Below, in pieces: positions 1 through 47,258 of a stretch of 47,258 nt of DNA. The stretch comes from a bacterium (lineage in GTDB: Bacteria > Patescibacteriota > Minisyncoccia > JBDRLZ01). Location: NCBI GenBank assembly GCA_043812555.1, contig JBDRLZ010000017.1, positions 1-47,258 of the forward strand, given 5' to 3'. Both the position numbers and the translations under genes were made by a program. Position 1 is the stretch's first letter. Every line of letters begins with the position of its first letter. The notes beneath the pieces are model-generated. The model ran no database searches. It was not told the origin of the DNA and saw only the letters and a program-made list of their open reading frames with translations.

Positions 1-834
1 TTGTCCGCAGGGATTTACGCCCAAAGATTTAATCTGGATTTTTTGATTATTGGCAAAGTTCCTGGCGGCACAGCAATTGAAGCATGGCAAGTAGAAAATT
101 ATCCTGGGTTTAAATCTATTTCTGGTTTAGATCTAATGCAAAAATTTCAAGAACAACTTGGACAAAAAATTATTCAGGAAAATACTGAGAAGATAACAAA
201 AAAATTTGAAGTTTATACTAATAAAAACAAATATCAATCTAAAAGCTTGATTCTAGCTATGGGGAATAAGACCAGAAAATTGGGTCTGGAAAACGAAGAA
301 AAATTTTTAGGCAAAGGCATATCTTACTGCGTCACCTGCGACGGCCCATTGTTTAAAGATAAAATCGTGGCAATTGTTGGCGGCGGCAATGCGGCTTTAA
401 CCGGCGCCCTAGAATTAGCCAATATCGCTAAAAAAGTTTATTTAATTCATCGGCGCGATGAATTTCGAGCTGACCCAATTTGGCAGGAGAAAGTCAAGCA
501 AAACTCAAAAATAAAAATAATTTTTAATGCTCAAGTAGTTAAAATAAAAGGCGATAAAATTTTAGAAAAAATAGTTTTAGATAATAATCAGGAGCTAAAA
601 GTTGATGGTTTGTTTATAGAAATCGGCACAACGCCAAGCAGTAGTTTAGCACAAGATTTAGGCATTAAATTAGAAAATGATTTTATTATTGTTGATAAAA
701 ATCAGGCAACAAATATCCCCGGAGTTTTTGCCGCTGGCGATATCACTAATAATCCCTTAAAACAAATTATCAGCGCTTGCGGTCAAGGTGCTGTCGCGGC
801 TTTTAATGCTTTCCAATTATGCCAAAAAATATAA
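1..834 (+). CDS. trxB: thioredoxin-disulfide reductase-like flavoprotein, 5' end cut by window edge
   Basis: Has the CVTCDG redox-active dicysteine, the GGGNAA...HRRDEFRA NADPH-binding region and the GVFAAGD FAD motif near the C-terminus. About 15-20 N-terminal residues are missing. Confidence 0.85.
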   Translation: MSAGIYAQRFNLDFLIIGKVPGGTAIEAWQVENYPGFKSISGLDLMQKFQEQLGQKIIQENTEKITKKFEVYTNKNKYQSKSLILAMGNKTRKLGLENEEKFLGKGISYCVTCDGPLFKDKIVAIVGGGNAALTGALELANIAKKVYLIHRRDEFRADPIWQEKVKQNSKIKIIFNAQVVKIKGDKILEKIVLDNNQELKVDGLFIEIGTTPSSSLAQDLGIKLENDFIIVDKNQATNIPGVFAAGDITNNPLKQIISACGQGAVAAFNAFQLCQKI

Positions 835-1889
835 AAATTGATCACATTGCAAAATCCGAAGGCCATATGGGTTTTGTCGCTCATATTTTAAAAGGCGATA
901 TTAAATCAGCCCGCTTAGAAGTTCACGAAGGATCCCGTTTAATAGAAGGGCTCTTAATCGGCCGACAGTACGATGAAGCGCCGATTATAACATCGCGAAT
1001 CTGCGGGATTTGTCCGATTGTCCATAATATCTGTTCTTTAAAAGCAATAGAAAGCGCGCTGGATATTAAAATCTCTAAGCAAACAAAATTATTAAGAAAA
1101 TTATTATTATATGCTCAAATTATTCAGAGCCATACTCTGCATTTGTTTATGCTTTCCGAGAGTAAAAAAATTCTGCCAATCCGCGATTGGATTAATAAAT
1201 TTGTAGAAATAATTGCTGGCCGAGCGATTCACCCCCTAACAACAATGATCGCCGGGTTTAGAAAACTGCCTGATATTAAAGCATTAAAAAAATTAATGCG
1301 CGAGCATAACAAAATTTTAAAATTAGCTCTTAAATTAATTCCAGAACATAAAGACCAGCCTGATTTTTACAGAAAAACAGAATTCCGCGCTTTAAAAACT
1401 ATCTATGGAGATGGCATAGAAATAATACCAGTTGAAATTCAAAAAGGCGTTGTCCAAAGAACAGAAAACACTTATATGCTCGGCGCAATTGCTCGTTTGC
1501 ATCTTTATAAAGATTATGAGCATGATTTAAAAATGCCATGCTATAATACTTTTTATAATCTTTATGCCCAAGCGCTTGAAATTGCTTATTATTTAGAGAA
1601 AATCAAAAAATTACTGCCAAAAAGATTTAAAAAATCCAATATTAAATATAAAATAAAAGCAGGAATTGGACGATCTGCTTGCGAAGCTCCCCGGGGCACG
1701 CTTTATCATAACTATGAAATAGACAAAACAGGCAAGATTATTAATGCCAATATTATTACACCGACAGCCCAGTTTTTAAATAATCTTGAGGCTGACTTAA
1801 AAGAGTATTTAAAAGATGACTGGGATCCGGAAAAAGCTAAAAATTTAATTCGGGCATATGATCCTTGTATTTCCTGCGCCGTGCATTAA
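819..1889 (+). CDS. [NiFe]-hydrogenase large (catalytic) subunit, compact 356-aa form
   Basis: Has N-terminal RICGICPIVH (RxCGxCxxxH), internal EAPRGTLYH, and C-terminal DPCISCAVH followed directly by the stop codon. The ATG overlaps the trxB-like 3' end by 16 nt. Confidence 0.75.
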   Translation: MPKNIKIDHIAKSEGHMGFVAHILKGDIKSARLEVHEGSRLIEGLLIGRQYDEAPIITSRICGICPIVHNICSLKAIESALDIKISKQTKLLRKLLLYAQIIQSHTLHLFMLSESKKILPIRDWINKFVEIIAGRAIHPLTTMIAGFRKLPDIKALKKLMREHNKILKLALKLIPEHKDQPDFYRKTEFRALKTIYGDGIEIIPVEIQKGVVQRTENTYMLGAIARLHLYKDYEHDLKMPCYNTFYNLYAQALEIAYYLEKIKKLLPKRFKKSNIKYKIKAGIGRSACEAPRGTLYHNYEIDKTGKIINANIITPTAQFLNNLEADLKEYLKDDWDPEKAKNLIRAYDPCISCAVH

Positions 1890-1943
1890 GTCTGTGGATA
1901 ACTTTTTCGCAAGAAACTGCAATTTGTGTTAAAATTAAAGCAA

Positions 1944-2390
1944 ATGCGATTAAAAAAAATAATTTTAATAATTGGCGGGTTTATTATTTTAAGCTTGGTT
2001 GGCTTGGGCCTAATTGGCTATTATGCTAGCAACCAAGAAATTCCAGAAAAACCGGAAATTCAAGTTGTTTCTTTTATTGGCGAGATTATTGAGATTGGCG
2101 ATGGCTTTATAAAAATTCAAGTCAGCGCTGCGCAGAATCAGGGCATAGAAGAAGATAATGCAATTATTACTGTTAAAACAACAGAAAGCACAAAATATTT
2201 GGAAAGAGAAATTCCTAAGCAAATTCCAGAGGGCAAAAGCCCCCAGGATTTTTTTAAGCAAAAAGAGATTGCTTTTTCTGATTTAAAAATAGGGGATGAT
2301 GTTGTGGCAGTAGGACAGGGGAATATTGCTTGGGAAAAGAAATTTATAGCTCAAAGTATTTTGAGGACGAAATTAGTAGATGTAGAATAA
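1944..2390 (+). CDS. membrane-anchored hypothetical protein
   Basis: The ORF has an N-terminal hydrophobic helix (IILIIGGFIILSLVGLGLIGY). ATG at 1944 is preferred over GTG at 1926. No recognisable catalytic motif. Confidence 0.45.
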   Translation: MRLKKIILIIGGFIILSLVGLGLIGYYASNQEIPEKPEIQVVSFIGEIIEIGDGFIKIQVSAAQNQGIEEDNAIITVKTTESTKYLEREIPKQIPEGKSPQDFFKQKEIAFSDLKIGDDVVAVGQGNIAWEKKFIAQSILRTKLVDVE

Positions 2391-2392
2391 TT

Positions 2393-4168
2393 ATGATGAT
2401 TGCAAAAAAAATTTTATTAATTACAGGAACAGCAATCTCAATTTTTTTAGCGATGCCTATTGCGGCAAATGCGCAAGGGACTTGCGAAACAGTAAAAGCA
2501 GGACCATTAACCGGCTTTCCTACGAATTGCAGAAGCGGCAGCGCTAATTGTTATGGCACATGGGTGTCGCTTGGTCCGAGCGGGATTCCGATGTGCGGCA
2601 TAAGGTATCAGTGCCAAGGTGGTACTCCAAACCCGCCAGCATGCGGAAGCTGTGATGGATCTTGCCCGCCAGGACCGACGGTTTGCCAGAGTAATCCCAC
2701 TTGTTGGGGGGGCGGCTGTTCTGGCCCATGTAGTTATTCAACATCAGATGTTAGCTGTGGTCCTTCGCAAGTATGGAACATATTTTCTGGTCCAAATAAT
2801 TGCGATACATGCTATAGAGCCGCCAGTAGTCCATCAATTGGTTTTTATTGCCCTTCAGGTTGCGAAAGCGTTTCGCCGACTTGTAGTTGTGTGCCGGATT
2901 GGACTTGCGGCTCTTGGACTCCTGCTGATTGTGGTCCAGCAGGAGGTTGTGCAATAGGCACAAGGCTTTATACAAGAATTTGCACTCCCAGTGCTTGCGG
3001 CACAACATCTCAATGCATAGCTGATCCTACTTGTATTAGCCCTCCCTCCGCCCCAACATGGCCAACGCCTAATAATACGGGCGTTACAACTTCTTCAATA
3101 AACTGGAACTGGAATGATTCAGTGGGAGCTACTGATTATAATGTTTATACTGGCGCAGGCGGTTTTCTTATTTCTCGAAATTCAAGCGATTATAACCAAA
3201 CATCTCTCCTGCCTGACACAGAATATAGCGTCAAAGTTACTGCTTGCAATATTCCCGGCTGTTCTGGATTTTCTGCTATTGCTAAAGCATTTACTGTTGC
3301 AAAACCCGATCTTGTTGTTGAAAACCTATTTACCACGCCAGGAGCTCTGGTTGTTGGCAATTCAGCCAGCTTTTCCGGCACAGTTAAAAATCAAAGCGGC
3401 AGTCCTGCCGCAGCCACAAAGACCCGTTTGCGAATTGACGCAGACTTAGTTGACCCTTGGAGCAGCGACACATGGGGACCGCCGCCAATCAATAAACCAA
3501 CAGGCGCCTTAGCTGTTGGCGCAACAGAGCTGGTGACTTGGGACAATGCCTGGATAGTCAGCTATGGCACGCATAGATTTGAGATTTGCGCAGATATTTT
3601 AAACGATGTCATTGAATCTGATGAGACAACTGCAAGTAATTGCGAAGAGATGGTCTTTAGTGTGGCTACTGCCCCGCCAATTGCTGGCGCAAGTGCCGAG
3701 GGGCAATGTGATTATTCGCCAGAATATGCTCCTGGCACTTCGATTAGTTTAGCAACTGATGCTACTAATTGTGCAAGCTCTGATCCTGATGGAACAATTA
3801 GAAAATTTGAATGGGATTTTGAATGGGATGGAACACCTGGCAACCTTTATGATTATTCCTGTTGCTCTTTTCTCTGCACTGATTCAATAGTTGACGGTGC
3901 CTGCAACACATCTCGCGCATATAATATAGGCGCTATAGCTCAACTAAGAGTAACTGATGACTCTGACGCAACATCTACAGATACAGTAAATATTAATATT
4001 TGCAGTATTGACTGCTATGATGATACAGACTGCGATGACGGGAATCCTTTGACTAAAGATGTCTGCTTAATAGATTACGATCCATGCAATAATCAATGTA
4101 GTTATACGCCGATTACGATTATAAATATTGAATTCTGGCGAGAAATTCTTCCAAAATTTACACCATAA
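2393..4168 (+). CDS. secreted cysteine-rich surface protein with FN3-like, CARDB-like and PKD-like segments (putative adhesin)
   Basis: The internal ATG at 2393 lies just after the upstream stop and yields the signal peptide MMIAKKILLITGTAISIFLAMPIAANAQ. The first ~220 aa are extremely Cys/Gly/Pro-rich. Also present are an FN3-like segment (WNWNDSVGATDYNVY), a CARDB-like segment (PDLVVENL...GNSASFSGTVKNQG) and a PKD-like DPDGTIRKFEWDF. Confidence 0.6.
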   Translation: MMIAKKILLITGTAISIFLAMPIAANAQGTCETVKAGPLTGFPTNCRSGSANCYGTWVSLGPSGIPMCGIRYQCQGGTPNPPACGSCDGSCPPGPTVCQSNPTCWGGGCSGPCSYSTSDVSCGPSQVWNIFSGPNNCDTCYRAASSPSIGFYCPSGCESVSPTCSCVPDWTCGSWTPADCGPAGGCAIGTRLYTRICTPSACGTTSQCIADPTCISPPSAPTWPTPNNTGVTTSSINWNWNDSVGATDYNVYTGAGGFLISRNSSDYNQTSLLPDTEYSVKVTACNIPGCSGFSAIAKAFTVAKPDLVVENLFTTPGALVVGNSASFSGTVKNQSGSPAAATKTRLRIDADLVDPWSSDTWGPPPINKPTGALAVGATELVTWDNAWIVSYGTHRFEICADILNDVIESDETTASNCEEMVFSVATAPPIAGASAEGQCDYSPEYAPGTSISLATDATNCASSDPDGTIRKFEWDFEWDGTPGNLYDYSCCSFLCTDSIVDGACNTSRAYNIGAIAQLRVTDDSDATSTDTVNINICSIDCYDDTDCDDGNPLTKDVCLIDYDPCNNQCSYTPITIINIEFWREILPKFTP

Positions 4169-4170
4169 CT

Positions 4171-5019
4171 ATGCTTGACTTATTTGATAAAAAATCAAAA
4201 GAGCTTCTCGGCATTGACATTGGCACAAAACAGATAAAAATGATAGAATTAGACAAGCCAGCAAAAAAGCCAATTTTAAAAAATTACGCTATAATTGCTG
4301 TCAAAGACGGCGATCTTCAGAAACTAACCAGCAAAGAAATAGCTGATATTTTAAAACTGGCTATTAGTCAAGCAAAAATTAAAACTAAAGACACGGTCAT
4401 GTCTTTGCCTGCTTTTTCGACATTTTTAGCCTTAATTAAAATTCCTAATGCGCCGGAAAACGAAGAAGAACTTGATCAACTCATTAAAATAGAAGCAAGA
4501 AAATATATTCCAGTCCCTCTTGAAGAAGTTAGTTTGGGCTGGGCTCGCTCAAACGAGCAAATTCTGCTTATTGCCGTGCCAAAAGATATTGTTAACCGTT
4601 ATGGCCAAATTGCCCAGGAAGCAGGATTAGATTTAAAAGCGCTTGAAGCCGAAACATTTTCTCTTGCCCGCTCTTTAGCAAGCGATGTCAAAGAATCAGC
4701 AGTTATAATTGACGCTGGCGCGCACAGCACTAATGTCAGTTTAATAGAAAACGGCAAAGTAAAAATGAACCGTACGCTAGAACAGCCAAATCCTGAACAA
4801 ATAAAAAATATAATTAACCCGTCTGTCAAAAAAATTATTTTTACCGGCGGCAAAGCAACCCAAGAACTAATTTCAAATTTTAATAATTTTGATAGTTGTG
4901 AAATTGGCAATCCATGGCAGAATCTTATTTATCCAAAAGAATTAGAACCAATATTAACAAGCCTAAGCCCTTCTTTTGCAGTGGCAATCGGGCTGGCTCT
5001 TAGAGGATTTAATGGCTAG
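4171..5019 (+). CDS. pilM: type IV pilus assembly protein PilM (actin-like ATPase fold), short form
   Basis: Has the N-terminal LGIDIGTKQIKMIEL phosphate-1-like motif. It lies directly upstream of pilN/pilO-like genes and starts 2 nt after the upstream stop. Confidence 0.7.
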   Translation: MLDLFDKKSKELLGIDIGTKQIKMIELDKPAKKPILKNYAIIAVKDGDLQKLTSKEIADILKLAISQAKIKTKDTVMSLPAFSTFLALIKIPNAPENEEELDQLIKIEARKYIPVPLEEVSLGWARSNEQILLIAVPKDIVNRYGQIAQEAGLDLKALEAETFSLARSLASDVKESAVIIDAGAHSTNVSLIENGKVKMNRTLEQPNPEQIKNIINPSVKKIIFTGGKATQELISNFNNFDSCEIGNPWQNLIYPKELEPILTSLSPSFAVAIGLALRGFNG

Positions 5020-5512
5020 AATAAATTTAATGCCCGAGGGCTTTAAAAGCCAGAGCAAACCAAAATTTATAATTATATTAATTATTGGCTATTTATTATT
5101 TGGCTTGTCTGTGATAAGTTTTGCAGGCTTTTATTCTTGGCAAGTTTTTTTGCAAAAAAACTTAAATAATTTAGAAAAACAAATTTCTAGCCTGTCCCAA
5201 GAGCAGCTTGACCAGCCGAGAATTAATCGTCTGGGGCAGCTTTTGAATAATCATATTTATTGGTCGCAAGTTTTTCCAAGAATTGAGAAAACAACGCTTG
5301 CTGATGTTTATTTCAGTTCTTTTTCCGGAGACTCTAAGACAGGCATTGTGAATTTAATAGGCAATGTGTCCAGTTACAGCATTTTAGCTAAACAAGTTAA
5401 AGCGTTTGAGCAAGAGTTCCAACAGGTTAAATTTTCAACCAGCGGCTTAGCTAAAGAAGGCGGCTTAAATATTAATATTGAACTTCATGGAGTTAAATTA
5501 TTTAAAGATTAA
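5012..5512 (+). CDS. pilN: type IV pilus assembly protein PilN-like
   Basis: Has the MARINLMPEG start (PilN INLLP signature) followed by one TM helix. The ATG overlaps the pilM stop (ATGGCTAG). Confidence 0.6.
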   Translation: MARINLMPEGFKSQSKPKFIIILIIGYLLFGLSVISFAGFYSWQVFLQKNLNNLEKQISSLSQEQLDQPRINRLGQLLNNHIYWSQVFPRIEKTTLADVYFSSFSGDSKTGIVNLIGNVSSYSILAKQVKAFEQEFQQVKFSTSGLAKEGGLNINIELHGVKLFKD

Positions 5513-6011
5513 AAAATTTATTCCAGTTTTGTTGATTTTGGGATTTATCTTAATTTTGCTTTTTTTAATTATTCCTGGTCAAAGCAAAATTAAAAATTTA
5601 AAATTATCTATTAAAGCAAAGCAGGAGGCGCTGCAAAACCAAGAACAACAAAGCCAGCTTTTTCAAGAACTTAAAGAATCAAAAAAGCTTGAGGAGTTAA
5701 ATCAGATTCTGCCAAGTAATCCAGAGGTTCCGGAGCTGCTGCTCCAGTTGGAAAATATGGCTTCGCAAAATAATTTAATTTTAAAATCAATTAATTTTAC
5801 TGAAAGTCAAAACGAGATTACTGCCCAAGCAACACTAGCTGGATCTTATAACGCGTTAAAAAATTATATCCAGGCTCTTGAAAATAATCTGCGATTAATC
5901 GATCTTGTGAGTTTAAATTTTCAAAGCCCCAAAGACGGCTCTTATTATAATTTTAATTTAACTATTAAAGCCTATTACGAGCCAAAAGCGAGTAAAAAGG
6001 TTCTTGAGTAA
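5478..6011 (+). CDS. pilO: type IV pilus assembly protein PilO-like
   Basis: Has an N-terminal TM helix, a coiled-coil, then a small alpha/beta region. It occupies the position after pilN. The call rests on architecture and synteny. Confidence 0.5.
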   Translation: MNFMELNYLKIKKFIPVLLILGFILILLFLIIPGQSKIKNLKLSIKAKQEALQNQEQQSQLFQELKESKKLEELNQILPSNPEVPELLLQLENMASQNNLILKSINFTESQNEITAQATLAGSYNALKNYIQALENNLRLIDLVSLNFQSPKDGSYYNFNLTIKAYYEPKASKKVLE

Positions 6012-6028
6012 AGCGAAAGGTTCTTATT

Positions 6029-6277
6029 ATGGTTCTGGACAAAAAACAAAAAATATTACTGATTAGTTTTATTATTATTATTTTAGCCACTGCTTGTTTG
6101 CTTTATTGGAATTATAGTGGCGCAATAATTAAAACAGGGAATCAAGAGATTTTACAAGAATCAACCCAGTTTGATTTTTCTGTTTTTCAAGATCCGCGTT
6201 TGCAAGAGTTAAAAAATTCAGGCCAAGATATTAATGTTGGGCAAATCGGCCGCGAAAACCCCTTTACGCCGAATTAA
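6029..6277 (+). CDS. small single-pass membrane protein, last gene of the pilMNO block
   Basis: An 82-aa ORF with one TM helix (ILLISFIIIILATACLLYW). It lies on the same strand, 17 nt after pilO. Confidence 0.4.
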   Translation: MVLDKKQKILLISFIIIILATACLLYWNYSGAIIKTGNQEILQESTQFDFSVFQDPRLQELKNSGQDINVGQIGRENPFTPN

Positions 6278-6285
6278 TTACGCTT

Positions 6286-6333
6286 CTTTAAACTTTTCAC
6301 CAATTTTAGAATAAAACTTAGATTATATAAAGT
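6286..6333 (-). repeat. relic copy of the tgt 3' terminus (16 codons) on the far side of pyrF-pyrE
   Basis: The minus-strand reading gives TLYNLSFILKLVKSLK. The true tgt C-terminus at 7756-7803 reads TLHNLNFILKLVKNLR. By manual alignment, 39 of 48 nt and 12 of 16 aa are identical. Confidence 0.6.
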
Positions 6334-6399
6334 TGTTCTTGTTTTTTTAAAAATATTATGATAGTTTGAAAATAACTTTGAAACAGGAGGTTAGATAAA

Positions 6400-7722
6400 A
6401 TGGAGGCAAAAGACAGGTTAATTTTCGCTTTGGACATTGACAAAGAAAAAGCTCTGCCACTTTTAGATCAGCTTCAAGGTAAAGTGGGCATGATTAAAGT
6501 TAATTCTTTAGCTGCTGAATGGCCGGAAGCTGTAGGTGAGATCAAAAGCCGCGGTTTAAAAGTCTGGCGTGATTGGAAACATCATGACATCCCTGGCACA
6601 GTTGCCAATTTTATCAAAGCTGATGTAAAAATTGCAGTGGATATGTGCACGGTGCACACTATTGGCGGTTCAGCAATGATGGAAGCAGCAGTAGAGGCAA
6701 AAGATGCTGATTTAAAAATTTTGGGAATTACTATTCTCACCAGCCATAGCCAACTAAGTTTTAATGTAGAGACTGGAATCCAAGGAGCAATACAGGATAA
6801 AGTAATAGATTTAGCTCTACGGGCTGAAGAAGCTGGGCTAGATGGCGTGGTTGCATCTGCAAAAGAAGCAACAGCTTTACGCAAAGTTCTGAAGCCAAAG
6901 ACTCTGATTGTCACTCCGGGTATCACGCCAATCTGGGCTGCTAAACGCGAGGATCAAGCTCGGGTGACAACGCCCAAGCAAGCAATTATAAATGGCTCTG
7001 ATTATATTGTTGTTGGCAGTGCCATTTATAAAGCAGAAAATCCAGCTGAAGCGGCAGACAAGATTGTTGCTGAAATTAAAGAGGGACTTAAAGAAATAGA
7101 ATGGCGAGTAGACCAACGCGATTTAGCGTTCAAGCTTTTTGACGCTGGTATAATTAAATTCGGCGCTTTTAAGCTCAAGTTGCACGAGAAGCAACCCGAC
7201 GCGCCTTTAAGCCCGATTTATATTGATTTAAGAATTACTAGATCAATACCAGGCCTGCTTGTTGATGTTGCAGAAATTTTAGACAAAAAGGCCGCTAGAG
7301 ATGGGATAGAATTTGAGCTGATAGCTGATATCCCAACAGCTGCCACGCCAATAGTAACAATTATGAGCTTTTTTAATGATAAACCAATGATTTCGCCGAA
7401 AATTTCTAAAACTCACGGCTTGAGCGGTGAGATTGATGGACTTTTTGAACCAGGTCAAAAAGTTTTGTTGATTGACGATTTGGTTACAACCGCGGATTCA
7501 AAAATCGAGGCCGCAGAAATTTTTGAAAAAAATCGACTTATTATTAAAGACATCTTGGTTTTAGTTGACCGCGAACAAGGCGGCCATGAAGCTCTTCTCC
7601 AAGCCGGATACAAACTGCATTCAGTATTTAAAATTACTGAAATGTTGGAATTGTATCTGGAAGCAGGAAGAATAAACCAAGAAAAGTACGATGAGACAAT
7701 CGCCTATTTAAAAGGCGATTAG
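6400..7722 (+). CDS. pyrF: bifunctional orotidine-5'-phosphate decarboxylase / orotate phosphoribosyltransferase (PyrF N-terminal, PyrE C-terminal)
   Basis: The N-terminal half has the OMP decarboxylase signature (LIFALD...DWKHHDIPGTV). The C-terminal half has the PRPP-binding motif VLLIDDLVTTADS. An AGGAGG Shine-Dalgarno (SD) sequence lies 9 nt upstream. Confidence 0.8.
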   Translation: MEAKDRLIFALDIDKEKALPLLDQLQGKVGMIKVNSLAAEWPEAVGEIKSRGLKVWRDWKHHDIPGTVANFIKADVKIAVDMCTVHTIGGSAMMEAAVEAKDADLKILGITILTSHSQLSFNVETGIQGAIQDKVIDLALRAEEAGLDGVVASAKEATALRKVLKPKTLIVTPGITPIWAAKREDQARVTTPKQAIINGSDYIVVGSAIYKAENPAEAADKIVAEIKEGLKEIEWRVDQRDLAFKLFDAGIIKFGAFKLKLHEKQPDAPLSPIYIDLRITRSIPGLLVDVAEILDKKAARDGIEFELIADIPTAATPIVTIMSFFNDKPMISPKISKTHGLSGEIDGLFEPGQKVLLIDDLVTTADSKIEAAEIFEKNRLIIKDILVLVDREQGGHEALLQAGYKLHSVFKITEMLELYLEAGRINQEKYDETIAYLKGD

Positions 7723-7749
7723 TTAGAAAAGAGCTTGCGGATTAAATCC

Positions 7750-8733
7750 TCAAGCTCTTAAATTTTTTACAAGCTTTAGAATAAAATTTAGATTATGTAA
7801 AGTTGCCAAGCGCATGCCAAGGCCTTCTTGGATTGACAAAAGATGCCGGATATAAGCTCGTGAGTAATTTTGGCAGGCTGGACAATCGCAGTTTTTTGAA
7901 ATCGGCCGGAAATCTTTTTGATATTTTTGATTTAAAATATTAATAGTTTTATTTTCAGAGATATATAATCTTCCATGTCGAGCTTCGCGAGCCGGCGCAA
8001 CGCAGTCAAACATATCTACTCCAGCTTTGACAGCTTTTATAATATCTTTTGGCCGGCCAATGCCCATTAAATAAATTGGCTTGTTTTTAGGAAGCAGGGG
8101 ACAGGTCCAATCCAAAACCTGATATAATTTTTCACCAGCCATTCCGCCAATAGCATAACCGTCAAAATCTAATTTAACTAGCTCTTCAGCGCATTTTTCT
8201 CGCAAGTCTTTATAGACAGATCCCTGGATTATCGCGAAAATTTTAGATTTAAAATTTAAGATTTTAGATTTTTTCGCCCATTTTATTGTCAGACGCACAG
8301 CTTCTTTTGCTTCTTGATAAGCGCACGGATACGGCGTGCAAACATCAAGAACCATCGCAATATCAACGCCTAAGTCTTTTTGCATCTCAATAACTTTTTC
8401 TGGAGTTAAAAAATATTTTTTGCCGTCGATCTCTGACATAAATTCAACGCCGTTTTCGCGAATTTTGCGAAACTTGCTTAAACTAAAAACCTGGAATCCG
8501 CCGGAATCAGTTAAAATCGGGCCGTCCCAGTTCATAAATTTATGCAAACCGCCGGCTTTTTTTATTATGTCTATGCCTGGTCTCTGCATCAAGTGATAAG
8601 TATTTGATAAAATAATCTCAGCGCCGATGCTTTTTAGCTCGCCAGAGCTAATATTTTTTACAGCGCCCCTTGTTGCCACCGGCATAAAAGCCGGAAAATT
8701 TATTAAGCCATGATTTGTTTGAAATTTTTTCAT
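7750..8733 (-). CDS. tgt: tRNA-guanine transglycosylase (queuine tRNA-ribosyltransferase)
   Basis: Has the LTDSGGFQ catalytic motif and the zinc site CDCPACQNYSRAYIRHL. Confidence 0.85.
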   Translation of the reverse strand: MKKFQTNHGLINFPAFMPVATRGAVKNISSGELKSIGAEIILSNTYHLMQRPGIDIIKKAGGLHKFMNWDGPILTDSGGFQVFSLSKFRKIRENGVEFMSEIDGKKYFLTPEKVIEMQKDLGVDIAMVLDVCTPYPCAYQEAKEAVRLTIKWAKKSKILNFKSKIFAIIQGSVYKDLREKCAEELVKLDFDGYAIGGMAGEKLYQVLDWTCPLLPKNKPIYLMGIGRPKDIIKAVKAGVDMFDCVAPAREARHGRLYISENKTINILNQKYQKDFRPISKNCDCPACQNYSRAYIRHLLSIQEGLGMRLATLHNLNFILKLVKNLRA

Positions 8734-8915
8734 AGCATATTGATTTTTGTCTTAAAGTAATCAGCCATAATTGATACCTAGCCTTCGGAACTAAATTATA
8801 GGCTTCGTCAATATAAATATAATACATAGGTTAGATACTAACATGCTATTCTATAGACTTCAAGCTTGTTGATAATTTGTCCATAAGCTGTTGAGATAAA
8901 ATATTAATTTTTATA

Positions 8916-8924
8916 TGCTATAAT
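8916..8924 (+). promoter_or_regulatory. extended -10 element TGCTATAAT, 8 nt upstream of the dnaB ATG (leaderless or near-leaderless mRNA)
   Basis: TATAAT at 8919-8924 is preceded by TGC. No SD sequence lies between it and the ATG at 8933. Confidence 0.4.
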
Positions 8925-8932
8925 CTTAACAT

Positions 8933-10270
8933 ATGGATCCAATCGCTGACAAATTGCCGCCGCAAAATCTTGAAGCCGAGCAATCGGTTTTGGGCTGTTT
9001 AATGCTTGATAAAGACGCGGTTTTTCAGATTGCCGATATTTTGAAGCCTCAAGATTTCTATAAGCCAGCCCATCAAATGATTTATCAAGCAATGCTTGAG
9101 CTTTACGAAAGGCGCGAAGCAATTGATGTTTTAAGCTTATCAAACCGCTTAATCGAAAAAAAACAGCTAGAAGAAATTGGCAGTAATGCTTATTTAACAG
9201 ACCTTGTTAATTCAGTGCCAACATCAGCCCATGTTAAATCTTACGCCGAGATTGTCAGCCGCAAAGCAATACTGCGCCGCTTAATTGATTCAGCCGCCAA
9301 AATAACAGAATTGGCTTACCAGGAAAGCGATGACATTGAAGTGATTTTAGACAAAGCCGAGCAAAAGATTTTCAGTATTTCTCAAAAATATGTTCGTCAG
9401 GATTTTATTTCTATTAAGCCAATGCTGGCTGAGGCTTTTGAGCGTCTTGATGAACTGCACAAGGGCGATGGCAAATTACGCGGCTTGACAACTGGATTTT
9501 ATGATCTAGACAACAAGCTAGCCGGATTACAAAAGGCAGACTTGATTGTTCTGGCGGCCAGGCCAAGTTATGGCAAAACCAGCTTGGCTCTTGATATTGG
9601 CCGTTATGTTGCTGTTCATGAAAAAGTGCCAGTAGGAGTTTTTTCTCTTGAAATGTCAAAAGACCAGCTGGTTGATCGTTTGCTTTGTTCCCAGGGACAG
9701 GTTAATCTTTGGAAATACCGCACCGGCAAATTAAATTCTCAGGGCGAAGACAATGATTTTAGCCGAGTTGGCCAGGCAATTGATGTTCTGTCTCAATCGC
9801 CTATTTATATTGACGATTCTTCGGCAACTGGCGTAATGCAGATGCGGGCAATGGCCAGGCGATTGCAAGCTGATCAGGGATTGGGTTTGATTATTGTCGA
9901 TTATTTGCAATTAATGGATGGCTCTGGCGAGTCGCGGGTTCAAGAAATTTCCAGCATCTCGCGCTCTTTAAAAGGCTTGGCTCGCGAGCTTAATATCCCG
10001 GTTTTAGCGATTTCCCAGCTTTCGCGGGCAGTTGAGCAAAGGCCAGACCAAGTGCCACGATTATCTGATTTGAGAGAAAGCGGGAGTATAGAACAGGATA
10101 GCGATGTTGTGCTTTTTATTCACCGCAAAGACCGCGTTAATCCAAAGGCTGAACAACGGAACATTGTTGATATTATTATTGCCAAACACAGAAACGGCCC
10201 AATCGGCACAATCCAGCTTTATTTTAATGAAGAGATTGTTAGTTTTAGAAATCTTCAAAAGTCAGCTTAA
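8933..10270 (+). CDS. dnaB: replicative DNA helicase DnaB
   Basis: Has N-terminal PPQNLEAEQSVLGCLMLD, Walker A ARPSYGKTS and RecA-like C-terminal motifs. Confidence 0.9.
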   Translation: MDPIADKLPPQNLEAEQSVLGCLMLDKDAVFQIADILKPQDFYKPAHQMIYQAMLELYERREAIDVLSLSNRLIEKKQLEEIGSNAYLTDLVNSVPTSAHVKSYAEIVSRKAILRRLIDSAAKITELAYQESDDIEVILDKAEQKIFSISQKYVRQDFISIKPMLAEAFERLDELHKGDGKLRGLTTGFYDLDNKLAGLQKADLIVLAARPSYGKTSLALDIGRYVAVHEKVPVGVFSLEMSKDQLVDRLLCSQGQVNLWKYRTGKLNSQGEDNDFSRVGQAIDVLSQSPIYIDDSSATGVMQMRAMARRLQADQGLGLIIVDYLQLMDGSGESRVQEISSISRSLKGLARELNIPVLAISQLSRAVEQRPDQVPRLSDLRESGSIEQDSDVVLFIHRKDRVNPKAEQRNIVDIIIAKHRNGPIGTIQLYFNEEIVSFRNLQKSA

Positions 10271-10763
10271 TCGGCACAATATTTACTCGGCCTTGAATCA
10301 CTTTGGCCAAGCCAATCACTTTTGCTTCTAAATTAGCAACTGGCAGGCCATTAACATCAGTATAAGCCACAATATTAGTTATAATTAAATCTTTTTTGAT
10401 TTGGGAAATAATACCAGCTTCAACCCTGTTTTCACCAATCAAAACTACTCTTTGACCCAAATTTAACTTTTCCCAATCAGCCAAGTCAACTATCGGTAAA
10501 TTATTTTGTTCTATTTTTTTTAGGCCATCTAAACTCGCCACAAAGCCATCGCTGGTTACAGCCAAGCCTTGTTCTAAAATCGACGGCTGAATTTTTTTAA
10601 TTACTTCAACAATGCCTTTTTCTTCAGAAATAATTATTTTTTCTGTTTTGTTAAGAATGACCGGTTGTTCTTTGGACAAAACTAAAAAATACTTGGCTGA
10701 TAAAAAACCAGCCGCAGCGCTGACACCTAGAATTAAAATAAGTTTAATTATTTTTAAAGCCAT
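10245..10763 (-). CDS. membrane-anchored hypothetical protein with a degenerate trypsin/HtrA-like C-terminal segment
   Basis: Has an N-terminal TM helix. The C-terminal DVNGLPVANLEAKVIGL resembles the GNSGGPLVNxxGxVIGI block of S1C proteases, but the catalytic Ser is missing. Confidence 0.3.
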   Translation of the reverse strand: MALKIIKLILILGVSAAAGFLSAKYFLVLSKEQPVILNKTEKIIISEEKGIVEVIKKIQPSILEQGLAVTSDGFVASLDGLKKIEQNNLPIVDLADWEKLNLGQRVVLIGENRVEAGIISQIKKDLIITNIVAYTDVNGLPVANLEAKVIGLAKVIQGRVNIVPIKLTFEDF

Positions 10764-11122
10764 TTGCTTGTTATTAGCAATAAAATAATTGCCGCACCGG
10801 CAAAAATAAGATTAAACCAAGTTTTTTTCTCGTTTCGCCAGCGCCAAAAAGTATAACTTAAAATAAACAAAATAGCGCTGATTGTCAATGGACCGATTGG
10901 CAAAAAGAGCATTGCCCAAAATACTTCTGTGATGATTAAACTAGCAATTAAAGCATCAAGATAATTTTTGTAAAGCCAAAAACTTAAACCAAAACAGACT
11001 AAAGCAACTAATAGTATTGCTAGCCAGCCTGAAAAGAGCGTGCTAATAGCTGTAAAAATTAAAAAAGTAATAATAAAATTACCGGCTTCCCAAGACAATA
11101 AAAATAATTTTTTCTTGGTCAT
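10754..11122 (-). CDS. polytopic small membrane protein
   Basis: 122 aa with four hydrophobic helices. It overlaps the downstream gene by 10 nt. Confidence 0.4.
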   Translation of the reverse strand: MTKKKLFLLSWEAGNFIITFLIFTAISTLFSGWLAILLVALVCFGLSFWLYKNYLDALIASLIITEVFWAMLFLPIGPLTISAILFILSYTFWRWRNEKKTWFNLIFAGAAIILLLITSKWL

Positions 11123-11228
11123 TGCGCGAAATTTCTAATTTAATTTTTTGCAAATCTTTCATGCAATAATTATTTTACTAAATTTAGTTTTTCTTGGCAA
11201 GAGCTTTAAATAATGCTAAGATTTGATT

Positions 11229-12878
11229 ATGAAAAACCTCGAAATCGCTAAAATTTTTTATAATATGTCTGCCTATTTGGAGATGACTGATATTAAGTTT
11301 AAACCCGAGGCTTATGAAAGAGCGGCTCGAGCAATCGAGACAATGCCTCAGGATATTGAAGAAGTTAAGCTTGAAAATATTCCAGGCGTTGGCAGGCATA
11401 TTGCTGACAAAATTCAAGAATATTTAAAAACCGGCAAGATTAAAGCGTATCAAAAATTAAAAAAACAAATACCGGTAAAAATAGAAGAGCTTGTTGCTGT
11501 TGAAGGCATTGGCCCAAAGCGCGTTAAAATTTTATATAAAAGTCTGGGCATTAGAAATATTAAAGATCTTGAAAAAAATGCTAAAGCCGGCAAGATTGCT
11601 AAGCTTGAAAATTTTGGCGAAAAAACCGAAAGAAATATCTTAAAAGGCATTGAATTTGTTAAAGCAAGCCAAGGCAGAATTTTATTAGGCCAAGCCCTGC
11701 CAATAGCTGAATCTATTAAACAAAAATTATTTAAATATTGCCAAAAAATCAGCATTGCCGGTTCTTTAAGGCGAATGCAGGAAACAATTGGCGATATTGA
11801 TTTATTAGCCGCGGCTGAGCAATCAGCAATAGAGCATTTTGTTAAAATGCCGGGGATTAAAAAAATTTGGGCACAAGGCCCAACAAAGGCGTCTGTAAGA
11901 TTAAACGCTGGGTTTGATGTTGATTTGAGAATAATCAAGCCTGCGTCTTGGGGTTCAGCTTTGCAATATTTTACCGGCTCCAAAGAACATAATATTTCTT
12001 TGCGCCGAATTGCAATTAGCAAGGGCTGTAAACTAAACGAATATGGCTTGTTCAAAAATAATAAAAAAATTGCCGGTAAAACAGAACAAGAAATTTATAA
12101 TAAACTTGGGCTTGATTTTATTCCCCCGGAAATCAGGCAAAATACTGGCGAGCTGGAAAATAAACTGCCTGATTTGATTGATTATCAGGATATTAAAGGC
12201 GACTTGCAAATTCATACTGATTGGTCTGACGGCACTGCTTCTCTTGCAGCAATAATCATAGCTGCTGAAAAACTTGGCTATAAATATATTGCGATTACTG
12301 ACCATGCTGGTTATTTATCTCGTGTCCAAAATGGCTTAGATAAAAACAGATTATTTAAACAAATGCGAGAAATAGACAAGCTAAAGACAAAACTTAAAAT
12401 TTTGAAAGGCGCAGAAGTAAATATTACTGAAGATGGCAAAATAGACATGAAAGATGAAATTTTAGCTAAGCTTGATTGGGTTATCGCTGGCGTGCATTCG
12501 CACATGAAAATGGGAAAAAAAGCAATGACCCAGAGAATTATTAGAGCAATGCAAAATCCTAATATTAATATGATTGCTCATCCAACCGGCCGGCTAATTA
12601 ACAAGCGGCCAGCTTACGAGCTTGATCTTGAAGCAATTTTTAAGGCGGCTAAAAACACAAATACTTATTTAGAAATTAATTCTTCTATGGATAGATTAGA
12701 CTTAAATTGTGAAATAGCTAGAAAAGCAATTAAATTTGGTTTAAAATTAGTTATTAACACAGACAGCCATTCTGTTTTTGGCTTATCGCAAATGCATTTA
12801 GGCATTGCCCAAGCCCGTCGCGCCTGGGCAGAAAAAAAAGATATATTAAATACAAAACATGAACTTAAAATTTCTTAA
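11229..12878 (+). CDS. polX: family X DNA polymerase with C-terminal PHP phosphoesterase domain (PolX)
   Basis: Has helix-hairpin-helix repeats, the Pol-beta nucleotidyltransferase motif GSLRRMQETIGDIDLL, and PHP motifs HTDWSDG and NTDSH. ATG at 11229 is preferred over TTG at 11223. Confidence 0.85.
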   Translation: MKNLEIAKIFYNMSAYLEMTDIKFKPEAYERAARAIETMPQDIEEVKLENIPGVGRHIADKIQEYLKTGKIKAYQKLKKQIPVKIEELVAVEGIGPKRVKILYKSLGIRNIKDLEKNAKAGKIAKLENFGEKTERNILKGIEFVKASQGRILLGQALPIAESIKQKLFKYCQKISIAGSLRRMQETIGDIDLLAAAEQSAIEHFVKMPGIKKIWAQGPTKASVRLNAGFDVDLRIIKPASWGSALQYFTGSKEHNISLRRIAISKGCKLNEYGLFKNNKKIAGKTEQEIYNKLGLDFIPPEIRQNTGELENKLPDLIDYQDIKGDLQIHTDWSDGTASLAAIIIAAEKLGYKYIAITDHAGYLSRVQNGLDKNRLFKQMREIDKLKTKLKILKGAEVNITEDGKIDMKDEILAKLDWVIAGVHSHMKMGKKAMTQRIIRAMQNPNINMIAHPTGRLINKRPAYELDLEAIFKAAKNTNTYLEINSSMDRLDLNCEIARKAIKFGLKLVINTDSHSVFGLSQMHLGIAQARRAWAEKKDILNTKHELKIS

Positions 12879-13215
12879 AAAATATCTGCCAGTAATCTTA
12901 TGGATGTTTGTGATTTTTTATTTATCGCATCAGCCGGATTTGAAATCAGGATTGGCAACGCCGATTGATTTTGTTTTGCGAAAAATCGCTCATATCACAG
13001 AATACGCGATTTTGTGTTTTTTGCTTATTCGCGCAACCAGTAATAAAAAATGGTCATTTTTAATTGCTTTTATTTATGCTTGCTCTGATGAATTTCACCA
13101 ATTATTTATTCTTGGCCGGCACGGCTCCCCGCGCGATGTTATGATTGATTCAATCGGCATGATTCTAGCTGTTTATTTTTATGATAAATTTAAGCAAATT
13201 TTTCAAAAGTCTTAA
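12859..13215 (+). CDS. VanZ-like family membrane protein
   Basis: Has four TM helices and the CSDEFHQLFILGRHGSPRDVMID motif typical of VanZ. Confidence 0.6.
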   Translation: MNLKFLKKYLPVILWMFVIFYLSHQPDLKSGLATPIDFVLRKIAHITEYAILCFLLIRATSNKKWSFLIAFIYACSDEFHQLFILGRHGSPRDVMIDSIGMILAVYFYDKFKQIFQKS

Positions 13216-13534
13216 ATGCGCTTTGCGCGGTTTAATTCATGCTTTGCGCAGCGAGCAAAGTTTTAGACTACAAATTATTATTGCTTTTATAGTTATAGCT
13301 CTGGCAATTTATTTTCGCGTGCCAGCAATTAAAGCATTGGTTTTGGGCATGGCAATTATTATTGTTTTGAGCTTTGAGCTTGTTAATACAATGGCTGAAA
13401 GAATTATTGATTTGGTTGAGCCGCGTTGGCAGGATAATATCAGGGATATTAAAGATGTTTTAGCCGCGGCTGTTTTGCTCGCGGCTATTGGTTCTGTTAT
13501 AATAGGGCTAGTAATTTTTTTGCCCTATTTATAG
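13181..13534 (+). CDS. dgkA: diacylglycerol / undecaprenol kinase (DgkA family)
   Basis: 117 aa with three TM helices and the ELVNTMAERIIDLV motif. Confidence 0.7.
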   Translation: MINLSKFFKSLKCALRGLIHALRSEQSFRLQIIIAFIVIALAIYFRVPAIKALVLGMAIIIVLSFELVNTMAERIIDLVEPRWQDNIRDIKDVLAAAVLLAAIGSVIIGLVIFLPYL

Positions 13535-13551
13535 TTATTCGAATTTTTATC

Positions 13552-13704
13552 TCAATTTTTTGAATTATAATCAGCCATTCGGGCCATTGTTTGCTTAGCG
13601 CGCTCGTTTCTTTCCTCATCACTAAATTTTTCATTTTTCATCATCCTTTTTTGTATTATTTCTGATATTTTTCTTAAAATTAAATTACGCAGCCAAGTAA
13701 ACAT
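13552..13704 (-). CDS. 50-aa small charged protein (not in the ORF track)
   Basis: ATG at 13704 is preceded by GAGGAGG with 8-nt spacing. The ORF reads MFTWLRNLILRKISEIIQKRMMKNEKFSDEERNERAKQTMARMADYNSKN and fills an otherwise empty 170-nt gap. Confidence 0.45.
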   Translation of the reverse strand: MFTWLRNLILRKISEIIQKRMMKNEKFSDEERNERAKQTMARMADYNSKN

Positions 13705-13763
13705 TGTTCTTGCCTCCTCTTTTAAAAAGTGCTATTATAAATAATACTATTAATTTTAAAAAA

Positions 13764-14318
13764 ATGCAAACAAAAAAAATAATTATTATCGCAGTAGCCG
13801 CTTTTTTATTTCTAATTTTTATTGCTTATCCATGGGGAATTTATAATTCTCTGGTCAAAAGCCGCGAAGGAGTTAAAGCCCAATGGCAGCAAGTCGAAAC
13901 TCAGTATCAGAGGCGTTTTGATTTGATCCCTAACTTAGTAAATTCTGTTAAGGGTATAATGGCTCAAGAACAAAAAGTTTTTGGCGATTTGTCTGAAGCG
14001 CGAACTCGCTATGCAGGAAGCCCGACCCCGGAAAATGCCAGCCAAGTAGAGTCTGCCTTGGGTCGGCTTCTGGTTATTGTTGAAAATTATCCAGAATTGC
14101 GCAGTACAGAGACTGTTTCTGGGTTAATGGCTGAACTGGCTGGCACAGAAAATAGGGTTGCTGTTGAGCGCCGCAGATACAACGAAGAGATTCGAGATTA
14201 TAATCAGTCAATTAAAATTTTTCCCAGAAATATTTTAGCCGGACTTTTTGGATTTTCTGAAGAAGCTTATTTTGAAGCCCAAGAAGGGACTGAAAATGCG
14301 CCACAAGTTGAGTTCTAG
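13764..14318 (+). CDS. lemA: LemA family protein
   Basis: Has a TM helix followed by YNSLVKSREGVKAQWQQVETQYQRRFDLIPNLV, a classic LemA block. The internal ATG at 13764 is preferred. Confidence 0.8.
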   Translation: MQTKKIIIIAVAAFLFLIFIAYPWGIYNSLVKSREGVKAQWQQVETQYQRRFDLIPNLVNSVKGIMAQEQKVFGDLSEARTRYAGSPTPENASQVESALGRLLVIVENYPELRSTETVSGLMAELAGTENRVAVERRRYNEEIRDYNQSIKIFPRNILAGLFGFSEEAYFEAQEGTENAPQVEF

Positions 14319-14982
14319 TTTAATTTTATTATCTTTAATTTTGCCAACAGCAACTGGCTATATTAATGACTTTGCCGGCATTTTAAGCAATGCTTCTTAC
14401 TTGGAACAGCAGATTATTGCTTTTGAGCAAGAGACTTCTAACGAAATAAGCATTGTTAGCGTCGAGAGTTTACAAGACGAGACAATAGAAGAATACGCTG
14501 TGCGCTTGTTTGAAAAATGGCAAATTGGCAAAGCAGACAAAGACAACGGCGTTTTAATTTTAATTGCGCCCAACGAGAAAGAGGTCAGAATTGAAGTCGG
14601 CTATGGCTTAGAAGGCGTTCTGCCCGACAGTTTAGCTAACTTAATTATTCAGAAAGAAATTTTGCCGGCTTTCAAAAAAGGGGATTATCAGCAAGGCGTT
14701 GAAGCTGGTTTGCAGGCAGTAATGCAGGCAATTAGAGGCGAATACCAAGCTGAGCAGAATATTGATTGGCAAAGTATTCTGATCAATATTTTTGTTTTTA
14801 TAATTTTTATTATTTTAATAATTTTTCTTTCGCGAAAAAATAAAGGGAAAAATAGTTGGCCTTGGTTCTTATTGGGTATGTTTTTCGGCCGCGGCTCTTC
14901 AGGTTCTTCAGGAAGCCGAAGCGGTTTTTCCGGTTTTAGCGGGGGATCTTCCGGCGGCGGCGGAGCATCAGGGAGGTGGTAA
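14296..14982 (+). CDS. TPM-domain protein (YgcG-like) with C-terminal TM helix and Gly/Ser-rich tail
   Basis: Has the GYINDFAGILS motif. It has the usual LemA-TPM gene pairing and a GSSGSSGSRSGFSGFSGGSSGGGG tail. Confidence 0.7.
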   Translation: MRHKLSSSLILLSLILPTATGYINDFAGILSNASYLEQQIIAFEQETSNEISIVSVESLQDETIEEYAVRLFEKWQIGKADKDNGVLILIAPNEKEVRIEVGYGLEGVLPDSLANLIIQKEILPAFKKGDYQQGVEAGLQAVMQAIRGEYQAEQNIDWQSILINIFVFIIFIILIIFLSRKNKGKNSWPWFLLGMFFGRGSSGSSGSRSGFSGFSGGSSGGGGASGRW

Positions 14983-14992
14983 AATCAAAAAT

Positions 14993-15021
14993 TTGACTTC
15001 AAATCAATTTTGAGGTATAAT
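14993..15021 (+). promoter_or_regulatory. consensus sigma-70-type promoter TTGACT-N17-TATAAT, 7 nt before the ATG of the toxin-like gene
   Basis: The -35 is at 14993-14998 and the -10 at 15016-15021. It belongs to a 32-nt repeat (30 of 32 identical) shared with 15553-15584. Confidence 0.6.
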
Positions 15022-15028
15022 AATTTTA

Positions 15029-15292
15029 ATGTCTGTTAAATTTTCTTCGCATGCTTTAAAACGAATCAAAGAACGGTTTATCGCGAAACAGACAATTTTA
15101 AACAGCCTTAACAATCCGGATAAATTAGAAAAATCTATCAAAGACCCGAATAGATTTTTAGTTAAAAAATTATATTTTAACAGGCATTTCCAAAAAGAGC
15201 ATTTGTTAATCATAATCTTTGAAGAAAACAAGAATATTAAAGAAATTGTGACGATTATTGATACTTCAAAAATTAATAAATATTTATCATGA
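15029..15292 (+). CDS. DUF4258-like putative toxin
   Basis: 87 aa with N-terminal FSSHALKRIKERFI resembling DUF4258. It overlaps the downstream DUF2283-like gene by 4 nt. Confidence 0.5.
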   Translation: MSVKFSSHALKRIKERFIAKQTILNSLNNPDKLEKSIKDPNRFLVKKLYFNRHFQKEHLLIIIFEENKNIKEIVTIIDTSKINKYLS

Positions 15293-15543
15293 AGCCAAAA
15301 ATAAATTACGATTCAAAAGTGAATATTCTTTCAATTAAGCTCTCAAACAAAAAGAGCATTGATTCTGATATTAAAAATAATATTGTTATGGATTACGCCA
15401 AAAACGGCGATATTACTAATATTGATGTTATGGGAATTGACATAAGCGAATTTACTGATTTAAACCTGCTTGCTTCGCACCCAATGCATAATCTAAAATG
15501 GATTGTTAGAGATAAGTCAAAAAAAGATTATCAGACAAAATAA
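15289..15543 (+). CDS. DUF2283-like putative antitoxin
   Basis: 84 aa. INYDSKVNILSIKL...DYAKNGDITNIDVMGI matches the DUF2283 pattern that commonly partners DUF4258. Confidence 0.5.
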   Translation: MKPKINYDSKVNILSIKLSNKKSIDSDIKNNIVMDYAKNGDITNIDVMGIDISEFTDLNLLASHPMHNLKWIVRDKSKKDYQTK

Positions 15544-15555
15544 ACTTTTCTGAAT

Positions 15556-15584
15556 TTGACTTCAAAGCAATTTTGAGGTATGAT
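15556..15584 (+). promoter_or_regulatory. second copy of the promoter repeat (TTGACT-N17-TATGAT) upstream of dnaK
   Basis: The -35 is at 15556-15561 and the -10 at 15579-15584. An additional TATAAT lies at 15592-15597. Confidence 0.5.
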
Positions 15585-15612
15585 TTATTTGTATAATTAA
15601 TTTATTAAATTT

Positions 15613-17466
15613 ATGGCAAAAATATTAGGTATTGATTTAGGAACAACAAATTCTTGCATGGCAGTTGTTTCTGCTGGTGAGCCAAGGGTTTTAGAAAACA
15701 AAGAAGGCAATAGAACAACGCCATCAATTGCCGCTGTAACAAAAAAAGGCGAACGACTAATCGGTCTTTTGGCCAAGCGCCAGGCAGTGACAAATCCGGA
15801 AAACACAATTTTTTCAATTAAACGCTTGATTGGCCGCAAGTATTCTGACAAAGAAGTCCAGAAAGACATAAGATTATTGCCTTATCAGCTTAACGAAAAT
15901 ATGGAAATTAAAATAGGCGATAAGTGGCACAAGCCAGCTGAAATTTCAGCAATGATTCTGCAAAAGCTTAAAACTGACGCCGAAGAAAAATTAGGCGAGA
16001 AAATTGACGAGGCAGTCATTACTGTGCCAGCTTATTTTGACGACTCGCAAAGAAAAGCAACTAAAGACGCTGGCGAAATCGCTGGATTCAAAGTCAGACG
16101 AATTATTAACGAACCAACAGCCGCGGCTTTAGCCTATGGCTTAAACAGAAAAAAAGACGAGCAAATTGTTGTTTATGATTTCGGCGGCGGCACTTTTGAT
16201 GTTTCGGTTTTGGAAGTCTCGGAAAGCACGGTTGAGGTTAAGGCAACTGGCGGGGATACACACTTGGGCGGCGATGATTTTGACCAAATAATTATTGACT
16301 GGATTGTGTCAGAATTCAAAAAAGAGCAGGGGATTGACTTATCAAAAGACAGAATGGCTTTGCAAAGATTAAAAGAAGCGGCTGAAAAAGCGAAAATAGA
16401 GCTTTCTTCTACAGCTGCAACTGAAATAAATATTCCGTTTGTTACTACTGATGAATCCGGACCAAAGCATTTAGCTTTGAATTTCAATCGAGCCAAGCTG
16501 GAAGAACTAGTTGGCGAATATATTGACAAATCAATTAAGATAACAAAAGAAGTTGTCAAAGACGCTGGTTTTGAGATCAAAGATATTGATCAGGTTATCT
16601 TAGTTGGCGGCCAGACCAGAATGCCGGCAATGCAAAACGCAGTTAAAAAGTTGTTTGGCAAAGAGCCGCACAAAGACATTAATCCTGACGAAGTTGTTGC
16701 AATTGGCGCGGCTGTTCAAGCTGGAATCTTACAGGGCGATGTTAAAGATGTTTTATTATTAGATGTCACGCCGCTGACATTGGGCATAGAAACACTTGGC
16801 GGCGTTAGAACAGCTTTAATAGATAAAAACACAACTATTCCAGCCTCAAAAACTCAAATTTTTTCTACGGCGGCTGATAGCCAGCCGTCAGTAGAAATCA
16901 ATGTTTTGCAGGGCGAGCGTGAAATGGCGGCTGGCAATAAGTCTTTAGGCAGATTTATTTTAGATGGCATTCCGCCAGCGCCGCGCGGTATTCCTCAAAT
17001 TGAAGTTACTTTTGACATTGACGCCAATGGCATTTTAAATGTCAAAGCCAAAGATAAAGCAACTAATCGGGAGCAGTCAATCCGAATAGAAGGTTCTTCG
17101 GGCCTTTCTAAAGACGAAATTGAACGCATGAAGGCCGAGGCTGAAGAGCACGGTGAAGAAGACAAAAAAAACAGAGAAGCAATAGACATTAAAAATCAGG
17201 CTGATACTTTGGCGTATGCAACAGAAAAGCTCTTAAAAGACGCTGGTGACAAGATAAAGCCGGAAGATAAGAAGCAAATAGAAGAAAAGCTTGAAGCGTT
17301 AAAAAAACTCAAAGATTCTGAAAACACAGAAGAAATTAAAAAAGCATCTGAAGAGCTATCTCAAGTTACTCAAAAAGTCGGCGCGGAGATGTACAAGCAA
17401 GCCGAGCAAACACAGCAACAAGAACAGCCAAAACAAGAAGAGAAGCAAGAAGAAGAAAAAAAATAA
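15613..17466 (+). CDS. dnaK: molecular chaperone DnaK (Hsp70)
   Basis: Has [17 protein letters not shown] and [11 protein letters not shown] motifs and is full length at 617 aa. Confidence 0.95.
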
Positions 17467-17476
17467 GTTGCTTTTT

Positions 17477-17505
17477 TTGACAAATAAAAATTAAAATGCT
17501 ATTAT
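17477..17505 (+). promoter_or_regulatory. promoter TTGACA-N17-TATTAT with TGC extended -10, 8 nt before the dnaJ-like ATG
   Basis: The -35 is at 17477-17482 and the -10 at 17500-17505. No SD sequence precedes the ATG at 17514. Confidence 0.55.
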
Positions 17506-17513
17506 GACCAAAT

Positions 17514-17996
17514 ATGGCACAAGATTACTATCAAATTTTAGGCGTTTCTAATGAAGCGTCACAAGACGATATTAAAAAAGCGTTTCGGCGCTTGGCCCAC
17601 CAGTATCATCCTGATAAAAAAGAAGGCAACGAACAAAAGTTTAAAGAAATTAACGAAGCTTATCAGATTTTGTCTAATTCCAAAAAACGCCAGCAATATG
17701 ACTATGGTCAAGCCAGCGGCGGCTTTGGCAGTGATTATGGCGGCGGCTTTGGCGATTTTGCATTTAATTTTGGAAGTTTTTTTAATCTCAACGACTTGCT
17801 CCGAGATATTTTTCAAAGAAGCTATTCCCAGCCAAGAGAAGTAATTTCTATACCGATTGAGCTTTCGCTTGAACAGGCTTTAAACGGCGGCATAATAGAA
17901 AGAGACATTGGAGAAGGCCGTTTAATTCAAATTAAAATTATCCCGCCGAATCTTAATAATAGACAAAAGAAAATACTAGAAGATATGAAGTTATGA
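17514..17996 (+). CDS. dnaJ: J-domain co-chaperone, truncated DnaJ lacking the CxxCxGxG zinc-finger domain
   Basis: Has DYYQILGV...HPDK, a Gly/Phe-rich linker ([19 protein letters not shown]) and a short C-terminal remnant. Only 160 aa. Confidence 0.8.
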
Positions 17997-18355
17997 CAAA
18001 AATTTTATTATCTATTTACATTGCTTTTCTTTTGACTAAAATTTTTCCTTTTTCAGCGCCGATTTCGCCATTAGCTATTTTTATTGTTATAGCGATTGTT
18101 GTGTTTTTGCTTTTGTCGCAAGCAAAGGTTTTCAAAAAAGAAAAAAGATTCTCCGGCCGAGAATTTATTTTAACTTTTTTAATAATCTGCTTGCTATTGA
18201 CAATAGCTTTGTCTTTTTCTAAAATTGCCTTGCTTGAGAAACTGCCGCCTCAATTACAGCAAGTTTTTGTTTCAAACTATTCGCTTTTTGCTTGGTTTGC
18301 CGCGCCGTTGCTGGCTTTGGCTTTAGTTAAGAAGAAAAGCAAAGACAAAGAATGA
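17993..18355 (+). CDS. polytopic small membrane protein
   Basis: 120 aa with four hydrophobic helices. It overlaps the dnaJ-like stop by 4 nt. Confidence 0.4.
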
Positions 18356-18366
18356 TATTTTCTCGC

Positions 18367-18437
18367 AGGTCCATAGCTCAACGGTAGAGCAACGGCCTTT
18401 TAAGCCGCTGATCAGGGTTCGATTCCCTGTGGACCTA
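18367..18437 (+). tRNA. tRNA-Lys (anticodon UUU)
   Basis: The acceptor stem AGGTCCA/TGGACCT is perfect. The D arm is GCTC-AACGGTA-GAGC, the anticodon loop CTTTTAA, and the T arm CAGGG-TTCGATT-CCCTG. Discriminator is A. CCA is not encoded. Confidence 0.85.
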
Positions 18438-18538
18438 CAAGGTTAATTTTTGTTTTTTAAGCCACTTTTGTGCAAACATGCTTTCTTCTTTCCCGCGGGC
18501 CGAAATAATCACAAGAGAATAAGCCAATTTGTTATAAC

Positions 18539-18566
18539 TTGACTTTCCAATAATTTTTTGTAAAAT
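18539..18566 (+). promoter_or_regulatory. candidate promoter TTGACT-N16-TAAAAT upstream of the aspS leader
   Basis: The -35 is at 18539-18544 and the -10 at 18561-18566. Confidence 0.35.
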
Positions 18567-18691
18567 ATTAGAATGTGTTTGTTGTGGCAGAATTTAATCC
18601 CAATGATATTAGGCCGGCTGCATTGTATATTTTAGAAAAGCAAATAAAAACGCATCGGGAATGATGGTCTTCATAGGATCAAGACAAATCG

Positions 18692-18717
18692 GAGCCAGAA
18701 ATTAAAGATTCTGGCTC
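18692..18717 (+). terminator. 9-bp perfect hairpin (GAGCCAGAA / TTCTGGCTC) followed by TTGTTAATTT, 37 nt upstream of aspS
   Basis: The inverted repeat was read directly. The loop is 8 nt. Confidence 0.4.
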
Positions 18718-18754
18718 TTGTTAATTTCTAAAATTTTTGTTAGAATTAATTTGT

Positions 18755-20059
18755 ATGCAACGAACTTTAATTCAAGACTTAAACAAAAAAATCGGCGAAA
18801 AAATAAAGATTTGCGGTTGGGTTGATTCGCGCCGGGATCATGGCAAAATTGTTTTTATTGATTTGCGCGATCGTTCTGGTATTGTTCAAGTTGTGACAAC
18901 CGAAGATGTAAGACAAGAATGGGTTTTGGAAATTATTGGCAAAATTCAAAAACGGCCAAAAAATCAAGAAAATCCAAAAATTAGAACAGGCGCAATAGAA
19001 ATTGCCGCAGAAAAAATAAAAATTTTAAATAAAGCTAAGACCCTGCCTTTTGAATTAGACAAACCGGTTTCCGAAGACTTGAGAATGCAATACCGGTATT
19101 TGGATTTACGCAGTGAGCGCATGAAAAATAATATTATTTTGCGGCATAAAATTATTAAGCTTATTAGAGATTTTTTAGACAAAGAAAATTTTGTTGAGAT
19201 AGAAACGCCAATTCTAACAAAATCAACTCCAGAAGGCGCTCGCGACTATATTGTGCCATCGCGGCTTCAGCCCGGCAAATTTTACGCTTTGCCGCAATCA
19301 CCCCAGCAATACAAGCAATTACTAATGGTCGCTGGCCTAGAAAAATATTTTCAAATTGCCAGATGTTTTCGCGATGAAGACACGCGCGGCGACCGCCAGC
19401 CTGAATTTACGCAATTAGACTTAGAAATGTCTTTTGTTGAACAAGAAGATATTTTAAAACTTGTTCAAGAATTAATGCTCAAGATTTGCCCAAAAGCAAG
19501 TTTTCAAAGATTAACCCATGAACAAGCAATAAAAAAATACAAGACTGACAAGCCGGATTTAAGAAAAAACAAAGAAGACTTTGCTTTTTGTTGGATTTTG
19601 GATTGGCCATTATTTGAATATAATCAAGAAGAAAAACGCTGGGATCCAATGCACCATATTTTTACCGCGCCAAAAGACCCAAATTTTAAAGACCCAAAAT
19701 CAGCCAAGTCTTGGCAGCACGATTTAGTTTTGAACGGCTATGAAGTCGGCGGCGGAAGCATTAGAATTCACGATCGCAAAACACAAGAAAAAATTTTTAG
19801 ATTAGTCGGCCTTTCTGAAAAACAAATCCAAGAAAAATTCGGTCATTTATTAAATGCTTTTGAATACGGCTGTCCGCCGCACGGCGGAATTGCCTCTGGG
19901 CTTGATCGATTAATTATGCTTTTAGCTCAAGAACCAAGCATCCGCGAAGTTATTGCTTTTCCAAAAACCGGCGACGGCCGGGATTTAATGATGAACGCGC
20001 CAAGCAAATTAGATAAAAAACAATTAAAAGAACTGCATATTAAATGCTTGACAAAGTAA
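18755..20059 (+). CDS. aspS: aspartyl-tRNA synthetase, bacterial-type core lacking the GAD insertion domain
   Basis: Has the FYALPQSPQQYKQLLM...CFRDEDTRGDRQPEFTQLDLEMSF motif 2 region and GGIASGLDRLIMLL...AFPKT motif 3. DKPDLR is followed almost directly by FCWILDWPLFE. Confidence 0.85.
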   Translation: MQRTLIQDLNKKIGEKIKICGWVDSRRDHGKIVFIDLRDRSGIVQVVTTEDVRQEWVLEIIGKIQKRPKNQENPKIRTGAIEIAAEKIKILNKAKTLPFELDKPVSEDLRMQYRYLDLRSERMKNNIILRHKIIKLIRDFLDKENFVEIETPILTKSTPEGARDYIVPSRLQPGKFYALPQSPQQYKQLLMVAGLEKYFQIARCFRDEDTRGDRQPEFTQLDLEMSFVEQEDILKLVQELMLKICPKASFQRLTHEQAIKKYKTDKPDLRKNKEDFAFCWILDWPLFEYNQEEKRWDPMHHIFTAPKDPNFKDPKSAKSWQHDLVLNGYEVGGGSIRIHDRKTQEKIFRLVGLSEKQIQEKFGHLLNAFEYGCPPHGGIASGLDRLIMLLAQEPSIREVIAFPKTGDGRDLMMNAPSKLDKKQLKELHIKCLTK

Positions 20060-20751
20060 TTCTGGCAATCATAGCTCTGCTTGTCATATTAACTATCTAT
20101 CTTGGCCTGCATAATAATTTTCAGAATATAAACGCTAGTATTGTCCTTGATGCTAATTGGCTCAATGCCAAGCTAATTCCAGAATCGCCGTTCCCATTAC
20201 AGGCTAAAGCCGGCATAGTTATTAACAGAGAATCCGGCCAAATTCTCTACCAGCGCAACGCTGATATGCAATTACCGATTGCCAGCCTAACTAAGTTAAT
20301 GACAGCCTTGGTTGCCCAGTATCAAGAAGACTTATTTTATAAAATGCTGGTTTGGTCAGATAATAAAGCGGCTGAAGATCTTGTTTTAGATATTAGCAAG
20401 TTAAATCAAAAAGCCCAAGAATTAGGCATGCTAAATACACACTTTATTGATGCCAGCGGCCTTGACCCAGGCAGTATTTCTACGCCAAATGATTTGGTTA
20501 TTTTAGCCGAAGAAATTTCAAAACGACCTGATTTAATTAAAATATTGCAAACGCCGGAATATAATCAGATTAAAAATACTAATCAGCTTTTGGGTTTGCC
20601 CGGAGTTGTTGCCGGCAAAACCGGACTTACTGACGAGGCTGGACAATGCCTGCTTTTGATTACTGATAAATATATCAGCATTGTTTTAAACGCAGAAGAC
20701 AGGTTTGAACAGAGCGAGAAATTAATAAAAATTATTGATGATAAGAAATAA
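20044..20751 (+). CDS. serine-type D-Ala-D-Ala carboxypeptidase (PBP5/6-like, peptidase S11), compact
   Basis: Has an N-terminal TM anchor plus SxxK (SLTK), SxN (SDN) and KTG (AGKTGLT) motifs. Confidence 0.65.
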   Translation: MLDKVILAIIALLVILTIYLGLHNNFQNINASIVLDANWLNAKLIPESPFPLQAKAGIVINRESGQILYQRNADMQLPIASLTKLMTALVAQYQEDLFYKMLVWSDNKAAEDLVLDISKLNQKAQELGMLNTHFIDASGLDPGSISTPNDLVILAEEISKRPDLIKILQTPEYNQIKNTNQLLGLPGVVAGKTGLTDEAGQCLLLITDKYISIVLNAEDRFEQSEKLIKIIDDKK

Positions 20752-21145
20752 GATTAAAAATAAGATATTAATAGTTGAAGACGAAATTTTAATGCTTAAG
20801 ACTTTAGTCAGCACCCTGAATAACCACGGCTTTAGCACTTTAGAAGCTCAAGACGGCGAGCAAGGCCTTGCGATTGCTTTGAAAGAAAAGCCCGATTTAA
20901 TTTTACTTGATACTATTATGCCCAAAATGGACGGCTTGGCAATGCTCAAAGAATTAAGAAAAAAGTCCTGGGGCAAAAAAGTGCCGATAATCTTTTTAAC
21001 TAATTTATCTGACTCAGAAAAAATTATTCAAGCAACAAAAAATTATACTAAAACTTTAGATAATATTGCTTATGAGTATTTAATTAAATCAGATTATCAT
21101 TTGAGTGATGTCGAACGACCGATCGAAAAATCAATTGAGAAATAA
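20735..21145 (+). CDS. stand-alone response-regulator receiver domain (CheY-like)
   Basis: Has ILIVEDE, DLILLDTIMPKMDG and a conserved Lys region. There is no output domain and no adjacent histidine kinase. Confidence 0.75.
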   Translation: MMIRNKIKNKILIVEDEILMLKTLVSTLNNHGFSTLEAQDGEQGLAIALKEKPDLILLDTIMPKMDGLAMLKELRKKSWGKKVPIIFLTNLSDSEKIIQATKNYTKTLDNIAYEYLIKSDYHLSDVERPIEKSIEK

Positions 21146-21149
21146 AATT

Positions 21150-21554
21150 ATGGGAAGTTATAAAAATCAATTTGAATCTTTTTTAAAAAAATATGGATTT
21201 TTGCCATTTGATCATTGGGAGTGTTTTGAATTGGAGCATGGCAAAAGGACGATTTTTAAGAGTAATTCGGACAAAATCAGAAAGGAAGTTGATAAAAAAG
21301 GCGGTATATATGTTTATAAAAAAGGGGATAAGGTTCTTTATGTGGGTAAGGCAGTATCTTTATTTGGAAGATTAAAAAGTCATAATCGGGAATCATTCGA
21401 GCCGGTTCCAGGAGATACGAAGTACAAAACTTGGCATAAGTTTTTTTCAAGGAATAAGGGCAAGCTTCGTGTTTACTGGAAAGAGATTAAATTAGAAGAC
21501 GATAGAGTGATAATTGAAAAAATGCTTAAATATGTTTTGGGGGCCGGAATTTGA
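21150..21554 (+). CDS. GIY-YIG nuclease-domain protein
   Basis: GGIYVYKKGDKVLYVGKAVSLFGRLKSH matches the GIY-(x10)-YVG...R..H pattern. ATG at 21150 follows the upstream stop. Confidence 0.5.
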   Translation: MGSYKNQFESFLKKYGFLPFDHWECFELEHGKRTIFKSNSDKIRKEVDKKGGIYVYKKGDKVLYVGKAVSLFGRLKSHNRESFEPVPGDTKYKTWHKFFSRNKGKLRVYWKEIKLEDDRVIIEKMLKYVLGAGI

Positions 21555-21633
21555 ATTTTTTAGGAAAAAATGCGAAGGAAAAATAAATAAATGAATAATA
21601 TGTCCCGGCCAACAAAAATAGTAAAATAATTTT

Positions 21634-21885
21634 ATGCCAAATAAAAAAATAATTTTTGAAAATCAAAAAATCCGCCGGATAATTCGTAAAAAAGATAAAA
21701 AAGCAGTCTGCAGACACGATTATAAAAATGCAATCAAAGTTGGTAATGTTGATTATCAATGTCCATTGTGTGGCAAGCTTTTGGACCCAGGAGAATGGTT
21801 TTTTATGAACAGCTTTGAATTTGTTGAAGTATTTTCAAAAAACACGAAATCCAAAAAGCTTTTCAAACATAAAAATTTTTGTTAA
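21634..21885 (+). CDS. small hypothetical protein with a CxxC zinc-ribbon-like element
   Basis: 83 aa. The only feature is CRHD...CPLCGKLL. Confidence 0.3.
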   Translation: MPNKKIIFENQKIRRIIRKKDKKAVCRHDYKNAIKVGNVDYQCPLCGKLLDPGEWFFMNSFEFVEVFSKNTKSKKLFKHKNFC

Positions 21886-21906
21886 AGTAAGATCAGGTTC
21901 AAGCTT

Positions 21907-22383
21907 ATGCAACTAAATAATTTTTTCAAATTAATAATCGCTGTTATTGTGTCAGAACTAGCTGGTATTATTGGCTCTATTTTTACTGTTTCTGCGATTC
22001 CGACTTGGTACGCCGAACTTGTCAAACCAGCCCTAAGCCCGCCAAATTGGCTTTTTGGGCCAGTTTGGACAACGCTTTATTTTTTGATGGGCATTGCCGC
22101 GTTTTTGGTTTGGAAAAGAGGATTTGAGCGAAAGAATATAAAAATAGCGCTCGGCCTATTTTGCATCCAGCTCTTTTTGAATGCACTCTGGTCAATTATT
22201 TTTTTTGGATTACATAGCCCTGGCGCGGCTTTTATCGAGATCATAGTTTTATGGCTGGCAATTATCATCGCGATTATTGCATTTTCTAAAATCTCAAAAC
22301 CAGCAGCATGGCTTTTAGCGCCGTATATAATCTGGGTTAGTTTTGCCGCATATTTAAACTATGTAATCTGGATTCTTAATTAA
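21907..22383 (+). CDS. tspO: TspO/MBR family tryptophan-rich sensory protein
   Basis: Has five TM helices with WYAELVKPALSPPNWLFGPVWTTLYFLMG and APYIIWVSFAAYLN blocks. Confidence 0.8.
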   Translation: MQLNNFFKLIIAVIVSELAGIIGSIFTVSAIPTWYAELVKPALSPPNWLFGPVWTTLYFLMGIAAFLVWKRGFERKNIKIALGLFCIQLFLNALWSIIFFGLHSPGAAFIEIIVLWLAIIIAIIAFSKISKPAAWLLAPYIIWVSFAAYLNYVIWILN

Positions 22384-22387
22384 CATA

Positions 22388-23662
22388 ATGACACTAAAAC
22401 AACTTTTAAAAAACTTAAAACAAGAAGTCAAAGGCATAACTTGCGATTCGCGGGAAGTAAAAAAAGGCTATTTGTTTATTGCTTACAAAGGCGTTAATCA
22501 AGACGGCCATAAATTTATTCAAGAAGCCCGAAAAAAAGGCGCTAAAATTATTATTGGTGAAACTAAAGATTGCGATGTTCAAGTCAAAGACGGCCGCGAA
22601 GCTTTGGCTTTAGTTGCGGCCAAATGGTTTGGCAATCCAGGGCAAAAACTAAAACTAATCGGCATAACCGGCACCAATGGCAAAACATCAACCGCTCAAA
22701 TGCTGGCAAAAATCTTAAATGCCGCTTATGTTGGCACAATCGGCTATGAATATAAAAACATCAGATTTGAAGCAAGAGAAACAACGCCGGATGCGATAAC
22801 TCTGCATAAAATTTTGCGCAAGTTTCTAGATGCCGGAGCCCAATATGCAGTAATAGAGGCTACTTCGCAGGGTCTGGCTCAAAAAAGATTATTTGGTTTA
22901 AATTTTGAAATCGGCATTTTCACAAATTTTACCCAAGACCATCTTGATTATCATAAAACTTTTAAAAAATATTTGGCCGCCAAACAGATTTTATTTAATC
23001 AGTCAAAAATTGCGGTTTTAAATCAAGACGACAAAGCAAGCAAAAAGTTTAGGCATAAAAGAATTATCTGGTATGGCAAAGCAAATATTAAGTTAAAAAT
23101 GCCCGGAGAATTTAATCAATACAATGCCGGCGCCGCGCTAAGCGCGGCTAAAGCCTTGGGTATTAAAAAAACAGATGCCATAAAGAATGTCACTGTGCCA
23201 GGCCGTTTTGAACCAATTGGCAGAAGAGTAATAGTCGATTATGCGCACACGCCTGACGCTTTAGAAAATTTATTAAAAAACGCTCGGCAAATTGCTAAGA
23301 ATAAGCTGATTTGCGTTTTTGGCTGCGGCGGGGACAGAGATAAAACCAAGCGGCCAATAATGGGCAAAATCGCAACCAAAATTTGTGATTATGCTATTAT
23401 CACTTCTGACAATCCAAGAACAGAAAATCCAAAAAAAATTATCAAAAATATAATTGCTGGAGTTGCAAAAAATGCAAATTTTGAAATTATAGAAAACCGG
23501 GCACAAGCAATCGAAAAAGCAATTAAGATTTCTCAAAAAGGCGATTTAGTTGTGATTGCTGGCAAAGGCCATGAAGATTATCAAATCTTAGGCACTAGAA
23601 AAATACACTTTGATGATCGAGAAAAAGCCAATAATATTCTTACACGGCTGGGGATTAGATAA
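22388..23662 (+). CDS. murE: UDP-N-acetylmuramoyl-L-alanyl-D-glutamate--2,6-diaminopimelate (or L-Lys) ligase MurE, compact
   Basis: Has the GITGTNGKTST P-loop, DNPRTE signature and GKGHEDYQ block. Confidence 0.8.
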   Translation: MTLKQLLKNLKQEVKGITCDSREVKKGYLFIAYKGVNQDGHKFIQEARKKGAKIIIGETKDCDVQVKDGREALALVAAKWFGNPGQKLKLIGITGTNGKTSTAQMLAKILNAAYVGTIGYEYKNIRFEARETTPDAITLHKILRKFLDAGAQYAVIEATSQGLAQKRLFGLNFEIGIFTNFTQDHLDYHKTFKKYLAAKQILFNQSKIAVLNQDDKASKKFRHKRIIWYGKANIKLKMPGEFNQYNAGAALSAAKALGIKKTDAIKNVTVPGRFEPIGRRVIVDYAHTPDALENLLKNARQIAKNKLICVFGCGGDRDKTKRPIMGKIATKICDYAIITSDNPRTENPKKIIKNIIAGVAKNANFEIIENRAQAIEKAIKISQKGDLVVIAGKGHEDYQILGTRKIHFDDREKANNILTRLGIR

Positions 23663-24257
23663 AAATTGCTTTAATCAGCTAGCTAGCCAATTAGCTGATT
23701 ACGAGCAAGTTTTATTTGATTTGCCCGGCTTTGGCCAGACAGAATTACCCAAAAGACCATGGGCCACTTTAGATTATGCAAATTATATAAAAAATGCTTT
23801 TTTGGACAAAAAAAGCATTTTAATTGGTTATTCTTTTGGCGGCAAAATTGCCATAAAAATTGCGGCTGATTATCCTGAATTAGTCGATAAATTAATCTTA
23901 ATTGCCAGCTCTGGCTTGCGCAAAAAACTTAGTCTAAAAAGATTAATTAGAAAAATTTTAAAAAAATCTTCTCAAGACTATAAAAACGCTGGCGCATTAA
24001 AGCCGATTTTATCAAAAATAGTGGCTCAAGACTTAACTCAAGACTTAAAAAAAATAAAATGCGAAACTCTGATTTTATCAGCTGAAAACGACACTGAAAC
24101 TCCTTTCTGGACAGCCAGAAAAATGCATAAACTAATTAAAAGCAATAAGCTTGTTGTTTTACCCGGCCTTGGCCACCACGATATTTTAACTTTAGGCATC
24201 CACCAAACAAGCCATCAAATCAAGAATTTTTTAAAAAATGCTCAAAACAAAATATAA
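23610..24257 (+). CDS. alpha/beta-fold hydrolase
   Basis: Has HGWG, the nucleophile elbow GYSFGG and a C-terminal GLGHH. Confidence 0.6.
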   Translation: MMIEKKPIIFLHGWGLDKNCFNQLASQLADYEQVLFDLPGFGQTELPKRPWATLDYANYIKNAFLDKKSILIGYSFGGKIAIKIAADYPELVDKLILIASSGLRKKLSLKRLIRKILKKSSQDYKNAGALKPILSKIVAQDLTQDLKKIKCETLILSAENDTETPFWTARKMHKLIKSNKLVVLPGLGHHDILTLGIHQTSHQIKNFLKNAQNKI

Positions 24258-24933
24258 AATTCCCGGAGTACCCTTAAATAAACAGCCAAGAGAAAAGTTA
24301 ATTAAATACGGCCCTGATTTTTTAAAAAACGCCGAGCTTTTAGCTATTATTTTAAATACTGGCTATGCCGGCCAGACAGTTCTTGAATTGGCTGCGCGTA
24401 TTTTAAAAGAATATGGCTCAAGAGCAATAACTAAAGAAAAAAGTGTTGAACGCTTAATGGACGAACTGGAAATTCCTAGAGTCAAGGCTTGCCAAATTAT
24501 TGCCTGTTTTGAGCTCGGCCGAAGATTTTTTATGGAAGAAACTGGCAAAATGCCGGTTATTAGAGATGCTGAAGATGTTTTTAATTATTTGCAAGAAACA
24601 ACTAAGTTTAACAAAGAGCAGTTTCGCGGTCTTTATTTAAATGCCAGAAATAAGGTTATTTACGATGAAGTAATTTCAATCGGCACTTTAACAGCAAACT
24701 TAATTCATCCGCGCGAGGTTTTCCAGCCGGCAATTGAATTTTCAGCCGCGGCAATTATTTTAGCTCATAATCATCCGTCTGGCGACCCAGAGCCGTCAGA
24801 AGACGATTTAAGAATAACCAAAGAACTAATCCAGGCAGGCAGGATTATGGATATTAATATTTTGGACCATATAATTATTGGCAAAAATAAGTATGTTAGC
24901 TTGAGAGATTTAATAGAGAGGTTGAAAAAATAG
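24238..24933 (+). CDS. radC: RadC-like JAB/MPN domain protein
   Basis: Has an N-terminal HhH-like region (ELLAIIL) and the HNHPSGDPEPSEDD JAMM motif. Confidence 0.8.
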   Translation: MLKTKYKIPGVPLNKQPREKLIKYGPDFLKNAELLAIILNTGYAGQTVLELAARILKEYGSRAITKEKSVERLMDELEIPRVKACQIIACFELGRRFFMEETGKMPVIRDAEDVFNYLQETTKFNKEQFRGLYLNARNKVIYDEVISIGTLTANLIHPREVFQPAIEFSAAAIILAHNHPSGDPEPSEDDLRITKELIQAGRIMDINILDHIIIGKNKYVSLRDLIERLKK

Positions 24934-24993
24934 GGGAGATATAATAGAATAGAAAAAGTTTAATAAGCGTATTAGAAAGAGGGGGCGAGAAAA

Positions 24994-25245
24994 ATGCATA
25001 ATTTAACATGCCCAGGGTGTTTTACTGAAGCAGGGGAGTGTTTTTGGCGAGACATTGGTGAGCTTGAACGATTTTTAGACGAATATACTCTTTACTGCAA
25101 TAATTGCGGATATGTTGAGAAAACAGAAAAAGATGGTGGTTGGGAATACTATGATAATACAGAAATATCAACCACATGCAAGTATTGCGGTGAAGCTTTT
25201 CACAAGCACTCTCCGCCACCAATAGAATTATGCTTTTTCATCTAA
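24994..25245 (+). CDS. small Cys-rich zinc-ribbon protein
   Basis: 83 aa with CPGC, CNNCG and CKYCG pairs. A GAGGGGG SD-like sequence lies upstream. Confidence 0.4.
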   Translation: MHNLTCPGCFTEAGECFWRDIGELERFLDEYTLYCNNCGYVEKTEKDGGWEYYDNTEISTTCKYCGEAFHKHSPPPIELCFFI

Positions 25246-25257
25246 TATAAATAGGGT

Positions 25258-25292
25258 GCGGTTAGAATTTTTAACCGTATCTTTTTATTTTT
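25258..25292 (+). terminator. hairpin GCGGTTA/TAACCGT followed by a T-rich tract
   Basis: A 7-bp stem (one G-U pair) followed by ATCTTTTTATTTTT, directly after the zinc-ribbon ORF. Confidence 0.45.
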
Positions 25293-25363
25293 GGGGAGAG
25301 GTGATAGAATAAAAGAAAAGAACAATTATTGTATAATCCCTATTTTATGCTAAGCTTTAAATT

Positions 25364-26548
25364 GTGGCAAAACAAATTAAAACAAGAATAGCGCCGTCGC
25401 CAACCGGACCATTGCATCTTGGCACTGCCCGCACAGCGCTTTTTAACTATTTATATGCTCGGCAGAGCGGGGGAGCGTTTGTTTTAAGAATAGAAGATAC
25501 AGACAAAAACCGTTCTAAAACTAAATACGAAAAAGACATTAAAAATGGGCTAAAATGGCTTGGGCTAGATTGGGATGAAGAATACAAGCAAAGCGAACGC
25601 ACAAAAATTTATAAAAAATACTTAGAGCAATTATTAGAGCAGGGGAGTGCTTATAAGAAAGAGAATGCTATTTATTTTAAAACTGCATCTAAAAATTTGA
25701 GTTTTATAAAATTTAACGATTTAATCAGAGGTGAAATTAGTTTTGATTTAAATCTAATAGAAGACTTTGTGATTGCCAAAAATTTGCAAGAGCCGCTTTA
25801 TAATTTGGCTTGCGTTGTTGATGACCATGAAATGAGCATAACGCATATAATCCGCGGCGAAGACCATATTTCTAATACCCCAAGACAAATTTTAATTTAT
25901 CAAGCATTAAATTTGCAAATTCCGCAATTCGCACATTTACCCTTGATTTTAGGCTCAGACAGAAGCAAGCTATCAAAACGCCATGGCGCAACATCTTTAA
26001 CAGATTATCAAAAAGATTATTTGCCAGAAGCATTAATAAATTATATGGCTCTTTTGGGCTGGAATCAGGGAACAAAAAAAGAAATATTTTCTAAAAAAGA
26101 ACTAATCAAAGAATTTTCTTTAAACAGAGTTCAAAAAGCTGGCGCGGTTTTTGATATTAATCGACTCGATTGGATGAATAGCAAATACATTAAACAAAGT
26201 TCTCCAGAAAGACTTTCTAAATTAACAGGCTTGCCAAACAATATAATCTCTCTTGAGCAAACCAGAATTAAGCGTTTAAGCGAATTTAGAGAATTCACTA
26301 AATTTATTTATAAACTGCCGGATTATAAGTCAGAACTTCTTTTATATAAAAATATGACTAAAAAGCAAGCAGGGGACTGCTTAGAAAAAGCCATAAGAGG
26401 CGAGAGGCTGGAACATGAAGAACTATGGCCTCCCCGAGTCGCTTTAAGCGGTCAAAAAGGCAGCCCTGGATTTTATGAAATAGCCAAGGTCTTAGGAACA
26501 AAAGAGACTTTAAAAAGATTAAAAAATGCTCAAAAAAAGTTATTTTAA
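25364..26548 (+). CDS. gltX: glutamyl-tRNA synthetase, short form (GTG start)
   Basis: Has PSPTGPLHLGTARTALFNY (HIGH region) and KLSKRH (KMSKS). 394 aa, so the C-terminal anticodon-binding region is reduced. Confidence 0.85.
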   Translation: MAKQIKTRIAPSPTGPLHLGTARTALFNYLYARQSGGAFVLRIEDTDKNRSKTKYEKDIKNGLKWLGLDWDEEYKQSERTKIYKKYLEQLLEQGSAYKKENAIYFKTASKNLSFIKFNDLIRGEISFDLNLIEDFVIAKNLQEPLYNLACVVDDHEMSITHIIRGEDHISNTPRQILIYQALNLQIPQFAHLPLILGSDRSKLSKRHGATSLTDYQKDYLPEALINYMALLGWNQGTKKEIFSKKELIKEFSLNRVQKAGAVFDINRLDWMNSKYIKQSSPERLSKLTGLPNNIISLEQTRIKRLSEFREFTKFIYKLPDYKSELLLYKNMTKKQAGDCLEKAIRGERLEHEELWPPRVALSGQKGSPGFYEIAKVLGTKETLKRLKNAQKKLF

Positions 26549-26571
26549 AAAGCAGAGCTTATAGTTTTCCA

Positions 26572-26609
26572 CAACCAAGTCGTGAAATGGATATTGTGCG
26601 ACTCGGTTG
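26572..26609. terminator. 11-bp imperfect hairpin between convergent gltX and the Ada-like gene
   Basis: CAACCAAGTCG / CGACTCGGTTG with one mismatch and a 16-nt loop. Confidence 0.35.
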
Positions 26610-26666
26610 TATTCTTTCTGTGGATAAACTCCTCCCCTTTTCCACTCCCCCAGCCCCACTCTTGGC

Positions 26667-27020
26667 TTATTTATGCGAAATGCAAGAACAGGGCTGGTAA
26701 CCCTTTTCTTGGGCTTCTTTTTCTGATTTAAACCAAATTTCGTTCTCTTTTTTAATCTTTTTTGCCCAAGTACAGTCGGGGAGGTGATATTTATTTGAAT
26801 TTTTACTGCCAACAAAAATACCCTCTTTTTGTTCTGATATAGTCTCCCCTATTTCTGCCCTAAATATATTATTATCAATAATTTCTATTGGCGCTGATTT
26901 AGAACCAATATTATAAGATAATCTGCCCAAGCCAAAAGCAATTAAAGCAATTAAAATTACTCCAACGCACAAAACAATCTTATCTTGATTTTTTATAAAT
27001 AATTCTTTATACTTTAACAT
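26667..27020 (-). CDS. membrane-anchored protein with C-terminal Ada-like Cys-rich metal-binding motif
   Basis: Has a TM helix ([18 protein letters not shown]) and C-terminal [12 protein letters not shown]...[11 protein letters not shown] at 27020 is preferred, and it abuts the rpmA ATG at 27021. Confidence 0.5.
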
Positions 27021-27311
27021 ATGGCACATCGTAAATCTGGAGGCAGTACACAATTAGGCAGAGACTCGAAATCAAAGCGCTTGGGCGTTAAGCTTTTTGC
27101 CGGCCAAAAAGCCAAGCCCGGCTCAATTATTATTCGTCAAAGAGGCACTAAGTTTAAGCCGGGCAAAAATGTCAAACGCGGGGCTGATGACACTTTATAT
27201 GCTCTAAAGCCAGGTATTGTTAATTTTATAACCAAAAGAATCAAGCGCTTTGATTCTGGCCAGAGACGCGTAAAGATAGTTGAGGTTTTATCCCCTGCCC
27301 CAAGTCAATAA
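27021..27311 (+). CDS. rpmA: 50S ribosomal protein L27
   Basis: [29 protein letters not shown]...[10 protein letters not shown]. Confidence 0.95.
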
Positions 27312-27627
27312 CTACTTTATATTGACCCGGCTTTTTAATTGGTTTTTCAAGTAAAACCTGTTTTTTGTTTATATCAAGCTTTTCAGCAATGTCTTTGGCA
27401 GTTATGGCGCCGAATGCTTTGCCCTTCTTGCCTATTTTAAGCTTGAGGCTTATTTTTGTTTTTTCTAATTTTTCAGCCTGCTTTTTGATTTGAGCCTGCT
27501 GTTTTTCCAGTTCTTGAACTGCTAAATTAGTTGCTAAAACTGCTAATCCTTGAGGAATCAAATAGTTCCGGGCATAACCGTCTTTGACATTCTTGATTTC
27601 ACTAGTTTTTTTGAGAATAACTTTCAT
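27241..27627 (-). CDS. rplI: 50S ribosomal protein L9
   Basis: Has [30 protein letters not shown] and the C-terminal domain [13 protein letters not shown]. Confidence 0.9.
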
Positions 27628-27717
27628 GATTTTTAAATATATCAGCTTTTTTATCTTTTGCCAAGAGTCCCAATGTCCATAAAACCATTGTTATTAAAAT
27701 AATCCTGATAAATTTTA

Positions 27718-28854
27718 TCATCTCAAAATCACCATTGCCTCTTCCAATTGTTCGTCAATATCTTCTGTTTTTGGGTCGTCTAAAACAGCAATATCAGGCT
27801 CAAGGCCTTTTTCATGAATACAATAGCCATCTGGCGTCAGCCATTTGGCAACAGTAATGCGCAAGCTTGATTTGTTTTCTAAGTTCTCCAGCTCCTGGAC
27901 AGAGCCCTTGCCAAAAGTTTTTTCGCCAATAAGTTTAACCCCGCGCAGATCGCGCAAAGCGCCGGCTAAAATCTCTGAGCCAGAAGCAGAACCCTGATTA
28001 ACAAGAATTACTATTGGGTAATTTTTAAGCCGGGCATTGCCAAAAGCCTTGTGCTCTGTTTGCTCGCCATTGCCAAAGTCTTCAATTGCTATAACCTCTC
28101 CCCTATCAACAAACCAGCCGGCAACATCAACCGCTTGATCTAAATAGCCGCCGGGGTTGTTTCGCAAATCTAAAATTATGCCCTTTGGGTTTGAAAGCAA
28201 AACTTGAGCCGCGGCAATTGCGAATTCGCGGGAAGTATCCTGCAAAAAACCGCTAATATCAATATAAACAATATTATTGTCTTTTTGCTCTAATTTAACA
28301 GATTTAATATCAATCTTGCTTCTGGTGATTTTGATTGCTTTAGATTCGCCATTGCGCAAAACAGTTAAAATAATGTCTGTGTTTTTTGGTCCCCTAATTA
28401 AGCGGACAGCTTGGTCTAAAGTCATTTCAGCTGTTGATTTATCGTCAACTTTAATAACTTTATCGCCAGCTTTTAAGCCTGCTTTTTCCGCTGGCATTCC
28501 TTCTAATGGCGCGATAATAGTTAAGATATTATCTCTAATGCCGATTTCAGCGCCAATGCCTTCAAAACTGCCCTGCATATCTTCCATAAATTGCTTATTT
28601 TCTTCTGGCGTCATAAAAGTAGAATACGGGTCTTTTAAAGCGCTGACCATGCCTTTAATTGCGCCGTACATTAAGTCTTGATTATTAACTTGGTCAACAT
28701 ATTTTTCTTCTACTAAATTCCAGGTTTCCCAAAATAAAGTCATATCAGCTTTTTCCTGCGGCGCCGGCTTTATAATTGGCTTTTCTGTCTGGCCCAAATA
28801 ATAACCTAAAACAAAGACAAGCAAAAAAATTATTAATAAGTATTTTTTATTCAT
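27718..28854 (-). CDS. ctpA: carboxy-terminal processing protease (peptidase S41) with PDZ domain
   Basis: Has a PDZ segment ([19 protein letters not shown]) and the catalytic region [13 protein letters not shown]...GEKTFGKG. Confidence 0.85.
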
Positions 28855-29302
28855 GATTTATTTCTAGTAACTCTACTTCAAAAATCAAAGTCGCATTTGG
28901 CGGAATTAGTTCTTCGGCGCCTTGTTCTCCATAAGCCAATTCTGGTGCGATTGTTAGTTTGCGTTTCTCACCTATTTTCATGCCCAAAAGTCCTTTGTCC
29001 CAGCCTTGAATAACTTGTCCCTGGCCCAAAACAAATTCAAAGGGCGCTCCCCTATCCAAGCTTGAATCAAATTTTGTACCGTCTTCTAGAGTTCCGGTAT
29101 AATGCACTGATAGCTTATCGTTATTTTGGGCTTCTTGCCCAGCCCCTTCTTGTAAAACTTCTATTGTTAACCCTCCAACCTCTTGCGCTTCTTGAGTTTC
29201 TTCCGGCAAGTTTTTTTGAGAAAAATCAATGCTAATATAAGCCCAATAACCAAGGCCGATAATTATAATGCAGGCAAAAATTTTAATAATTGTTTGTTTC
29301 AT
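28847..29302 (-). CDS. FKBP-type peptidyl-prolyl cis-trans isomerase, membrane-anchored or secreted
   Basis: [51 protein letters not shown]. Confidence 0.9.
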
Positions 29303-29314
29303 GATTTTTTAATT

Positions 29315-30889
29315 TTATTGATTTAATAATACGGCAATTCTTGTTTTTGTTTCTTCTATTTTAATCAAAAGCCAATCTCTTTGCAATTCTAAAATCCTAA
29401 GCTGGATTTCAGCGATTTTAGCTTTAAGCTCAGCTTTTAGTTCTTCAGGCGTTAATTCTTTTTTAATATACTCAAAGCCATCTAAAGCCAAAGAGGCTTG
29501 GTCATCAGGATTAATTACAGATAGATTAACTTTGCCCAAAAGACCCAAGTCAGGCGCTGTGACTTTTATGGTTTCTGAATTAATCAATTCTATTTGTTCT
29601 GCCTGTTGATTGCCGAAACGGACACTGATATTTTCTATAAAATTCTTGCCAGTAATTATAATCTGTTGGCCAAAATAAGTTTTATTGGGTTTGATTGTTT
29701 CAATAATCGGCGCTGGCAATTGAACAATTGACGCGGTTAAAGAGAAATTGCTTTGCGCGTCGCTGGCCGGAATTATAATTACAGAGTTTATGTCTTGACC
29801 AAACTTAGGCAAATAGCTTGTTTCGGTTAGCGATTTTAAAACAAACTGGCCATTCTTGTCAATAATTAAATATGGAATAAAAAAATTTGCTTCAGAATTA
29901 TTTTTAAAGTCGATTTTTAAGGTTTTGCTCTCTTGGCTAATTCCAGAAATTTTATACCAATGCGGCGACCACTCTTTTGTTATTGAAGAAATGCTTAAAG
30001 AAGTAATCGGCAGTAAATTATAATTAGCAGTCAGCGGAACATGAAAATCCAGATTTTTGTTTTTATAACAATATTTGCCATCATCAAAATCGCAATTATT
30101 TAAGTAATTAGCCACTGACCAATCAGAAAATATTTGTTCAAAATTATCAACTGCTTTAATGCCTGTTGTGTTGCTGTTTGTAATTTGTTTTAAAACCTCA
30201 ACGCCTCTTTGGTCAACTAGATATTGAGCAAATAAGTTAATCGCTCCGTAGTCATACATATTGCCAAGCCATTCGGTTAAAGAATTAGAAGAATCACGCA
30301 AAAAACTTTTAACTCGCGTTTCTAAGTTGCTTTTTTCATAAGGTTGATCATAGCCGCAAAGAGTTGGCGCGTATTCAGACAATGCCTCGTTAAGCCAAAC
30401 TTCTTCATCAAGCCAGCGCAGTTTCTTTTTTTGATAAAAATTAATTAAATGCTGAAACTCATGGGCTAAAAAACTCTTGAACAGAGGGCTTGTAATATTA
30501 GACGAATTTAGATAAAACATTTCCCGCTGATTGCTTTTGCTGATTTCGCTTTTTGGAAAACCATCATTAGGATTAAAATAACCGCCGGCTTGGTCAGTCA
30601 TAGGCGTGATTAAAATAGTAATTCTTGAATCATTGTCAATACCCGGCTTCCACTCTTTGCCATAGTTTTCTGTTAATTTTGGATAAACAGTCTCGTCAAA
30701 TTCTTTGGCCAGAGCTTGTAAATAACTTTGCCAATCAGCCTGCCAAACATTTTTTTCAACATAAAAATAAGCATGATTGCTTGTGAATCTTAGCTCTGCT
30801 TCAATTTGCTCTCGGTTTTGAATATCATAACCAGGGTCAACATTAAACATAATTAAAGCGGCTAGCAAAATACTTGCTTTTTTATTCAT
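29315..30889 (-). CDS. secreted HExxH metallopeptidase-like protein with IPT/TIG-like domain and C-terminal coiled coil
   Basis: Has a signal peptide, the AHEFQHL zinc motif, an IITGKNF...VTAPD IPT-like segment, and the helical tail LKAKIAEIQLRILELQ. Confidence 0.45.
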   Translation of the reverse strand: MNKKASILLAALIMFNVDPGYDIQNREQIEAELRFTSNHAYFYVEKNVWQADWQSYLQALAKEFDETVYPKLTENYGKEWKPGIDNDSRITILITPMTDQAGGYFNPNDGFPKSEISKSNQREMFYLNSSNITSPLFKSFLAHEFQHLINFYQKKKLRWLDEEVWLNEALSEYAPTLCGYDQPYEKSNLETRVKSFLRDSSNSLTEWLGNMYDYGAINLFAQYLVDQRGVEVLKQITNSNTTGIKAVDNFEQIFSDWSVANYLNNCDFDDGKYCYKNKNLDFHVPLTANYNLLPITSLSISSITKEWSPHWYKISGISQESKTLKIDFKNNSEANFFIPYLIIDKNGQFVLKSLTETSYLPKFGQDINSVIIIPASDAQSNFSLTASIVQLPAPIIETIKPNKTYFGQQIIITGKNFIENISVRFGNQQAEQIELINSETIKVTAPDLGLLGKVNLSVINPDDQASLALDGFEYIKKELTPEELKAELKAKIAEIQLRILELQRDWLLIKIEETKTRIAVLLNQ

Positions 30890-30946
30890 AATTTAAATTT
30901 TAGCATAAAAAAAACAAAGCAACAAGCGCCTGTTTTTTTTAAGATC

Positions 30947-31201
30947 TTATTTAGTTTTTTTGTTTCCCCCAATCTTCTTTGTCTTCGTGCTTAAAAAAGA
31001 ATCTTTTTCCCACCAATTAATTCCCATTGCTTTAGCTTTATCTACTCCAGCGATTAAAAGTCTTATCTTGATAGTCAATAAATCGACATCAGCCAGTTTA
31101 ATTTGAATATCGCCAACAATAACAATGCCTTTATCTAAAATTAGTGAAAGAACATCAGCTAGAGTATTGCCGACAGTTGATTTTACAATTGTTTTTGTCA
31201 T
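30947..31201 (-). CDS. gvpJ: gas vesicle protein GvpJ (GvpA/J/M family)
   Basis: Has [58 protein letters not shown]. The VDKAKxMGINWW block is characteristic of GvpJ. Confidence 0.8.
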   Translation of the reverse strand: MTKTIVKSTVGNTLADVLSLILDKGIVIVGDIQIKLADVDLLTIKIRLLIAGVDKAKAMGINWWEKDSFLSTKTKKIGGNKKTK

Positions 31202-31737
31202 CTTAATTGTCCTATTGGTCCTAAATCTAAATTCAAATCTTTTTCTTTAAGACCAAAGATTAATCTTAATTCTTCTAATTTGCTTTCTATTGCCTGCAGA
31301 TTTAATCCTAATTTTTCTATCTCTGTTTGGGTCAAATGCCCAGCCTGCACTCTTCTTGTTGCTTCTCTTTCTACTAAGTCAACAATCAGTTTGATTAGGG
31401 TTAAAACTAATTTAGCCAGACCTGATTCTGCTTGCCTAGGGGTGTCAGCATTAATCATTTGATTAATATGAGCTTGGGTTTTTTTAATTTGATTTTCTAA
31501 TTTTTTTAGATAGACTTTATCTCCTATTTCAGCTTGATTTATATCTCCAACTCTCGCGCCTTGCTGGGTTTCTAATCTTGACATAGAAATAAGGACAAGT
31601 TTCAACTGGATAGCCAAGAGATCCAAATCAGCTAGTCTGACTATTAAATCTCCCTGCACCACTGCTCCTTTGTCAATCAGCTTGTCCAAAGCATCAACCA
31701 AACCAGCATTTTTGTTGTAATTATTCGCTTCGCTCAT
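31198..31737 (-). CDS. gvpK: fusion of a GvpA/J/S-family domain (N-terminal) with GvpK (C-terminal)
   Basis: The N-terminus GLVDALDKLIDKGAVVQGDLIVRLADLDLLAIQLKLVLIS is a GvpA-family core. The C-terminus LAKLVLTLIKLIVDLVEREATRRVQAGHLTQTEIEKLGL is the GvpK pattern. It occupies the S-K position of the L-S-K-J gene order. Confidence 0.7.
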   Translation of the reverse strand: MSEANNYNKNAGLVDALDKLIDKGAVVQGDLIVRLADLDLLAIQLKLVLISMSRLETQQGARVGDINQAEIGDKVYLKKLENQIKKTQAHINQMINADTPRQAESGLAKLVLTLIKLIVDLVEREATRRVQAGHLTQTEIEKLGLNLQAIESKLEELRLIFGLKEKDLNLDLGPIGQLR

Positions 31738-32521
31738 AATTATGGTAACAAGGCCAAGGTCCGGTCATTTCAATGTCTAGTCCTTGAGAATTATATTTTT
31801 CTTTTATTTTCTTAATCTTATTTTGAAATCGGGCTAATTTTGCGTCTTTTAATAAATAAAAAGCATTTAAGATCATTTCCTCTGGCCGGCCAGTAAATTC
31901 TTTTGCCAAAAGCTTGCTTTTATTTTTATTCAAGGCTATTTGGCCTGCGCTCTCATATATATTTTTAATAATCCTATCTAATTTTTTATCTTTTATTTGT
32001 TCAATTATTGCATCAATCTCTTTTTGAACAAAGAAAGCCTCGCCTCTGGACATGGACTCGATTTTTTTGTTTTTGACTAAAACTGCCTTATTTTTCCGGG
32101 CAATGCTTTTTTTGAAAATATTCTCTTTTAAAAAAACTTTTACTCCCCATTCCTGTTTCCCTACTAAATTTTTTAAACTCTTTTTAAATTGCTCATAAAG
32201 CTTTTTTAAATTTTCTTCTAGGCTTTCTTTGGTTTTAAATATCACGCCGAATTGCATGGGAATTACTGGAATTCCTCTATTTTTGCCCATTGCTTGTTCA
32301 ACCACTTGCTCATGAATTTCTGCCTTTTTCGTAATCCACTTTAAATCTTCTTGGGCTTTTCTTTGAATCTTTTCTGAAGTAAATTTTTCTAAAGAAACCC
32401 GGCTTATCACTGCTTCCAAATCTTGATAAGGCAAAACTAGAATTCGTCCTCTATCAATGCCTTTTCCAAAAAATTCAGAACGGCCTTTTTGTCTAATGCA
32501 ATATAAGTATAAGCCCTTCAT
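31721..32521 (-). CDS. gvpL: gas vesicle protein GvpL/GvpF family (second copy)
   Basis: Has the MKGLYLYCI start, LPYQDLEAVISRV, and C-terminal LTGPWPCYHN. Confidence 0.75.
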   Translation of the reverse strand: MKGLYLYCIRQKGRSEFFGKGIDRGRILVLPYQDLEAVISRVSLEKFTSEKIQRKAQEDLKWITKKAEIHEQVVEQAMGKNRGIPVIPMQFGVIFKTKESLEENLKKLYEQFKKSLKNLVGKQEWGVKVFLKENIFKKSIARKNKAVLVKNKKIESMSRGEAFFVQKEIDAIIEQIKDKKLDRIIKNIYESAGQIALNKNKSKLLAKEFTGRPEEMILNAFYLLKDAKLARFQNKIKKIKEKYNSQGLDIEMTGPWPCYHNYERSE

Positions 32522-32524
32522 ATT

Positions 32525-32788
32525 TTATTCTTCTTTAACAAGGGCTGTATCTGTTCTTTTGCGCAGATCTATTCGCTCATATTTGAGCAAATCTCCTTTG
32601 ACATCTAAAAGAATCTCATAAGTACCTAAGACATCCATGCCATCAGGAATAGATTTTTTTTCAACAATCTCAATCACAGCTATCCAATTGGCTTTTTCTC
32701 TTCTCAAGCCAATGCCAGCCGGAGATTTAAATCCAGTTAATTCAACTAATTGTTTTTTTGCATTGTCAATAAGTTCTTTTGGCTTCAT
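32525..32788 (-). CDS. gvpO: gas vesicle protein GvpO
   Basis: AKKQLVELTGFK...NWIAVIEIVEKKSIPDGMDVLGTYEILLDVKGDLLKYERIDLRKR matches the GvpO pattern. Confidence 0.7.
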   Translation of the reverse strand: MKPKELIDNAKKQLVELTGFKSPAGIGLRREKANWIAVIEIVEKKSIPDGMDVLGTYEILLDVKGDLLKYERIDLRKRTDTALVKEE

Positions 32789-33006
32789 GATATTTGATTT
32801 AATTTTTCTAAAATAATTTTCTCTTTTTTTTGATATTCAGCTTGAGTAATTTGCTCTGCTTCTAAAGCCATCTGCAGATTAAATAATTCTGTTTGCAGCT
32901 TTTCTGGGGTGTCTTCTAATTCTTCTCGAGCCAGGTTATGTATTTTTTTAAAAATACCAACAAGTCCTTTAGCTGGGAGTAATAATAAATCATCTATTAA
33001 AAGCAT
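32785..33006 (-). CDS. gvpG: gas vesicle protein GvpG
   Basis: MLLIDDLLLLPAKGLVGIFKKI...ELFNLQMALEAEQITQAEYQKKEKIILEKL matches the GvpG pattern. Confidence 0.75.
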   Translation of the reverse strand: MLLIDDLLLLPAKGLVGIFKKIHNLAREELEDTPEKLQTELFNLQMALEAEQITQAEYQKKEKIILEKLNQIS

Positions 33007-33701
33007 AAGTTTACAAAATTATAAGGAGGGACAGGACCGACATAGATAAATTTTATTCTATTGTCATATTTTTTGCCTATTTCTTCTACTCTTTTATCAA
33101 ATTTTTTCTCTTTTTTCTTAGAGACCAAGAAGGCGCTATTGAAAATCATCGCATCACCAAAACAAGCTCTTGATTTAAAATCTACGGCTAATTTGTCTAA
33201 TGCCTGAATAATCTTTTGGGCCTCTTTTTCTCTTTTTTGTTCTAATGCTTTTCCCACTAACTCTCCCACAGCCGCGACTCTGAACTGGCTTGGATTTTTC
33301 CGGGCCTGATTTTTAGCAATTTGGATTTCTTTGTTTTCTCCTATTTCCTGAAAAATACTGGAGATGTCTCGCCACAATGCTTTAAGGCCTAATTCTACTT
33401 TGCCTTGTGTTTTTTTAAATGCTTCTAAAAGTTCTTTTCTTTTTGCTTTTAGTATTTTTTCTTTGATATCTTTCGTGCTTTTGGCCACTATTCCGAAACG
33501 AACCGGCAAAACATCATATCCTTGCTGCATTACTTTTTCAATAACTTTTTGATGAGCAATTAAATGTTCTCGGCTGAAACAAGGTTTTTTTGATCTCAAA
33601 TCTCGAACTACAACTGCCAGATTGCCTTGATTGATAGTGTAGGCTTGCTTAAACTTACACGGCCTTTTTTCTTTAATAATACAGTAGAGATATTTGCCCA
33701 T
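32997..33701 (-). CDS. gvpF: gas vesicle protein GvpF
   Basis: Has the MGKYLYCII start, DVLPVRFG, and C-terminal YVGPVPPYNF. Confidence 0.75.
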   Translation of the reverse strand: MGKYLYCIIKEKRPCKFKQAYTINQGNLAVVVRDLRSKKPCFSREHLIAHQKVIEKVMQQGYDVLPVRFGIVAKSTKDIKEKILKAKRKELLEAFKKTQGKVELGLKALWRDISSIFQEIGENKEIQIAKNQARKNPSQFRVAAVGELVGKALEQKREKEAQKIIQALDKLAVDFKSRACFGDAMIFNSAFLVSKKKEKKFDKRVEEIGKKYDNRIKFIYVGPVPPYNFVNLCF

Positions 33702-33704
33702 CTA

Positions 33705-34025
33705 TTATTTCTTGAGAATTCCTGGCAAAGGCATTCCTAACTTACCCAGATTTCTAATTATAGAAGCGAAAAGAGCGATTACGACTAAGACAAATACTCC
33801 GAAGACAATAAAAGCCAGGCCAGGCAAAGCTTGCCCGACTATTTCAATTACTGCAAAGCCAAGAATATATCCCAAGACCGGTCCTTTCATAAAATTACCG
33901 AGTTTCCTAAAATCAAAAACTTTTTTCGCAAAAGCACTGATAATCCCTAAAACAACATCAACTAGCAATAAAATTACAATAATCTGCATTTGGTAATTCC
34001 CAAAAAGATTAATTATTTCTTCCAT
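33705..34025 (-). CDS. three-TM small membrane protein inside the gvp cluster (weak holin-like resemblance)
   Basis: 106 aa. IIVILLLVDVVLGIISAFAKKVFDFRKLGNFMKG followed by two further TM helices loosely recalls the phage holin 4_1-type organisation. Confidence 0.4.
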   Translation of the reverse strand: MEEIINLFGNYQMQIIVILLLVDVVLGIISAFAKKVFDFRKLGNFMKGPVLGYILGFAVIEIVGQALPGLAFIVFGVFVLVVIALFASIIRNLGKLGMPLPGILKK

Positions 34026-34035
34026 ATTATTTTTG

Positions 34036-34446
34036 CTATTTTACTTTAATTCTATTGTTTAATTCGACCTTTATTAAGCAAATTGCTTTTTTAATTTGCC
34101 CAATGCCTTTGTTAATCCCCTGGTCAATAATCTGCCCTAAACTCAACTCTTCGCTTGGATTATCTTTGCCAGAATTATGTTTTGGCCCGCCTGCCGACGA
34201 GGCAGGCTTTTGTCTAGCTTTCTTCTTGGTTTTTTTCTTTAAAACTTTTGGCTTTTTCTCGTTTTGGCGAGTGACTTTATAGCAATCTCGGCCCTGCAAT
34301 TTTTCAATAAGGCCCTTTTTGTCCAAACCAGCGCAAATAAGGCGAGTATAATCATTACTAATTTTCATCTGCCTAGCAATCCATTGAACAGGAGCTTCTC
34401 CCTTCTTTTCTAAAATTTTTTCCAAAATCTCTTGTTCGGTGGTCAT
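34036..34446 (-). CDS. winged-helix DNA-binding protein with a lysine-rich tail, inside the gvp cluster
   Basis: Has a PVQWIARQMKISNDYTRLICAGLDKKGLIEKL wHTH-like segment and the basic tract KKPKVLKKKTKKKARQKP. Confidence 0.45.
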   Translation of the reverse strand: MTTEQEILEKILEKKGEAPVQWIARQMKISNDYTRLICAGLDKKGLIEKLQGRDCYKVTRQNEKKPKVLKKKTKKKARQKPASSAGGPKHNSGKDNPSEELSLGQIIDQGINKGIGQIKKAICLIKVELNNRIKVK

Positions 34447-34715
34447 GGTTTTTTAATTTTGTTTAAACCAGTTTTTACTCTCCAGCCAGCACTGGCTCGA
34501 AATTCTTTGCCACTTTTGGTCAAGCCTTTTATTTCTTTTTGATAACCACGTATTTCCTCACCTTTTTCTTCCATTTCCTGGACCACATCCAAAATACTAG
34601 CTACGCCTTTAAATAAACCCTCAAACAATCCACCAATTGCTTTGCCAGTGTTTTCTAGATTTTTTTTCAGCGTCCCTAAATCCTCTTTTGAAGTTTTCTT
34701 AATTTTTCTTGCCAT
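34443..34715 (-). CDS. 90-aa hypothetical protein, gvp-cluster member of unknown family
   Basis: The ORF is translationally coupled (4-nt overlap) to the downstream gene. No motif was recognised. Confidence 0.4.
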   Translation of the reverse strand: MARKIKKTSKEDLGTLKKNLENTGKAIGGLFEGLFKGVASILDVVQEMEEKGEEIRGYQKEIKGLTKSGKEFRASAGWRVKTGLNKIKKP

Positions 34716-34718
34716 AAT

Positions 34719-35042
34719 TTAATATCTTAATATTGGGTTTTTTTTCTTGTTTTTCGCTGTCTCTGAAGTGCCTCTTATTTGTTCAGCTGTTTTAGCAGTT
34801 CTCTCAAAAAGCTTGGTCATCTGTTTTTCAACATTTTGCAATCTCATTTGCAACTGCCTTCTTCTCCTTTTCAAACCTTTTAATTCCTTGTTTATTCTAT
34901 CTCTCTCATTGCGACGCATATACAAATCCAAAATAGCAGTAGTTGGCAGGTCTGGCTTACTACTTTTTCTAACTGTGCCAGTATATGTTCTTAAATCATG
35001 CAATCCGCTAAGATCTTGCAATGTTTTTATTGATGTTTTCAT
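34719..35042 (-). CDS. 107-aa coiled-coil protein immediately after gvpN (positional analogue of GvpV, unverified)
   Basis: LDLYMRRNERDRINKELKGLKRRRRQLQMRLQNVEKQM is a coiled coil. The gene follows gvpN, as gvpV does in some proteobacterial clusters. Confidence 0.4.
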   Translation of the reverse strand: MKTSIKTLQDLSGLHDLRTYTGTVRKSSKPDLPTTAILDLYMRRNERDRINKELKGLKRRRRQLQMRLQNVEKQMTKLFERTAKTAEQIRGTSETAKNKKKNPILRY

Positions 35043-35043
35043 C

Positions 35044-35976
35044 TTAGCAATATTTTTTAATTAATTTACGAACCATTTTTTCTATTTCTTTGCGTCTTGC
35101 TGACCAAGGACTTCGGGTAGTCTGCGAGACCAATATATCTTGAGCTAATTCTTGAAACACTGGATTACGAGAACAAAGCTCTCCCTTATTAACTATCAAA
35201 GCTTTAGCAAGAGCAATACAGCTTCGAACAGTTGGCGGAAACTCGCAAGGATTGCCTGTTCTCATGCCCCTGACAATATCAACAATTTTTTCTGCATCTT
35301 GCTTGGGCAAACCGGATTTTGCTTGAGTTATGGCTACTTCTGTTTCCCGATCAAAATACTCCAGATCCATTGTTATCATTCTATCGCGCAGGGCATCCTG
35401 GGCTTTATGAGTGCCAGCATATTCTTCAGGATTAGAAGTAAAAATAGCGCAAAAATTAGGATGAACTTTTAAGTAATAGTGCTCTTCTCCTTGTCTTTGC
35501 GTTGGCAAATCCATTACTTTTTCCTGCAAAATTGAAAGCAAAACATTATTTGCTTCAGGCCTTGATCTGGTGAATTCATCATAAATCAGGGCATAGCCAT
35601 TCTTGCAGGCAATGGTCAGACGATTATCCATCCAGTGTTTCTGCATATCTTGTTCTACTTTTAAAACACTAGCGATAAAATTATCCCTTAAATAACGGTA
35701 GCGATAGCCATGTTCTCCGCCAATTAAATCCGAGGTTTTATATTCCTCATCTCCATGCAAAAGCACAGCCGGTCTTTTGAGTTTGCCAGCTACATGTAAA
35801 GCTAGAGTGGTTTTGCCAGTGCCTGTTGGTCCTCTAAAATGAACTGGCATGCCAATTTTGAGATAATTGAGCGCTCGTTGTGTTAATTGTTTGATATAAG
35901 CCGTCTCAACAAAATCAGGCATTGGCCGAGGCCTAATAACAGCCTGTTCTTCTTCTGAAGATAGATAATAAGACAT
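35044..35976 (-). CDS. gvpN: gas vesicle AAA+ ATPase GvpN
   Basis: Has Walker A GPTGTGKTT, Walker B LIYDEF and a CbbQ/NirQ/GvpN-like layout. 310 aa. Confidence 0.85.
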   Translation of the reverse strand: MSYYLSSEEEQAVIRPRPMPDFVETAYIKQLTQRALNYLKIGMPVHFRGPTGTGKTTLALHVAGKLKRPAVLLHGDEEYKTSDLIGGEHGYRYRYLRDNFIASVLKVEQDMQKHWMDNRLTIACKNGYALIYDEFTRSRPEANNVLLSILQEKVMDLPTQRQGEEHYYLKVHPNFCAIFTSNPEEYAGTHKAQDALRDRMITMDLEYFDRETEVAITQAKSGLPKQDAEKIVDIVRGMRTGNPCEFPPTVRSCIALAKALIVNKGELCSRNPVFQELAQDILVSQTTRSPWSARRKEIEKMVRKLIKKYC

Positions 35977-35997
35977 AATCTTTTCTTAAATTAATTT

Positions 35998-36387
35998 TTA
36001 TTCTGAACTTGCTTTTTTGCTCAAACCAGCCCAATATCCAGCTGCTTCTTTTCTTTCTGCGGCATACTCGCCAAGAATTCTTTTTACTCTTCTTTTTATC
36101 TTTCCCACTCTTTCAACAACATTCGCCATCATTACTTTAAAATCAGCCATTCTGCTAGTTTCACTCTTTCTCAGAAATTCTTTCAAATCAGCAGCTAATT
36201 CTTTCATTTCTTTGTCAAATTGAGCCAGAAGATCAGCAGTATCTCCCTTAATATCTTTTATTTGGACTCGAATATCTTGCATTAACTTAGCCGTATCTCC
36301 CTTAACATCCTTTACATATTGGGTTCTGTCCCGATGAGAAGTTTTAATATCAGCCACTAAATTTTTTATTTCTTGTGCCCAAGCCAT
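35998..36387 (-). CDS. 129-aa helical protein, paralogue of the 175-aa protein at 36724-37251
   Basis: Shares DTxxLLxxF(x10)LKExLxKxExxRxxDFxxMMxx[VI] and C-terminal ERxExxxxWxxL blocks with the 175-aa ORF. It has the internal repeat VKDVKGDTAKL / IKDIKGDTADL. Confidence 0.55.
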   Translation of the reverse strand: MAWAQEIKNLVADIKTSHRDRTQYVKDVKGDTAKLMQDIRVQIKDIKGDTADLLAQFDKEMKELAADLKEFLRKSETSRMADFKVMMANVVERVGKIKRRVKRILGEYAAERKEAAGYWAGLSKKASSE

Positions 36388-36399
36388 ATTACAATTTTT

Positions 36400-36430
36400 A
36401 ATGCTTAATGCTTAATGCTTAATGCTTAAT
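36400..36430. repeat. heptanucleotide tandem repeat (AATGCTT) x 4.4
   Basis: Read directly. It lies in the 52-nt spacer between the zinc-finger gene stop (36440) and the 129-aa gene start (36387). Confidence 0.9.
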
Positions 36431-36439
36431 TTTCGACCT

Positions 36440-36757
36440 TTAATAATTTCCAATTTCTGGCAATCCAGTATCAGGACCCAAGCCCTTCTTGCCTTGTCTT
36501 CTATCTTCTGGCATTACGCCTTTGCCTTTGCAAACCGAACAAGGTAATCGGTGATGAGCAAAAACTCCTGTGCCATTACAAGCTGAACATGTTTCATGGG
36601 GAATATCAGCTATAGTAATCTTGCCTCTGCCTCCACAGACCTGACAGCTAGAAAGCTTTGAAGGAACTTCAAAAGGATCTTTGCCCTTGCCATGACAAAA
36701 AGCGCAGATAATTTTTTTAAATTTTATTGTTCTTTTTTTGACCATAAGTTTTTCCAT
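36440..36757 (-). CDS. stand-alone DnaJ-type zinc-finger protein (four CxxCxGxG repeats)
   Basis: Has CAFCHGKG, CQVCGGRG, CSACNGTG and CSVCKGKG in 105 aa, with no J domain. Confidence 0.7.
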   Translation of the reverse strand: MEKLMVKKRTIKFKKIICAFCHGKGKDPFEVPSKLSSCQVCGGRGKITIADIPHETCSACNGTGVFAHHRLPCSVCKGKGVMPEDRRQGKKGLGPDTGLPEIGNY

Positions 36758-37251
36758 TCAAAAGCTACTTTTTCTCTTTCTTTTTTAAAATTCTCAAGCA
36801 TTTGATGAACTTCTGTTTGCATTGTTTTTAATTCTTGTTTAATCCGGCTGGGTGTTTGTTTTTGACGGACTTCTTGCTCTTGTTTAATTTTAGCCAAAGT
36901 TTTTTTAAAATCTTTAAGCCGCAATTTTTCTCCCTTCTTTAACATATCATTAAGATTCCTGACCACGACCATTCCTTCTATGTGAAAATCAGCCAGCATT
37001 TTTTTGACCTTATGTTCTCGCTCTTCCTGGGTAATTAAAATATCCTCCATCATCTTATCAAAATCTTTTTTTCTCAAAGATTCATGCTTTGCCAAGGCTT
37101 CTTTTAATTCCCGGCTTATCTGCTCTCTCTTTTCTTTAAACTCCTCTAACAGCCTCTGGGTATCTTCAGCTATTGCTCCAATCACTTTTATTCGGGCTTT
37201 GTAAGAAGCAACAATATCTTTAGCGATTTTAAAATTATTATTTTCAGGCAT
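36724..37251 (-). CDS. 175-aa coiled-coil protein in the gvpC position, directly downstream of gvpA
   Basis: Highly charged and helical. The internal repeats LRKKDFDKMMEDI and LRLKDFKKTLAKI are 51 aa apart. It is a paralogue of the 129-aa ORF. Confidence 0.55.
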   Translation of the reverse strand: MPENNNFKIAKDIVASYKARIKVIGAIAEDTQRLLEEFKEKREQISRELKEALAKHESLRKKDFDKMMEDILITQEEREHKVKKMLADFHIEGMVVVRNLNDMLKKGEKLRLKDFKKTLAKIKQEQEVRQKQTPSRIKQELKTMQTEVHQMLENFKKEREKVAFEWKNLWSKKEQ

Positions 37252-37340
37252 AAAATTTATTCAAGGCATGCTTTAGCTATAAAGGACTTATTAATGTGCT
37301 TTTTAAGATAAAGGACGCCTTAAATCATTAGGGCTAGCTC

Positions 37341-37547
37341 TTAAGCGGCAGTGGCAGTAAGACCAACAGCTTCGGCATATTTTAGCCAAGTCTCAACAGA
37401 AGCAATTACTATTCGGGCTTCAATTGCCAAGAGTTCAATGCCAACCAAAGAAACTCTTACCCAGGCGTCAATAACAATGCCTTTGTCAAGAATTCGGTCA
37501 ATTACTTCCACTAAACTAGAGCTAGATACTGCTTTTTCTACAGCCAT
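37341..37547 (-). CDS. gvpA: major gas vesicle structural protein GvpA
   Basis: [55 protein letters not shown] is a near-canonical GvpA core. SD AAGGAGG lies 6 nt upstream. Confidence 0.95.
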
Positions 37548-37572
37548 GTTTTTCCTCCTTAATTAATAATAA

Positions 37573-37689
37573 TTAAAAAAACCCTCCTCGACCAAAAGGG
37601 TTACCCAAATACAAAAATCCGCGAGCTTTGCTTACTCTCTCTCTCTCTCTCTCTGATAAAACTTTATTTTCCTCCATTTTTTCCTCCAT
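37573..37689 (-). CDS. candidate leaderless 38-codon upstream ORF in the gvpA leader
   Basis: The ATG lies 8 nt after the -10 element. It reads MEEKMEENKVLSERERERVSKARGFLYLGNPFGRGGFF. The ORF spans the (AG)10 tract and the hairpin and stops in the T-run. Confidence 0.3.
   Translation of the reverse strand: MEEKMEENKVLSERERERVSKARGFLYLGNPFGRGGFF
37580..37602 (-). promoter_or_regulatory. terminator/attenuator-like hairpin followed by a T-run, just upstream of the gvpA SD sequence
   Basis: The minus strand reads AACCCTTTT-GGTCG-AGGAGGGTT (9 bp including two G-U pairs), then TTTTTAATT. Confidence 0.45.
37635..37654. repeat. dinucleotide microsatellite (CT)10, which is (AG)10 on the gvpA strand
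   Basis: Read directly. It lies 88-107 nt upstream of the gvpA ATG. Confidence 0.95.
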
Positions 37690-37690
37690 T
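37667..37690. repeat. perfect 12-nt tandem duplication TTTTCCTCCATT x2
   Basis: Read directly. On the gvpA strand it reads AATGGAGGAAAA x2, which gives two in-frame ATGGAGGAA starts. Confidence 0.9.
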
Positions 37691-37697
37691 GATTTCA

Positions 37698-37725
37698 AGT
37701 ATAACATACCCTATTACTTTGCCAA
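37698..37725 (-). promoter_or_regulatory. candidate gvpA promoter TTGGCA-N16-TGtTATACT
   Basis: The -35 is at 37720-37725 and the -10 at 37698-37703, with an upstream TG. It overlaps the last codons of the truncated glycosyltransferase ORF. Confidence 0.45.
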
Positions 37726-38241
37726 GACAAAATCTGTGGATAACTTTTTGTAAATCCTTAAAATTTCTTTAACTTTTTCTCCGGCAATTATAATTTTTTC
37801 GGTTTTTATTTTATGGGTTTTTATTATTTGTTTTCGCAGTTTTTTTGAATCAACAATAATTTTTTTGGCTTTTCTGGCGATCTGCTTCTGCAAAGAGCGC
37901 TCTTTGAATTTTCTTTCTATTTTCCAGAGATTTAAAATTATTTTTCCCGGATAAGTTAAAGGCGCTGTTCCTGATGCGGCATGGAAAATATCTAATCTTT
38001 CTTTGGCTAAAAATGCTGAAACTAAAATCTGTGAATAAGCATAGCTGACAAATTTTCTGTATCTGGAAAATGGGAAGTATTTAATTTTTATATTTTTGGC
38101 TTGATATTTTTCAGCTTGATCCTTGGGAATGCGCGAGTCAAAAAATAAAACATACTGATTGCGTTTATCAAGCTTAACTAAAGCGCTCAATAAACGCTTA
38201 ACATAGCTATTTAAAATTCGTGCGTCAATCCCAATTTTCAT
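37714..38241 (-). pseudogene. glycosyltransferase family 4 N-terminal domain only (C-terminal catalytic half missing)
   Basis: MKIGIDARIL... is a typical GT4/GT1 N-terminus. The ORF ends after 175 aa without the EX7E-containing domain. Confidence 0.45.
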
Positions 38242-38292
38242 ATAGTTTTATTTTAACACATATGATAAAATACAAGCAAGTTAATAAAAAAA

Positions 38293-38375
38293 TCCCTACT
38301 AAGCTGGTAATTGGCTCAGCCCCTCAAAGAGGGGTAAGGAGAGAGATTTTGAACCAATTAACAGCTCACTAGGGA
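38293..38375. other. 83-nt nested inverted repeat (possible structured RNA)
   Basis: The outer arms TCCCTACTAAGCTGGTAATTGG / CCAATTAACAGCTCACTAGGGA pair at 19 of 22 positions. The inner hairpin is CCCCTC-AAA-GAGGGG. Confidence 0.35.
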
Positions 38376-38439
38376 CTTAAACTTGCCTGTATTGTAGCAT
38401 ATTTTAGGCAAAAAGTCAAATTTTCGAACTCGGAAGCAG

Positions 38440-38467
38440 TTGCAAAAAGATTTAGATATGCTATTAT
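38440..38467 (+). promoter_or_regulatory. promoter TTGCAA-N16-TATTAT, 7 nt before the PIN gene ATG
   Basis: The -35 is at 38440-38445 and the -10 at 38462-38467, preceded by TGC. Confidence 0.45.
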
Positions 38468-38474
38468 TTTATTA

Positions 38475-38957
38475 ATGCCCAAGCTAAAGCCTAAAATTTA
38501 TCTTGATACTTCTGTCCCAAGTAATTTTTATGATGCTGATACGCCTGAACAAACAGCTTTAACAAGATTATTCTGGGAAGATTATTTATCTAAATTTCAA
38601 GCATTTATTTCAGAAGCAACGGTTCAAGAAATCAAAAAGACCTCTGATCTTGAAAAACGCAGAAAAACAATACAACTGCTTAATAAATTCAAGATTCTTA
38701 AAATTACTTCTGAAATTGAAAATTTGGCTGGAAACTACTTGAAATCTCAAATTGTTCCTAAATCTCACCCAATTGATGCTCTGCATCTTGCTTGCGCCAC
38801 TTTTTATGAAATAGACTTTTTAGTTACTTGGAATATAACTCATATGGCTAATCCGAATAAGCGCAAAAAATTAACAGAATTTAACAAATCAGCGGATTTA
38901 TTTATTCCTCAATTGACAACCCCCGAAGAATTAATCAAAACTTATGCACAAGAATAA
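38475..38957 (+). CDS. PIN-domain protein (VapC-like ribonuclease)
   Basis: Has IYLDTSV, a mid-protein acidic residue, and DALHLACA...VTWN acidic positions typical of PIN. Confidence 0.6.
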   Translation: MPKLKPKIYLDTSVPSNFYDADTPEQTALTRLFWEDYLSKFQAFISEATVQEIKKTSDLEKRRKTIQLLNKFKILKITSEIENLAGNYLKSQIVPKSHPIDALHLACATFYEIDFLVTWNITHMANPNKRKKLTEFNKSADLFIPQLTTPEELIKTYAQE

Positions 38958-39105
38958 AAAACAATTAAAAGGCGTAGTTGCTAAAATTAGAAAATTCAGA
39001 AATGATGTTTATGAGAAATACATGAAGCGCCACAATAATAAGTTTGATATTCATCAGTTTACTGCTGAATTTCTAAACAAACCCGCTGTTCCCAAAACAG
39101 CCTGA
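38944..39105 (+). CDS. 53-aa small basic protein overlapping the PIN gene 3' end (possible cognate partner; not in the ORF track)
   Basis: ATG at 38944 overlaps the PIN stop region by 14 nt. It reads MHKNKKQLKGVVAKIRKFRNDVYEKYMKRHNNKFDIHQFTAEFLNKPAVPKTA. Confidence 0.35.
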   Translation: MHKNKKQLKGVVAKIRKFRNDVYEKYMKRHNNKFDIHQFTAEFLNKPAVPKTA

Positions 39106-39228
39106 TTTTGATTTTATTTAGTTTTCAAATTTCTCAACGATGCAGATGAGGATCTTTGCCGGCTGTCGGGCCTAAATATTATTACTTGATACCCCGCGGG
39201 CACTCTCTCCTCTACATCGTTCTCCCCC

Positions 39229-39261
39229 AAAAACAGGCATCTCCGGAGAGACGCCTGTTTT
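39229..39261. terminator. strong 14-bp hairpin flanked by A4 and T4 (bidirectional terminator-like)
   Basis: AAAACAGGCATCTC-CGGA-GAGACGCCTGTTTT with one mismatch. Confidence 0.55.
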
Positions 39262-39358
39262 GGCATATATAAATATGATTCATAAATCATATTCTCTCTC
39301 TCCCTTCTAAACTATATTTAAATTTTTAGGTTCTTGACGCTATTTCAGCGTCAGCCAT

Positions 39359-39387
39359 AGTATAGCACATCAAGATAATTTTGTCAA
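39359..39387 (-). promoter_or_regulatory. near-consensus promoter TTGACA-N17-TATACT on the minus strand
   Basis: The -35 is at 39382-39387 and the -10 at 39359-39364. It is copy 1 of a ~45-nt imperfect direct repeat. Confidence 0.5.
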
Positions 39388-39456
39388 GAGCTTTTAGCAT
39401 TTTTAGCGCGTCTCTGTTTTAAACTGCTGTTTTCTGGCTTCTTTATTGTCGCCAAT

Positions 39457-39485
39457 AGCATAGCATATCTTGATAAATTTGTCAA
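39457..39485 (-). promoter_or_regulatory. second copy, TTGACA-N17-TATGCT, on the minus strand
   Basis: The -35 is at 39480-39485 and the -10 at 39457-39462. Confidence 0.45.
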
Positions 39486-39548
39486 GAGTTCTTGGCAATT
39501 TTTATGACTTTCAAAATAATTAAAACTATGCTATGCTTAGCATAACCT

Positions 39549-39995
39549 ATGAAAACCCTAGTTATCAACAGAAGAGCGCGCTATGATTATGAGATTTTTG
39601 AAACCTATGAAGCAGGCTTGGTTTTGTTTGGCCATGAAGTCAAAGCAATAAAAACAGGCAAAGCAAGTTTAAAAAGCAGTTTTGTCAGCCTTAAAAACAG
39701 CGAGCTTTTCTTGACCAATGCCTATATTGCGCCGTATCAGCCAAAAAATACGCCCAAAGATTATGACCCGCAAAGATCAAGAAAGCTGCTTTTAAACAAG
39801 CACGAGATAAGCTCTTTAATCGGCAAATTAAAGCAAAAAGGCTTGACATTAATAGCAATTAGATTATATAATAAAAAAGGCAAAATTAAACTCAATTTCG
39901 GCCTGGCCAAAGGCAAAAGAAAAATTGATAAAAGAGAAAAAATTAAACAAAGAGAGTTTAAAAGGCAAAAAGAACGATTACTAAAGGGCTTGTAA
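39549..39995 (+). CDS. smpB: SsrA-binding protein SmpB
   Basis: Has NRRARYDYEIFETYEAGLVLFGHEVKAIK and a basic C-terminal tail. Confidence 0.9.
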   Translation: MKTLVINRRARYDYEIFETYEAGLVLFGHEVKAIKTGKASLKSSFVSLKNSELFLTNAYIAPYQPKNTPKDYDPQRSRKLLLNKHEISSLIGKLKQKGLTLIAIRLYNKKGKIKLNFGLAKGKRKIDKREKIKQREFKRQKERLLKGL

Positions 39996-40214
39996 AAGAA
40001 TCGACAAAAAGTTTTTTTCAAAATATGCAAGTCGAGCAAAGCTAGTATAACTCGTAAATCTATCTAGCAAATCTAATAAGTGCAGATCAAACAGTAAACT
40101 ATCCTCGAGCTTACGCTTACGCGTACGCTTAAACAAATAGTTGTTCATTAAATAAACTTGTCGAAGTGTTTTAAAAAATCTTTTTAGACGAGGGTGCAAT
40201 TCCCTCCAAGTCCA
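39986..40214 (+). ncRNA. ssrA: transfer-messenger RNA (tmRNA, ssrA), unusually short at about 229 nt
   Basis: The 5' GGGCTTG pairs with the 3' CAAGTCC, giving a G3:U70 wobble (the Ala identity element). The 5' AATCGAC motif is present. The P2 helix is AAAAAG-T-TTTTTT / AAAAAA-T-CTTTTT. The T arm is GAGGG-TGCAATT-CCCTC and the discriminator is A. The tag frame GCA at 40067 to TAA at 40130 encodes ANLISADQTVNYPRAYAYAYA. Confidence 0.7.
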
Positions 40215-40216
40215 CT

Positions 40217-40711
40217 ATCATATACAGAAGAATCAACAATAGAATATTTGCAAAACAAGTTCGCCTAATTGACGAAGTCGGAAAACAGCGAGGCATTGTT
40301 TCAATTCAAGAAGCATTAAGCATTGCCCAAGAGAGCGGGCTTGATTTGGTTGAAGTGGCTCAAAAAGCTAATCCGCCTGTTTGCCGAATAATGGATTACG
40401 GCAAATATAAATATCGAGAAGTCAAAAATCAGAAACAAAAAATAAAAAACAAAAAAATCAAAAGCATTAGAATCAGGTTAGCAACGAGCGAACATGATAT
40501 CCAGACAAAAATTAAAAATGCCCACAGATTTTTAAAAAAAGGACATAAGGTCAGGGTTGAAATTCAATTAAGGGGCCGGGAAAAAGCTCATTATGATTTG
40601 GCTCGAGAAAGATTGCAGGAATTTATTAAACAAATCGACGAAAAAGTTAAGATTGATCAATTTATTAAAAAGTCAATGCGAGGGCTAGATGTAATTGTAT
40701 GCCGAGAGTAA
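40217..40711 (+). CDS. infC: translation initiation factor IF-3 with a non-AUG start (ATC 40217, ATA 40220 or ATT 40199)
   Basis: The frame is open from 40175. It reads [61 protein letters not shown], which is canonical IF-3. The ORF track captures only the part from an internal TTG codon at 40346. Confidence 0.8.
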
Positions 40712-41049
40712 AAAGAAGCGTTCAAAAACGAAAACGCAGAAAAAATATAATCAAGCAAGCCAAAGGCTATAAGTGGCGAAGAAAAGCGACTTTTAAAGAA
40801 GCTAAGCAGGCTGTTATGAAAGCGCTATCTTATGCTTATCGCGATAGAAAAGCTAAAAAGCGCATTTTTAGAAGAGATTGGCAGGCGCAAATTAATAAAG
40901 CTGTGCGCCAATACGGACTTTCTTACAGCAAGTTTATGAATTTGCTTAAAAAATCAAAAATAGAATTAAATCGCAAAATTCTTGCCCAGCTTTCTAAAGA
41001 ACATCCGGAAATTTTTAAAGAGATTGTTGAGAAAGCGAAGAAGGCTTAA
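40699..41049 (+). CDS. rplT: 50S ribosomal protein L20
   Basis: [28 protein letters not shown]...[11 protein letters not shown]. It overlaps infC by 13 nt. Confidence 0.95.
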
Positions 41050-41050
41050 A

Positions 41051-41080
41051 AAGAAACTCCCCTTTTCAGGGGAGTTTCTT
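41051..41080. terminator. perfect 12-bp hairpin between convergent rplT and grpE
   Basis: AAGAAACTCCCC-TTTTCA-GGGGAGTTTCTT. Confidence 0.75.
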
Positions 41081-41085
41081 GATGT

Positions 41086-41421
41086 CTATTTTAGCTTAAC
41101 TCGGGCTGGCCTTAATAATTTCGTGTTTAAAAAATAGCCCTTTTGCAGTACTTGCTCTATCTTATCGCCTTGTCCGGCTATTGCCTCATGAATCTCTGGA
41201 TTAAACTTTTTCGTTGGCACTGCTTTGATATTTAAGCATCGTTTTATTTCTTTGGTCAAGAGCTCTAAGCCGTCTAAAATCGGCAGGATTTTTGAAATTA
41301 CCTCTCCCCTGCCAAGGTCTTTCCAGTCTTTTTGCTTATGCTCAACTTCTTTTTTGAAATTCAAAAAATCAGCCTTGCATCTTTTCCAGCCCTCTAAATA
41401 TTCTTGCGCTTTTTTGGTCAT
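41086..41421 (-). CDS. grpE: nucleotide exchange factor GrpE, truncated form (111 aa)
   Basis: Has KADFLNFKKEVEH, ILPILDGLELL, FNPEIHEAIA and GYFLNTKLLRPARVKL blocks. Confidence 0.75.
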   Translation of the reverse strand: MTKKAQEYLEGWKRCKADFLNFKKEVEHKQKDWKDLGRGEVISKILPILDGLELLTKEIKRCLNIKAVPTKKFNPEIHEAIAGQGDKIEQVLQKGYFLNTKLLRPARVKLK

Positions 41422-41475
41422 ATTATTATTTTAGAAAAAAATTAGAGGGTTGTCAATGACAACCCTCAGTGATTT

Positions 41476-42561
41476 TTATCTTCGCCTTTTTTTGCGGCTC
41501 TCTTCTTCGTCGTCGTCAGTTTTTGCTGGCGCTGACGGCGCTGATTCGCGGCGTTGTTTTATAACAGTTCGCGAACTCGAAGAAGATGCTTTTTGCGCTG
41601 GCGCTGTTTTGCGCTCGGGCTGGACAATACGCACTCGCGAAACACTAGTTTTAATTACTGGCTGTGGCTGATAAGAAGCCTTTGGGCGAGTTATGTCTAC
41701 TCGGCCTCGCGATGCTTCTGGCCGACGGCGTTGGGTTCCAGTGTATTGCACTTGTTCTCGCGATCTTGGCAATTCTCGAACAATAACCGGCATTCGATCG
41801 TCATGATAATGACGAATATGCACTACTCTGTCGGGCCGCCAATGATAGCGATAAACTGGATATGTTCGCACGCGAAAAGCCGCATGCCAGCCAATATACC
41901 AATCGCTATGCCACCAGCCATCATAAACTATATACTCGTATGGTCTAACCGAACTATAGATTGGACCGCGATAATAGTAGTAATAAACCGTTGGTTCTTT
42001 AATTGGCAAATATGCATATTGTGTAATTACGCGAACCTCCGGCTTATAGCGCAAACTTTCCAGCTCGACAAACCGAATATCTAATTTTCTGTTGCTGTCA
42101 GCAATCACATGAATCTCAACTATGCCGTCAGCAATGTAGTTAGCGGCCAAATAAAGCGTTTGCCGTTCTTGGTCTGCTGGCAATTCAAAAGTAATGCCAG
42201 TATCTTGTTCTTGAACAACAAATACTTTGCCTGTTCCGCGATAAGCAATTTGGATTGCCAAAGAGCTGACATTTTTATCAATTTCTTTAAATTGATAAAT
42301 CGCAACTGCCATTGCATTTTCTTCAAAAGACTCTAAGCAAATGCCGTTTTCAAAAATTGCGCTGTCAGTTATTTCTGCTTTGCCGCCAATTGGTCGGAAC
42401 TCATCTGTTTCTCTGCCAAGCCGGCGTTCGCGAGCAAGAAGAGTCTGGCGCTCATAATCATAAACTCGGCCATGCGCCATTTGCATCAGAATCACAAAGA
42501 AGAAAAACATAAGAGCTACCCAGAGCCATAAAAAAATTCTATGCCAAAAAAGATTACGCAT
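41476..42561 (-). CDS. membrane-anchored hypothetical protein with an aromatic/Arg-rich region and a basic Ser/Arg tail
   Basis: ATG at 42561 lies 8 nt after AAGGAGG. It has an N-terminal TM helix, a YYYYYRGPIYSS...WWHSDWYIGWH segment and a C-terminal DDDEEESRKKRRR. It is visibly more G+C-rich than its neighbours. Confidence 0.5.
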   Translation of the reverse strand: MRNLFWHRIFLWLWVALMFFFFVILMQMAHGRVYDYERQTLLARERRLGRETDEFRPIGGKAEITDSAIFENGICLESFEENAMAVAIYQFKEIDKNVSSLAIQIAYRGTGKVFVVQEQDTGITFELPADQERQTLYLAANYIADGIVEIHVIADSNRKLDIRFVELESLRYKPEVRVITQYAYLPIKEPTVYYYYYRGPIYSSVRPYEYIVYDGWWHSDWYIGWHAAFRVRTYPVYRYHWRPDRVVHIRHYHDDRMPVIVRELPRSREQVQYTGTQRRRPEASRGRVDITRPKASYQPQPVIKTSVSRVRIVQPERKTAPAQKASSSSSRTVIKQRRESAPSAPAKTDDDEEESRKKRRR

Positions 42562-42580
42562 TTTTGGCACCTCCTTATTT

Positions 42581-42643
42581 ATTTAGTTTTCAAACTTTAA
42601 TTAAAAGATATCAAAAAAATTAAGTTTTGTCAAGTGGACGATG
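42581..42643. repeat. 63-nt perfect direct repeat, copy 1 (includes a 9-nt fragment of the tRNA-Val 3' end)
   Basis: Identical to 45114-45176 when read base by base. It continues imperfectly through the SD region (42571-42580). Confidence 0.95.
42605..42633 (-). promoter_or_regulatory. promoter-like TTGACA-N17-TATCTT within repeat copy 1, upstream of the 361-aa gene
   Basis: Same sequence as 45138-45166. Confidence 0.4.
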
Positions 42644-43808
42644 TATTTTTTGTCAAAATAATAAGAGGAACAAACATTTCTTCTTGACTCACCCCGCCAT
42701 GGCACGCCTTAAATTGACTCGCCATTGCCGGCTCTCCTGGTATTTGATCCTGGATAATATAATTTTTTTTCATTATAAGCACATAGTCCCCAATCCGGTC
42801 TAAAAATTTATTATCTTCCTTAAACAAACCAAACCAACCATCCTTGACCAGTTCATGGCTTTTATAAAGCCAACAAAAATTGTTTAAATACTGCTTTATA
42901 TAATGTTCAAATTCTTTGGTTCTATCTGGCTTTATGTAACAATAAGCCACTCGCGCTTCTCCACACAATGGGGCAATCATCATCTTGGTTAGTTCTGGGT
43001 GATCATCCAATTCTATTATTTCTGATTGATTAAAATCAATCAGACCATGGTCAGCAGTAATAATTAAAGCGGCATCGATTTTATCCATTAAATTTATAAA
43101 TTTCCCCAAATAACGATCAATCTCAATAAAATGTTCTAATGTTTTTTTTGATCGGGTGCCATATTTATGACAAACAGCATCAAAAGCTTGCCAATATGCA
43201 TAAATATATTTTCTCCTATTGCTAATTTTAGTAGCTCTTTGAATTTGGCTAAACAGGCCTTGTAAATTTTTAAAAGTATAGAGCGTGGCTCCTTTTGTTA
43301 TTGCAGACGAAAATTGAGAATGGGCATAATTTTCAGGATATATGATGTAAGAATCAATTTTTGTTCTGGTGAAAATATTCTTTGTATCAAAAAAATCTTT
43401 AATTTCTAGACCATATTTATCCAGTGGAATTTTTCCACTTCTCGTAGTGAATTGGATGAGTTCTGTGGCCATTCCTATCTCTTTTAAATACATGCGCCAA
43501 CCTGTTATCGCGTGCTGATTAGGCGCAACCCCAGTAATAAAGCTGGTGATGGCTGTCGCTGTAGTGGCTAAAAAAACAGATGTTAATTTTTTTCTCAGAT
43601 TCTTACTCATCAAGCTATTTTTGCCCGCGTTTAGCAAATAATTATAGCCTAGGCCATCAATAACAAATAAAATAATATTTTTGTTTTTTAGCAGTTTTTG
43701 GTGGCCCAAAATATCCAACTCATTGTAGGGCGAGGGAATGCCTAATGCTTGCTGGATAGAGCTCATTAAATTTATAATACTCTGGTTATAATCTGGTTTT
43801 ATTATCAT
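42630..43808 (-). CDS. alkaline-phosphatase-superfamily enzyme (nucleotide pyrophosphatase/phosphodiesterase-like)
   Basis: Has FVIDGLGYNYL (metal-binding Asp), TTATAITSFITG (Thr/Ser nucleophile region) and ITADHG. No TM segment. Confidence 0.6.
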   Translation of the reverse strand: MIIKPDYNQSIINLMSSIQQALGIPSPYNELDILGHQKLLKNKNIILFVIDGLGYNYLLNAGKNSLMSKNLRKKLTSVFLATTATAITSFITGVAPNQHAITGWRMYLKEIGMATELIQFTTRSGKIPLDKYGLEIKDFFDTKNIFTRTKIDSYIIYPENYAHSQFSSAITKGATLYTFKNLQGLFSQIQRATKISNRRKYIYAYWQAFDAVCHKYGTRSKKTLEHFIEIDRYLGKFINLMDKIDAALIITADHGLIDFNQSEIIELDDHPELTKMMIAPLCGEARVAYCYIKPDRTKEFEHYIKQYLNNFCWLYKSHELVKDGWFGLFKEDNKFLDRIGDYVLIMKKNYIIQDQIPGEPAMASQFKACHGGVSQEEMFVPLIILTKNTSST

Positions 43809-43845
43809 GAATATAGATAAAAAATATAGATAAAAAAGGGCAACT

Positions 43846-44268
43846 TTATTGCCCCTGCTGGAAGACTTGATTTTTTATTTTTTCTAAAATCATCGTTGTG
43901 CTTTGTTCCGCAAAACAAGGAAGTCTAATAATTTTACCCTTAAACCCCTTGTTTTTCAAAGCTTTTTCTAATTTTACAATGTCGAATTTTTGATCAAATC
44001 CCAGAACTAATATATCGGGATTAATATCTAAAATTGTTTTGTATTTATCGCCATTTGGGCCGATAAATGCTTTATCAACGGGCTTAAGCGCTTCAACTAA
44101 TTCCACTCTTTCCTCCTGGGAATTAATTGGAATGCGTTTCTCCTCCTCACAAACCTTGTCACAAGAAACAAGGACTATCAGCTCGTCCCCAAGACTTTTC
44201 GCTTTCTGCAAAAAATGTAAATGACCAATGTGGATAATATCAAAGACTCCCGTAGCTAAAATTTTCAT
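43846..44268 (-). CDS. cytidylyltransferase-family nucleotidyltransferase (TagD/RibL-like, HxGH)
   Basis: MKILATGVFDIIHIGHLHFLQKAKSLGDELIVLVSCD. 140 aa. Confidence 0.7.
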   Translation of the reverse strand: MKILATGVFDIIHIGHLHFLQKAKSLGDELIVLVSCDKVCEEEKRIPINSQEERVELVEALKPVDKAFIGPNGDKYKTILDINPDILVLGFDQKFDIVKLEKALKNKGFKGKIIRLPCFAEQSTTMILEKIKNQVFQQGQ

Positions 44269-44271
44269 TGG

Positions 44272-45096
44272 TTACCTCCTTGCTCCCATTTGACGAAAGA
44301 CTTCTATTTGTTTTCCATGAAGACGCACAATATGCCAAAGTAAATCAAAAAGCGTATTAAATCCCAAGATGTTTCTTACAAATCGTTTCTTTACCTTGTG
44401 TGAATATGTGAAAGAATACGATTCAATGGAAAAATCAGGGAATATCAACAACTGAATAAAATTTTCCGAAGGCAATTTATATGCAACACTAAAATTAAGT
44501 GGATTTGAATCGTTAATCGTGTCAATAAATTTCATATAATCTGTTTCTGAAATACTCGAATTAGTATTTGTGTAGATATGCCAGTCTGTTATATTGCTTA
44601 CAGACAAAATTTCTTCTCTCAAATTCAGAAAAAATGGCAATTCGTTCAAATTACTAATGACACTGTTTATGCGTACTTTTTCATGTATGCCATATCTTTT
44701 TAAAGTCAAAAAAATGTGATCGGGATAAAAAACATTTTTTTGCTTTCGCTCAACAGCACTTTTATGCATTGGGTCAATGGATATTACAAGGGTTTCAATG
44801 TAATCATTCAAGTAACAATGACGGGGCGCTATATCATTCCCGTGAGTTAATAAATATCTTACAAAAAACTTTTCTGATAGTCTGTAAAGAATTGTTTCTA
44901 GTCTATCATGCAAAAGCGGTTCACCTCCGCCAACAAAACATTGTTTGACATTGATCTCTTGCAAATAATCAATAAGATGCGACTCCAGATCTAAATATTT
45001 TACTTTATTCCTGCTTTTTTGAAAGCAGCCTTCACAGACCAAATCACAATGTTTGCCTACAAGCATGATGCCGATATCAAATATTATCTCGTCCAT
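44272..45096 (-). CDS. small radical SAM enzyme (viperin/MoaA-like core)
   Basis: Has CDLVCEGC (CxxxCxxC), GGGEPLL and RINSVIS blocks. ATG at 45096 lies 8 nt after AAGGAG. The TTG at 45126 in the ORF track lies inside the repeat. Confidence 0.7.
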   Translation of the reverse strand: MDEIIFDIGIMLVGKHCDLVCEGCFQKSRNKVKYLDLESHLIDYLQEINVKQCFVGGGEPLLHDRLETILYRLSEKFFVRYLLTHGNDIAPRHCYLNDYIETLVISIDPMHKSAVERKQKNVFYPDHIFLTLKRYGIHEKVRINSVISNLNELPFFLNLREEILSVSNITDWHIYTNTNSSISETDYMKFIDTINDSNPLNFSVAYKLPSENFIQLLIFPDFSIESYSFTYSHKVKKRFVRNILGFNTLFDLLWHIVRLHGKQIEVFRQMGARR

Positions 45097-45113
45097 ATCA
45101 CGATCTCCTTTAT

Positions 45114-45176
45114 ATTTAGTTTTCAAACTTTAATTAAAAGATATCAAAAAAATTAAGTTTTGTCAAGTGGACGATG
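45114..45176. repeat. 63-nt perfect direct repeat, copy 2 (overlaps the genuine tRNA-Val 3' end)
   Basis: Identical to 42581-42643. Confidence 0.95.
45138..45166 (-). promoter_or_regulatory. promoter-like TTGACA-N17-TATCTT immediately downstream of tRNA-Val, upstream of the radical SAM gene
   Basis: The -35 is at 45161-45166 and the -10 at 45138-45143. Confidence 0.4.
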
Positions 45177-45240
45177 CAGGACTTGAACCTGCGGCCTTTC
45201 GGATGTGAACCGAACGCTCTAGCCGCTGAGCTAATCGTCC
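45168..45240 (-). tRNA. tRNA-Val (anticodon CAC)
   Basis: The reverse complement is GGACGATTAGCTCAGCGGCTAGAGCGTTCGGTTCACATCCGAAAGGCCGCAGGTTCAAGTCCTGCATCGTCCA. The acceptor stem is a perfect 7 bp, the anticodon loop is TTCACAT and the T loop is TTCAAGT. Confidence 0.9.
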
Positions 45241-45241
45241 T

Positions 45242-45814
45242 TTATTCAATTCCAACTCTGTCCAGCAAAATCTGCTTCGGCCCCTCGAGCATCTCCAAGA
45301 CAAATTTGTCAAACATATTTTTGCGGTATCTAAACTCGCTTGAATCCATAATAACATAATCAATTTCTTTGCCAACCTCGGCTTCCAAATTCTTGAGCAA
45401 AGTTTCTAGTTTTCTCTTGTGAATAACCTCGCCAACCATAAAAAGATCAACCCGCGTATTATCAGTATTAACAAAAACGCCGCTTAAAATTATCAACTTT
45501 AGTTTGCCTATCTTTTTAAGCTGTTTTAAAATCTTTTCTTTGGCAACCGGCGTTGAACGCAGAACCAAGTTTTTAAGTTCGTTATAAAAATCAAAGTCCG
45601 GGTTAATAACAAAAGCCTTGTTGCGGTAATTAACAATCTTAATAGCTTTCAGCTTGTCAAGTTCGCGCCGGGCGGCAAAATAATCAACCTTGGCTCTTTC
45701 AGAAACCGCTTTAACCCGAAAGCCATTTTCAGGATTGCGAAACATAAGCTTCAAGACTTTGGCTCTTGTTTTGGAATTAAATAATTCTTCAAGTATCTCT
45801 GGCATTGTTGTCAT
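45242..45814 (-). CDS. winged-helix transcriptional-regulator-like protein
   Basis: The N-terminal LFNSKTRAKVLKLMFRNPENGFRVKAVSERAKVDYFAARRELDKL is ArsR/wHTH-like. The stop lies 1 nt from the tRNA-Val 5' end. Confidence 0.5.
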   Translation of the reverse strand: MTTMPEILEELFNSKTRAKVLKLMFRNPENGFRVKAVSERAKVDYFAARRELDKLKAIKIVNYRNKAFVINPDFDFYNELKNLVLRSTPVAKEKILKQLKKIGKLKLIILSGVFVNTDNTRVDLFMVGEVIHKRKLETLLKNLEAEVGKEIDYVIMDSSEFRYRKNMFDKFVLEMLEGPKQILLDRVGIE

Positions 45815-45846
45815 AATAATAAAAATATTGTAAAATGTAAATAGCT

Positions 45847-47258
45847 ATGAACCAAGAAAAAATTTTTGTTTATAATGACGAAAAAAATTTGGGCCAGCTT
45901 TATATTTTAGGCAAAGTCAGAAGCGGCTCTCAAGAAGAGCAGTCTTACTTGGCTAATCTAATTGCTTCAACAATAAGAAGAGAATATTATGATTATCCTG
46001 AACGCAAGCCCTTAGAAGCTTTAAAAGCCAGTTTGCAAAAAGCCAATGTTATTCTTGAACGGTTTAATAAAAAAGCAAATTTTATCTGCGCTGTTCTTTA
46101 TCGAGGACGGCTTTATTTGACTCAAACAAAAGGCAATTGTTTTGCCAGAATTAATAAAGCTAAGTTTGAGGCGCTGGAAAATTATAAACCGTTTGCTGAC
46201 TCTTATCAAGCCTCTCCCCTGCCCTTAACAGAACCAAAGCGGTTTTGGGCTTATCTTAACATAGATAATTTTCAAAAAGCGCTGATTGGGTTTTATTTAA
46301 TTTTTATTATTATTTTCAGCAGCGCTGTTTATATTTCTCAAAACAAAGAGGAAAAACAGCAGATTATTAATTATCAAAATGTTTTAAGTCAAGCCAAACA
46401 GAAATTTCTTCAAGCTGAAGCGGTTTTGATGTTTAATCAAAACGACCGAGCCAAAACTCTCTTAGAAGAATCTCAAAATATATTAACTTCTTTGCCTGAT
46501 TTGCCGGATAAAATTAATTTAAATCAGCAAATTGCAGAACAAATTAATAAATCAAATAAATTAACTGAAATTAATAATATTAAAAGTATTAAATCAGGCG
46601 AGCCAATTAGCGGCATAGTTAAAATTCAAAAAAATATTTATGCTTTTGATTCAAGCAATAATGCTATTTATCAAATTAACGATTTAATCAAGCCTGTTTC
46701 AACAACTTCTGTTAATTTAGGTTACATTCAAAAGGCAGTGGTTTTTCAGCCGGAAGATATAATTGTTTTTTTAACTAATACGCCGGGCTTGGCAATTTAT
46801 ACACCAAATAAGAATTTAAGCAAGTCTCAAGTTGATTTGCCTTCGGTCTTGATTAAAGATATTTCAAGTTATAATCAATTTATCTATGCTTTGGGCGAAA
46901 ACCAAATTTATAGATATTCTCGGACATTAGCTGGATTTTCAGGCCCTTATTCTTGGCTGAAACAAAAAACAGATTTTGTAAATCCGATTTCTATGGCAAT
47001 TGACGGCGATATTTATGTTTTGGACAATGATCAGGTTTTAAAATTTTTCAGAGGCATTCGCGAAGATTTTAATTTAAATCTTGAATTAAATCAGCCGATT
47101 AAAATTTTTACTTTGCCCAATTTAAATAATCTCTATGTTCTTGAAAAAAACAGGCTTTTGGTTTTTGATAAAACCGGCCAGTTAATTTCACAAATCACCA
47201 GCGCTCAATTTACTAACTTAAAAGACATTTGGGTTGATAAAGACAAGACAATTTATTT
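45847..47258 (+). CDS. large hypothetical membrane protein, 3' end cut by the window edge (absent from the ORF track)
   Basis: A manual codon-by-codon read from ATG 45847 finds no stop through 47258 (470 codons). It has a ~150-aa N-terminal cytoplasmic part, one TM helix (LIGFYLIFIIIFSSAVYI), a helical region, then repeated IYxxD / VLD beta-propeller-like units. Confidence 0.65.
   Translation, partial: MNQEKIFVYNDEKNLGQLYILGKVRSGSQEEQSYLANLIASTIRREYYDYPERKPLEALKASLQKANVILERFNKKANFICAVLYRGRLYLTQTKGNCFARINKAKFEALENYKPFADSYQASPLPLTEPKRFWAYLNIDNFQKALIGFYLIFIIIFSSAVYISQNKEEKQQIINYQNVLSQAKQKFLQAEAVLMFNQNDRAKTLLEESQNILTSLPDLPDKINLNQQIAEQINKSNKLTEINNIKSIKSGEPISGIVKIQKNIYAFDSSNNAIYQINDLIKPVSTTSVNLGYIQKAVVFQPEDIIVFLTNTPGLAIYTPNKNLSKSQVDLPSVLIKDISSYNQFIYALGENQIYRYSRTLAGFSGPYSWLKQKTDFVNPISMAIDGDIYVLDNDQVLKFFRGIREDFNLNLELNQPIKIFTLPNLNNLYVLEKNRLLVFDKTGQLISQITSAQFTNLKDIWVDKDKTIY

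Follow-up and report, generated by a model that had tools for sequence, protein, structure and literature searches.

Core genes and layout of the gas-vesicle cluster

The window, the whole stretch of 47,258 nucleotides analysed here, carries on its minus strand between 30947 and 37547 a row of 15 co-directional ORFs. These abut or overlap in the ORF listing of the window; they are separated only by a gap of about 89 nt behind gvpA and by gaps of 20-50 nt in the vicinity of gvpN. Every ORF of the cluster is intact, and the core gas-vesicle (gvp) genes show no frameshift or truncation. The features are as follows, in the direction of reading.

37698-37725, minus strand: promoter-like site upstream of gvpA, TTGGCA-16-TATACT with TG (consensus scan only)
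37573-37707, minus strand: gvpA leader with a doubtful 44-aa ORF (ORF listing)
37341-37547, minus strand: gvpA, major gas-vesicle wall protein, 68 aa (Pfam Gas_vesicle, E 1.3e-16)
36724-37251, minus strand: cc175, all-helical, CPR-specific, directly downstream of gvpA; putative GvpC-like shell-binding protein
36440-36757, minus strand: ZnF105, standalone DnaJ-type CXXCXGXG zinc-finger protein (Pfam DnaJ_CXXCXGXG, 34.8 bits vs 32.7)
35998-36387, minus strand: cc129, paralogue of cc175 (BLASTP against it, E 3e-8); second putative GvpC-like helical protein
35044-35976, minus strand: gvpN, AAA+ ATPase, 310 aa (Pfam AAA_5, E 2.3e-16)
34719-35042, minus strand: cc107, GvpV-like, directly after gvpN
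34443-34715, minus strand: unk90, homologue of the Hsp20/GvpH-type N-terminal domain of CPR and Chloroflexi gvp-cluster proteins
34036-34446, minus strand: wHTH136, putative winged-helix DNA-binding protein, candidate regulator (weak Rrf2 and cas_HTH matches)
33705-34025, minus strand: small hydrophobic Phage_holin_4_1-family protein (Pfam, 30.8 bits vs 22.2)
32997-33701, minus strand: gvpF, GvpL/GvpF family, 234 aa (Pfam GvpL_GvpF, E 6.6e-54)
32785-33006, minus strand: gvpG (Pfam GvpG, E 7.4e-13, 48.9 bits vs 30.6)
32525-32788, minus strand: gvpO (Pfam GvpO, E 8.2e-18, 64.6 bits vs 25)
31721-32521, minus strand: gvpL, GvpL/GvpF family, 266 aa (Pfam GvpL_GvpF, E 2.1e-50)
31198-31737, minus strand: gvpS-gvpK fusion, GvpA-family N-domain plus GvpK (Pfam Gas_vesicle and GvpK)
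30947-31201, minus strand: gvpJ-like minor GvpA-family protein, 84 aa (Pfam Gas_vesicle, E 5.3e-14)

ORFs and HMMs together confirm the 15-gene gas-vesicle cluster described in the earlier note, including its N-F-G-(O)-L-[S-K]-J order, and profile HMMs recovered every Gvp family named there. The Pfam matches for the core families all exceed gathering thresholds, and their scores are far beyond chance. The gvpA product reaches 130.1 bits against NCBIfam PRK09371 (cutoff 100) and can be aligned over its full length to the cryo-EM GvpA chains 8GBS and 7R1C, 62 of its 68 residues (91%) being identical to Anabaena GvpA (8GBS). GvpN scores 323.8 bits with the NCBIfam gas_vesic_GvpN equivalog (cutoff 266.8), its translation contains the Walker-A-type GPTGTGKT and Walker-B-type LIYDEF sequences, and an identical protein in GenBank bears the same name. 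For gvpF, gvpL and the gvpJ-like gene the top NCBIfam models are cyanobacterial GvpF (134.8 bits), GvpL (92.7 bits) and GvpJ, each under cutoff. In the fusion protein, Gas_vesicle covers residues 13-49 (E 4e-10) and GvpK residues 99-178 (E 2.4e-26), both above the gathering score. The fusion recurs in all five CPR loci covering that region, while GvpK stands alone in the Alphaproteobacteria and Spartinivicinus loci and the Nostoc comparison is ambiguous.

The gvpA leader holds a (GA)n run and, at 37602-37580, a terminator-like hairpin immediately before the gvpA ribosome-binding site. Its 44-aa ORF has no match to a Pfam or NCBIfam family, and among the CPR loci compared a similar ORF occurs only in the close relative L011. 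The promoter-like site also falls within the block of DNA similar to L011, which starts at 37751. An end coordinate of 37725, as previously given for the cluster, takes in this site and reaches 12 nt into the upstream gene, over its stop codon.

Accessory genes between gvpA and gvpF

About half of the cluster had been considered unassignable to a Gvp family; part of it can now be placed, as two GvpC-like proteins, a GvpV-like protein and an Hsp20/GvpH N-terminal domain. The cc175 protein belongs to no Pfam or NCBIfam family. It has 138 homologue clusters, from Patescibacteria or an unclassified 'bacterium', all named 'hypothetical protein' save for a single JGI label, 'urease accessory protein UreF'. 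It is found at 55-90% identity in all CPR loci, and its AF2 model consists of four long helices (pLDDT 72.6). A profile built from CPR cc175 sequences only matched Nostoc GvpC (E 1.1e-6; 0 of 300 shuffles); the GvpC repeat model PF01304 was not detected in cc175, and an hhalign test of the GvpC-like assignment was negative. The paralogue cc129, likewise found in all CPR loci, has the motif LRxxDFxxMM in common with cc175. From these similarities we propose that both are remote GvpC-like helical proteins.

ZnF105, a putative assembly chaperone or holdase, shows 54-86% identity across all CPR loci, and 41% to its counterparts in two Chloroflexi gvp loci. The cc107 family (36-77% in all CPR loci) matches a Chloroflexi post-gvpN ORF (phmmer, 4e-5), and its profile, with 0 shuffled matches, reached a Nostoc protein named 'gas vesicle protein' (2.5e-6) and a Spartinivicinus post-gvpN ORF (9e-4) at their first appearance; we call it GvpV-like, after the Anabaena and Serratia nomenclature. 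No alpha-crystallin domain is found in unk90, whose full-length relatives match PF00011 HSP20 (locus L001) or, weakly, PF05455 GvpH (L030). The C-terminus of wHTH136 resembles GvpA helix 1; within the locus set compared its family is restricted to CPR, with several paralogues per cluster. The holin-family protein, with three membrane spans by eye and a TIGR01593 score under cutoff, is encoded directly upstream of gvpF, in the same place as in L001, L011, L023 and L030.

Host lineage, distribution and relation to known systems

The named DnaK relatives, at 73-77% identity, come from Ca. Portnoybacteria, Ca. Azambacteria, the Parcubacteria group or Patescibacteria, with one exception, a MAG labelled Elusimicrobiota. 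Still closer DnaK relatives derive from groundwater metagenomes, and the contig has the synteny DnaK-DnaJ-orf120 ... S11-RR-Mur in common with groundwater contigs. Since the named relatives are nearly all CPR and the synteny is shared, an assignment to CPR rather than to a classical gas-vacuolate lineage is supported, as the earlier note had read from the genome's features; this phylum placement is based on one marker protein, DnaK, and database labels. The benefit of water-column flotation in the groundwater habitat of these relatives is not obvious.

A survey of related MAGs found syntenic clusters in CPR. Patescibacteria MAGs and one single-cell genome encode GvpN relatives of 67-91% identity, and a common order (A, C-like, zinc finger, C-like, N, V-like ... 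F-G-O-L-[S-K]-J) recurs in Ca. Doudnabacteria MAGs, Patescibacteria MAGs and a Patescibacteria SAG, the accessory genes being kept at 36-90% identity in the synteny table. Among themselves, CPR-type GvpN sequences share at least 60% identity; with four non-CPR GvpN from the genome scan (Chloroflexi, Alphaproteobacteria) they share at most 55%. The best Chloroflexi segment in a separate tblastn table reaches 56% and the best plasmid GvpN 53%. GvpN and GvpA of CPR are already auto-annotated in GenBank. No paper linking gas vesicles to CPR was found in the literature collection searched. The trait is not confined to this genome; it is widespread in CPR data. By sequence comparison this is a CPR-specific gvp cluster type, widespread in the radiation.

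The Bacillus megaterium cluster has the order gvpAPQBRNFGLSKJTU. Both it and the CPR cluster are co-directional through N-F-G-L-S-K-J, possess a GvpO/GvpR-type gene and the minor GvpA-family paralogues S and J, and lack GvpC repeats of cyanobacterial type; residues 1-64 of the CPR GvpA align with the B. megaterium GvpB shell (7R1C; E 3e-26), with Trp54 in common. In contrast to B. megaterium, the CPR cluster has GvpS fused to GvpK, gvpO between G and L, no identified counterpart of P, Q, T or U, and an A-F interval holding two C-like genes, the zinc finger, the V-like gene, the Hsp20 N-domain, the winged helix and the holin-like gene. The cluster of Anabaena/Nostoc (gvpA-C-N-J-K-F-G-V-W), from which the 91% identical GvpA comes, also has a helical protein after gvpA, in its case the repeat protein GvpC, as well as the cc107-matching Nostoc protein; ArsA and Cdc48-type AAA genes occur alongside a Nostoc plasmid cluster as well as several of those in CPR. 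However, the 33-residue GvpC repeat (PF01304) is not detectable in the CPR cluster, the genes behind N come in another order, identity between the GvpN proteins is only about 47%, and the CPR cluster has GvpO.

The nearest non-CPR GvpN in the genome scan (about 50-56%) belong to Chloroflexi (Anaerolineae/Caldilineae) MAG loci L006, L008 and L009. These share with CPR a helical gvpA-adjacent family, a post-gvpN V-like gene and an Hsp20-type gene, and L006 and L009 also the zinc-finger protein. Their helical protein, however, measures 323-368 aa and is encoded upstream of gvpA, whereas that of CPR lies downstream; neither a wHTH136 family member nor a holin-like gene was found in them, and the S-K fusion was not detected in loci that may not span that region. 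Haloarchaeal clusters are laid out as gvpACNO / gvpDEFGHIJKLM. Their GvpN is 38-41% identical to that of CPR and the essential families are the same (A, F, G, J/M, K, L, O, N), with counterparts of the Hsp20-like GvpH in CPR (the weak PF05455 match in L030, the N-domain homologue in the window). The CPR cluster differs in forming a single operon instead of two divergent ones, in lacking the GvpD/E regulators and GvpI, and, in the window copy, in lacking the Hsp20 domain itself.

Possible function and alternative readings

We put forward, with a probability of roughly 0.6, that the locus is a functional gvp operon, native to a Parcubacteria-type Patescibacteria/CPR bacterium and of the widespread CPR-specific type, which purifying selection maintains and which changes its place in the chromosome. 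Vesicle formation and a buoyancy role in CPR are deduced here from the genes alone. By analogy with the families in cyanobacteria, Bacillus and haloarchaea, GvpA would polymerise into a ribbed shell, gas-permeable and water-excluding; the S-domain of the fusion and GvpJ, with GvpF, GvpL, GvpG, GvpK and GvpO, would form the nucleation and assembly complex, and GvpN would drive vesicle enlargement. We further suggest that cc175 and cc129, at or near the post-gvpA position of gvpC, may bind and stiffen the shell exterior, that cc107, the DnaJ-type zinc finger and the Hsp20-partner N-domain protein may act as assembly factors or chaperones, and that the winged-helix protein may regulate the operon. 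Buoyancy might be reached with one or two vesicles measuring about 85 x 200 nm, which would take up some 10-20% of a 0.009 um3 cell.

The most serious alternative, which we consider possible but clearly less probable, is that the cluster is genuine and CPR's own, its product serving not flotation but another role. Candidate roles are positioning on a millimetre scale where gas meets water in still pore water, the lifting or dispersal of a host together with its epibiont or of a stage living without a host, cheap filling of cell volume, and a structure induced by stress. Flotation arithmetic with assumed 250-400-nm cells, not a size for this genome, gives a 250-nm cell a Stokes rise of 0.06-0.3 mm/day against a one-day Brownian displacement of 0.55 mm, and a barometric scale height of about 0.1-2.6 mm; rise falls below Brownian displacement, which would make buoyancy regulation of the classical kind ineffective. 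The groundwater source of the DnaK relatives, the chaperone-type genes travelling with CPR clusters (zinc finger, Hsp20, Cdc48, J-domain fusions) and the conserved, unexplained holin-family protein point the same way. On the other hand, both the core genes and GvpA itself are of canonical type, lowered density is the sole demonstrated effect of gas vesicles, and the sequence gives no pointer to a specific alternative role.

A point against the functional reading is that certain gvp-bearing organisms, such as Streptomyces, are not known to show visible vesicles. That the cluster is a cryptic or occasionally expressed passenger, spreading horizontally among CPR and forming no vesicles in this host, seems to us improbable. 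Its chromosomal site differs in every contig, and the close relative L011, which lacks unk90, is 82-88% identical in DNA over most of the cluster, similarity running from 37751 to 30978 and stopping at the cluster edges with unrelated flanks beyond; from varied sites and unrelated flanks we infer a cassette that relocates as a unit and that CPR bacteria probably exchange with one another. The earlier view of a resident cluster has to be qualified accordingly, and the composition match to the flanks is only rough, with a mild deviation in GC3 (0.288 in the cluster vs 0.324, p = 5e-4) and codon-usage distance (p ~0.016). Against a mere passenger, dN/dS relative to L011 is 0.04-0.31 in 14 of the 14 genes compared, unnamed ones included (gvpA 0.037, ZnF105 0.145, holin-family gene 0.25, cc129 0.31), values indicating that the operon is held by purifying selection; the core genes are undamaged, no mobility genes or bounding repeats were found around the cluster, and strongly reduced genomes have kept it, across more than 100 sequence clusters.

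A foreign gvp block (e.g., of Chloroflexi, phage or plasmid origin) joined to CPR DNA by assembly or binning is highly improbable and already largely refuted: the slight compositional deviation and a 4.8-kb contig with a 69% GvpN labelled Proteobacteria would fit it, but non-CPR GvpN are at most about 56% identical, no GvpN relative was found in phage or IMG/VR collections, and housekeeping genes flank the cluster on both sides, its neighbours lying on the same strand 6 nt away upstream and 57 nt downstream. Chimerism is unlikely because housekeeping genes are joined to this cluster type in other, independently made assemblies as well, which cover at least ten sample accessions and include a 101-kb contig of Ca. 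Doudnabacteria, and also in a Patescibacteria single-amplified genome.

Core gas-vesicle genes and their host

Fifteen co-directional open reading frames (ORFs), all intact and overlapping or abutting one another, occupy 30947-37547 of the window on the minus strand. The earlier note had recognised several gas-vesicle (Gvp) families among them and proposed a check by profile HMMs. In these searches every named family was recovered, each above its Pfam gathering score, at the following positions:

37341-37547, 30947-31201 and the N-terminus of 31198-31737, minus strand: Gas_vesicle (PF00741)
C-terminus of 31198-31737, minus strand: GvpK
31721-32521 and 32997-33701, minus strand: GvpL_GvpF
32525-32788, minus strand: GvpO
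32785-33006, minus strand: GvpG
35044-35976, minus strand: GvpN (AAA_5)

GvpA scores 60.8 bits against PF00741 (threshold 25) and 130.1 bits against the NCBIfam model PRK09371 (cutoff 100). It aligns end to end with both GvpA chains solved by cryo-EM: 62 of its 68 residues are those of Anabaena GvpA (8GBS), and it has Trp54 in common with the Bacillus protein (7R1C). GvpN passes the NCBIfam equivalog TIGR02640 (323.8 bits, cutoff 266.8), and a Walker-A-type GPTGTGKT and a Walker-B-type LIYDEF are readable in its translation. Because the window proteins score under the cutoffs of the lineage-specific NCBIfam equivalogs for F, L, G, J and M, the finer labels (J versus M versus S, F versus L) follow best score and gene position. 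With families A, F, G, J/S, K, L, O and N present, the cluster holds the full set found essential or assisting in studied systems. The joining of a GvpA-family N-terminal domain (GvpS) to GvpK in one ORF recurs in all five CPR loci covering the region, whereas GvpK stands alone in the Alphaproteobacteria and Spartinivicinus loci; the comparison with Nostoc is ambiguous.

The cluster lies between housekeeping genes. One flank encodes DnaB, PolX, DnaK, a Mur ligase, an S41 protease, FKBP and two aminoacyl-tRNA synthetases (class II of D/K/N type and class I of Glu/Gln type), the other SmpB, tmRNA, IF-3 and L20; the window contains no rRNA and few ribosomal proteins. In agreement with the CPR-like host that had been proposed, the DnaK relatives bearing names (73-77%) come from Ca. 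Portnoybacteria, Ca. Azambacteria, the Parcubacteria group and Patescibacteria, with the exception of one MAG labelled Elusimicrobiota. DnaK is 90% identical on groundwater-metagenome contigs, which share with the window the synteny DnaK / J-domain DnaJ / orf120 ... S11 peptidase / response regulator / Mur ligase. We conclude that the contig most plausibly belongs to the CPR, of Parcubacteria type, an assignment based on one marker protein and database labels rather than on a marker-gene tree. We favor, with a probability of roughly 0.9, the reading that a CPR chromosome carries a bona fide gvp operon here.

Some other features of the contig deserve mention. The tmRNA gene (39986-40217), directly after smpB, was detected by Rfam (73.4 bits; 232 nt of the 374-position model) and missed by ARAGORN. 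Two 66-nt direct repeats (39339-39404 and 39437-39502; 74% identical, 98 nt apart) lie between a PIN-domain gene and smpB, and a permissive Rfam scan over 39339-39502 gave no match. Positions 1-1889 carry a pyridine-nucleotide-disulphide oxidoreductase gene and then, at the contig start, a short (356 aa) ORF resembling the NiFe-hydrogenase large subunit, which hints that this CPR bacterium metabolises hydrogen. In a 440-aa ORF at 6400-7722 the OMP-decarboxylase domain covers residues 6-222 only, with no assignment for the C-terminal half.

A cluster type of the CPR and its probable mobility

The 120 best homologues of GvpN are 67-100% identical to that of the window, and their names are Patescibacteria, Ca. 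Doudnabacteria, Ca. Parcubacteria or simply "bacterium", the one exception being a 4.8-kb contig that bears the label Proteobacteria. A single-protein scan of GTDB returned eight loci; since it depends on exact peptide words, it undercounts the CPR carriers. Among these loci, GvpN identity is 83% for a MAG assigned to Patescibacteria, 78% for one that carries the label Ca. Saccharibacteria and 75% for a single-amplified genome of Patescibacteria; Chloroflexi and Alphaproteobacteria follow at 50-56%. By alignment, the CPR-type GvpN are at least 60% identical to one another and at most 55% identical to the four non-CPR GvpN of the scan, the best Chloroflexi segment reaching 56% in the tblastn table. 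A plasmid or phage carrier is unsupported: among plasmids GvpN identity peaks at 53% (Methylocella), and phage records and IMG/VR hold no close relative.

The survey of related MAGs for syntenic clusters, also suggested in the earlier note, compared gene order in the contexts of ten further proteins or loci and disclosed a common arrangement in CPR contigs. This runs from gvpA through a 172-188-aa helical protein, a DnaJ-type Zn finger, a second helical protein, gvpN and a 103-116-aa protein to a putative winged-helix (wHTH) protein. Two optional elements come next, first a block of genes for Hsp20, a Cdc48-type AAA protein, ArsA and an actin-like "Volactin", then a holin-like gene; gvpF, gvpG, gvpO, gvpL, gvpS-K and gvpJ complete the order. 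The window represents the minimal version of this order, and the accessory genes are 36-90% conserved across CPR loci (tblastn). Judged by its sequence and gene order, the cluster is one member of a CPR-wide cluster type.

Whether such a cluster is resident or mobile was approached from its borders and its composition. We found no bounding direct or inverted repeats and no mobility genes around the cluster, as had been noted earlier from inspection. A match in composition with the flanks had been claimed as well, and this holds for overall GC content (35.5% in the cluster vs. 37.1%) but not for finer measures: GC3 is lower in the cluster (0.288 vs. 0.324; p = 5e-4), its codon-usage distance exceeds the within-contig null (p ~0.016), and its tetranucleotide correlation is 0.95, compared with 0.98-0.99 for other windows of the contig. 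Part of the difference may come from the Lys/Glu-rich helical proteins.

The closest CPR relative (locus L011) is more informative on this point. Its GvpN is 91% identical, and the cluster DNA is 82-88% similar over most of its length and ~70% across the wHTH gene. This similarity spans window positions 37751 to 30978 and stops at both ends, where the flanks are unrelated: a truncated GT4 gene and a TIG-domain protein in the window, TsaD and GreA/PBP in the relative. The GT4 gene is a 175-aa ORF (37714-38241) with the N-terminal glycosyltransferase domain only, and the similarity to the L011 cassette starts 37 nt inside its 3' end. On other CPR contigs the cluster sits after ftsI, after RNase J and an HTH gene, or beside a ROK kinase gene; in one of them (L022) rsmH-ftsL-ftsI is followed directly by the gvp cluster. 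Taken together, the cluster is old within the CPR and yet acts like a cassette that can change its site, with exchange inside the radiation as the probable route. The proposal of a resident rather than freshly acquired cluster thus needs qualification. Synonymous divergence gave nothing firm on horizontal transfer: dS is 0.58 for the cluster (vs. L011) and 1.14 for housekeeping genes (vs. L019, a groundwater contig), a comparison that is uninformative because the partner contigs may be different organisms. In each of the 14 orthologue pairs shared with L011, dN/dS lies at 0.04-0.31, which argues for purifying selection on the whole operon, unnamed genes included.

Within the gvpA leader (37548-37725) there are a (GA)n run, a promoter-like site and, directly in front of the strong AAGGAGG ribosome-binding site of gvpA, a terminator-like hairpin (37602-37580). 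The hairpin could be an attenuator, and together with the promoter-like site it gives a hint that gvpA is under separate control. Neither the leader nor the intergenic region upstream gave a credible match in a permissive Rfam scan. A doubtful 44-aa ORF (37573-37707) overlaps the leader and has a similar counterpart in L011 only.

Accessory proteins

Two helical proteins, here called cc175 (36724-37251) and cc129 (35998-36387), are paralogues (E 3e-8) with a common LRxxDFxxMM motif. The former adjoins gvpA and has an internal repeat motif; its AF2 model is all-helical, with four long helices (mean pLDDT 72.6), and its Foldseek matches in the PDB are generic coiled coils (E > 0.5), none of them a meaningful neighbour. 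The cc175 family comprises 138 sequence clusters, named "hypothetical protein" from Patescibacteria or "bacterium" except for one JGI label, "urease accessory protein UreF". One homologue (P0269) recurs without change on 19 contigs, which stem from at least eight samples (L022-L029).

The evidence on a relationship of these proteins to GvpC is divided. A profile built from CPR sequences only matches 323-368-aa Chloroflexi proteins encoded next to gvpA (E 1e-12 to 6e-6). It also matches Nostoc GvpC at 25.8 bits (E 1.1e-6 at first appearance in a database of ~2100 ORFs, a score that would lose significance in a full database), and 0 of 300 shuffled GvpC controls matched. For this similarity the first-appearance score alone was used; a score of 110 bits from later HMM iterations was discarded, GvpC being already inside the profile by then. 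On the other side, Pfam finds no tandem 33-residue GvpC repeat (PF01304) in cc175 or cc129; with the same model their relatives from CPR and Chloroflexi give no match at E <= 1, against 160 bits for Nostoc GvpC. The cc175 alignment is also negative against Nostoc GvpC in hhalign (probability 0.3%). We therefore call the two proteins GvpC-like, by position, fold class and a weak but specific similarity, and do not count them as members of the GvpC family. They might coat the shell in the manner of GvpC.

The protein encoded after gvpN (cc107, 34719-35042) occupies what would be the position of GvpV in the Serratia and Anabaena nomenclature. At first appearance its profile matches a Nostoc "gas vesicle protein" (WP_181985251.1, E 2.5e-6) and the post-gvpN ORF of Spartinivicinus (9e-4), and it also matches a Chloroflexi post-gvpN ORF; the search space was the compared gvp loci only, and shuffled sequences gave no matches. 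The 90-residue protein unk90 (34443-34715) aligns solely to the N-terminal 70-95 residues of relatives bearing HSP20 or GvpH domains, has no Pfam match of any kind and lacks the alpha-crystallin (HSP20) domain, and is missing from L011. Part of the half of the cluster once described as unassignable can thus be placed, which leaves the Zn-finger, wHTH and holin-like genes.

These three are still lineage-specific or unexplained. The Zn-finger protein (36440-36757) also occurs in two Chloroflexi clusters, and a whole-library search with it (536 representatives) added nothing specific. The wHTH family (34036-34446 in the window) is confined to the CPR within the compared locus set, with several paralogues per cluster. 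The holin-like ORF encodes a putative membrane protein with three hydrophobic segments, as judged by eye in translation; it scores 30.8 bits against PF05105 (Phage_holin_4_1; threshold 22.2) and 23.7 against TIGR01593 (cutoff 40.2). We suggest that the Zn-finger protein, the Hsp20 N-domain protein (unk90) and cc107 might assist assembly, and that the wHTH protein might regulate the operon. At the C-terminus of the latter, residues 102-115, SLGQIIDQGINKGI, resemble GvpA helix 1 at the DNA and protein level (34101-34143 vs. 37475-37517); this stretch could be a relic or a peptide that mimics GvpA.

The dnaJ beside dnaK (17514-17996) encodes 160 aa with the J domain alone detected, as does its counterpart on L019 (2598-3062; 154 aa). 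A DnaJ-type zinc finger forms a separate ORF in the gvp cluster, and in other CPR gvp clusters a J domain is fused to GvpL/F. The actin-family Volactin (PF25216) is encoded inside two CPR gvp clusters (L015, 19260-20297; L030, 15668-16693), near a Cdc48-type AAA ATPase gene, which is adjacent in L015. In Ca. Doudnabacteria (L001, 19365-19637) a GIY-YIG nuclease-domain ORF lies between gvpL/F and gvpG.

Significance and possible role of vesicles in very small cells

CPR/Patescibacteria are described as minimal, mostly episymbiotic cells. A canonical gas-vesicle core, a conserved lineage-specific accessory set and the S-K fusion appear here as a trait undiscussed in the host group. Across 7.7 million PMC papers and bioRxiv (subscription-only literature lying outside), no text linked gas vesicles or gvp genes to Patescibacteria, CPR or Parcubacteria, co-mentions being coincidental. 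Broader multi-term queries (other CPR class names, DPANN, ultra-small, epibiont), ranked without "gas vesicle" as a required term, gave nothing relevant. The terms "vesicle", "buoyan" and "gvp" are absent from a 2026 review of the phylum and from a freshwater CPR ecogenomics study, and the literature checked contains no report of intracellular organelles in CPR. A review of motility systems describes CPR motility as unexplored. The GvpN name is already on these proteins in GenBank automatic annotation, and the cluster is one of many annotated in databases; an organelle in ultra-small bacteria is nevertheless surprising and directly testable, vesicle formation itself being putative.

A selectively maintained, radiation-wide gvp operon would be a structural and ecological trait unmentioned in reviews of the group, and a concrete target for cryo-ET and metaproteomics. 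To gas-vesicle research and the engineering of acoustic reporters it brings a natural cluster of very compact size and a new conserved accessory set (the S-K fusion, a Zn-finger protein and the two helical proteins that resemble GvpC), together with evidence of kinship between parts of the cyanobacterial and the Chloroflexi-type accessory sets.

From established knowledge of the families, GvpA would form the shell, F, G, J, K, L, O and S would make up the nucleation complex, and GvpN would support vesicle growth. That the operon makes gas vesicles working as proposed is somewhat better than an even bet. CPR cells have a volume of 0.009 um3, of which one vesicle of 85 x 200 nm takes up 12.6%, and therefore one or two vesicles would be enough for positive buoyancy. 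Flotation of 250-nm cells is nearly ineffective, which raises a physical question: by our computation such a cell rises 0.06-0.3 mm per day, against a Brownian displacement of 0.55 mm per day, and the computed barometric scale height is 0.5-2.6 mm. That free cells migrate through the water column in the classical way is therefore implausible. The vesicles would more probably serve to gather cells on a scale of millimetres in still pore water, beneath ceilings or at gas-water interfaces, act on attached host-epibiont pairs or on aggregates, or have some role unrelated to buoyancy.

In this context, we put forward a more speculative scenario, which we hold to be less likely than not as a whole. 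Host-dependent ultra-small CPR would build gas vesicles from a compact, lineage-specific cassette (~6.8 kb, 15 genes) exchanged among themselves, and, because cells of ~250 nm float more slowly than Brownian motion moves them, would use them in a role not described for gas vesicles: for example the trapping of cells, on a scale of millimetres, at pore ceilings or where gas meets water, the lift or dispersal of an epibiont together with its host, or a cheap gain in cell volume. If true, the smallest known bacteria would possess a proteinaceous organelle.

Follow-up and report, generated by a model that had tools for sequence, protein, structure and literature searches.

A length-variable AG repeat in the leader of a Patescibacteria gas-vesicle operon as a probable on/off buoyancy switch

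We analyzed a 47,258-nt stretch of DNA from a member of the Patescibacteria (contig JBDRLZ010000017.1, hereafter the window) and compared the region 5′ of its gvpA gene with related gvpA contigs, which are designated by L numbers (e.g., L089). The gvpA gene (37341..37547, 68 aa) lies on the minus strand, as do all other features described below, and is the first gene of a gvp operon. It is followed by genes for a 175-aa protein, a 105-aa Zn-finger protein and a 129-aa protein, and then by gvpN, two gvpF/L genes and gvpJ/K. Look-ups by exact protein sequence returned zero contigs for the GvpA, the 175-aa or the Zn-finger protein of the window, in an index that does not contain the window's own record. 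The gvpA start codon (37547) is preceded by the Shine-Dalgarno sequence AAGGAGG (37554..37560), at the position given in an earlier reading of this DNA made without database searches (the sequence-only reading).

A predicted sigma70-type promoter, TTGGCA-N16-TGtTATACT, is located at 37698..37725, with the -35 hexamer at 37725-37720 and the -10 hexamer at 37703-37698. It matched at 10 of 12 positions, with the TG extension in addition, which placed it among the top two promoter-like hits of a 2.5-kb scan. The promoter is retained in L089, the nearest relative of the window, as TTGGCA-N16-TGcTATACT. The homology between the window and L089 begins at TTATCCACA, a DnaA-box-like motif at 37735..37743, 9 nt 5′ of the -35 hexamer, which marks the 5′ edge of the conserved module; the genes upstream of this motif are unrelated between the two. 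Four copies of TTATCCACA occur in the window, compared to an estimated ~0.4 expected for a 9-mer on two strands.

The first ATG 3′ of the promoter (37689) is 8 nt from the -10 hexamer, as previously proposed. It opens a short leader ORF (uORF, MEEKMEENKVLSERERERVSKARGFLYLGNPFGRGGFF; 37573..37689) of 38 codons plus a stop, which spans, in agreement with the earlier description, a tandem duplication, an (AG)10 repeat and a hairpin. The duplication is a perfect 12-nt repeat (AATGGAGGAAAA twice, 37667..37690) that duplicates the uORF start and creates a second in-frame ATG at 37677, with GGAGG 5 nt before it. A diverged copy of this duplication is present in L089, and a parallel 12-nt start duplication was found in group C and L106. 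The uORF stop codon (TAA, 37575-37573) overlaps the last T of a T7 run. Its location in the T-run was thus correctly recognized, although the distance to the gvpA Shine-Dalgarno sequence is 12 nt and not 13 nt as reported.

The short distance between the -10 hexamer and the ATG is typical of leaderless transcripts, and the sequence-only reading had noted the same spacing at other genes of this genome. This observation holds: 13 ORFs of at least 60 aa start with an ATG located 4-10 nt after a sigma70-like -10, compared to 0.4 in shuffled sequences, and they include the genes for a DnaJ-domain protein, PIN, L27, L9 and GrpE. Leaderless initiation is therefore plausible in this genome. It is not required for the uORF because the second ATG has its own Shine-Dalgarno sequence (GGAGG, 5 nt). 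An ATG 6-12 nt after the -10 was found in the window, L089, L002, L009, L084, L110, L121 and groups A and B. Moreover, an ATG-started ORF reached the repeat in all 14 lineage representatives, compared to ~48% of shuffled leaders.

The (AG)10 tract (37635..37654) is a perfect simple sequence repeat (SSR) within the uORF, as claimed, and is proposed to be hypermutable. It is the sole dinucleotide repeat of at least five units in the 47-kb window. Rechecking the frame arithmetic for (AG)9, (AG)10 and (AG)11 gave the same outcomes as before. With (AG)11 or (AG)8, the uORF would end as a short peptide at the TAA at 37632..37634, directly 3′ of the tract and 32 nt before the 7-bp core of the hairpin stem. 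With (AG)9, it would end at the TAA at 37603-37601, the AA of which forms the first two stem bases. The observed (AG)10 frame passes through the stem. Counted from the end of the SSR, the three stops thus fall at +0, at +31 on the stem foot and at +59, past the stem. The claim that the observed frame carries ribosomes through the stem is consistent with this arrangement, but the claim that only this frame does so is too strict. A ribosome paused at the (AG)9 stop on the stem foot would cover the 5′ arm, and therefore two of the three frames, not one, would put a ribosome on the hairpin. L089, with (AG)11, is in the short-peptide state. The uORF peptide contains no codon runs besides the ER repeat imposed by the SSR. 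The shared "ERERER" was considered as a sign of a conserved reading frame and rejected, since (AG)n is read as AGA and GAG in turn whichever of the three frames is used.

The stem-loop (AACCCTTTT-GGTCG-AGGAGGGTT, 37580..37602) has 9 bp, composed of three G-C, four A-U and two G·U pairs, and is directly followed by the T7 run (37575..37581). Its loop and 3′ arm form the conserved GGTCGAnnAGGG element. The hairpin by itself has a folding energy of -10 kcal/mol (z = -2.1, matched by 6 of 200 shuffles), and its 7-bp core one of -6.9 kcal/mol. The structure of the whole leader is unremarkable (z = 0.05). The 9-bp stem and the T7 run of the terminator-like hairpin are present as described. As a terminator, however, this hairpin is weak (7-9 bp, -7 to -10 kcal/mol), and it is homologous to a conserved GGTCGA-loop element and not to the strong terminator of the relatives, which is absent from the window and L089. 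The T-run after the stem is specific to the window (T7) and L089 (T5); this position is A-rich in other lineages.

The predicted pairing probability of the hairpin or terminator was ~1.0 at every tract length tested (n = 6-14). Tract length would therefore act through something besides RNA folding, and a switch operating through RNA alone was rejected on the same grounds. A role of the (AG) tract as an antiterminator was also rejected because, by inspection, it can form at most 4-5 bp with the 5′ arm of the terminator. Folds of the window contained no competing antiterminator helix, and the leader does not have the features of trp/his-type attenuators. A pyrimidine partner for the tract was not found in the leader, and the pairs that the tract formed in folds were weak and shifting. 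Searches at the Rfam gathering thresholds and at relaxed E-values detected zero families in the leaders of the window, L089, L090 and L002, with the best scores at 11-16 bits against thresholds of 40-50.

A perfect SSR is present at the matching leader position of ~30 related Patescibacteria gvpA loci. The order of promoter, early ATG, SSR-bearing ORF, hairpin with T-run and gvpA is conserved in these relatives. Their repeats range from (AG)6 to at least (AG)27 and include (AC)n(AG)m, (CA)n and poly-G. The number of AG units is 10 in the window and L049, 11 in L089 and L001, 9 in L002, L009 and L110, 17 in L016, about 25 in L111 and at least 27 in L112; group B carries (AC)x(AG)y, L084 carries (CA)5A(CA)5 and L019 carries G12. 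Since the unit type differs between lineages, mutability and not a sequence motif appears to be conserved. Contigs L016, L107, L111 and L112 begin at or within ~11 nt of the tract, and L097 begins ~10 nt after it. Contigs L015, L020, L026, L035 and L038, which start near -350, were suspected to break at an SSR; they do not do so, and they are members of different lineages. Even where the upstream genes differ, the module invariably has the orientation of gvpA and lies immediately 5′ of it. SSRs are enriched ~28-fold upstream of gvpA (9 in 47 kb compared to 3 in the remaining 438 kb; Poisson p = 8e-11).

Length polymorphism in relatives, which had been named as a check on the proposal, was observed in many lineages and between contigs with base-identical flanks. 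L091 and L092 carry no substitution over about 1374 nt; the sole differences between them are (AG)11/(AG)6 and C7/C8. In group A, tracts of n = 6, 7, 8, 11 and 12 have identical flanks. L094 and L098 differ by 2 substitutions in 800 nt and by a 6-nt SSR indel, and L121 and L122 have n = 9 and 10. The alleles of 6 to 12 units with identical flanks were drawn from independent JGI, ENA and Logan assemblies. The leader of L089 is only about 89% identical to that of the window. Further alleles of the window's leader type were not found in the collections, where the matches of at least 90% to the 175-aa protein were the L089, L113 and L114 loci. Because the length of the repeat differs between otherwise identical relatives, it is probably a random on/off switch of buoyancy.

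The distribution of allele lengths points to the reading frame. Tract lengths within a group are mostly 6 nt apart (20, 26 and 32; 16 and 22; 12 and 24), which is expected only if the frame matters. Of 19 distinct alleles, 11 are in the short frame, compared to the one third expected (p = 0.024); this excess is modest, and the loci are incompletely independent. The strong intrinsic terminator of the relatives has about -8 to -16 kcal/mol and a T-run, with -11 kcal/mol or lower in all except the poly-G locus L019. All 12 pairs are preserved across 13 unique sequences, with sense-strand G·U switches. Measured from the SSR end, the foot of the terminator stays between +54 and +57, also across differing SSR types. 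The stops in the relatives are at +25, +66 and +71 and the hairpin spans +57 to +83; in most of them, one frame ends ~29 nt before the terminator and two end within the hairpin. That at least one frame is open to the terminator was dropped as evidence because the chance of this is an estimated ~0.7 per lineage.

Based on these sequence comparisons, we propose, with a probability of about 0.55, that the (AG)n leader is a contingency locus that switches gvpA through the frame of the leader ORF and attenuation. The leader contains a perfect slippable tract that varies in length among near-identical genomes, and this tract appears to sit where a change in length would alter expression. In the proposed mechanism, a slippage-prone (AG)n tract within a short leader ORF would be transcribed from the sigma70-type promoter just 5′ of gvpA. 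Replication slippage would change the tract in 2-nt steps and shift the leader ORF among three frames. In the short frame, the ribosome would stop soon past the tract, the stem-loop and U-run would form behind RNA polymerase, and most transcripts would end before gvpA (low expression, OFF). A ribosome in either of the other frames would be on or move through the stem and block it, and transcription would continue into gvpA and the gas-vesicle operon (high expression, ON). The release of the terminating ribosome in the window would, in addition, take place 12 nt before the gvpA Shine-Dalgarno sequence. The (AG)10 of the window is thus the predicted read-through allele and the (AG)11 of L089 the predicted short-stop allele. 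The outcome would be a heritable yet reversible cell-to-cell heterogeneity in buoyancy. The variability of the SSR, the conserved design and a proven precedent speak for the phase-variable attenuator suggested by the sequence-only reading. Translation of the uORF, termination at the hairpin, suppression of this termination by the ribosome and the identity of the ON frame are inferred; attenuation, with its assignment of ON and OFF states, is set out here as a model.

The precedent is the pil1 locus of S. gallolyticus, an experimentally proven phase-variable leader-peptide attenuator (Danne et al. 2014, PMC3894217). The low state is the majority one there; its short leader ends 39 bp ahead of the terminator, and alleles that are out of frame, which end within or past the terminator, give the high state. 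Like in pil1, the SSR lies wholly within a short, here predicted, leader ORF (pil1, 38 aa; window, 38 codons) 3′ of the operon promoter, and a stem-loop with a U-run, here a putative terminator, lies between this ORF and the structural gene. The early stop precedes the terminator by 39 bp in pil1 and the predicted one by ~29 nt in the relatives and 32 nt in the window. Other alleles stop within or past the terminator, the short-stop state is commoner, and a divergent regulator gene is located upstream (TetR in pil1, XRE in most relatives here). In contrast to pil1, the sequences are non-homologous and belong to another phylum and to a gas-vesicle operon instead of a pilus. The repeat here has a 2-nt unit or is a homopolymer or (CA)n of 12-55 nt, instead of (GCAGA)22, and several lineages have a leaderless-type uORF start where pil1 has a ribosome-binding site. 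The terminator of pil1 has -18.7 kcal/mol, while the putative and much weaker one of the window has -10 kcal/mol and overlaps a second conserved element, GGTCGA.

Three other systems share individual features with the leader described here. The 5′-UTR of Haemophilus influenzae hmw1A contains a heptamer SSR that forms one arm of a long hairpin and is processed by RNase III, and expression scales inversely with repeat length (PMC12721329). The SSR studied here is likewise predicted to be transcribed in the 5′ leader of a phase-variable gene; unlike in hmw1A, a pairing partner was not found in the leader, folding is insensitive to n and the allele lengths show a reading-frame pattern. In E. coli pyrBI, a ribosome translating the leader ORF through the attenuator blocks the terminator, and UTP is sensed via polymerase pausing. 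As in pyrBI, the leader ORF of the window overlaps the putative terminator hairpin and a closely following ribosome would give read-through without an antiterminator helix, but pyrBI is controlled non-mutationally, whereas the input here would be a heritable SSR frameshift. The sabA, oipA and hopZ genes of Helicobacter pylori carry CT/AG repeats in the 5′ coding region and are switched ON/OFF by slipped-strand events. They share with the window the AG/CT dinucleotide and a slippage-induced frameshift near the start codon. The repeat in H. pylori is within the structural gene and truncates the protein, whereas here it is in an upstream leader ORF and gvpA remains intact.

The GGTCGA element also occurs at other gvp genes, and this bears on how much of the control of gvpA depends on the repeat. 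In the window, a second AAGGTCGA copy (36433..36440), followed by (ATTAAGC)4, precedes the start codon of the 129-aa gvp gene by 53 nt, and a third copy (34064..34071) precedes that of a 106-aa gene by 46 nt. In 153 kb of clade loci, AAGGTCGR occurs 78 times in the sense and 0 times in the antisense orientation, in 41 unique contexts that include sites before gvpA, gvpN and other gvp genes. The distance from this motif to the next ATG is at least 36 nt and is 36-55 nt in 23 of the 41 contexts. At gvpA, GGTCGA is followed 16 nt later by TATTAT (37566..37571), a hypothetical -10 of a proximal gvpA promoter; the same hexamer is the predicted -10 at the PIN and DnaJ-domain genes. Since the geometry of AAGGTCGR fits a -35 or an activator site, gvpA may have its own proximal promoter, and the earlier claim that there is no room for another promoter between the hairpin and gvpA is not safe. 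If this proximal promoter is real, the SSR would merely modulate expression. Other gvpA promoters must exist in any case, because L003, L115-L120 and L124 have gvpA without the SSR module. The promoter reading of AAGGTCGA is tentative, and a conserved -10 at a fixed spacing after the motif was not found (<0.25 bits at every position). At gvpA, the arms of the GGTCGA stem covary among relatives, contain sense-strand G·U pairs and enclose a loop of 5 to >100 nt, which points to a transcribed RNA structure. The same G·U pairs and the half-site spacing of 5 to >100 nt make it unlikely that this inverted repeat is a protein operator. The element may thus be a promoter or an RNA signal.

These data bring up the possibility, which we consider unlikely, that the SSR ORF and its terminator form a unit insulated from gvpA, with the gvp genes driven by their own AAGGTCGA-marked promoters. 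The motif would then be a site for an alternative sigma factor or an activator, and the tract would alter a peptide and cause at most minor read-through. The strict sense-strand placement of AAGGTCGR before gvp genes, its -35-like distance to the ATG of leaderless or short-leader mRNAs and the GGTCGA-N16-TATTAT of the window fit such an arrangement, as do the lineages that lack the SSR and retain the GGTCGA element. In L001, about 450 nt with further hairpins and strong terminators separate the module from gvpA, which also fits. The missing -10-like signal at a fixed spacing argues against it, and so does the covarying, G·U-containing stem with the motif as its loop at gvpA. An insulated module would also have to account for its constant position and orientation directly 5′ of gvpA despite differing upstream genes, and a peptide gene with a frameshift-scrambled C-terminus has no obvious function.

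Alternatively, the repeat could change the length, structure, processing or stability of the 5′-UTR independently of translation, in which case expression would scale with length and the frame would be irrelevant. The SSR is downstream of the predicted transcription start, hmw1A with its RNase III processing provides a precedent (PMC12721329), and the conserved AAGGUCGA loop could be a site for processing or protein binding; in addition, uORF translation is something that we infer. We nevertheless regard this explanation as improbable, since the predicted structures are constant with n, the leader offers no complementary pyrimidine partner for the tract, and units as different as AG, AC, CA and G argue against a specific RNA motif. 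It also leaves unexplained the mod-3 pattern in allele lengths and the early ATG with an open frame to the tract in every lineage. Translational coupling without any termination would retain the importance of the frame, which would set the arrival of ribosomes beside the gvpA ribosome-binding site, where they would melt structure or re-initiate. The long-frame stop in the window, 25 nt before the gvpA ATG and 12 nt before the Shine-Dalgarno sequence, is suitably placed for this. L002 has a long-frame stop that overlaps the start of gvpA, and the stops of the two longer frames in L053 are 2 nt and 22 nt upstream of the gvpA ATG. The terminator of the window is weak, and part of the Shine-Dalgarno sequence can pair with the U-run in a weak AU hairpin. 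In most relatives, however, the long frames stop inside the terminator, at least 100 nt before gvpA and thus too far from it, and the terminators are strong and conserved, so that coupling alone is very improbable. Coupling can act alongside attenuation in the lineage of the window. A neutral microsatellite or an assembly artefact has the least to recommend it and is scarcely credible here. Intergenic SSRs may persist by chance and metagenome assemblers may mis-size repeats, but the 28-fold enrichment upstream of gvpA, the fixed spacing between SSR and terminator, the persistence of perfect tracts where flanks diverged or were replaced, and the recovery of 6-12-unit alleles with identical flanks from independent JGI, ENA and Logan assemblies all speak against this.

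Full-text literature searches for an SSR switch in Patescibacteria, or for gas vesicles tied to SSR phase variation, found neither. To our knowledge, phase variation is known almost wholly from host-associated pathogens, and an SSR leader-peptide attenuator has so far been proven in a single streptococcal pilus locus. If the attenuator model holds, ultra-small uncultured bacteria of groundwater and sediment would split stochastically into floating and non-floating cells, with a bearing on dispersal and host finding by episymbiotic CPR cells, and the leader-peptide SSR attenuator would be extended to a distant phylum, leaderless initiation and interchangeable repeat types. A broader and more tentative reading, to which we give slightly less than even odds, is that CPR bacteria use SSR contingency loci to bet-hedge buoyancy through a leaderless-type ORF gating a gvpA terminator, layered on a cluster-wide, strand-specific control of gvp genes by AAGGTCGA. 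Cells with and without gas vesicles would then always coexist in clonal populations. Such a system would be the first described for phase variation in the CPR and the first SSR switch for gas vesicles. AAGGTCGA would represent a new class of promoter or activator site or an RNA-processing signal that coordinates gvp genes. The hypothesis is open to testing without cultivation, from the SSR lengths in public metagenome data and the 3′ ends in metatranscriptomes. The AAGGTCGA motif provides a separate lead into CPR gene regulation.

The gvpA gene of this Patescibacteria (CPR) MAG opens a true gas-vesicle operon. It is followed by genes for a 175-aa, a 105-aa (DnaJ-type Zn finger) and a 129-aa protein, and further on by gvpN, two gvpF/L genes and a gvpJ/K fusion. 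The Zn-finger protein (36440-36757, minus strand) is a conserved ~100-aa protein with CXXCXGXG fingers that matches Anti-TRAP weakly and does not belong to the standard gvp products; across the Patescibacteria clade, its gene lies two genes past gvpA.

The gvpA leader was re-read on the minus strand, and the promoter, short ORF (uORF), duplication, repeat, hairpin and T-run described by the sequence-only reading were all recovered. A promoter scan placed TTGGCA at 37725-37720 and, after a 16-nt spacer, TGt-TATACT with the -10 hexamer at 37703-37698; of all matches in the scanned 2.5 kb, this was one of the top two. The uORF ATG (37689) lies 8 nt past the -10, within a perfect 12-nt tandem duplication (37690-37667) that supplies a second in-frame ATG (37677) 5 nt past GGAGG. 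The (AG)10 tract (37654-37635) is the only dinucleotide repeat of at least 5 units in the 47-kb window. It is followed by the stem-loop AACCCTTTT-GGTCG-AGGAGGGTT (37602-37580), the sole terminator-like site in the 2.5 kb scanned, and by T7 (37581-37575). The uORF stop TAA (37575-37573) is located 12 nt before the gvpA Shine-Dalgarno sequence AAGGAGG (37560-37554), and gvpA starts at 37547. The same kind of 12-nt duplication of the uORF start was found in two separate lineages, as ATGGAGGAAAAA x2 in the window (37667-37690) and its nearest relative, L089, and as ATGAGAATTTCA x2 in the near-identical loci of group C (L094, L098) and in L106. Each duplication yields two in-frame ATGs, and in the window copy 1 is the source of the Shine-Dalgarno sequence for the second.

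The short spacing between -10 and ATG proved to be common, as had been claimed: in 13 ORFs of 60 aa or more, a sigma70-like -10 precedes the ATG by 4-10 nt (ATGs at 1944, 2393, 11229, 15029, 17514, 18755, 27021, 27627, 30601, 38475, 41421, 45805 and 45847), compared with 0.4 in shuffles. They include genes for a class II aminoacyl-tRNA synthetase, PolX, a DnaJ-domain protein, L27, L9, GrpE and PIN. Judged from these spacings, leaderless mRNAs seem routine in this organism, although gvpA has a strong Shine-Dalgarno sequence, and a leaderless start of the uORF is therefore plausible. The second uORF ATG has a normal Shine-Dalgarno sequence as well.

For comparison, 124 related gvp loci (L001-L124) were collected by GvpN from reference genomes, by GvpA alignment from metagenomes and by exact GvpA sequences from public assemblies, and the clade of comparison was defined by the presence of the 175-aa gene. 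Its gvpA leaders share one plan. A sigma70-type promoter, frequently TGn-extended, is followed by an ATG 6-12 nt past the -10 and by a short ORF across a perfect simple sequence repeat (SSR); next come a stem-loop and its T-run, a hairpin with a GGTCGA loop and an A-rich stretch ahead of gvpA. The SSR is (AG)n in most loci, but group B has a compound (AC)x(AG)y tract, L084 has (CA)5A(CA)5 and L019 has G12, so what is conserved is a mutable tract and not a purine motif. Among the leaders compared, the SSR module was absent from L003, L115-L120 and L124. In the unbiased set L001-L088, nine SSRs fell in the 47 kb within 650 nt upstream of gvpA versus three in the remaining 438 kb (Poisson p = 8e-11); of these three, two lay just beyond the 650-nt limit, in the same intergenic regions. 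A palindromic REP-/MITE-like element (AAAAGCCCTTAATTGTRGTTGG ... CCAAC ... AATTAAGGGCTTTTTT) is inserted between the promoter/SSR module and gvpA in three lineages (L001 3137-3260, L003 3530-3650, L124 ~120-330), two of which (L003 and L124) lack the SSR module. Long SSRs were found in more distant gvp loci too. L024 has (AC)5(AG)10 (1165-1194) 2.8 kb upstream of gvpA, at the 3' end of an ORF resembling a histidine kinase. L032 has (CT)19 (394-431) at the 5' end of an ORF whose length in the other frames would be 117-151 aa, and L053 has (CT)14 (147-174) within a uORF, the longer frames of which terminate 2 nt and 22 nt short of the gvpA ATG.

Length variation, which the sequence-only reading had proposed to look for in relatives, was found between loci with identical flanks. 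The tract was (AG)6, 7, 8, 11 and 12 in L092, L090, L095, L091 and L104 of group A, respectively, (AG)7 and (AG)10 in L098 and L094 of group C, and (AG)9 and (AG)10 in L121 and L122. Total tract lengths in group B were 20, 26, 32 and 34 nt, and L111 and L112 carried ~25 and at least 27 units. L091 and L092, from different samples, showed no substitution over ~1374 aligned nt and differed only at two SSRs, (AG)11 versus (AG)6 and C7 versus C8. L089 (97% identity to the window in GvpA, 90% in the 175-aa protein) has a leader ~89% identical to that of the window, with (AG)11. The contigs of L016, L107, L111 and L112 begin at the tract or within ~11 nt of it, and that of L097 ~10 nt past it, which fits tract heterogeneity within samples. 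Very probably, the tract is a hypermutable SSR that is maintained by selection and tied to gvpA. Relatives have another polymorphic SSR, a poly-C/poly-G run (C7, C8, C10, G10, G13), between a divergent XRE-type HTH gene and the uORF promoter (L090 ~2147-2154, L091, L092, L095, L123, L106, L001 2756-2768, L049 280-289); the window has neither this gene nor this run.

In nearly all relatives, a hairpin followed by T5-7 starts 54-57 nt past the SSR, also in L084 and L019 despite their other repeat types. Its predicted energy is about -8 to -16 kcal/mol (at least -11 in strength except in poly-G L019). All 12 pairs are kept in 13 unique sequences, with one GC-to-AU compensatory change and many U.G-to-U.A switches, a substitution pattern consistent with a sense-strand RNA structure. 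Counted from the end of the SSR, the stops of the three frames lie at +25, +66 and +71 and the hairpin occupies +57 to +83, so that translation in one frame ends 29 nt short of the hairpin foot and in the other two within the hairpin. An ATG-started ORF meets the SSR in 14 of 14 lineage representatives, compared with ~48% of shuffled leaders. The short frame occurs in 11 of 19 distinct alleles, where one third is expected (p = 0.024), and tract lengths within groups tend to be 6 nt apart; together these are modest evidence that the reading frame matters. In the window, the frame arithmetic of the sequence-only reading was correct: (AG)11 leads to the TAA directly past the tract, (AG)9 to the TAA at the stem foot (37603-37601), and (AG)10 through the stem into the T-run. 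Its statement that only the observed frame meets the stem was too strict, since the 5' arm would still be occupied by a ribosome halted at the (AG)9 TAA; one short and two stem-reaching frames are thus probable for the window, as in relatives.

The strong terminator of the clade was absent from the leaders of the window and L089, whose only stem-loop is the homologue of the GGTCGA element. The relatives have aaaGGTCGAnTAGGGCa in common, with the 5' arm GCCCTAG 14-22 nt upstream, and the arms covary (GCCCTAGT/ACTAGGGC; ATCCTAA/TTAGGGT; GTCCTAG/TTAGGGC; CTTCCCGG/CTGGGGAG; AACCCTTTT/AGGAGGGTT in the window). Where the leader is uninterrupted, the distance from the core to the gvpA ATG is 36-49 nt in most lineages. 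Only in the window and L089 is the loop collapsed to GGTCG and the stem followed by a T-run, and in their lineage the GGTCGA-type hairpin may have taken over the terminator role. The window hairpin is weak (-10 kcal/mol; 7-bp core, -6.9), with z = -2.1 by itself, and the whole leader showed no unusual structure on folding (z = 0.05).

The best-supported mechanism, to which we assign a probability of roughly 0.55, would be a frame- and ribosome-dependent attenuator like that of Streptococcus gallolyticus pil1. There, the 38-aa leader ORF contains a (GCAGA)22 tract, and translation in frame terminates 39 bp short of the terminator, giving the majority Pil1-low state. In out-of-frame alleles it runs into the terminator or past it and the ribosome keeps the stem from forming (Pil1-high), as proven with start-codon, stop-codon and terminator-deletion mutants (PMC3894217). 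The Patescibacteria leaders match this logic point by point, but their sequences are not homologous to pil1. The window allele, (AG)10, would be in the read-through state and the L089 allele, (AG)11, in the short-stop state. The literature searched contained no paper linking gas vesicles or Patescibacteria with SSR phase variation, nor any description of phase variation in this phylum or for this trait. A translation-independent effect of the tract on the 5'-UTR is improbable, as the predicted RNA structure was the same for all tract-length variants folded. Translational coupling alone, in which uORF translation would act on gvpA without transcription termination, appears more doubtful still, and a neutral or artefactual tract is very improbable given the enrichment upstream of gvpA.

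An unlikely but more serious alternative is a separate proximal promoter at the GGTCGA element. Its motif, AAGGTCGR, is strand-specific and not confined to the gvpA leader: 153 kb of clade loci hold 78 copies on the gvp sense strand, in 41 unique contexts, and no antisense copy, and the copies fall in gaps preceding gvpA, gvpN and other gvp genes. Copies are at 37593-37588, 36440-36433 and 34071-34064 in the window (minus strand) and, among others, at L001 5948, L002 2687, 3355 and 5386, L089 3618 and L100 4232. The next ATG is at least 36 nt away (36-55 nt in 23 of 41). As this bound equals the minimum -35-to-ATG distance for a leaderless mRNA, the motif may serve as a promoter or as an activator site, and the window has N16-TATTAT after GGTCGA. 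However, no conserved -10 at a fixed spacing was found past the clade copies, and the covarying stem at the gvpA copy indicates transcription of this region into RNA. A signal for processing or protein binding is another possible role of the motif. With a possible promoter or RNA signal so close to gvpA, the claim that its transcription must pass the hairpin is not secure, and the SSR switch, if attenuation operates, may modulate gvpA expression without full gating.

Four copies of the DnaA-box consensus TGTGGATAA/TTATCCACA are present in the window (1893-1901, 26619-26627, 37735-37743 and 44229-44237), where we estimate that roughly 0.4 are expected. The TTATCCACA copy at 37743-37735 on the minus strand is 9 nt upstream of the -35 of the uORF promoter, and homology between the window and L089 begins there; in relatives, a copy adjoins the divergent HTH gene. 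The ORF upstream of the module (37714-38241, minus strand; 175 aa) corresponds to only the N-terminal part of a GT4 glycosyltransferase, with a Pfam score just under the cut-off. Its last 11 codons are the conserved module edge, and the same tail ends the TsaD ORF in L089; the glycosyltransferase gene was probably truncated at the junction of a rearrangement. Within the operon, a perfect heptanucleotide repeat, (ATTAAGC)4 (36403-36430, minus strand), occupies part of the 52 nt that separate the Zn-finger gene from the 129-aa gvp gene, immediately past a AAGGTCGA copy. L089 has AAAATT-type filler in its place, and the repeat may be a second variable one within the gvp operon.

Follow-up and report, generated by a model that had tools for sequence, protein, structure and literature searches.

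The window, by which we mean the whole 47,258-nt stretch of DNA analyzed here (contig JBDRLZ010000017.1), contains a three-gene cassette lying between a tRNA-Val(CAC) gene and a gene for a 361-residue protein (Table 1). The cassette encodes an orphan radical SAM enzyme, a RibL-like nucleotidyltransferase, and an alkaline phosphatase (AP)-superfamily phosphodiesterase, and it is bracketed by an exact direct repeat. The open reading frames and gene families given in a preliminary description of this DNA match the Pfam and NCBIfam hits at the domain level.

Table 1. Features of the cassette and its surroundings (window coordinates)
Feature	Position	Strand	Remarks
Displaced 361-aa gene	41476..42561	-	N-terminal TM segment; Y/R/P-rich C-terminus
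Repeat copy R2	42580..42643	-	64 nt, same sequence as R1; contains the promoter of the 361-aa gene and an orphan tRNA fragment of 9-10 nt
AP-superfamily (NPP/PglZ-like) phosphodiesterase, 392 aa	42630..43808	-	Soluble; PF01663 (Phosphodiest) 83.1 bits
Terminator-like hairpin and T-run	43836..43856	-	Between the RibL-like and AP genes
RibL-like HxGH nucleotidyltransferase, 140 aa	43846..44268	-	PF01467 77.5 bits
Orphan radical SAM enzyme, 274 aa	44272..45096	-	CDLVCEGC and GGGEPLL motifs
Repeat copy R1	45113..45176	-	64 nt; tRNA 3' end, promoter, and short 5'UTR
tRNA-Val(CAC)	45167-45240 (ARAGORN); 45168-45240 (Rfam RF00005, 70.9 bits)	-	Final 9-10 nt make up the tRNA-proximal end of R1
Conserved 190-aa gene upstream of tRNA-Val	45242..45814	-	PADLOC PDC-M05A 74 bits

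The cassette genes and their neighborhoods

The radical SAM protein contains the CxxxCxxC motif (C17/C21/C24) and no auxiliary Cys cluster, and its Pfam Radical_SAM score of 25.8 bits falls below the 29.5-bit cut-off. The viperin/MoaA resemblance proposed in the preliminary description holds only loosely. Viperin models do score highest, with PADLOC pVip at 52 bits (E 1.4e-14) and viperin_w_prok as the best NCBIfam match, but the latter reaches 41.9 bits, far short of its 180-bit cut-off, and leaves the C-terminal 70-80 residues unmatched. In a search of PDB sequences, the MoaA score equals or exceeds that of viperin. The AF2 model (pLDDT 89.5) has predicted similarity to BlsE, SuiB, AbmM, and viperin-like enzymes (Foldseek TMq 0.55-0.62). 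These nearest folds all act on nucleotides or nucleoside sugars, with BlsE and AbmM serving nucleoside-antibiotic biosynthesis (blasticidin S and albomycin, respectively). The C-terminal ~80 aa are predicted to form a beta3-alpha extension, for which a structure search returned no match with E <0.3. The family comprises 11 clusters at 90% identity and four representatives at 50%, beyond which scores drop from 310 to 78 bits and the nearest sequences are sub-threshold viperin-like proteins. Like viperins, the enzyme is ~270 aa long, has a single cluster, carries CxxxCxxC and GGEP, and folds as a partial TIM barrel (TM-score ~0.6 to fungal viperin-like structures), but it lies far under the family cut-off and its counterpart of the substrate-binding C-terminal part is unmatched. 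We regard it as a tiny orphan family.

The nucleotidyltransferase had been described as a TagD-like, CTP-using enzyme, an assignment that the comparisons do not support. Its NCBIfam scores to rfaE_dom_II (89.7 bits, cut-off 181.5) and TagD (63.6 bits, cut-off 165.4) are both far below threshold, and NCBIfam gave no RibL-specific model for it. Among solved structures, 3GLV matches best (120 bits, versus 57 for TagD, 1COZ). Its nearest homologues outside the candidate phyla radiation (CPR) are Thermoplasmata/Methanomassiliicoccales proteins (46-55% identity) that the sources name FAD synthase or synthetase; the two that we looked up both lie in ribB-ribL-ribH-ribC operons, between ribB and ribH. 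By homology, the 140-aa protein is a close relative of archaeal RibL and a predicted FAD synthetase homologue. Like archaeal RibL (FMN adenylyltransferase, of the M. jannaschii MJ1179 type), it is a small, stand-alone HxGH nucleotidyltransferase of 140-150 aa. The CPR clade differs in carrying a C-terminal QSTT, as in TagD and HldE, where archaeal RibL has GTRKII, and in a clade-specific VSCDxxC motif; given these two features, its substrate specificity may have shifted. It also differs in context: in the loci inspected, the CPR gene lies outside riboflavin operons and always downstream of the orphan radical SAM gene.

The AP protein retains the DG...TT...TG..H, D..CHKYG, and ADHG motifs of ENPP4/ENPP5, leaving the Thr nucleophile and the metal-ligand motifs of both sites intact. 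Together with the Phosphodiest match, this conservation links it to NPP/PglZ-type phosphodiesterases, although it resembles solved NPPs very weakly (28 bits). Unlike those enzymes, it belongs to an uncharacterized CPR/DPANN family and is predicted to be cytoplasmic, its sequence showing neither a membrane anchor nor a signal peptide. The family is large (1678 matches in CPR, DPANN, and others), shows faint PglZ similarity, and is also mobile as an HTH-plus-AP module. The nearest homologue (84%, L037/L038) stands without the radical SAM/RibL-like pair, and the homology stops 7 codons ahead of the stop codon. The hairpin upstream of the AP gene, which by eye has a GC-rich counterpart in the same position at L039, suggests that the pair and the AP gene form separate or attenuated transcription units. 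The AP gene is a loosely attached third gene.

Co-occurrence of the three families, raised in the preliminary description as a check, was found: the trio recurs in the same order at L001-L006, L034-L036, and L039. In the window and at each of the 20 further loci inspected, the radical SAM gene is followed by the RibL-like gene; at L008, a contig end truncates that following gene, leaving it untyped. About 10 sequence clusters carry the pair. In a two-gene clade, a convergent murB, which encodes a flavoenzyme, shares 4 or 8 nt with the RibL-like gene at five loci, corresponding to four distinct places (L032 repeats L031), and these pairs lie beside mreB, mreC, mreD, PBP2, or murA. In L007-L009, hicBA lies upstream of the radical SAM/RibL-like pair, with AbiEii ~7 kb off on L007. 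No riboflavin kinase, flavin transporter, or rib gene was found near any pair in the loci inspected.

A duplicated promoter at the tRNA-Val locus

A repeat search of the window returned one such exact pair, with a start-to-start spacing of 2533. The identity had been noted before as 63 nt; it is exact, and its true length is 64 nt. Two sub-patterns of the repeat each occur exactly twice in the window, even allowing 3 mismatches, against a shuffle expectation of 0 matches for both. As previously described, both copies contain the 3' end of tRNA-Val (9-10 nt, CATCGTCCA(C)), which lies in the tRNA-proximal copy and recurs at 42634/5-42643, and the same predicted promoter-like site, TTGACA-17-TATCTT with a TG extended -10. 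The -35 and -10 elements lie at 45166-45161 and 45143-45138 in R1, with the TG in the 17-nt spacer, and at 42633-42628 and 42610-42605 in R2. Beyond the exact repeat, the sequence continues as TAAAGGAG on the tRNA side and as AATAAGGAGG in the other copy. The claimed shared Shine-Dalgarno (SD) region is therefore loosely true, in that AAGGAG is common to both but in a register that differs by one indel. The SD of the radical SAM gene (45110-45105) lies just beyond R1. What the two copies share is in essence the displaced 361-aa gene's promoter and 5'UTR, not the tRNA, and the R1 copy now drives the radical SAM gene. The earlier description overlooked that the AP gene ends within R2, where its last 4 codons and TGA stop occupy 42630-42643 and the stop overlaps the -35 hexamer.

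Using the 190-aa gene as a synteny anchor, we searched related tRNA-Val loci for an empty site. Such a site is present in the close relatives L012 and L013, where tRNA-Val is followed by a single repeat copy and then by the 361-aa gene. At L012, the flanks are collinear with the window, the 190-aa gene and tRNA preceding the repeat and the 361-aa gene following it, and 72 nt (2437-2508) align with both R1 and R2. The 361-aa protein, for which a Pfam search found no family, is 64% identical in amino acids to that encoded at L012:2509-3699. Single repeat homologues directly follow tRNA-Val in L011, L012, and L013, although at L011 another gene takes the place of the 361-aa gene; in L012 and L013, a 113-nt insert carrying a second tRNA-Val lies inside the tRNA. 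The cassette was found in 0 of 26 related tRNA-Val loci. Because of the empty sites and the 72-nt match to both copies, we conclude that the ~2.47-kb cassette is a recent arrival that separated tRNA-Val from the gene natively downstream of it and duplicated its target, in agreement with the recent event first proposed. That this is a real insertion with target duplication is, in our assessment, highly probable.

Cassettes of the same family in other Parcubacteria are likewise bracketed, here by long imperfect direct repeats of local sequence (112-193 nt): 193 nt at 88.6% in L001, 112 nt at 85% in L039, and 156 nt at 81% in L007, where the bracket also encloses hicBA and murB. No tRNA gene adjoins the bracket at any of these three loci. 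With repeat copies that differ from each other, and with the L001 arrangement seen again in several independent assemblies (L001-L006), the brackets cannot be assembly-graph collapses. Part of the L001 repeat is the cassette's own leader and not target sequence; therefore, the brackets need not all share one origin.

The insertion duplicated a 64-72 bp target that takes in the tRNA's final 9-10 nt, the complete sigma-70-type promoter, and the 5'UTR as far as the SD. Such an event amounts to promoter capture by target duplication, with no integrase or tRNA-att event: as a consequence of the duplication, the cassette runs from a copy of the resident promoter while the displaced 361-aa gene keeps its own. 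The tRNA is involved only because the captured promoter happens to abut it. The cassette could have arrived through a circular intermediate of R plus cassette by a single Campbell-type crossover or, alternatively, through a replication template switch; recombination between R1 and R2 would give back the exact empty site. The repeat copies elsewhere are 81-89% identical, which speaks against this account unless they reflect older events or donor-derived copies. We give a recombinase-free, homology- or replication-based mechanism about an even chance.

The preliminary description had instead seen the classic footprint of site-specific insertion at a tRNA 3' end. On that reading, the repeats would be attL and attR of an integrative element that was once larger, with its integrase deleted or supplied in trans. 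A direct repeat that takes in a tRNA 3' end and brackets foreign genes, and relatives with an empty site, are shared with tRNA-targeting islands; the tRNA-Val locus is also a rearrangement hot spot (the L011 gene swap and the 113-nt insert). However, the block runs 54-62 nt downstream of its short tRNA portion, from promoter to SD, and the cassette edges are a ribosome-binding site and the last codons of an ORF, leaving no non-coding att arms. None of the 33 window ORFs scanned against Pfam (the cassette genes and their flanks, every ORF of 170 aa or more lying upstream of the cassette region, and two shorter ones) matched an integrase, transposase, or recombinase family, in line with the earlier statement that the window holds no integrase. 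With same-family cassettes also at non-tRNA sites, we consider integrase-mediated integration unlikely. An assembly artifact, in which the chromosome reads tRNA-R-361aa and the cassette derives from another molecule or strain sharing the 64-mer, is more improbable still. The copies are 100% identical with sharp ends and a length within the common assembler k-mer range, and perfect identity would also result if an assembler had passed through the shared 64-mer along a circular or variant path. Yet the junction of the AP gene with R, including the tRNA fragment, must exist in a real molecule, which itself requires a duplication; a 2.5-kb circle without a replication gene would be unable to persist, and the imperfect-repeat brackets of independent assemblies show a similar arrangement.

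Promoter capture by target duplication has partial precedents. Integrase-less small islands with long imperfect flanking direct repeats can excise and integrate; like the cassette, the H47 island of E. coli is a small recombinase-free gene set with long flanking direct repeats whose excision restores the site (PMC3191183). For H47, mobility was shown experimentally and att sites are widespread, whereas the cassette repeats are copies of each local target and the cassette's mobility is putative. Promoter reuse is common across prokaryotes (Nijveen, Matus-Garcia, and van Passel; PMC3575422) and similarly places an identical promoter segment before two unrelated neighboring units. Here, by contrast, an empty-site comparison ties the duplication to a datable insertion of genes, and the pattern repeats for the cassette family at several sites.

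Candidate functions of the cassette

We tentatively favor a flavin-nucleotide function, at somewhat less than an even chance, with the substrates of all three enzymes predicted from homology. The RibL-like enzyme would adenylylate FMN, or a phospho-ribityl or phospho-alditol closely related to it, yielding FAD or an analogue; its radical SAM partner would introduce a radical modification into that substrate or product nucleotide; and the NPP-like enzyme would cleave a dinucleotide pyrophosphate (FAD to FMN + AMP) for salvage or turnover. We know of no flavin reaction that requires a viperin/MoaA-like radical SAM enzyme, and the murB synteny could stem from a cell-wall function or shared ancestry and not from FAD supply.

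A pathway for envelope phospho-alditols or sugars is a less likely reading, though the strongest of the others. In such a pathway, the nucleotidyltransferase would make a CDP- or ADP-activated alditol or sugar phosphate, the radical SAM enzyme would modify the nucleotide-linked compound, and the AP enzyme would transfer or trim a phospho-group for a wall or surface polymer. The identity of the top NCBIfam models, the QSTT terminus, BlsE and AbmM among the closest radical SAM folds, and the murB, mre, PBP2, and murA neighbors in four distinct loci are consistent with it. Against it stand the sub-threshold NCBIfam scores and a RibL similarity about twice that to TagD; moreover, the pair is not accompanied by any gene for a glycosyl- or phosphotransferase, a flippase, or polymer synthesis, and the AP protein lacks an anchor or signal peptide. 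The preliminary description had left the choice between a surface pathway and an anti-phage module, and the latter is now the weaker. A viperin-like module, in which a nucleotide analogue made by the radical SAM enzyme terminates chains or is toxic in some other way, and the other two enzymes process or detoxify it within a mobile defense islet, draws on the viperin HMM matches and nearest out-of-family sequences, the accessory and recently acquired nature of the window cassette, the hicBA and AbiEii neighbors, and the PglZ-like, mobile AP family. We judge it improbable: the viperin match is partial and no better than that to MoaA, with TM-scores of ~0.6. Where viperins have a nucleotide kinase partner, this enzyme has a RibL homologue as its obligate companion. 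Synteny with the essential murB, conserved on the chromosome in four distinct loci, is not defense-island behavior, and the radical SAM family is absent from IMG/VR viral contigs. The suggested PADLOC scan gave no system-level match for the RibL-like and AP proteins.

Returning to the flavin-nucleotide reading, all Parcubacteria examined in one study lack riboflavin synthesis and ribK/ribL/ribF and yet keep the flavoenzymes MurB and TrxB (PMC4508563). Because only ~10 clusters carry the pair, it is not a general CPR answer to flavin supply. As a whole, the explanation that joins a promoter-capturing insertion to a flavin-nucleotide module is evenly poised between right and wrong. An uncultured Patescibacteria (Parcubacteria-type) genome has gained a promoter-copying 2.5-kb block next to tRNA-Val; with the radical SAM/RibL-like pair as its obligate core, the cassette would feed flavoenzymes such as MurB in hosts reported to be without ribF, ribK, and ribL.

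The duplicated segment and its empty counterpart

A repeat search of the window returned an exact direct repeat (R) of 64 nt, one nucleotide longer than the preliminary description had it, with copies 2533 nt apart that bracket three genes as previously claimed (table below). Each half of R occurs exactly twice in the 47-kb window at up to three mismatches, where the chance expectation is 0. The last 9–10 nt of tRNA-Val (CATCGTCCA[C]) lie within R1, the copy beside the tRNA, and an orphan fragment of the same sequence lies at R2, the far copy. The non-tRNA part of the repeat (54–62 nt) corresponds to the promoter and 5′UTR of the displaced 361-aa gene. As had been noted, the putative promoter is duplicated with it: R1 and R2 each have TTGACA-17-TATCTT and a TG extended −10. 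The putative promoter begins one base past tRNA-Val, and the segment that carries it stands upstream of two non-homologous units, the radical SAM gene and the 361-aa gene. The SD region described as shared is similar after R1 and R2 but out of register. An Rfam scan of the repeat, the cassette and the leader repeat of another locus (L001) found no known RNA family.

Both edges of the cassette can be placed closely. On one side, the radical SAM start codon follows the duplicated SD by 8 nt. On the other, R2 supplies the final four codons and the TGA stop of the alkaline-phosphatase-superfamily (AP) ORF, with the stop overlapping the −35 hexamer; homology to the closest AP gene, that of locus L037 (84%), is lost seven codons short of the stop, and 16 nt without a match then lead up to R2. 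A microhomology at the right junction, TTGACAAAA, is offset from the joint and explains nothing by itself.

Features of the cassette region in the window, in order along the minus strand, and repeats that bracket related cassettes elsewhere (trio, all three genes; pair, the radical SAM and RibL-like genes)
Locus	Feature	Coordinates	Strand	Placement, or repeat length and identity
Window	190-aa gene	45242–45814	minus	first
Window	tRNA-Val(CAC)	45167/8–45240	minus	second
Window	R1	45113–45176	minus	between tRNA-Val and radical SAM gene
Window	radical SAM gene	44272–45096	minus	fourth
Window	HxGH nucleotidyltransferase (RibL-like)	43846–44268	minus	fifth
Window	AP-superfamily protein	42630–43808	minus	sixth
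Window	R2	42580–42643	minus	between AP gene and 361-aa gene
Window	361-aa gene	41476–42561	minus	last
L001 (Parcubacteria GW2011_GWA2_43_9b)	repeats around trio	6954–7142 / 9966–10156		193 nt, 88.6%
L039	repeats around trio	3–112 / 3057–3166		112 nt, 85%
L007	repeats around hicBA + pair + murB	7118–7270 / 10282–10436		156 nt, 81%

With the 190-aa neighbour as the synteny anchor, we retrieved 26 loci, 20 of them metagenomic and 6 genomic. tRNA-Val(CAC) lies a few nt downstream of the 190-aa gene in most of these 26 loci, and none of them holds any of the three cassette genes. The empty tRNA-Val site anticipated in relatives was found in L012 and L013, two of the three closest (190-aa neighbour 83% identical), which read tRNA-Val, a single R-like segment (~90% identical) and then a homologue of the 361-aa gene (64% amino acid identity). 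Positions 2410–2508 of L012 align with window 45105–45203 and positions 2437–3495 with window 41608–42643, such that 72 nt (2437–2508) match both window copies. By this alignment, L012 2437–2508 is the empty site, and the double match sets the duplicated target at 64–72 nt, from 9–10 nt inside the tRNA to the SD. In L011 (84%), tRNA-Val and R are followed by a different 114-aa ORF, indicating that the slot behind the R promoter is variable. R diverges by 8–11% among relatives versus 0% between the two window copies, so that either the insertion is recent or the copies have been homogenised. The earlier view of the block as a recent insertion stands on the empty site and this identity; the GC content of the cassette (0.32–0.35, versus 0.32–0.36 in most flanks) gives no foreign base-composition signal.

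The relatives hold a further rearrangement. At L012 2262–2446, and also in L013, a tRNA-Val(CAC) of the window type is interrupted by 113 nt inserted exactly after nucleotide 37, where introns canonically lie (37/38). This insert ends in 10-nt imperfect inverted repeats (CCTGCCCGCC / GGCAGGCGGG) and encloses a second, complete and different tRNA-Val(CAC) (ARAGORN, L012 2317–2389); it is either a tiny MITE-like insertion that supplies a replacement for the tRNA or an intron-like, nested arrangement. The 190-aa protein matches the PADLOC phage-defence-candidate model PDC-M05A at 74 bits. Its gene is directly beside tRNA-Val(CAC) in most related Patescibacteria loci scanned for tRNAs, and this neighbourhood makes it look more like a housekeeping gene.

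Brackets at other loci and the route of insertion

The repeat had been taken for the classic footprint of site-specific insertion at a tRNA 3′ end, a reading that the comparison does not support. In elements of that kind the identity block lies mainly within the tRNA and an integrase is encoded in or next to the element. Here, only 9–10 of the 64 nt are tRNA, the remainder being mainly promoter and 5′UTR, and neither the cassette nor any of the 33 window ORFs scanned yielded an integrase, transposase or recombinase. The empty site in L012 and L013 is a trait shared with such elements. The most telling point against a tRNA attachment footprint is that the same cassette family is bracketed elsewhere without a tRNA. 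The trio of L001 (with the same layout in L002–L006), the trio of L039 and the pair of L007, the last together with hicBA and murB, all lie between imperfect direct repeats of local sequence. The L039 repeat comprises a −10 box and the first codons of the downstream gene, and that of L007 takes in a TTGACA and some 45 codons of the gene that follows, with an inner 30-nt repeat pair that is itself promoter-like. No tRNA gene adjoins the L001, L039 or L007 brackets; the only one found near them, a tRNA-His in L001, lies ~1.2 kb upstream with two genes between. We suggest that tRNA-Val is involved only because the resident promoter begins one base after it.

The lower identity of the repeats at these loci (81–89%) fits either greater age or one donor-derived copy. 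The L001 repeat is partly the cassette's own leader, and the brackets therefore need not all share one history. L001 also holds a third partial copy of its repeat, along with a separate bracket around another gene pair: a 113-nt direct repeat (13242–13354 / 14964–15076, 95.6%) encloses a radical SAM/SPASM and tRNA_edit pair. Promoter-region brackets are thus not confined to the cassette studied here and look like recurrent gene-unit gain. The leader-like element of L001 (~75–190 nt; copies at 6954–7142, 9966–10156 and 12927–13001) has the core GGCTGTGGATAATTCTGTCGGCAA...CTTGACA...GGAGATGAT, and a GC-rich hairpin with a T-run follows two of the three copies. Every copy is upstream of a unit containing a radical SAM gene, and the element could be an unrecognised cis-regulatory leader common to radical SAM operons.

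Two routes would yield the R–cassette–R arrangement, and we infer one or the other without preference. A circular molecule of R plus cassette could have entered by a single Campbell-type crossover with the chromosomal R. In such a circle, R would do double duty, closing the AP ORF at its 3′ end and supplying the radical SAM gene with promoter and SD, and the unit would be self-consistent. Alternatively, a replication template switch or tandem duplication could have produced the same structure. Recombination between the two R copies would restore an empty site of the L012 type. There is precedent in the H47 island, which is small, lacks an integrase, carries long imperfect direct repeats, and excises and integrates via host functions (PMC3191183). 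Promoter reuse is also widespread (PMC3575422), and the window conforms to it in that the same putative promoter-bearing segment precedes two non-homologous units. An assembly artefact, in which the assembler threads a variant path through a shared 64-mer, would also give two identical copies, but we consider it very improbable. The junction of the AP gene with R, tRNA fragment included, itself requires a duplication, and a circle of 2.5 kb that lacks a replication gene could not be maintained. Moreover, imperfect analogues recur in independent assemblies: the other brackets cannot be products of graph collapse, because their repeats are imperfect and the L001 arrangement is present in several independent assemblies.

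Beyond the cassette, the window encodes ordinary Patescibacteria housekeeping functions (DnaB, DnaK, aminoacyl-tRNA synthetases, Mur ligase, TGT, Pol X). A gas-vesicle cluster on the minus strand (31198–35976) comprises a GvpK/GvpA-like gene, two GvpL/GvpF genes and an AAA_5 (GvpN-like) ATPase. At 39549–40217, smpB is immediately followed by a tmRNA gene (39986–40217), which was found by Rfam (RF00023, 73 bits) and not called by ARAGORN. Cumulative GC skew peaks near 26 kb (about 26000–26700), where plus-strand genes on the left converge with minus-strand genes on the right, suggesting a replication terminus inside the window. Integration of the Xer/dif (IMEX) type was considered and rejected: with R beside tRNA-Val in every relative, it cannot be a unique dif site, and some 17 kb separate it from the probable terminus.

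The cassette proteins

The radical SAM protein belongs to a small family of 11 clusters at 90% identity, with CDLVCEGC and GGGEPLL invariant across the 11 members. Among 1.84 billion proteins, the family has four representatives at 50% identity, after which scores fall from 310 bits to 78; the proteins that come next are viperin/MoaA-like sequences that likewise score below threshold. No member was found among GTDB species representatives or IMG/VR viral contigs. The loose resemblance to viperin and MoaA reported earlier holds insofar as viperin models are the best-scoring HMMs and the CxxxCxxC cluster motif and GGE SAM-binding motif are shared. It goes no further, since scores are far below cut-off (NF038283 viperin_w_prok, 41.9 bits versus 180; PADLOC pVip, 52 bits) and MoaA does equally well in profile searches against PDB sequences (33 bits, versus 24–30 for viperin). 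The models match residues 14–202 only, ending at 195–202 of 274, leaving unmatched the region where viperin and pVip have a C-terminal extension that closes the NTP-binding site. When these C-terminal 80 residues were modeled alone and tested for a flavin-/riboflavin-kinase-like barrel, Foldseek gave no match with E < 0.3. The confident AlphaFold 2 model (pLDDT 89.5) has TM scores of 0.55–0.62 to BlsE, SuiB, AbmM and fungal viperin-like enzymes, and the protein has no auxiliary cluster. The predicted scaffold is viperin/MoaA-like, and the protein is a member of no named family. In viperin, MoaA, QueE, BlsE and AbmM, this scaffold acts on nucleotides or nucleoside sugars.

The 140-aa nucleotidyltransferase has the HIGH form of the HxGH motif. 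Its description as a TagD-like, CTP-using enzyme does not survive comparison, as TagD (TIGR01518) scores 63.6 bits against a cut-off of 165.4 and RibL relatives are closer; HldE domain II (TIGR02199) reaches 89.7 against 181.5. The best solved structure is 3GLV from Thermoplasma (120 bits, ~50% identity), with TagD (1COZ) at 57 bits. A search of 5.8 billion proteins ranked a handful of CPR clusters first (55–73% identical), followed by Thermoplasmata and Methanomassiliicoccales proteins (46–55%) that NCBI/JGI name FAD synthase or synthetase. Two archaeal homologues (P0310, P0369) are encoded between DHBP synthase (ribB) and two genes of the DMRL/lumazine-synthase family, placing them in riboflavin operons. 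On this homology and context, the family is that of RibL, the FAD synthetase of archaeal type, which turns FMN and ATP into FAD and PPi. Its CPR clade retains the HxGH core, shows QSTT in place of the archaeal GTRKII and carries an SCDxxC of its own, making a shift in specificity possible. Viral matches in IMG/VR are HxGH relatives of a generic kind, with N-terminal identity of no more than 48%.

The AP protein matches Pfam PF01663 (Phosphodiest) at 83.1 bits versus a cut-off of 23. Alignment with ENPP4/5 motifs shows the Thr nucleophile and metal ligands to be intact, and there is no signal peptide. The family is large, uncharacterised and found in CPR/DPANN. The AP gene is a loosely attached third member of the cassette: its closest homologue (84%) stands alone without the pair, and a terminator-like hairpin separates pair from AP gene in both the window and L039. 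Three other loci (L042, L043 and L044, each at 4534–6401) carry an XRE-type HTH gene (68 aa) with an AP-family gene (384 aa) as a 1.87-kb module, 99.9–100% identical in three genomic contexts and ending in ~139-nt inverted repeats that are 89% identical. The AP family therefore also travels in CPR as a separate mobile module.

Possible function of the pair and its meaning for Parcubacteria

Immediately after the radical SAM gene comes the RibL-like gene, in the window as in all 20 other loci inspected; in L008, the gene at that place is truncated by the contig end and untyped. Every locus of the two-gene clade (L007, L010, L031/L032, L033) has a convergent murB after the pair, overlapping it by 4 or 8 nt, with one or more of mreB, mreC, mreD, PBP2 and murA nearby. 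MurB is an FAD enzyme. A Pfam scan of ten unannotated pair neighbours in other loci found no riboflavin kinase or transporter; the one informative hit, to MreD, was weak (20.7 bits, below the 24-bit cut-off). At the start of the window itself (1–1889) is a TrxB-like Pyr_redox_2 gene, and such pyridine-nucleotide-disulphide oxidoreductases are a family of FAD enzymes. The 356-aa ORF after it matches the Pfam profile for the NiFe-hydrogenase large subunit (508 positions) in two stretches, the better covering profile positions 1–74 only.

The best-supported reading, possible though short of probable, is that the cassette is a flavin-nucleotide module. FAD or an analogue would be the product of the RibL-like enzyme, its radical SAM partner would modify the nucleotide substrate or product, and the NPP-like AP enzyme would cleave dinucleotides such as FAD or its analogue. 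An envelope pathway based on nucleotide-activated alditols or sugars, set beside the mur and mre neighbours on one hand and the sub-cut-off TagD and HldE scores on the other, strikes us as unlikely. A defence module like that of viperins, which make 3′-deoxy-3′,4′-didehydro-NTPs and protect against viruses, is more doubtful still. Viperin models lead the HMM ranking, but PADLOC gave no system-level support, with only weak pVip and PglZ matches, and where viperins usually have a nucleotide kinase partner or lie in a defence island, this enzyme has a RibL-like partner and murB-region neighbours. Literature searches returned no paper in which a radical SAM enzyme is connected to RibL or the gene pair is described, none on a viperin with a cytidylyltransferase partner, and none on such islands in Patescibacteria.

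For the flavin-nucleotide reading, the hosts matter: all Parcubacteria examined by Nelson and Stegen lack riboflavin synthesis and ribK/ribL/ribF, and retain murB and trxB (PMC4508563). Islets that capture a promoter without a recombinase are a known kind, as are gene pairs of a radical SAM enzyme and a nucleotidyltransferase; the puzzle at the core of this cassette is the linkage of an orphan radical SAM enzyme to a homologue of RibL in hosts thought to lack FAD synthesis genes. A bolder proposal, to which we give little weight, is that the pair represents an unrecognised CPR route to FAD or to a modified flavin or adenine dinucleotide, and that accessory units such as this cassette spread among Parcubacteria by a recombinase-free insertion that duplicates 60–190 bp of promoter-bearing target. 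A 2015 study singled out flavin-cofactor supply in Parcubacteria as an open problem (PMC4508563). The pair is a directly testable lead on it; being rare, it cannot be the general answer. With the TagD-like and viperin-like labels corrected, the cassette need not be filed as a defence or teichoic-acid module.

The window captures a clean, datable acquisition of genes by a CPR bacterium, for which the occupied and the empty site can be compared. As the insertion copied the resident promoter, neither the new genes nor the displaced gene should lose expression. The recurrence of this bracket pattern at three other sites suggests a regular route of gene gain without dedicated recombinases in these tiny, regulator-poor genomes. 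If true, every new gene block would arrive with a working promoter, by means of the duplicated promoter-bearing target.
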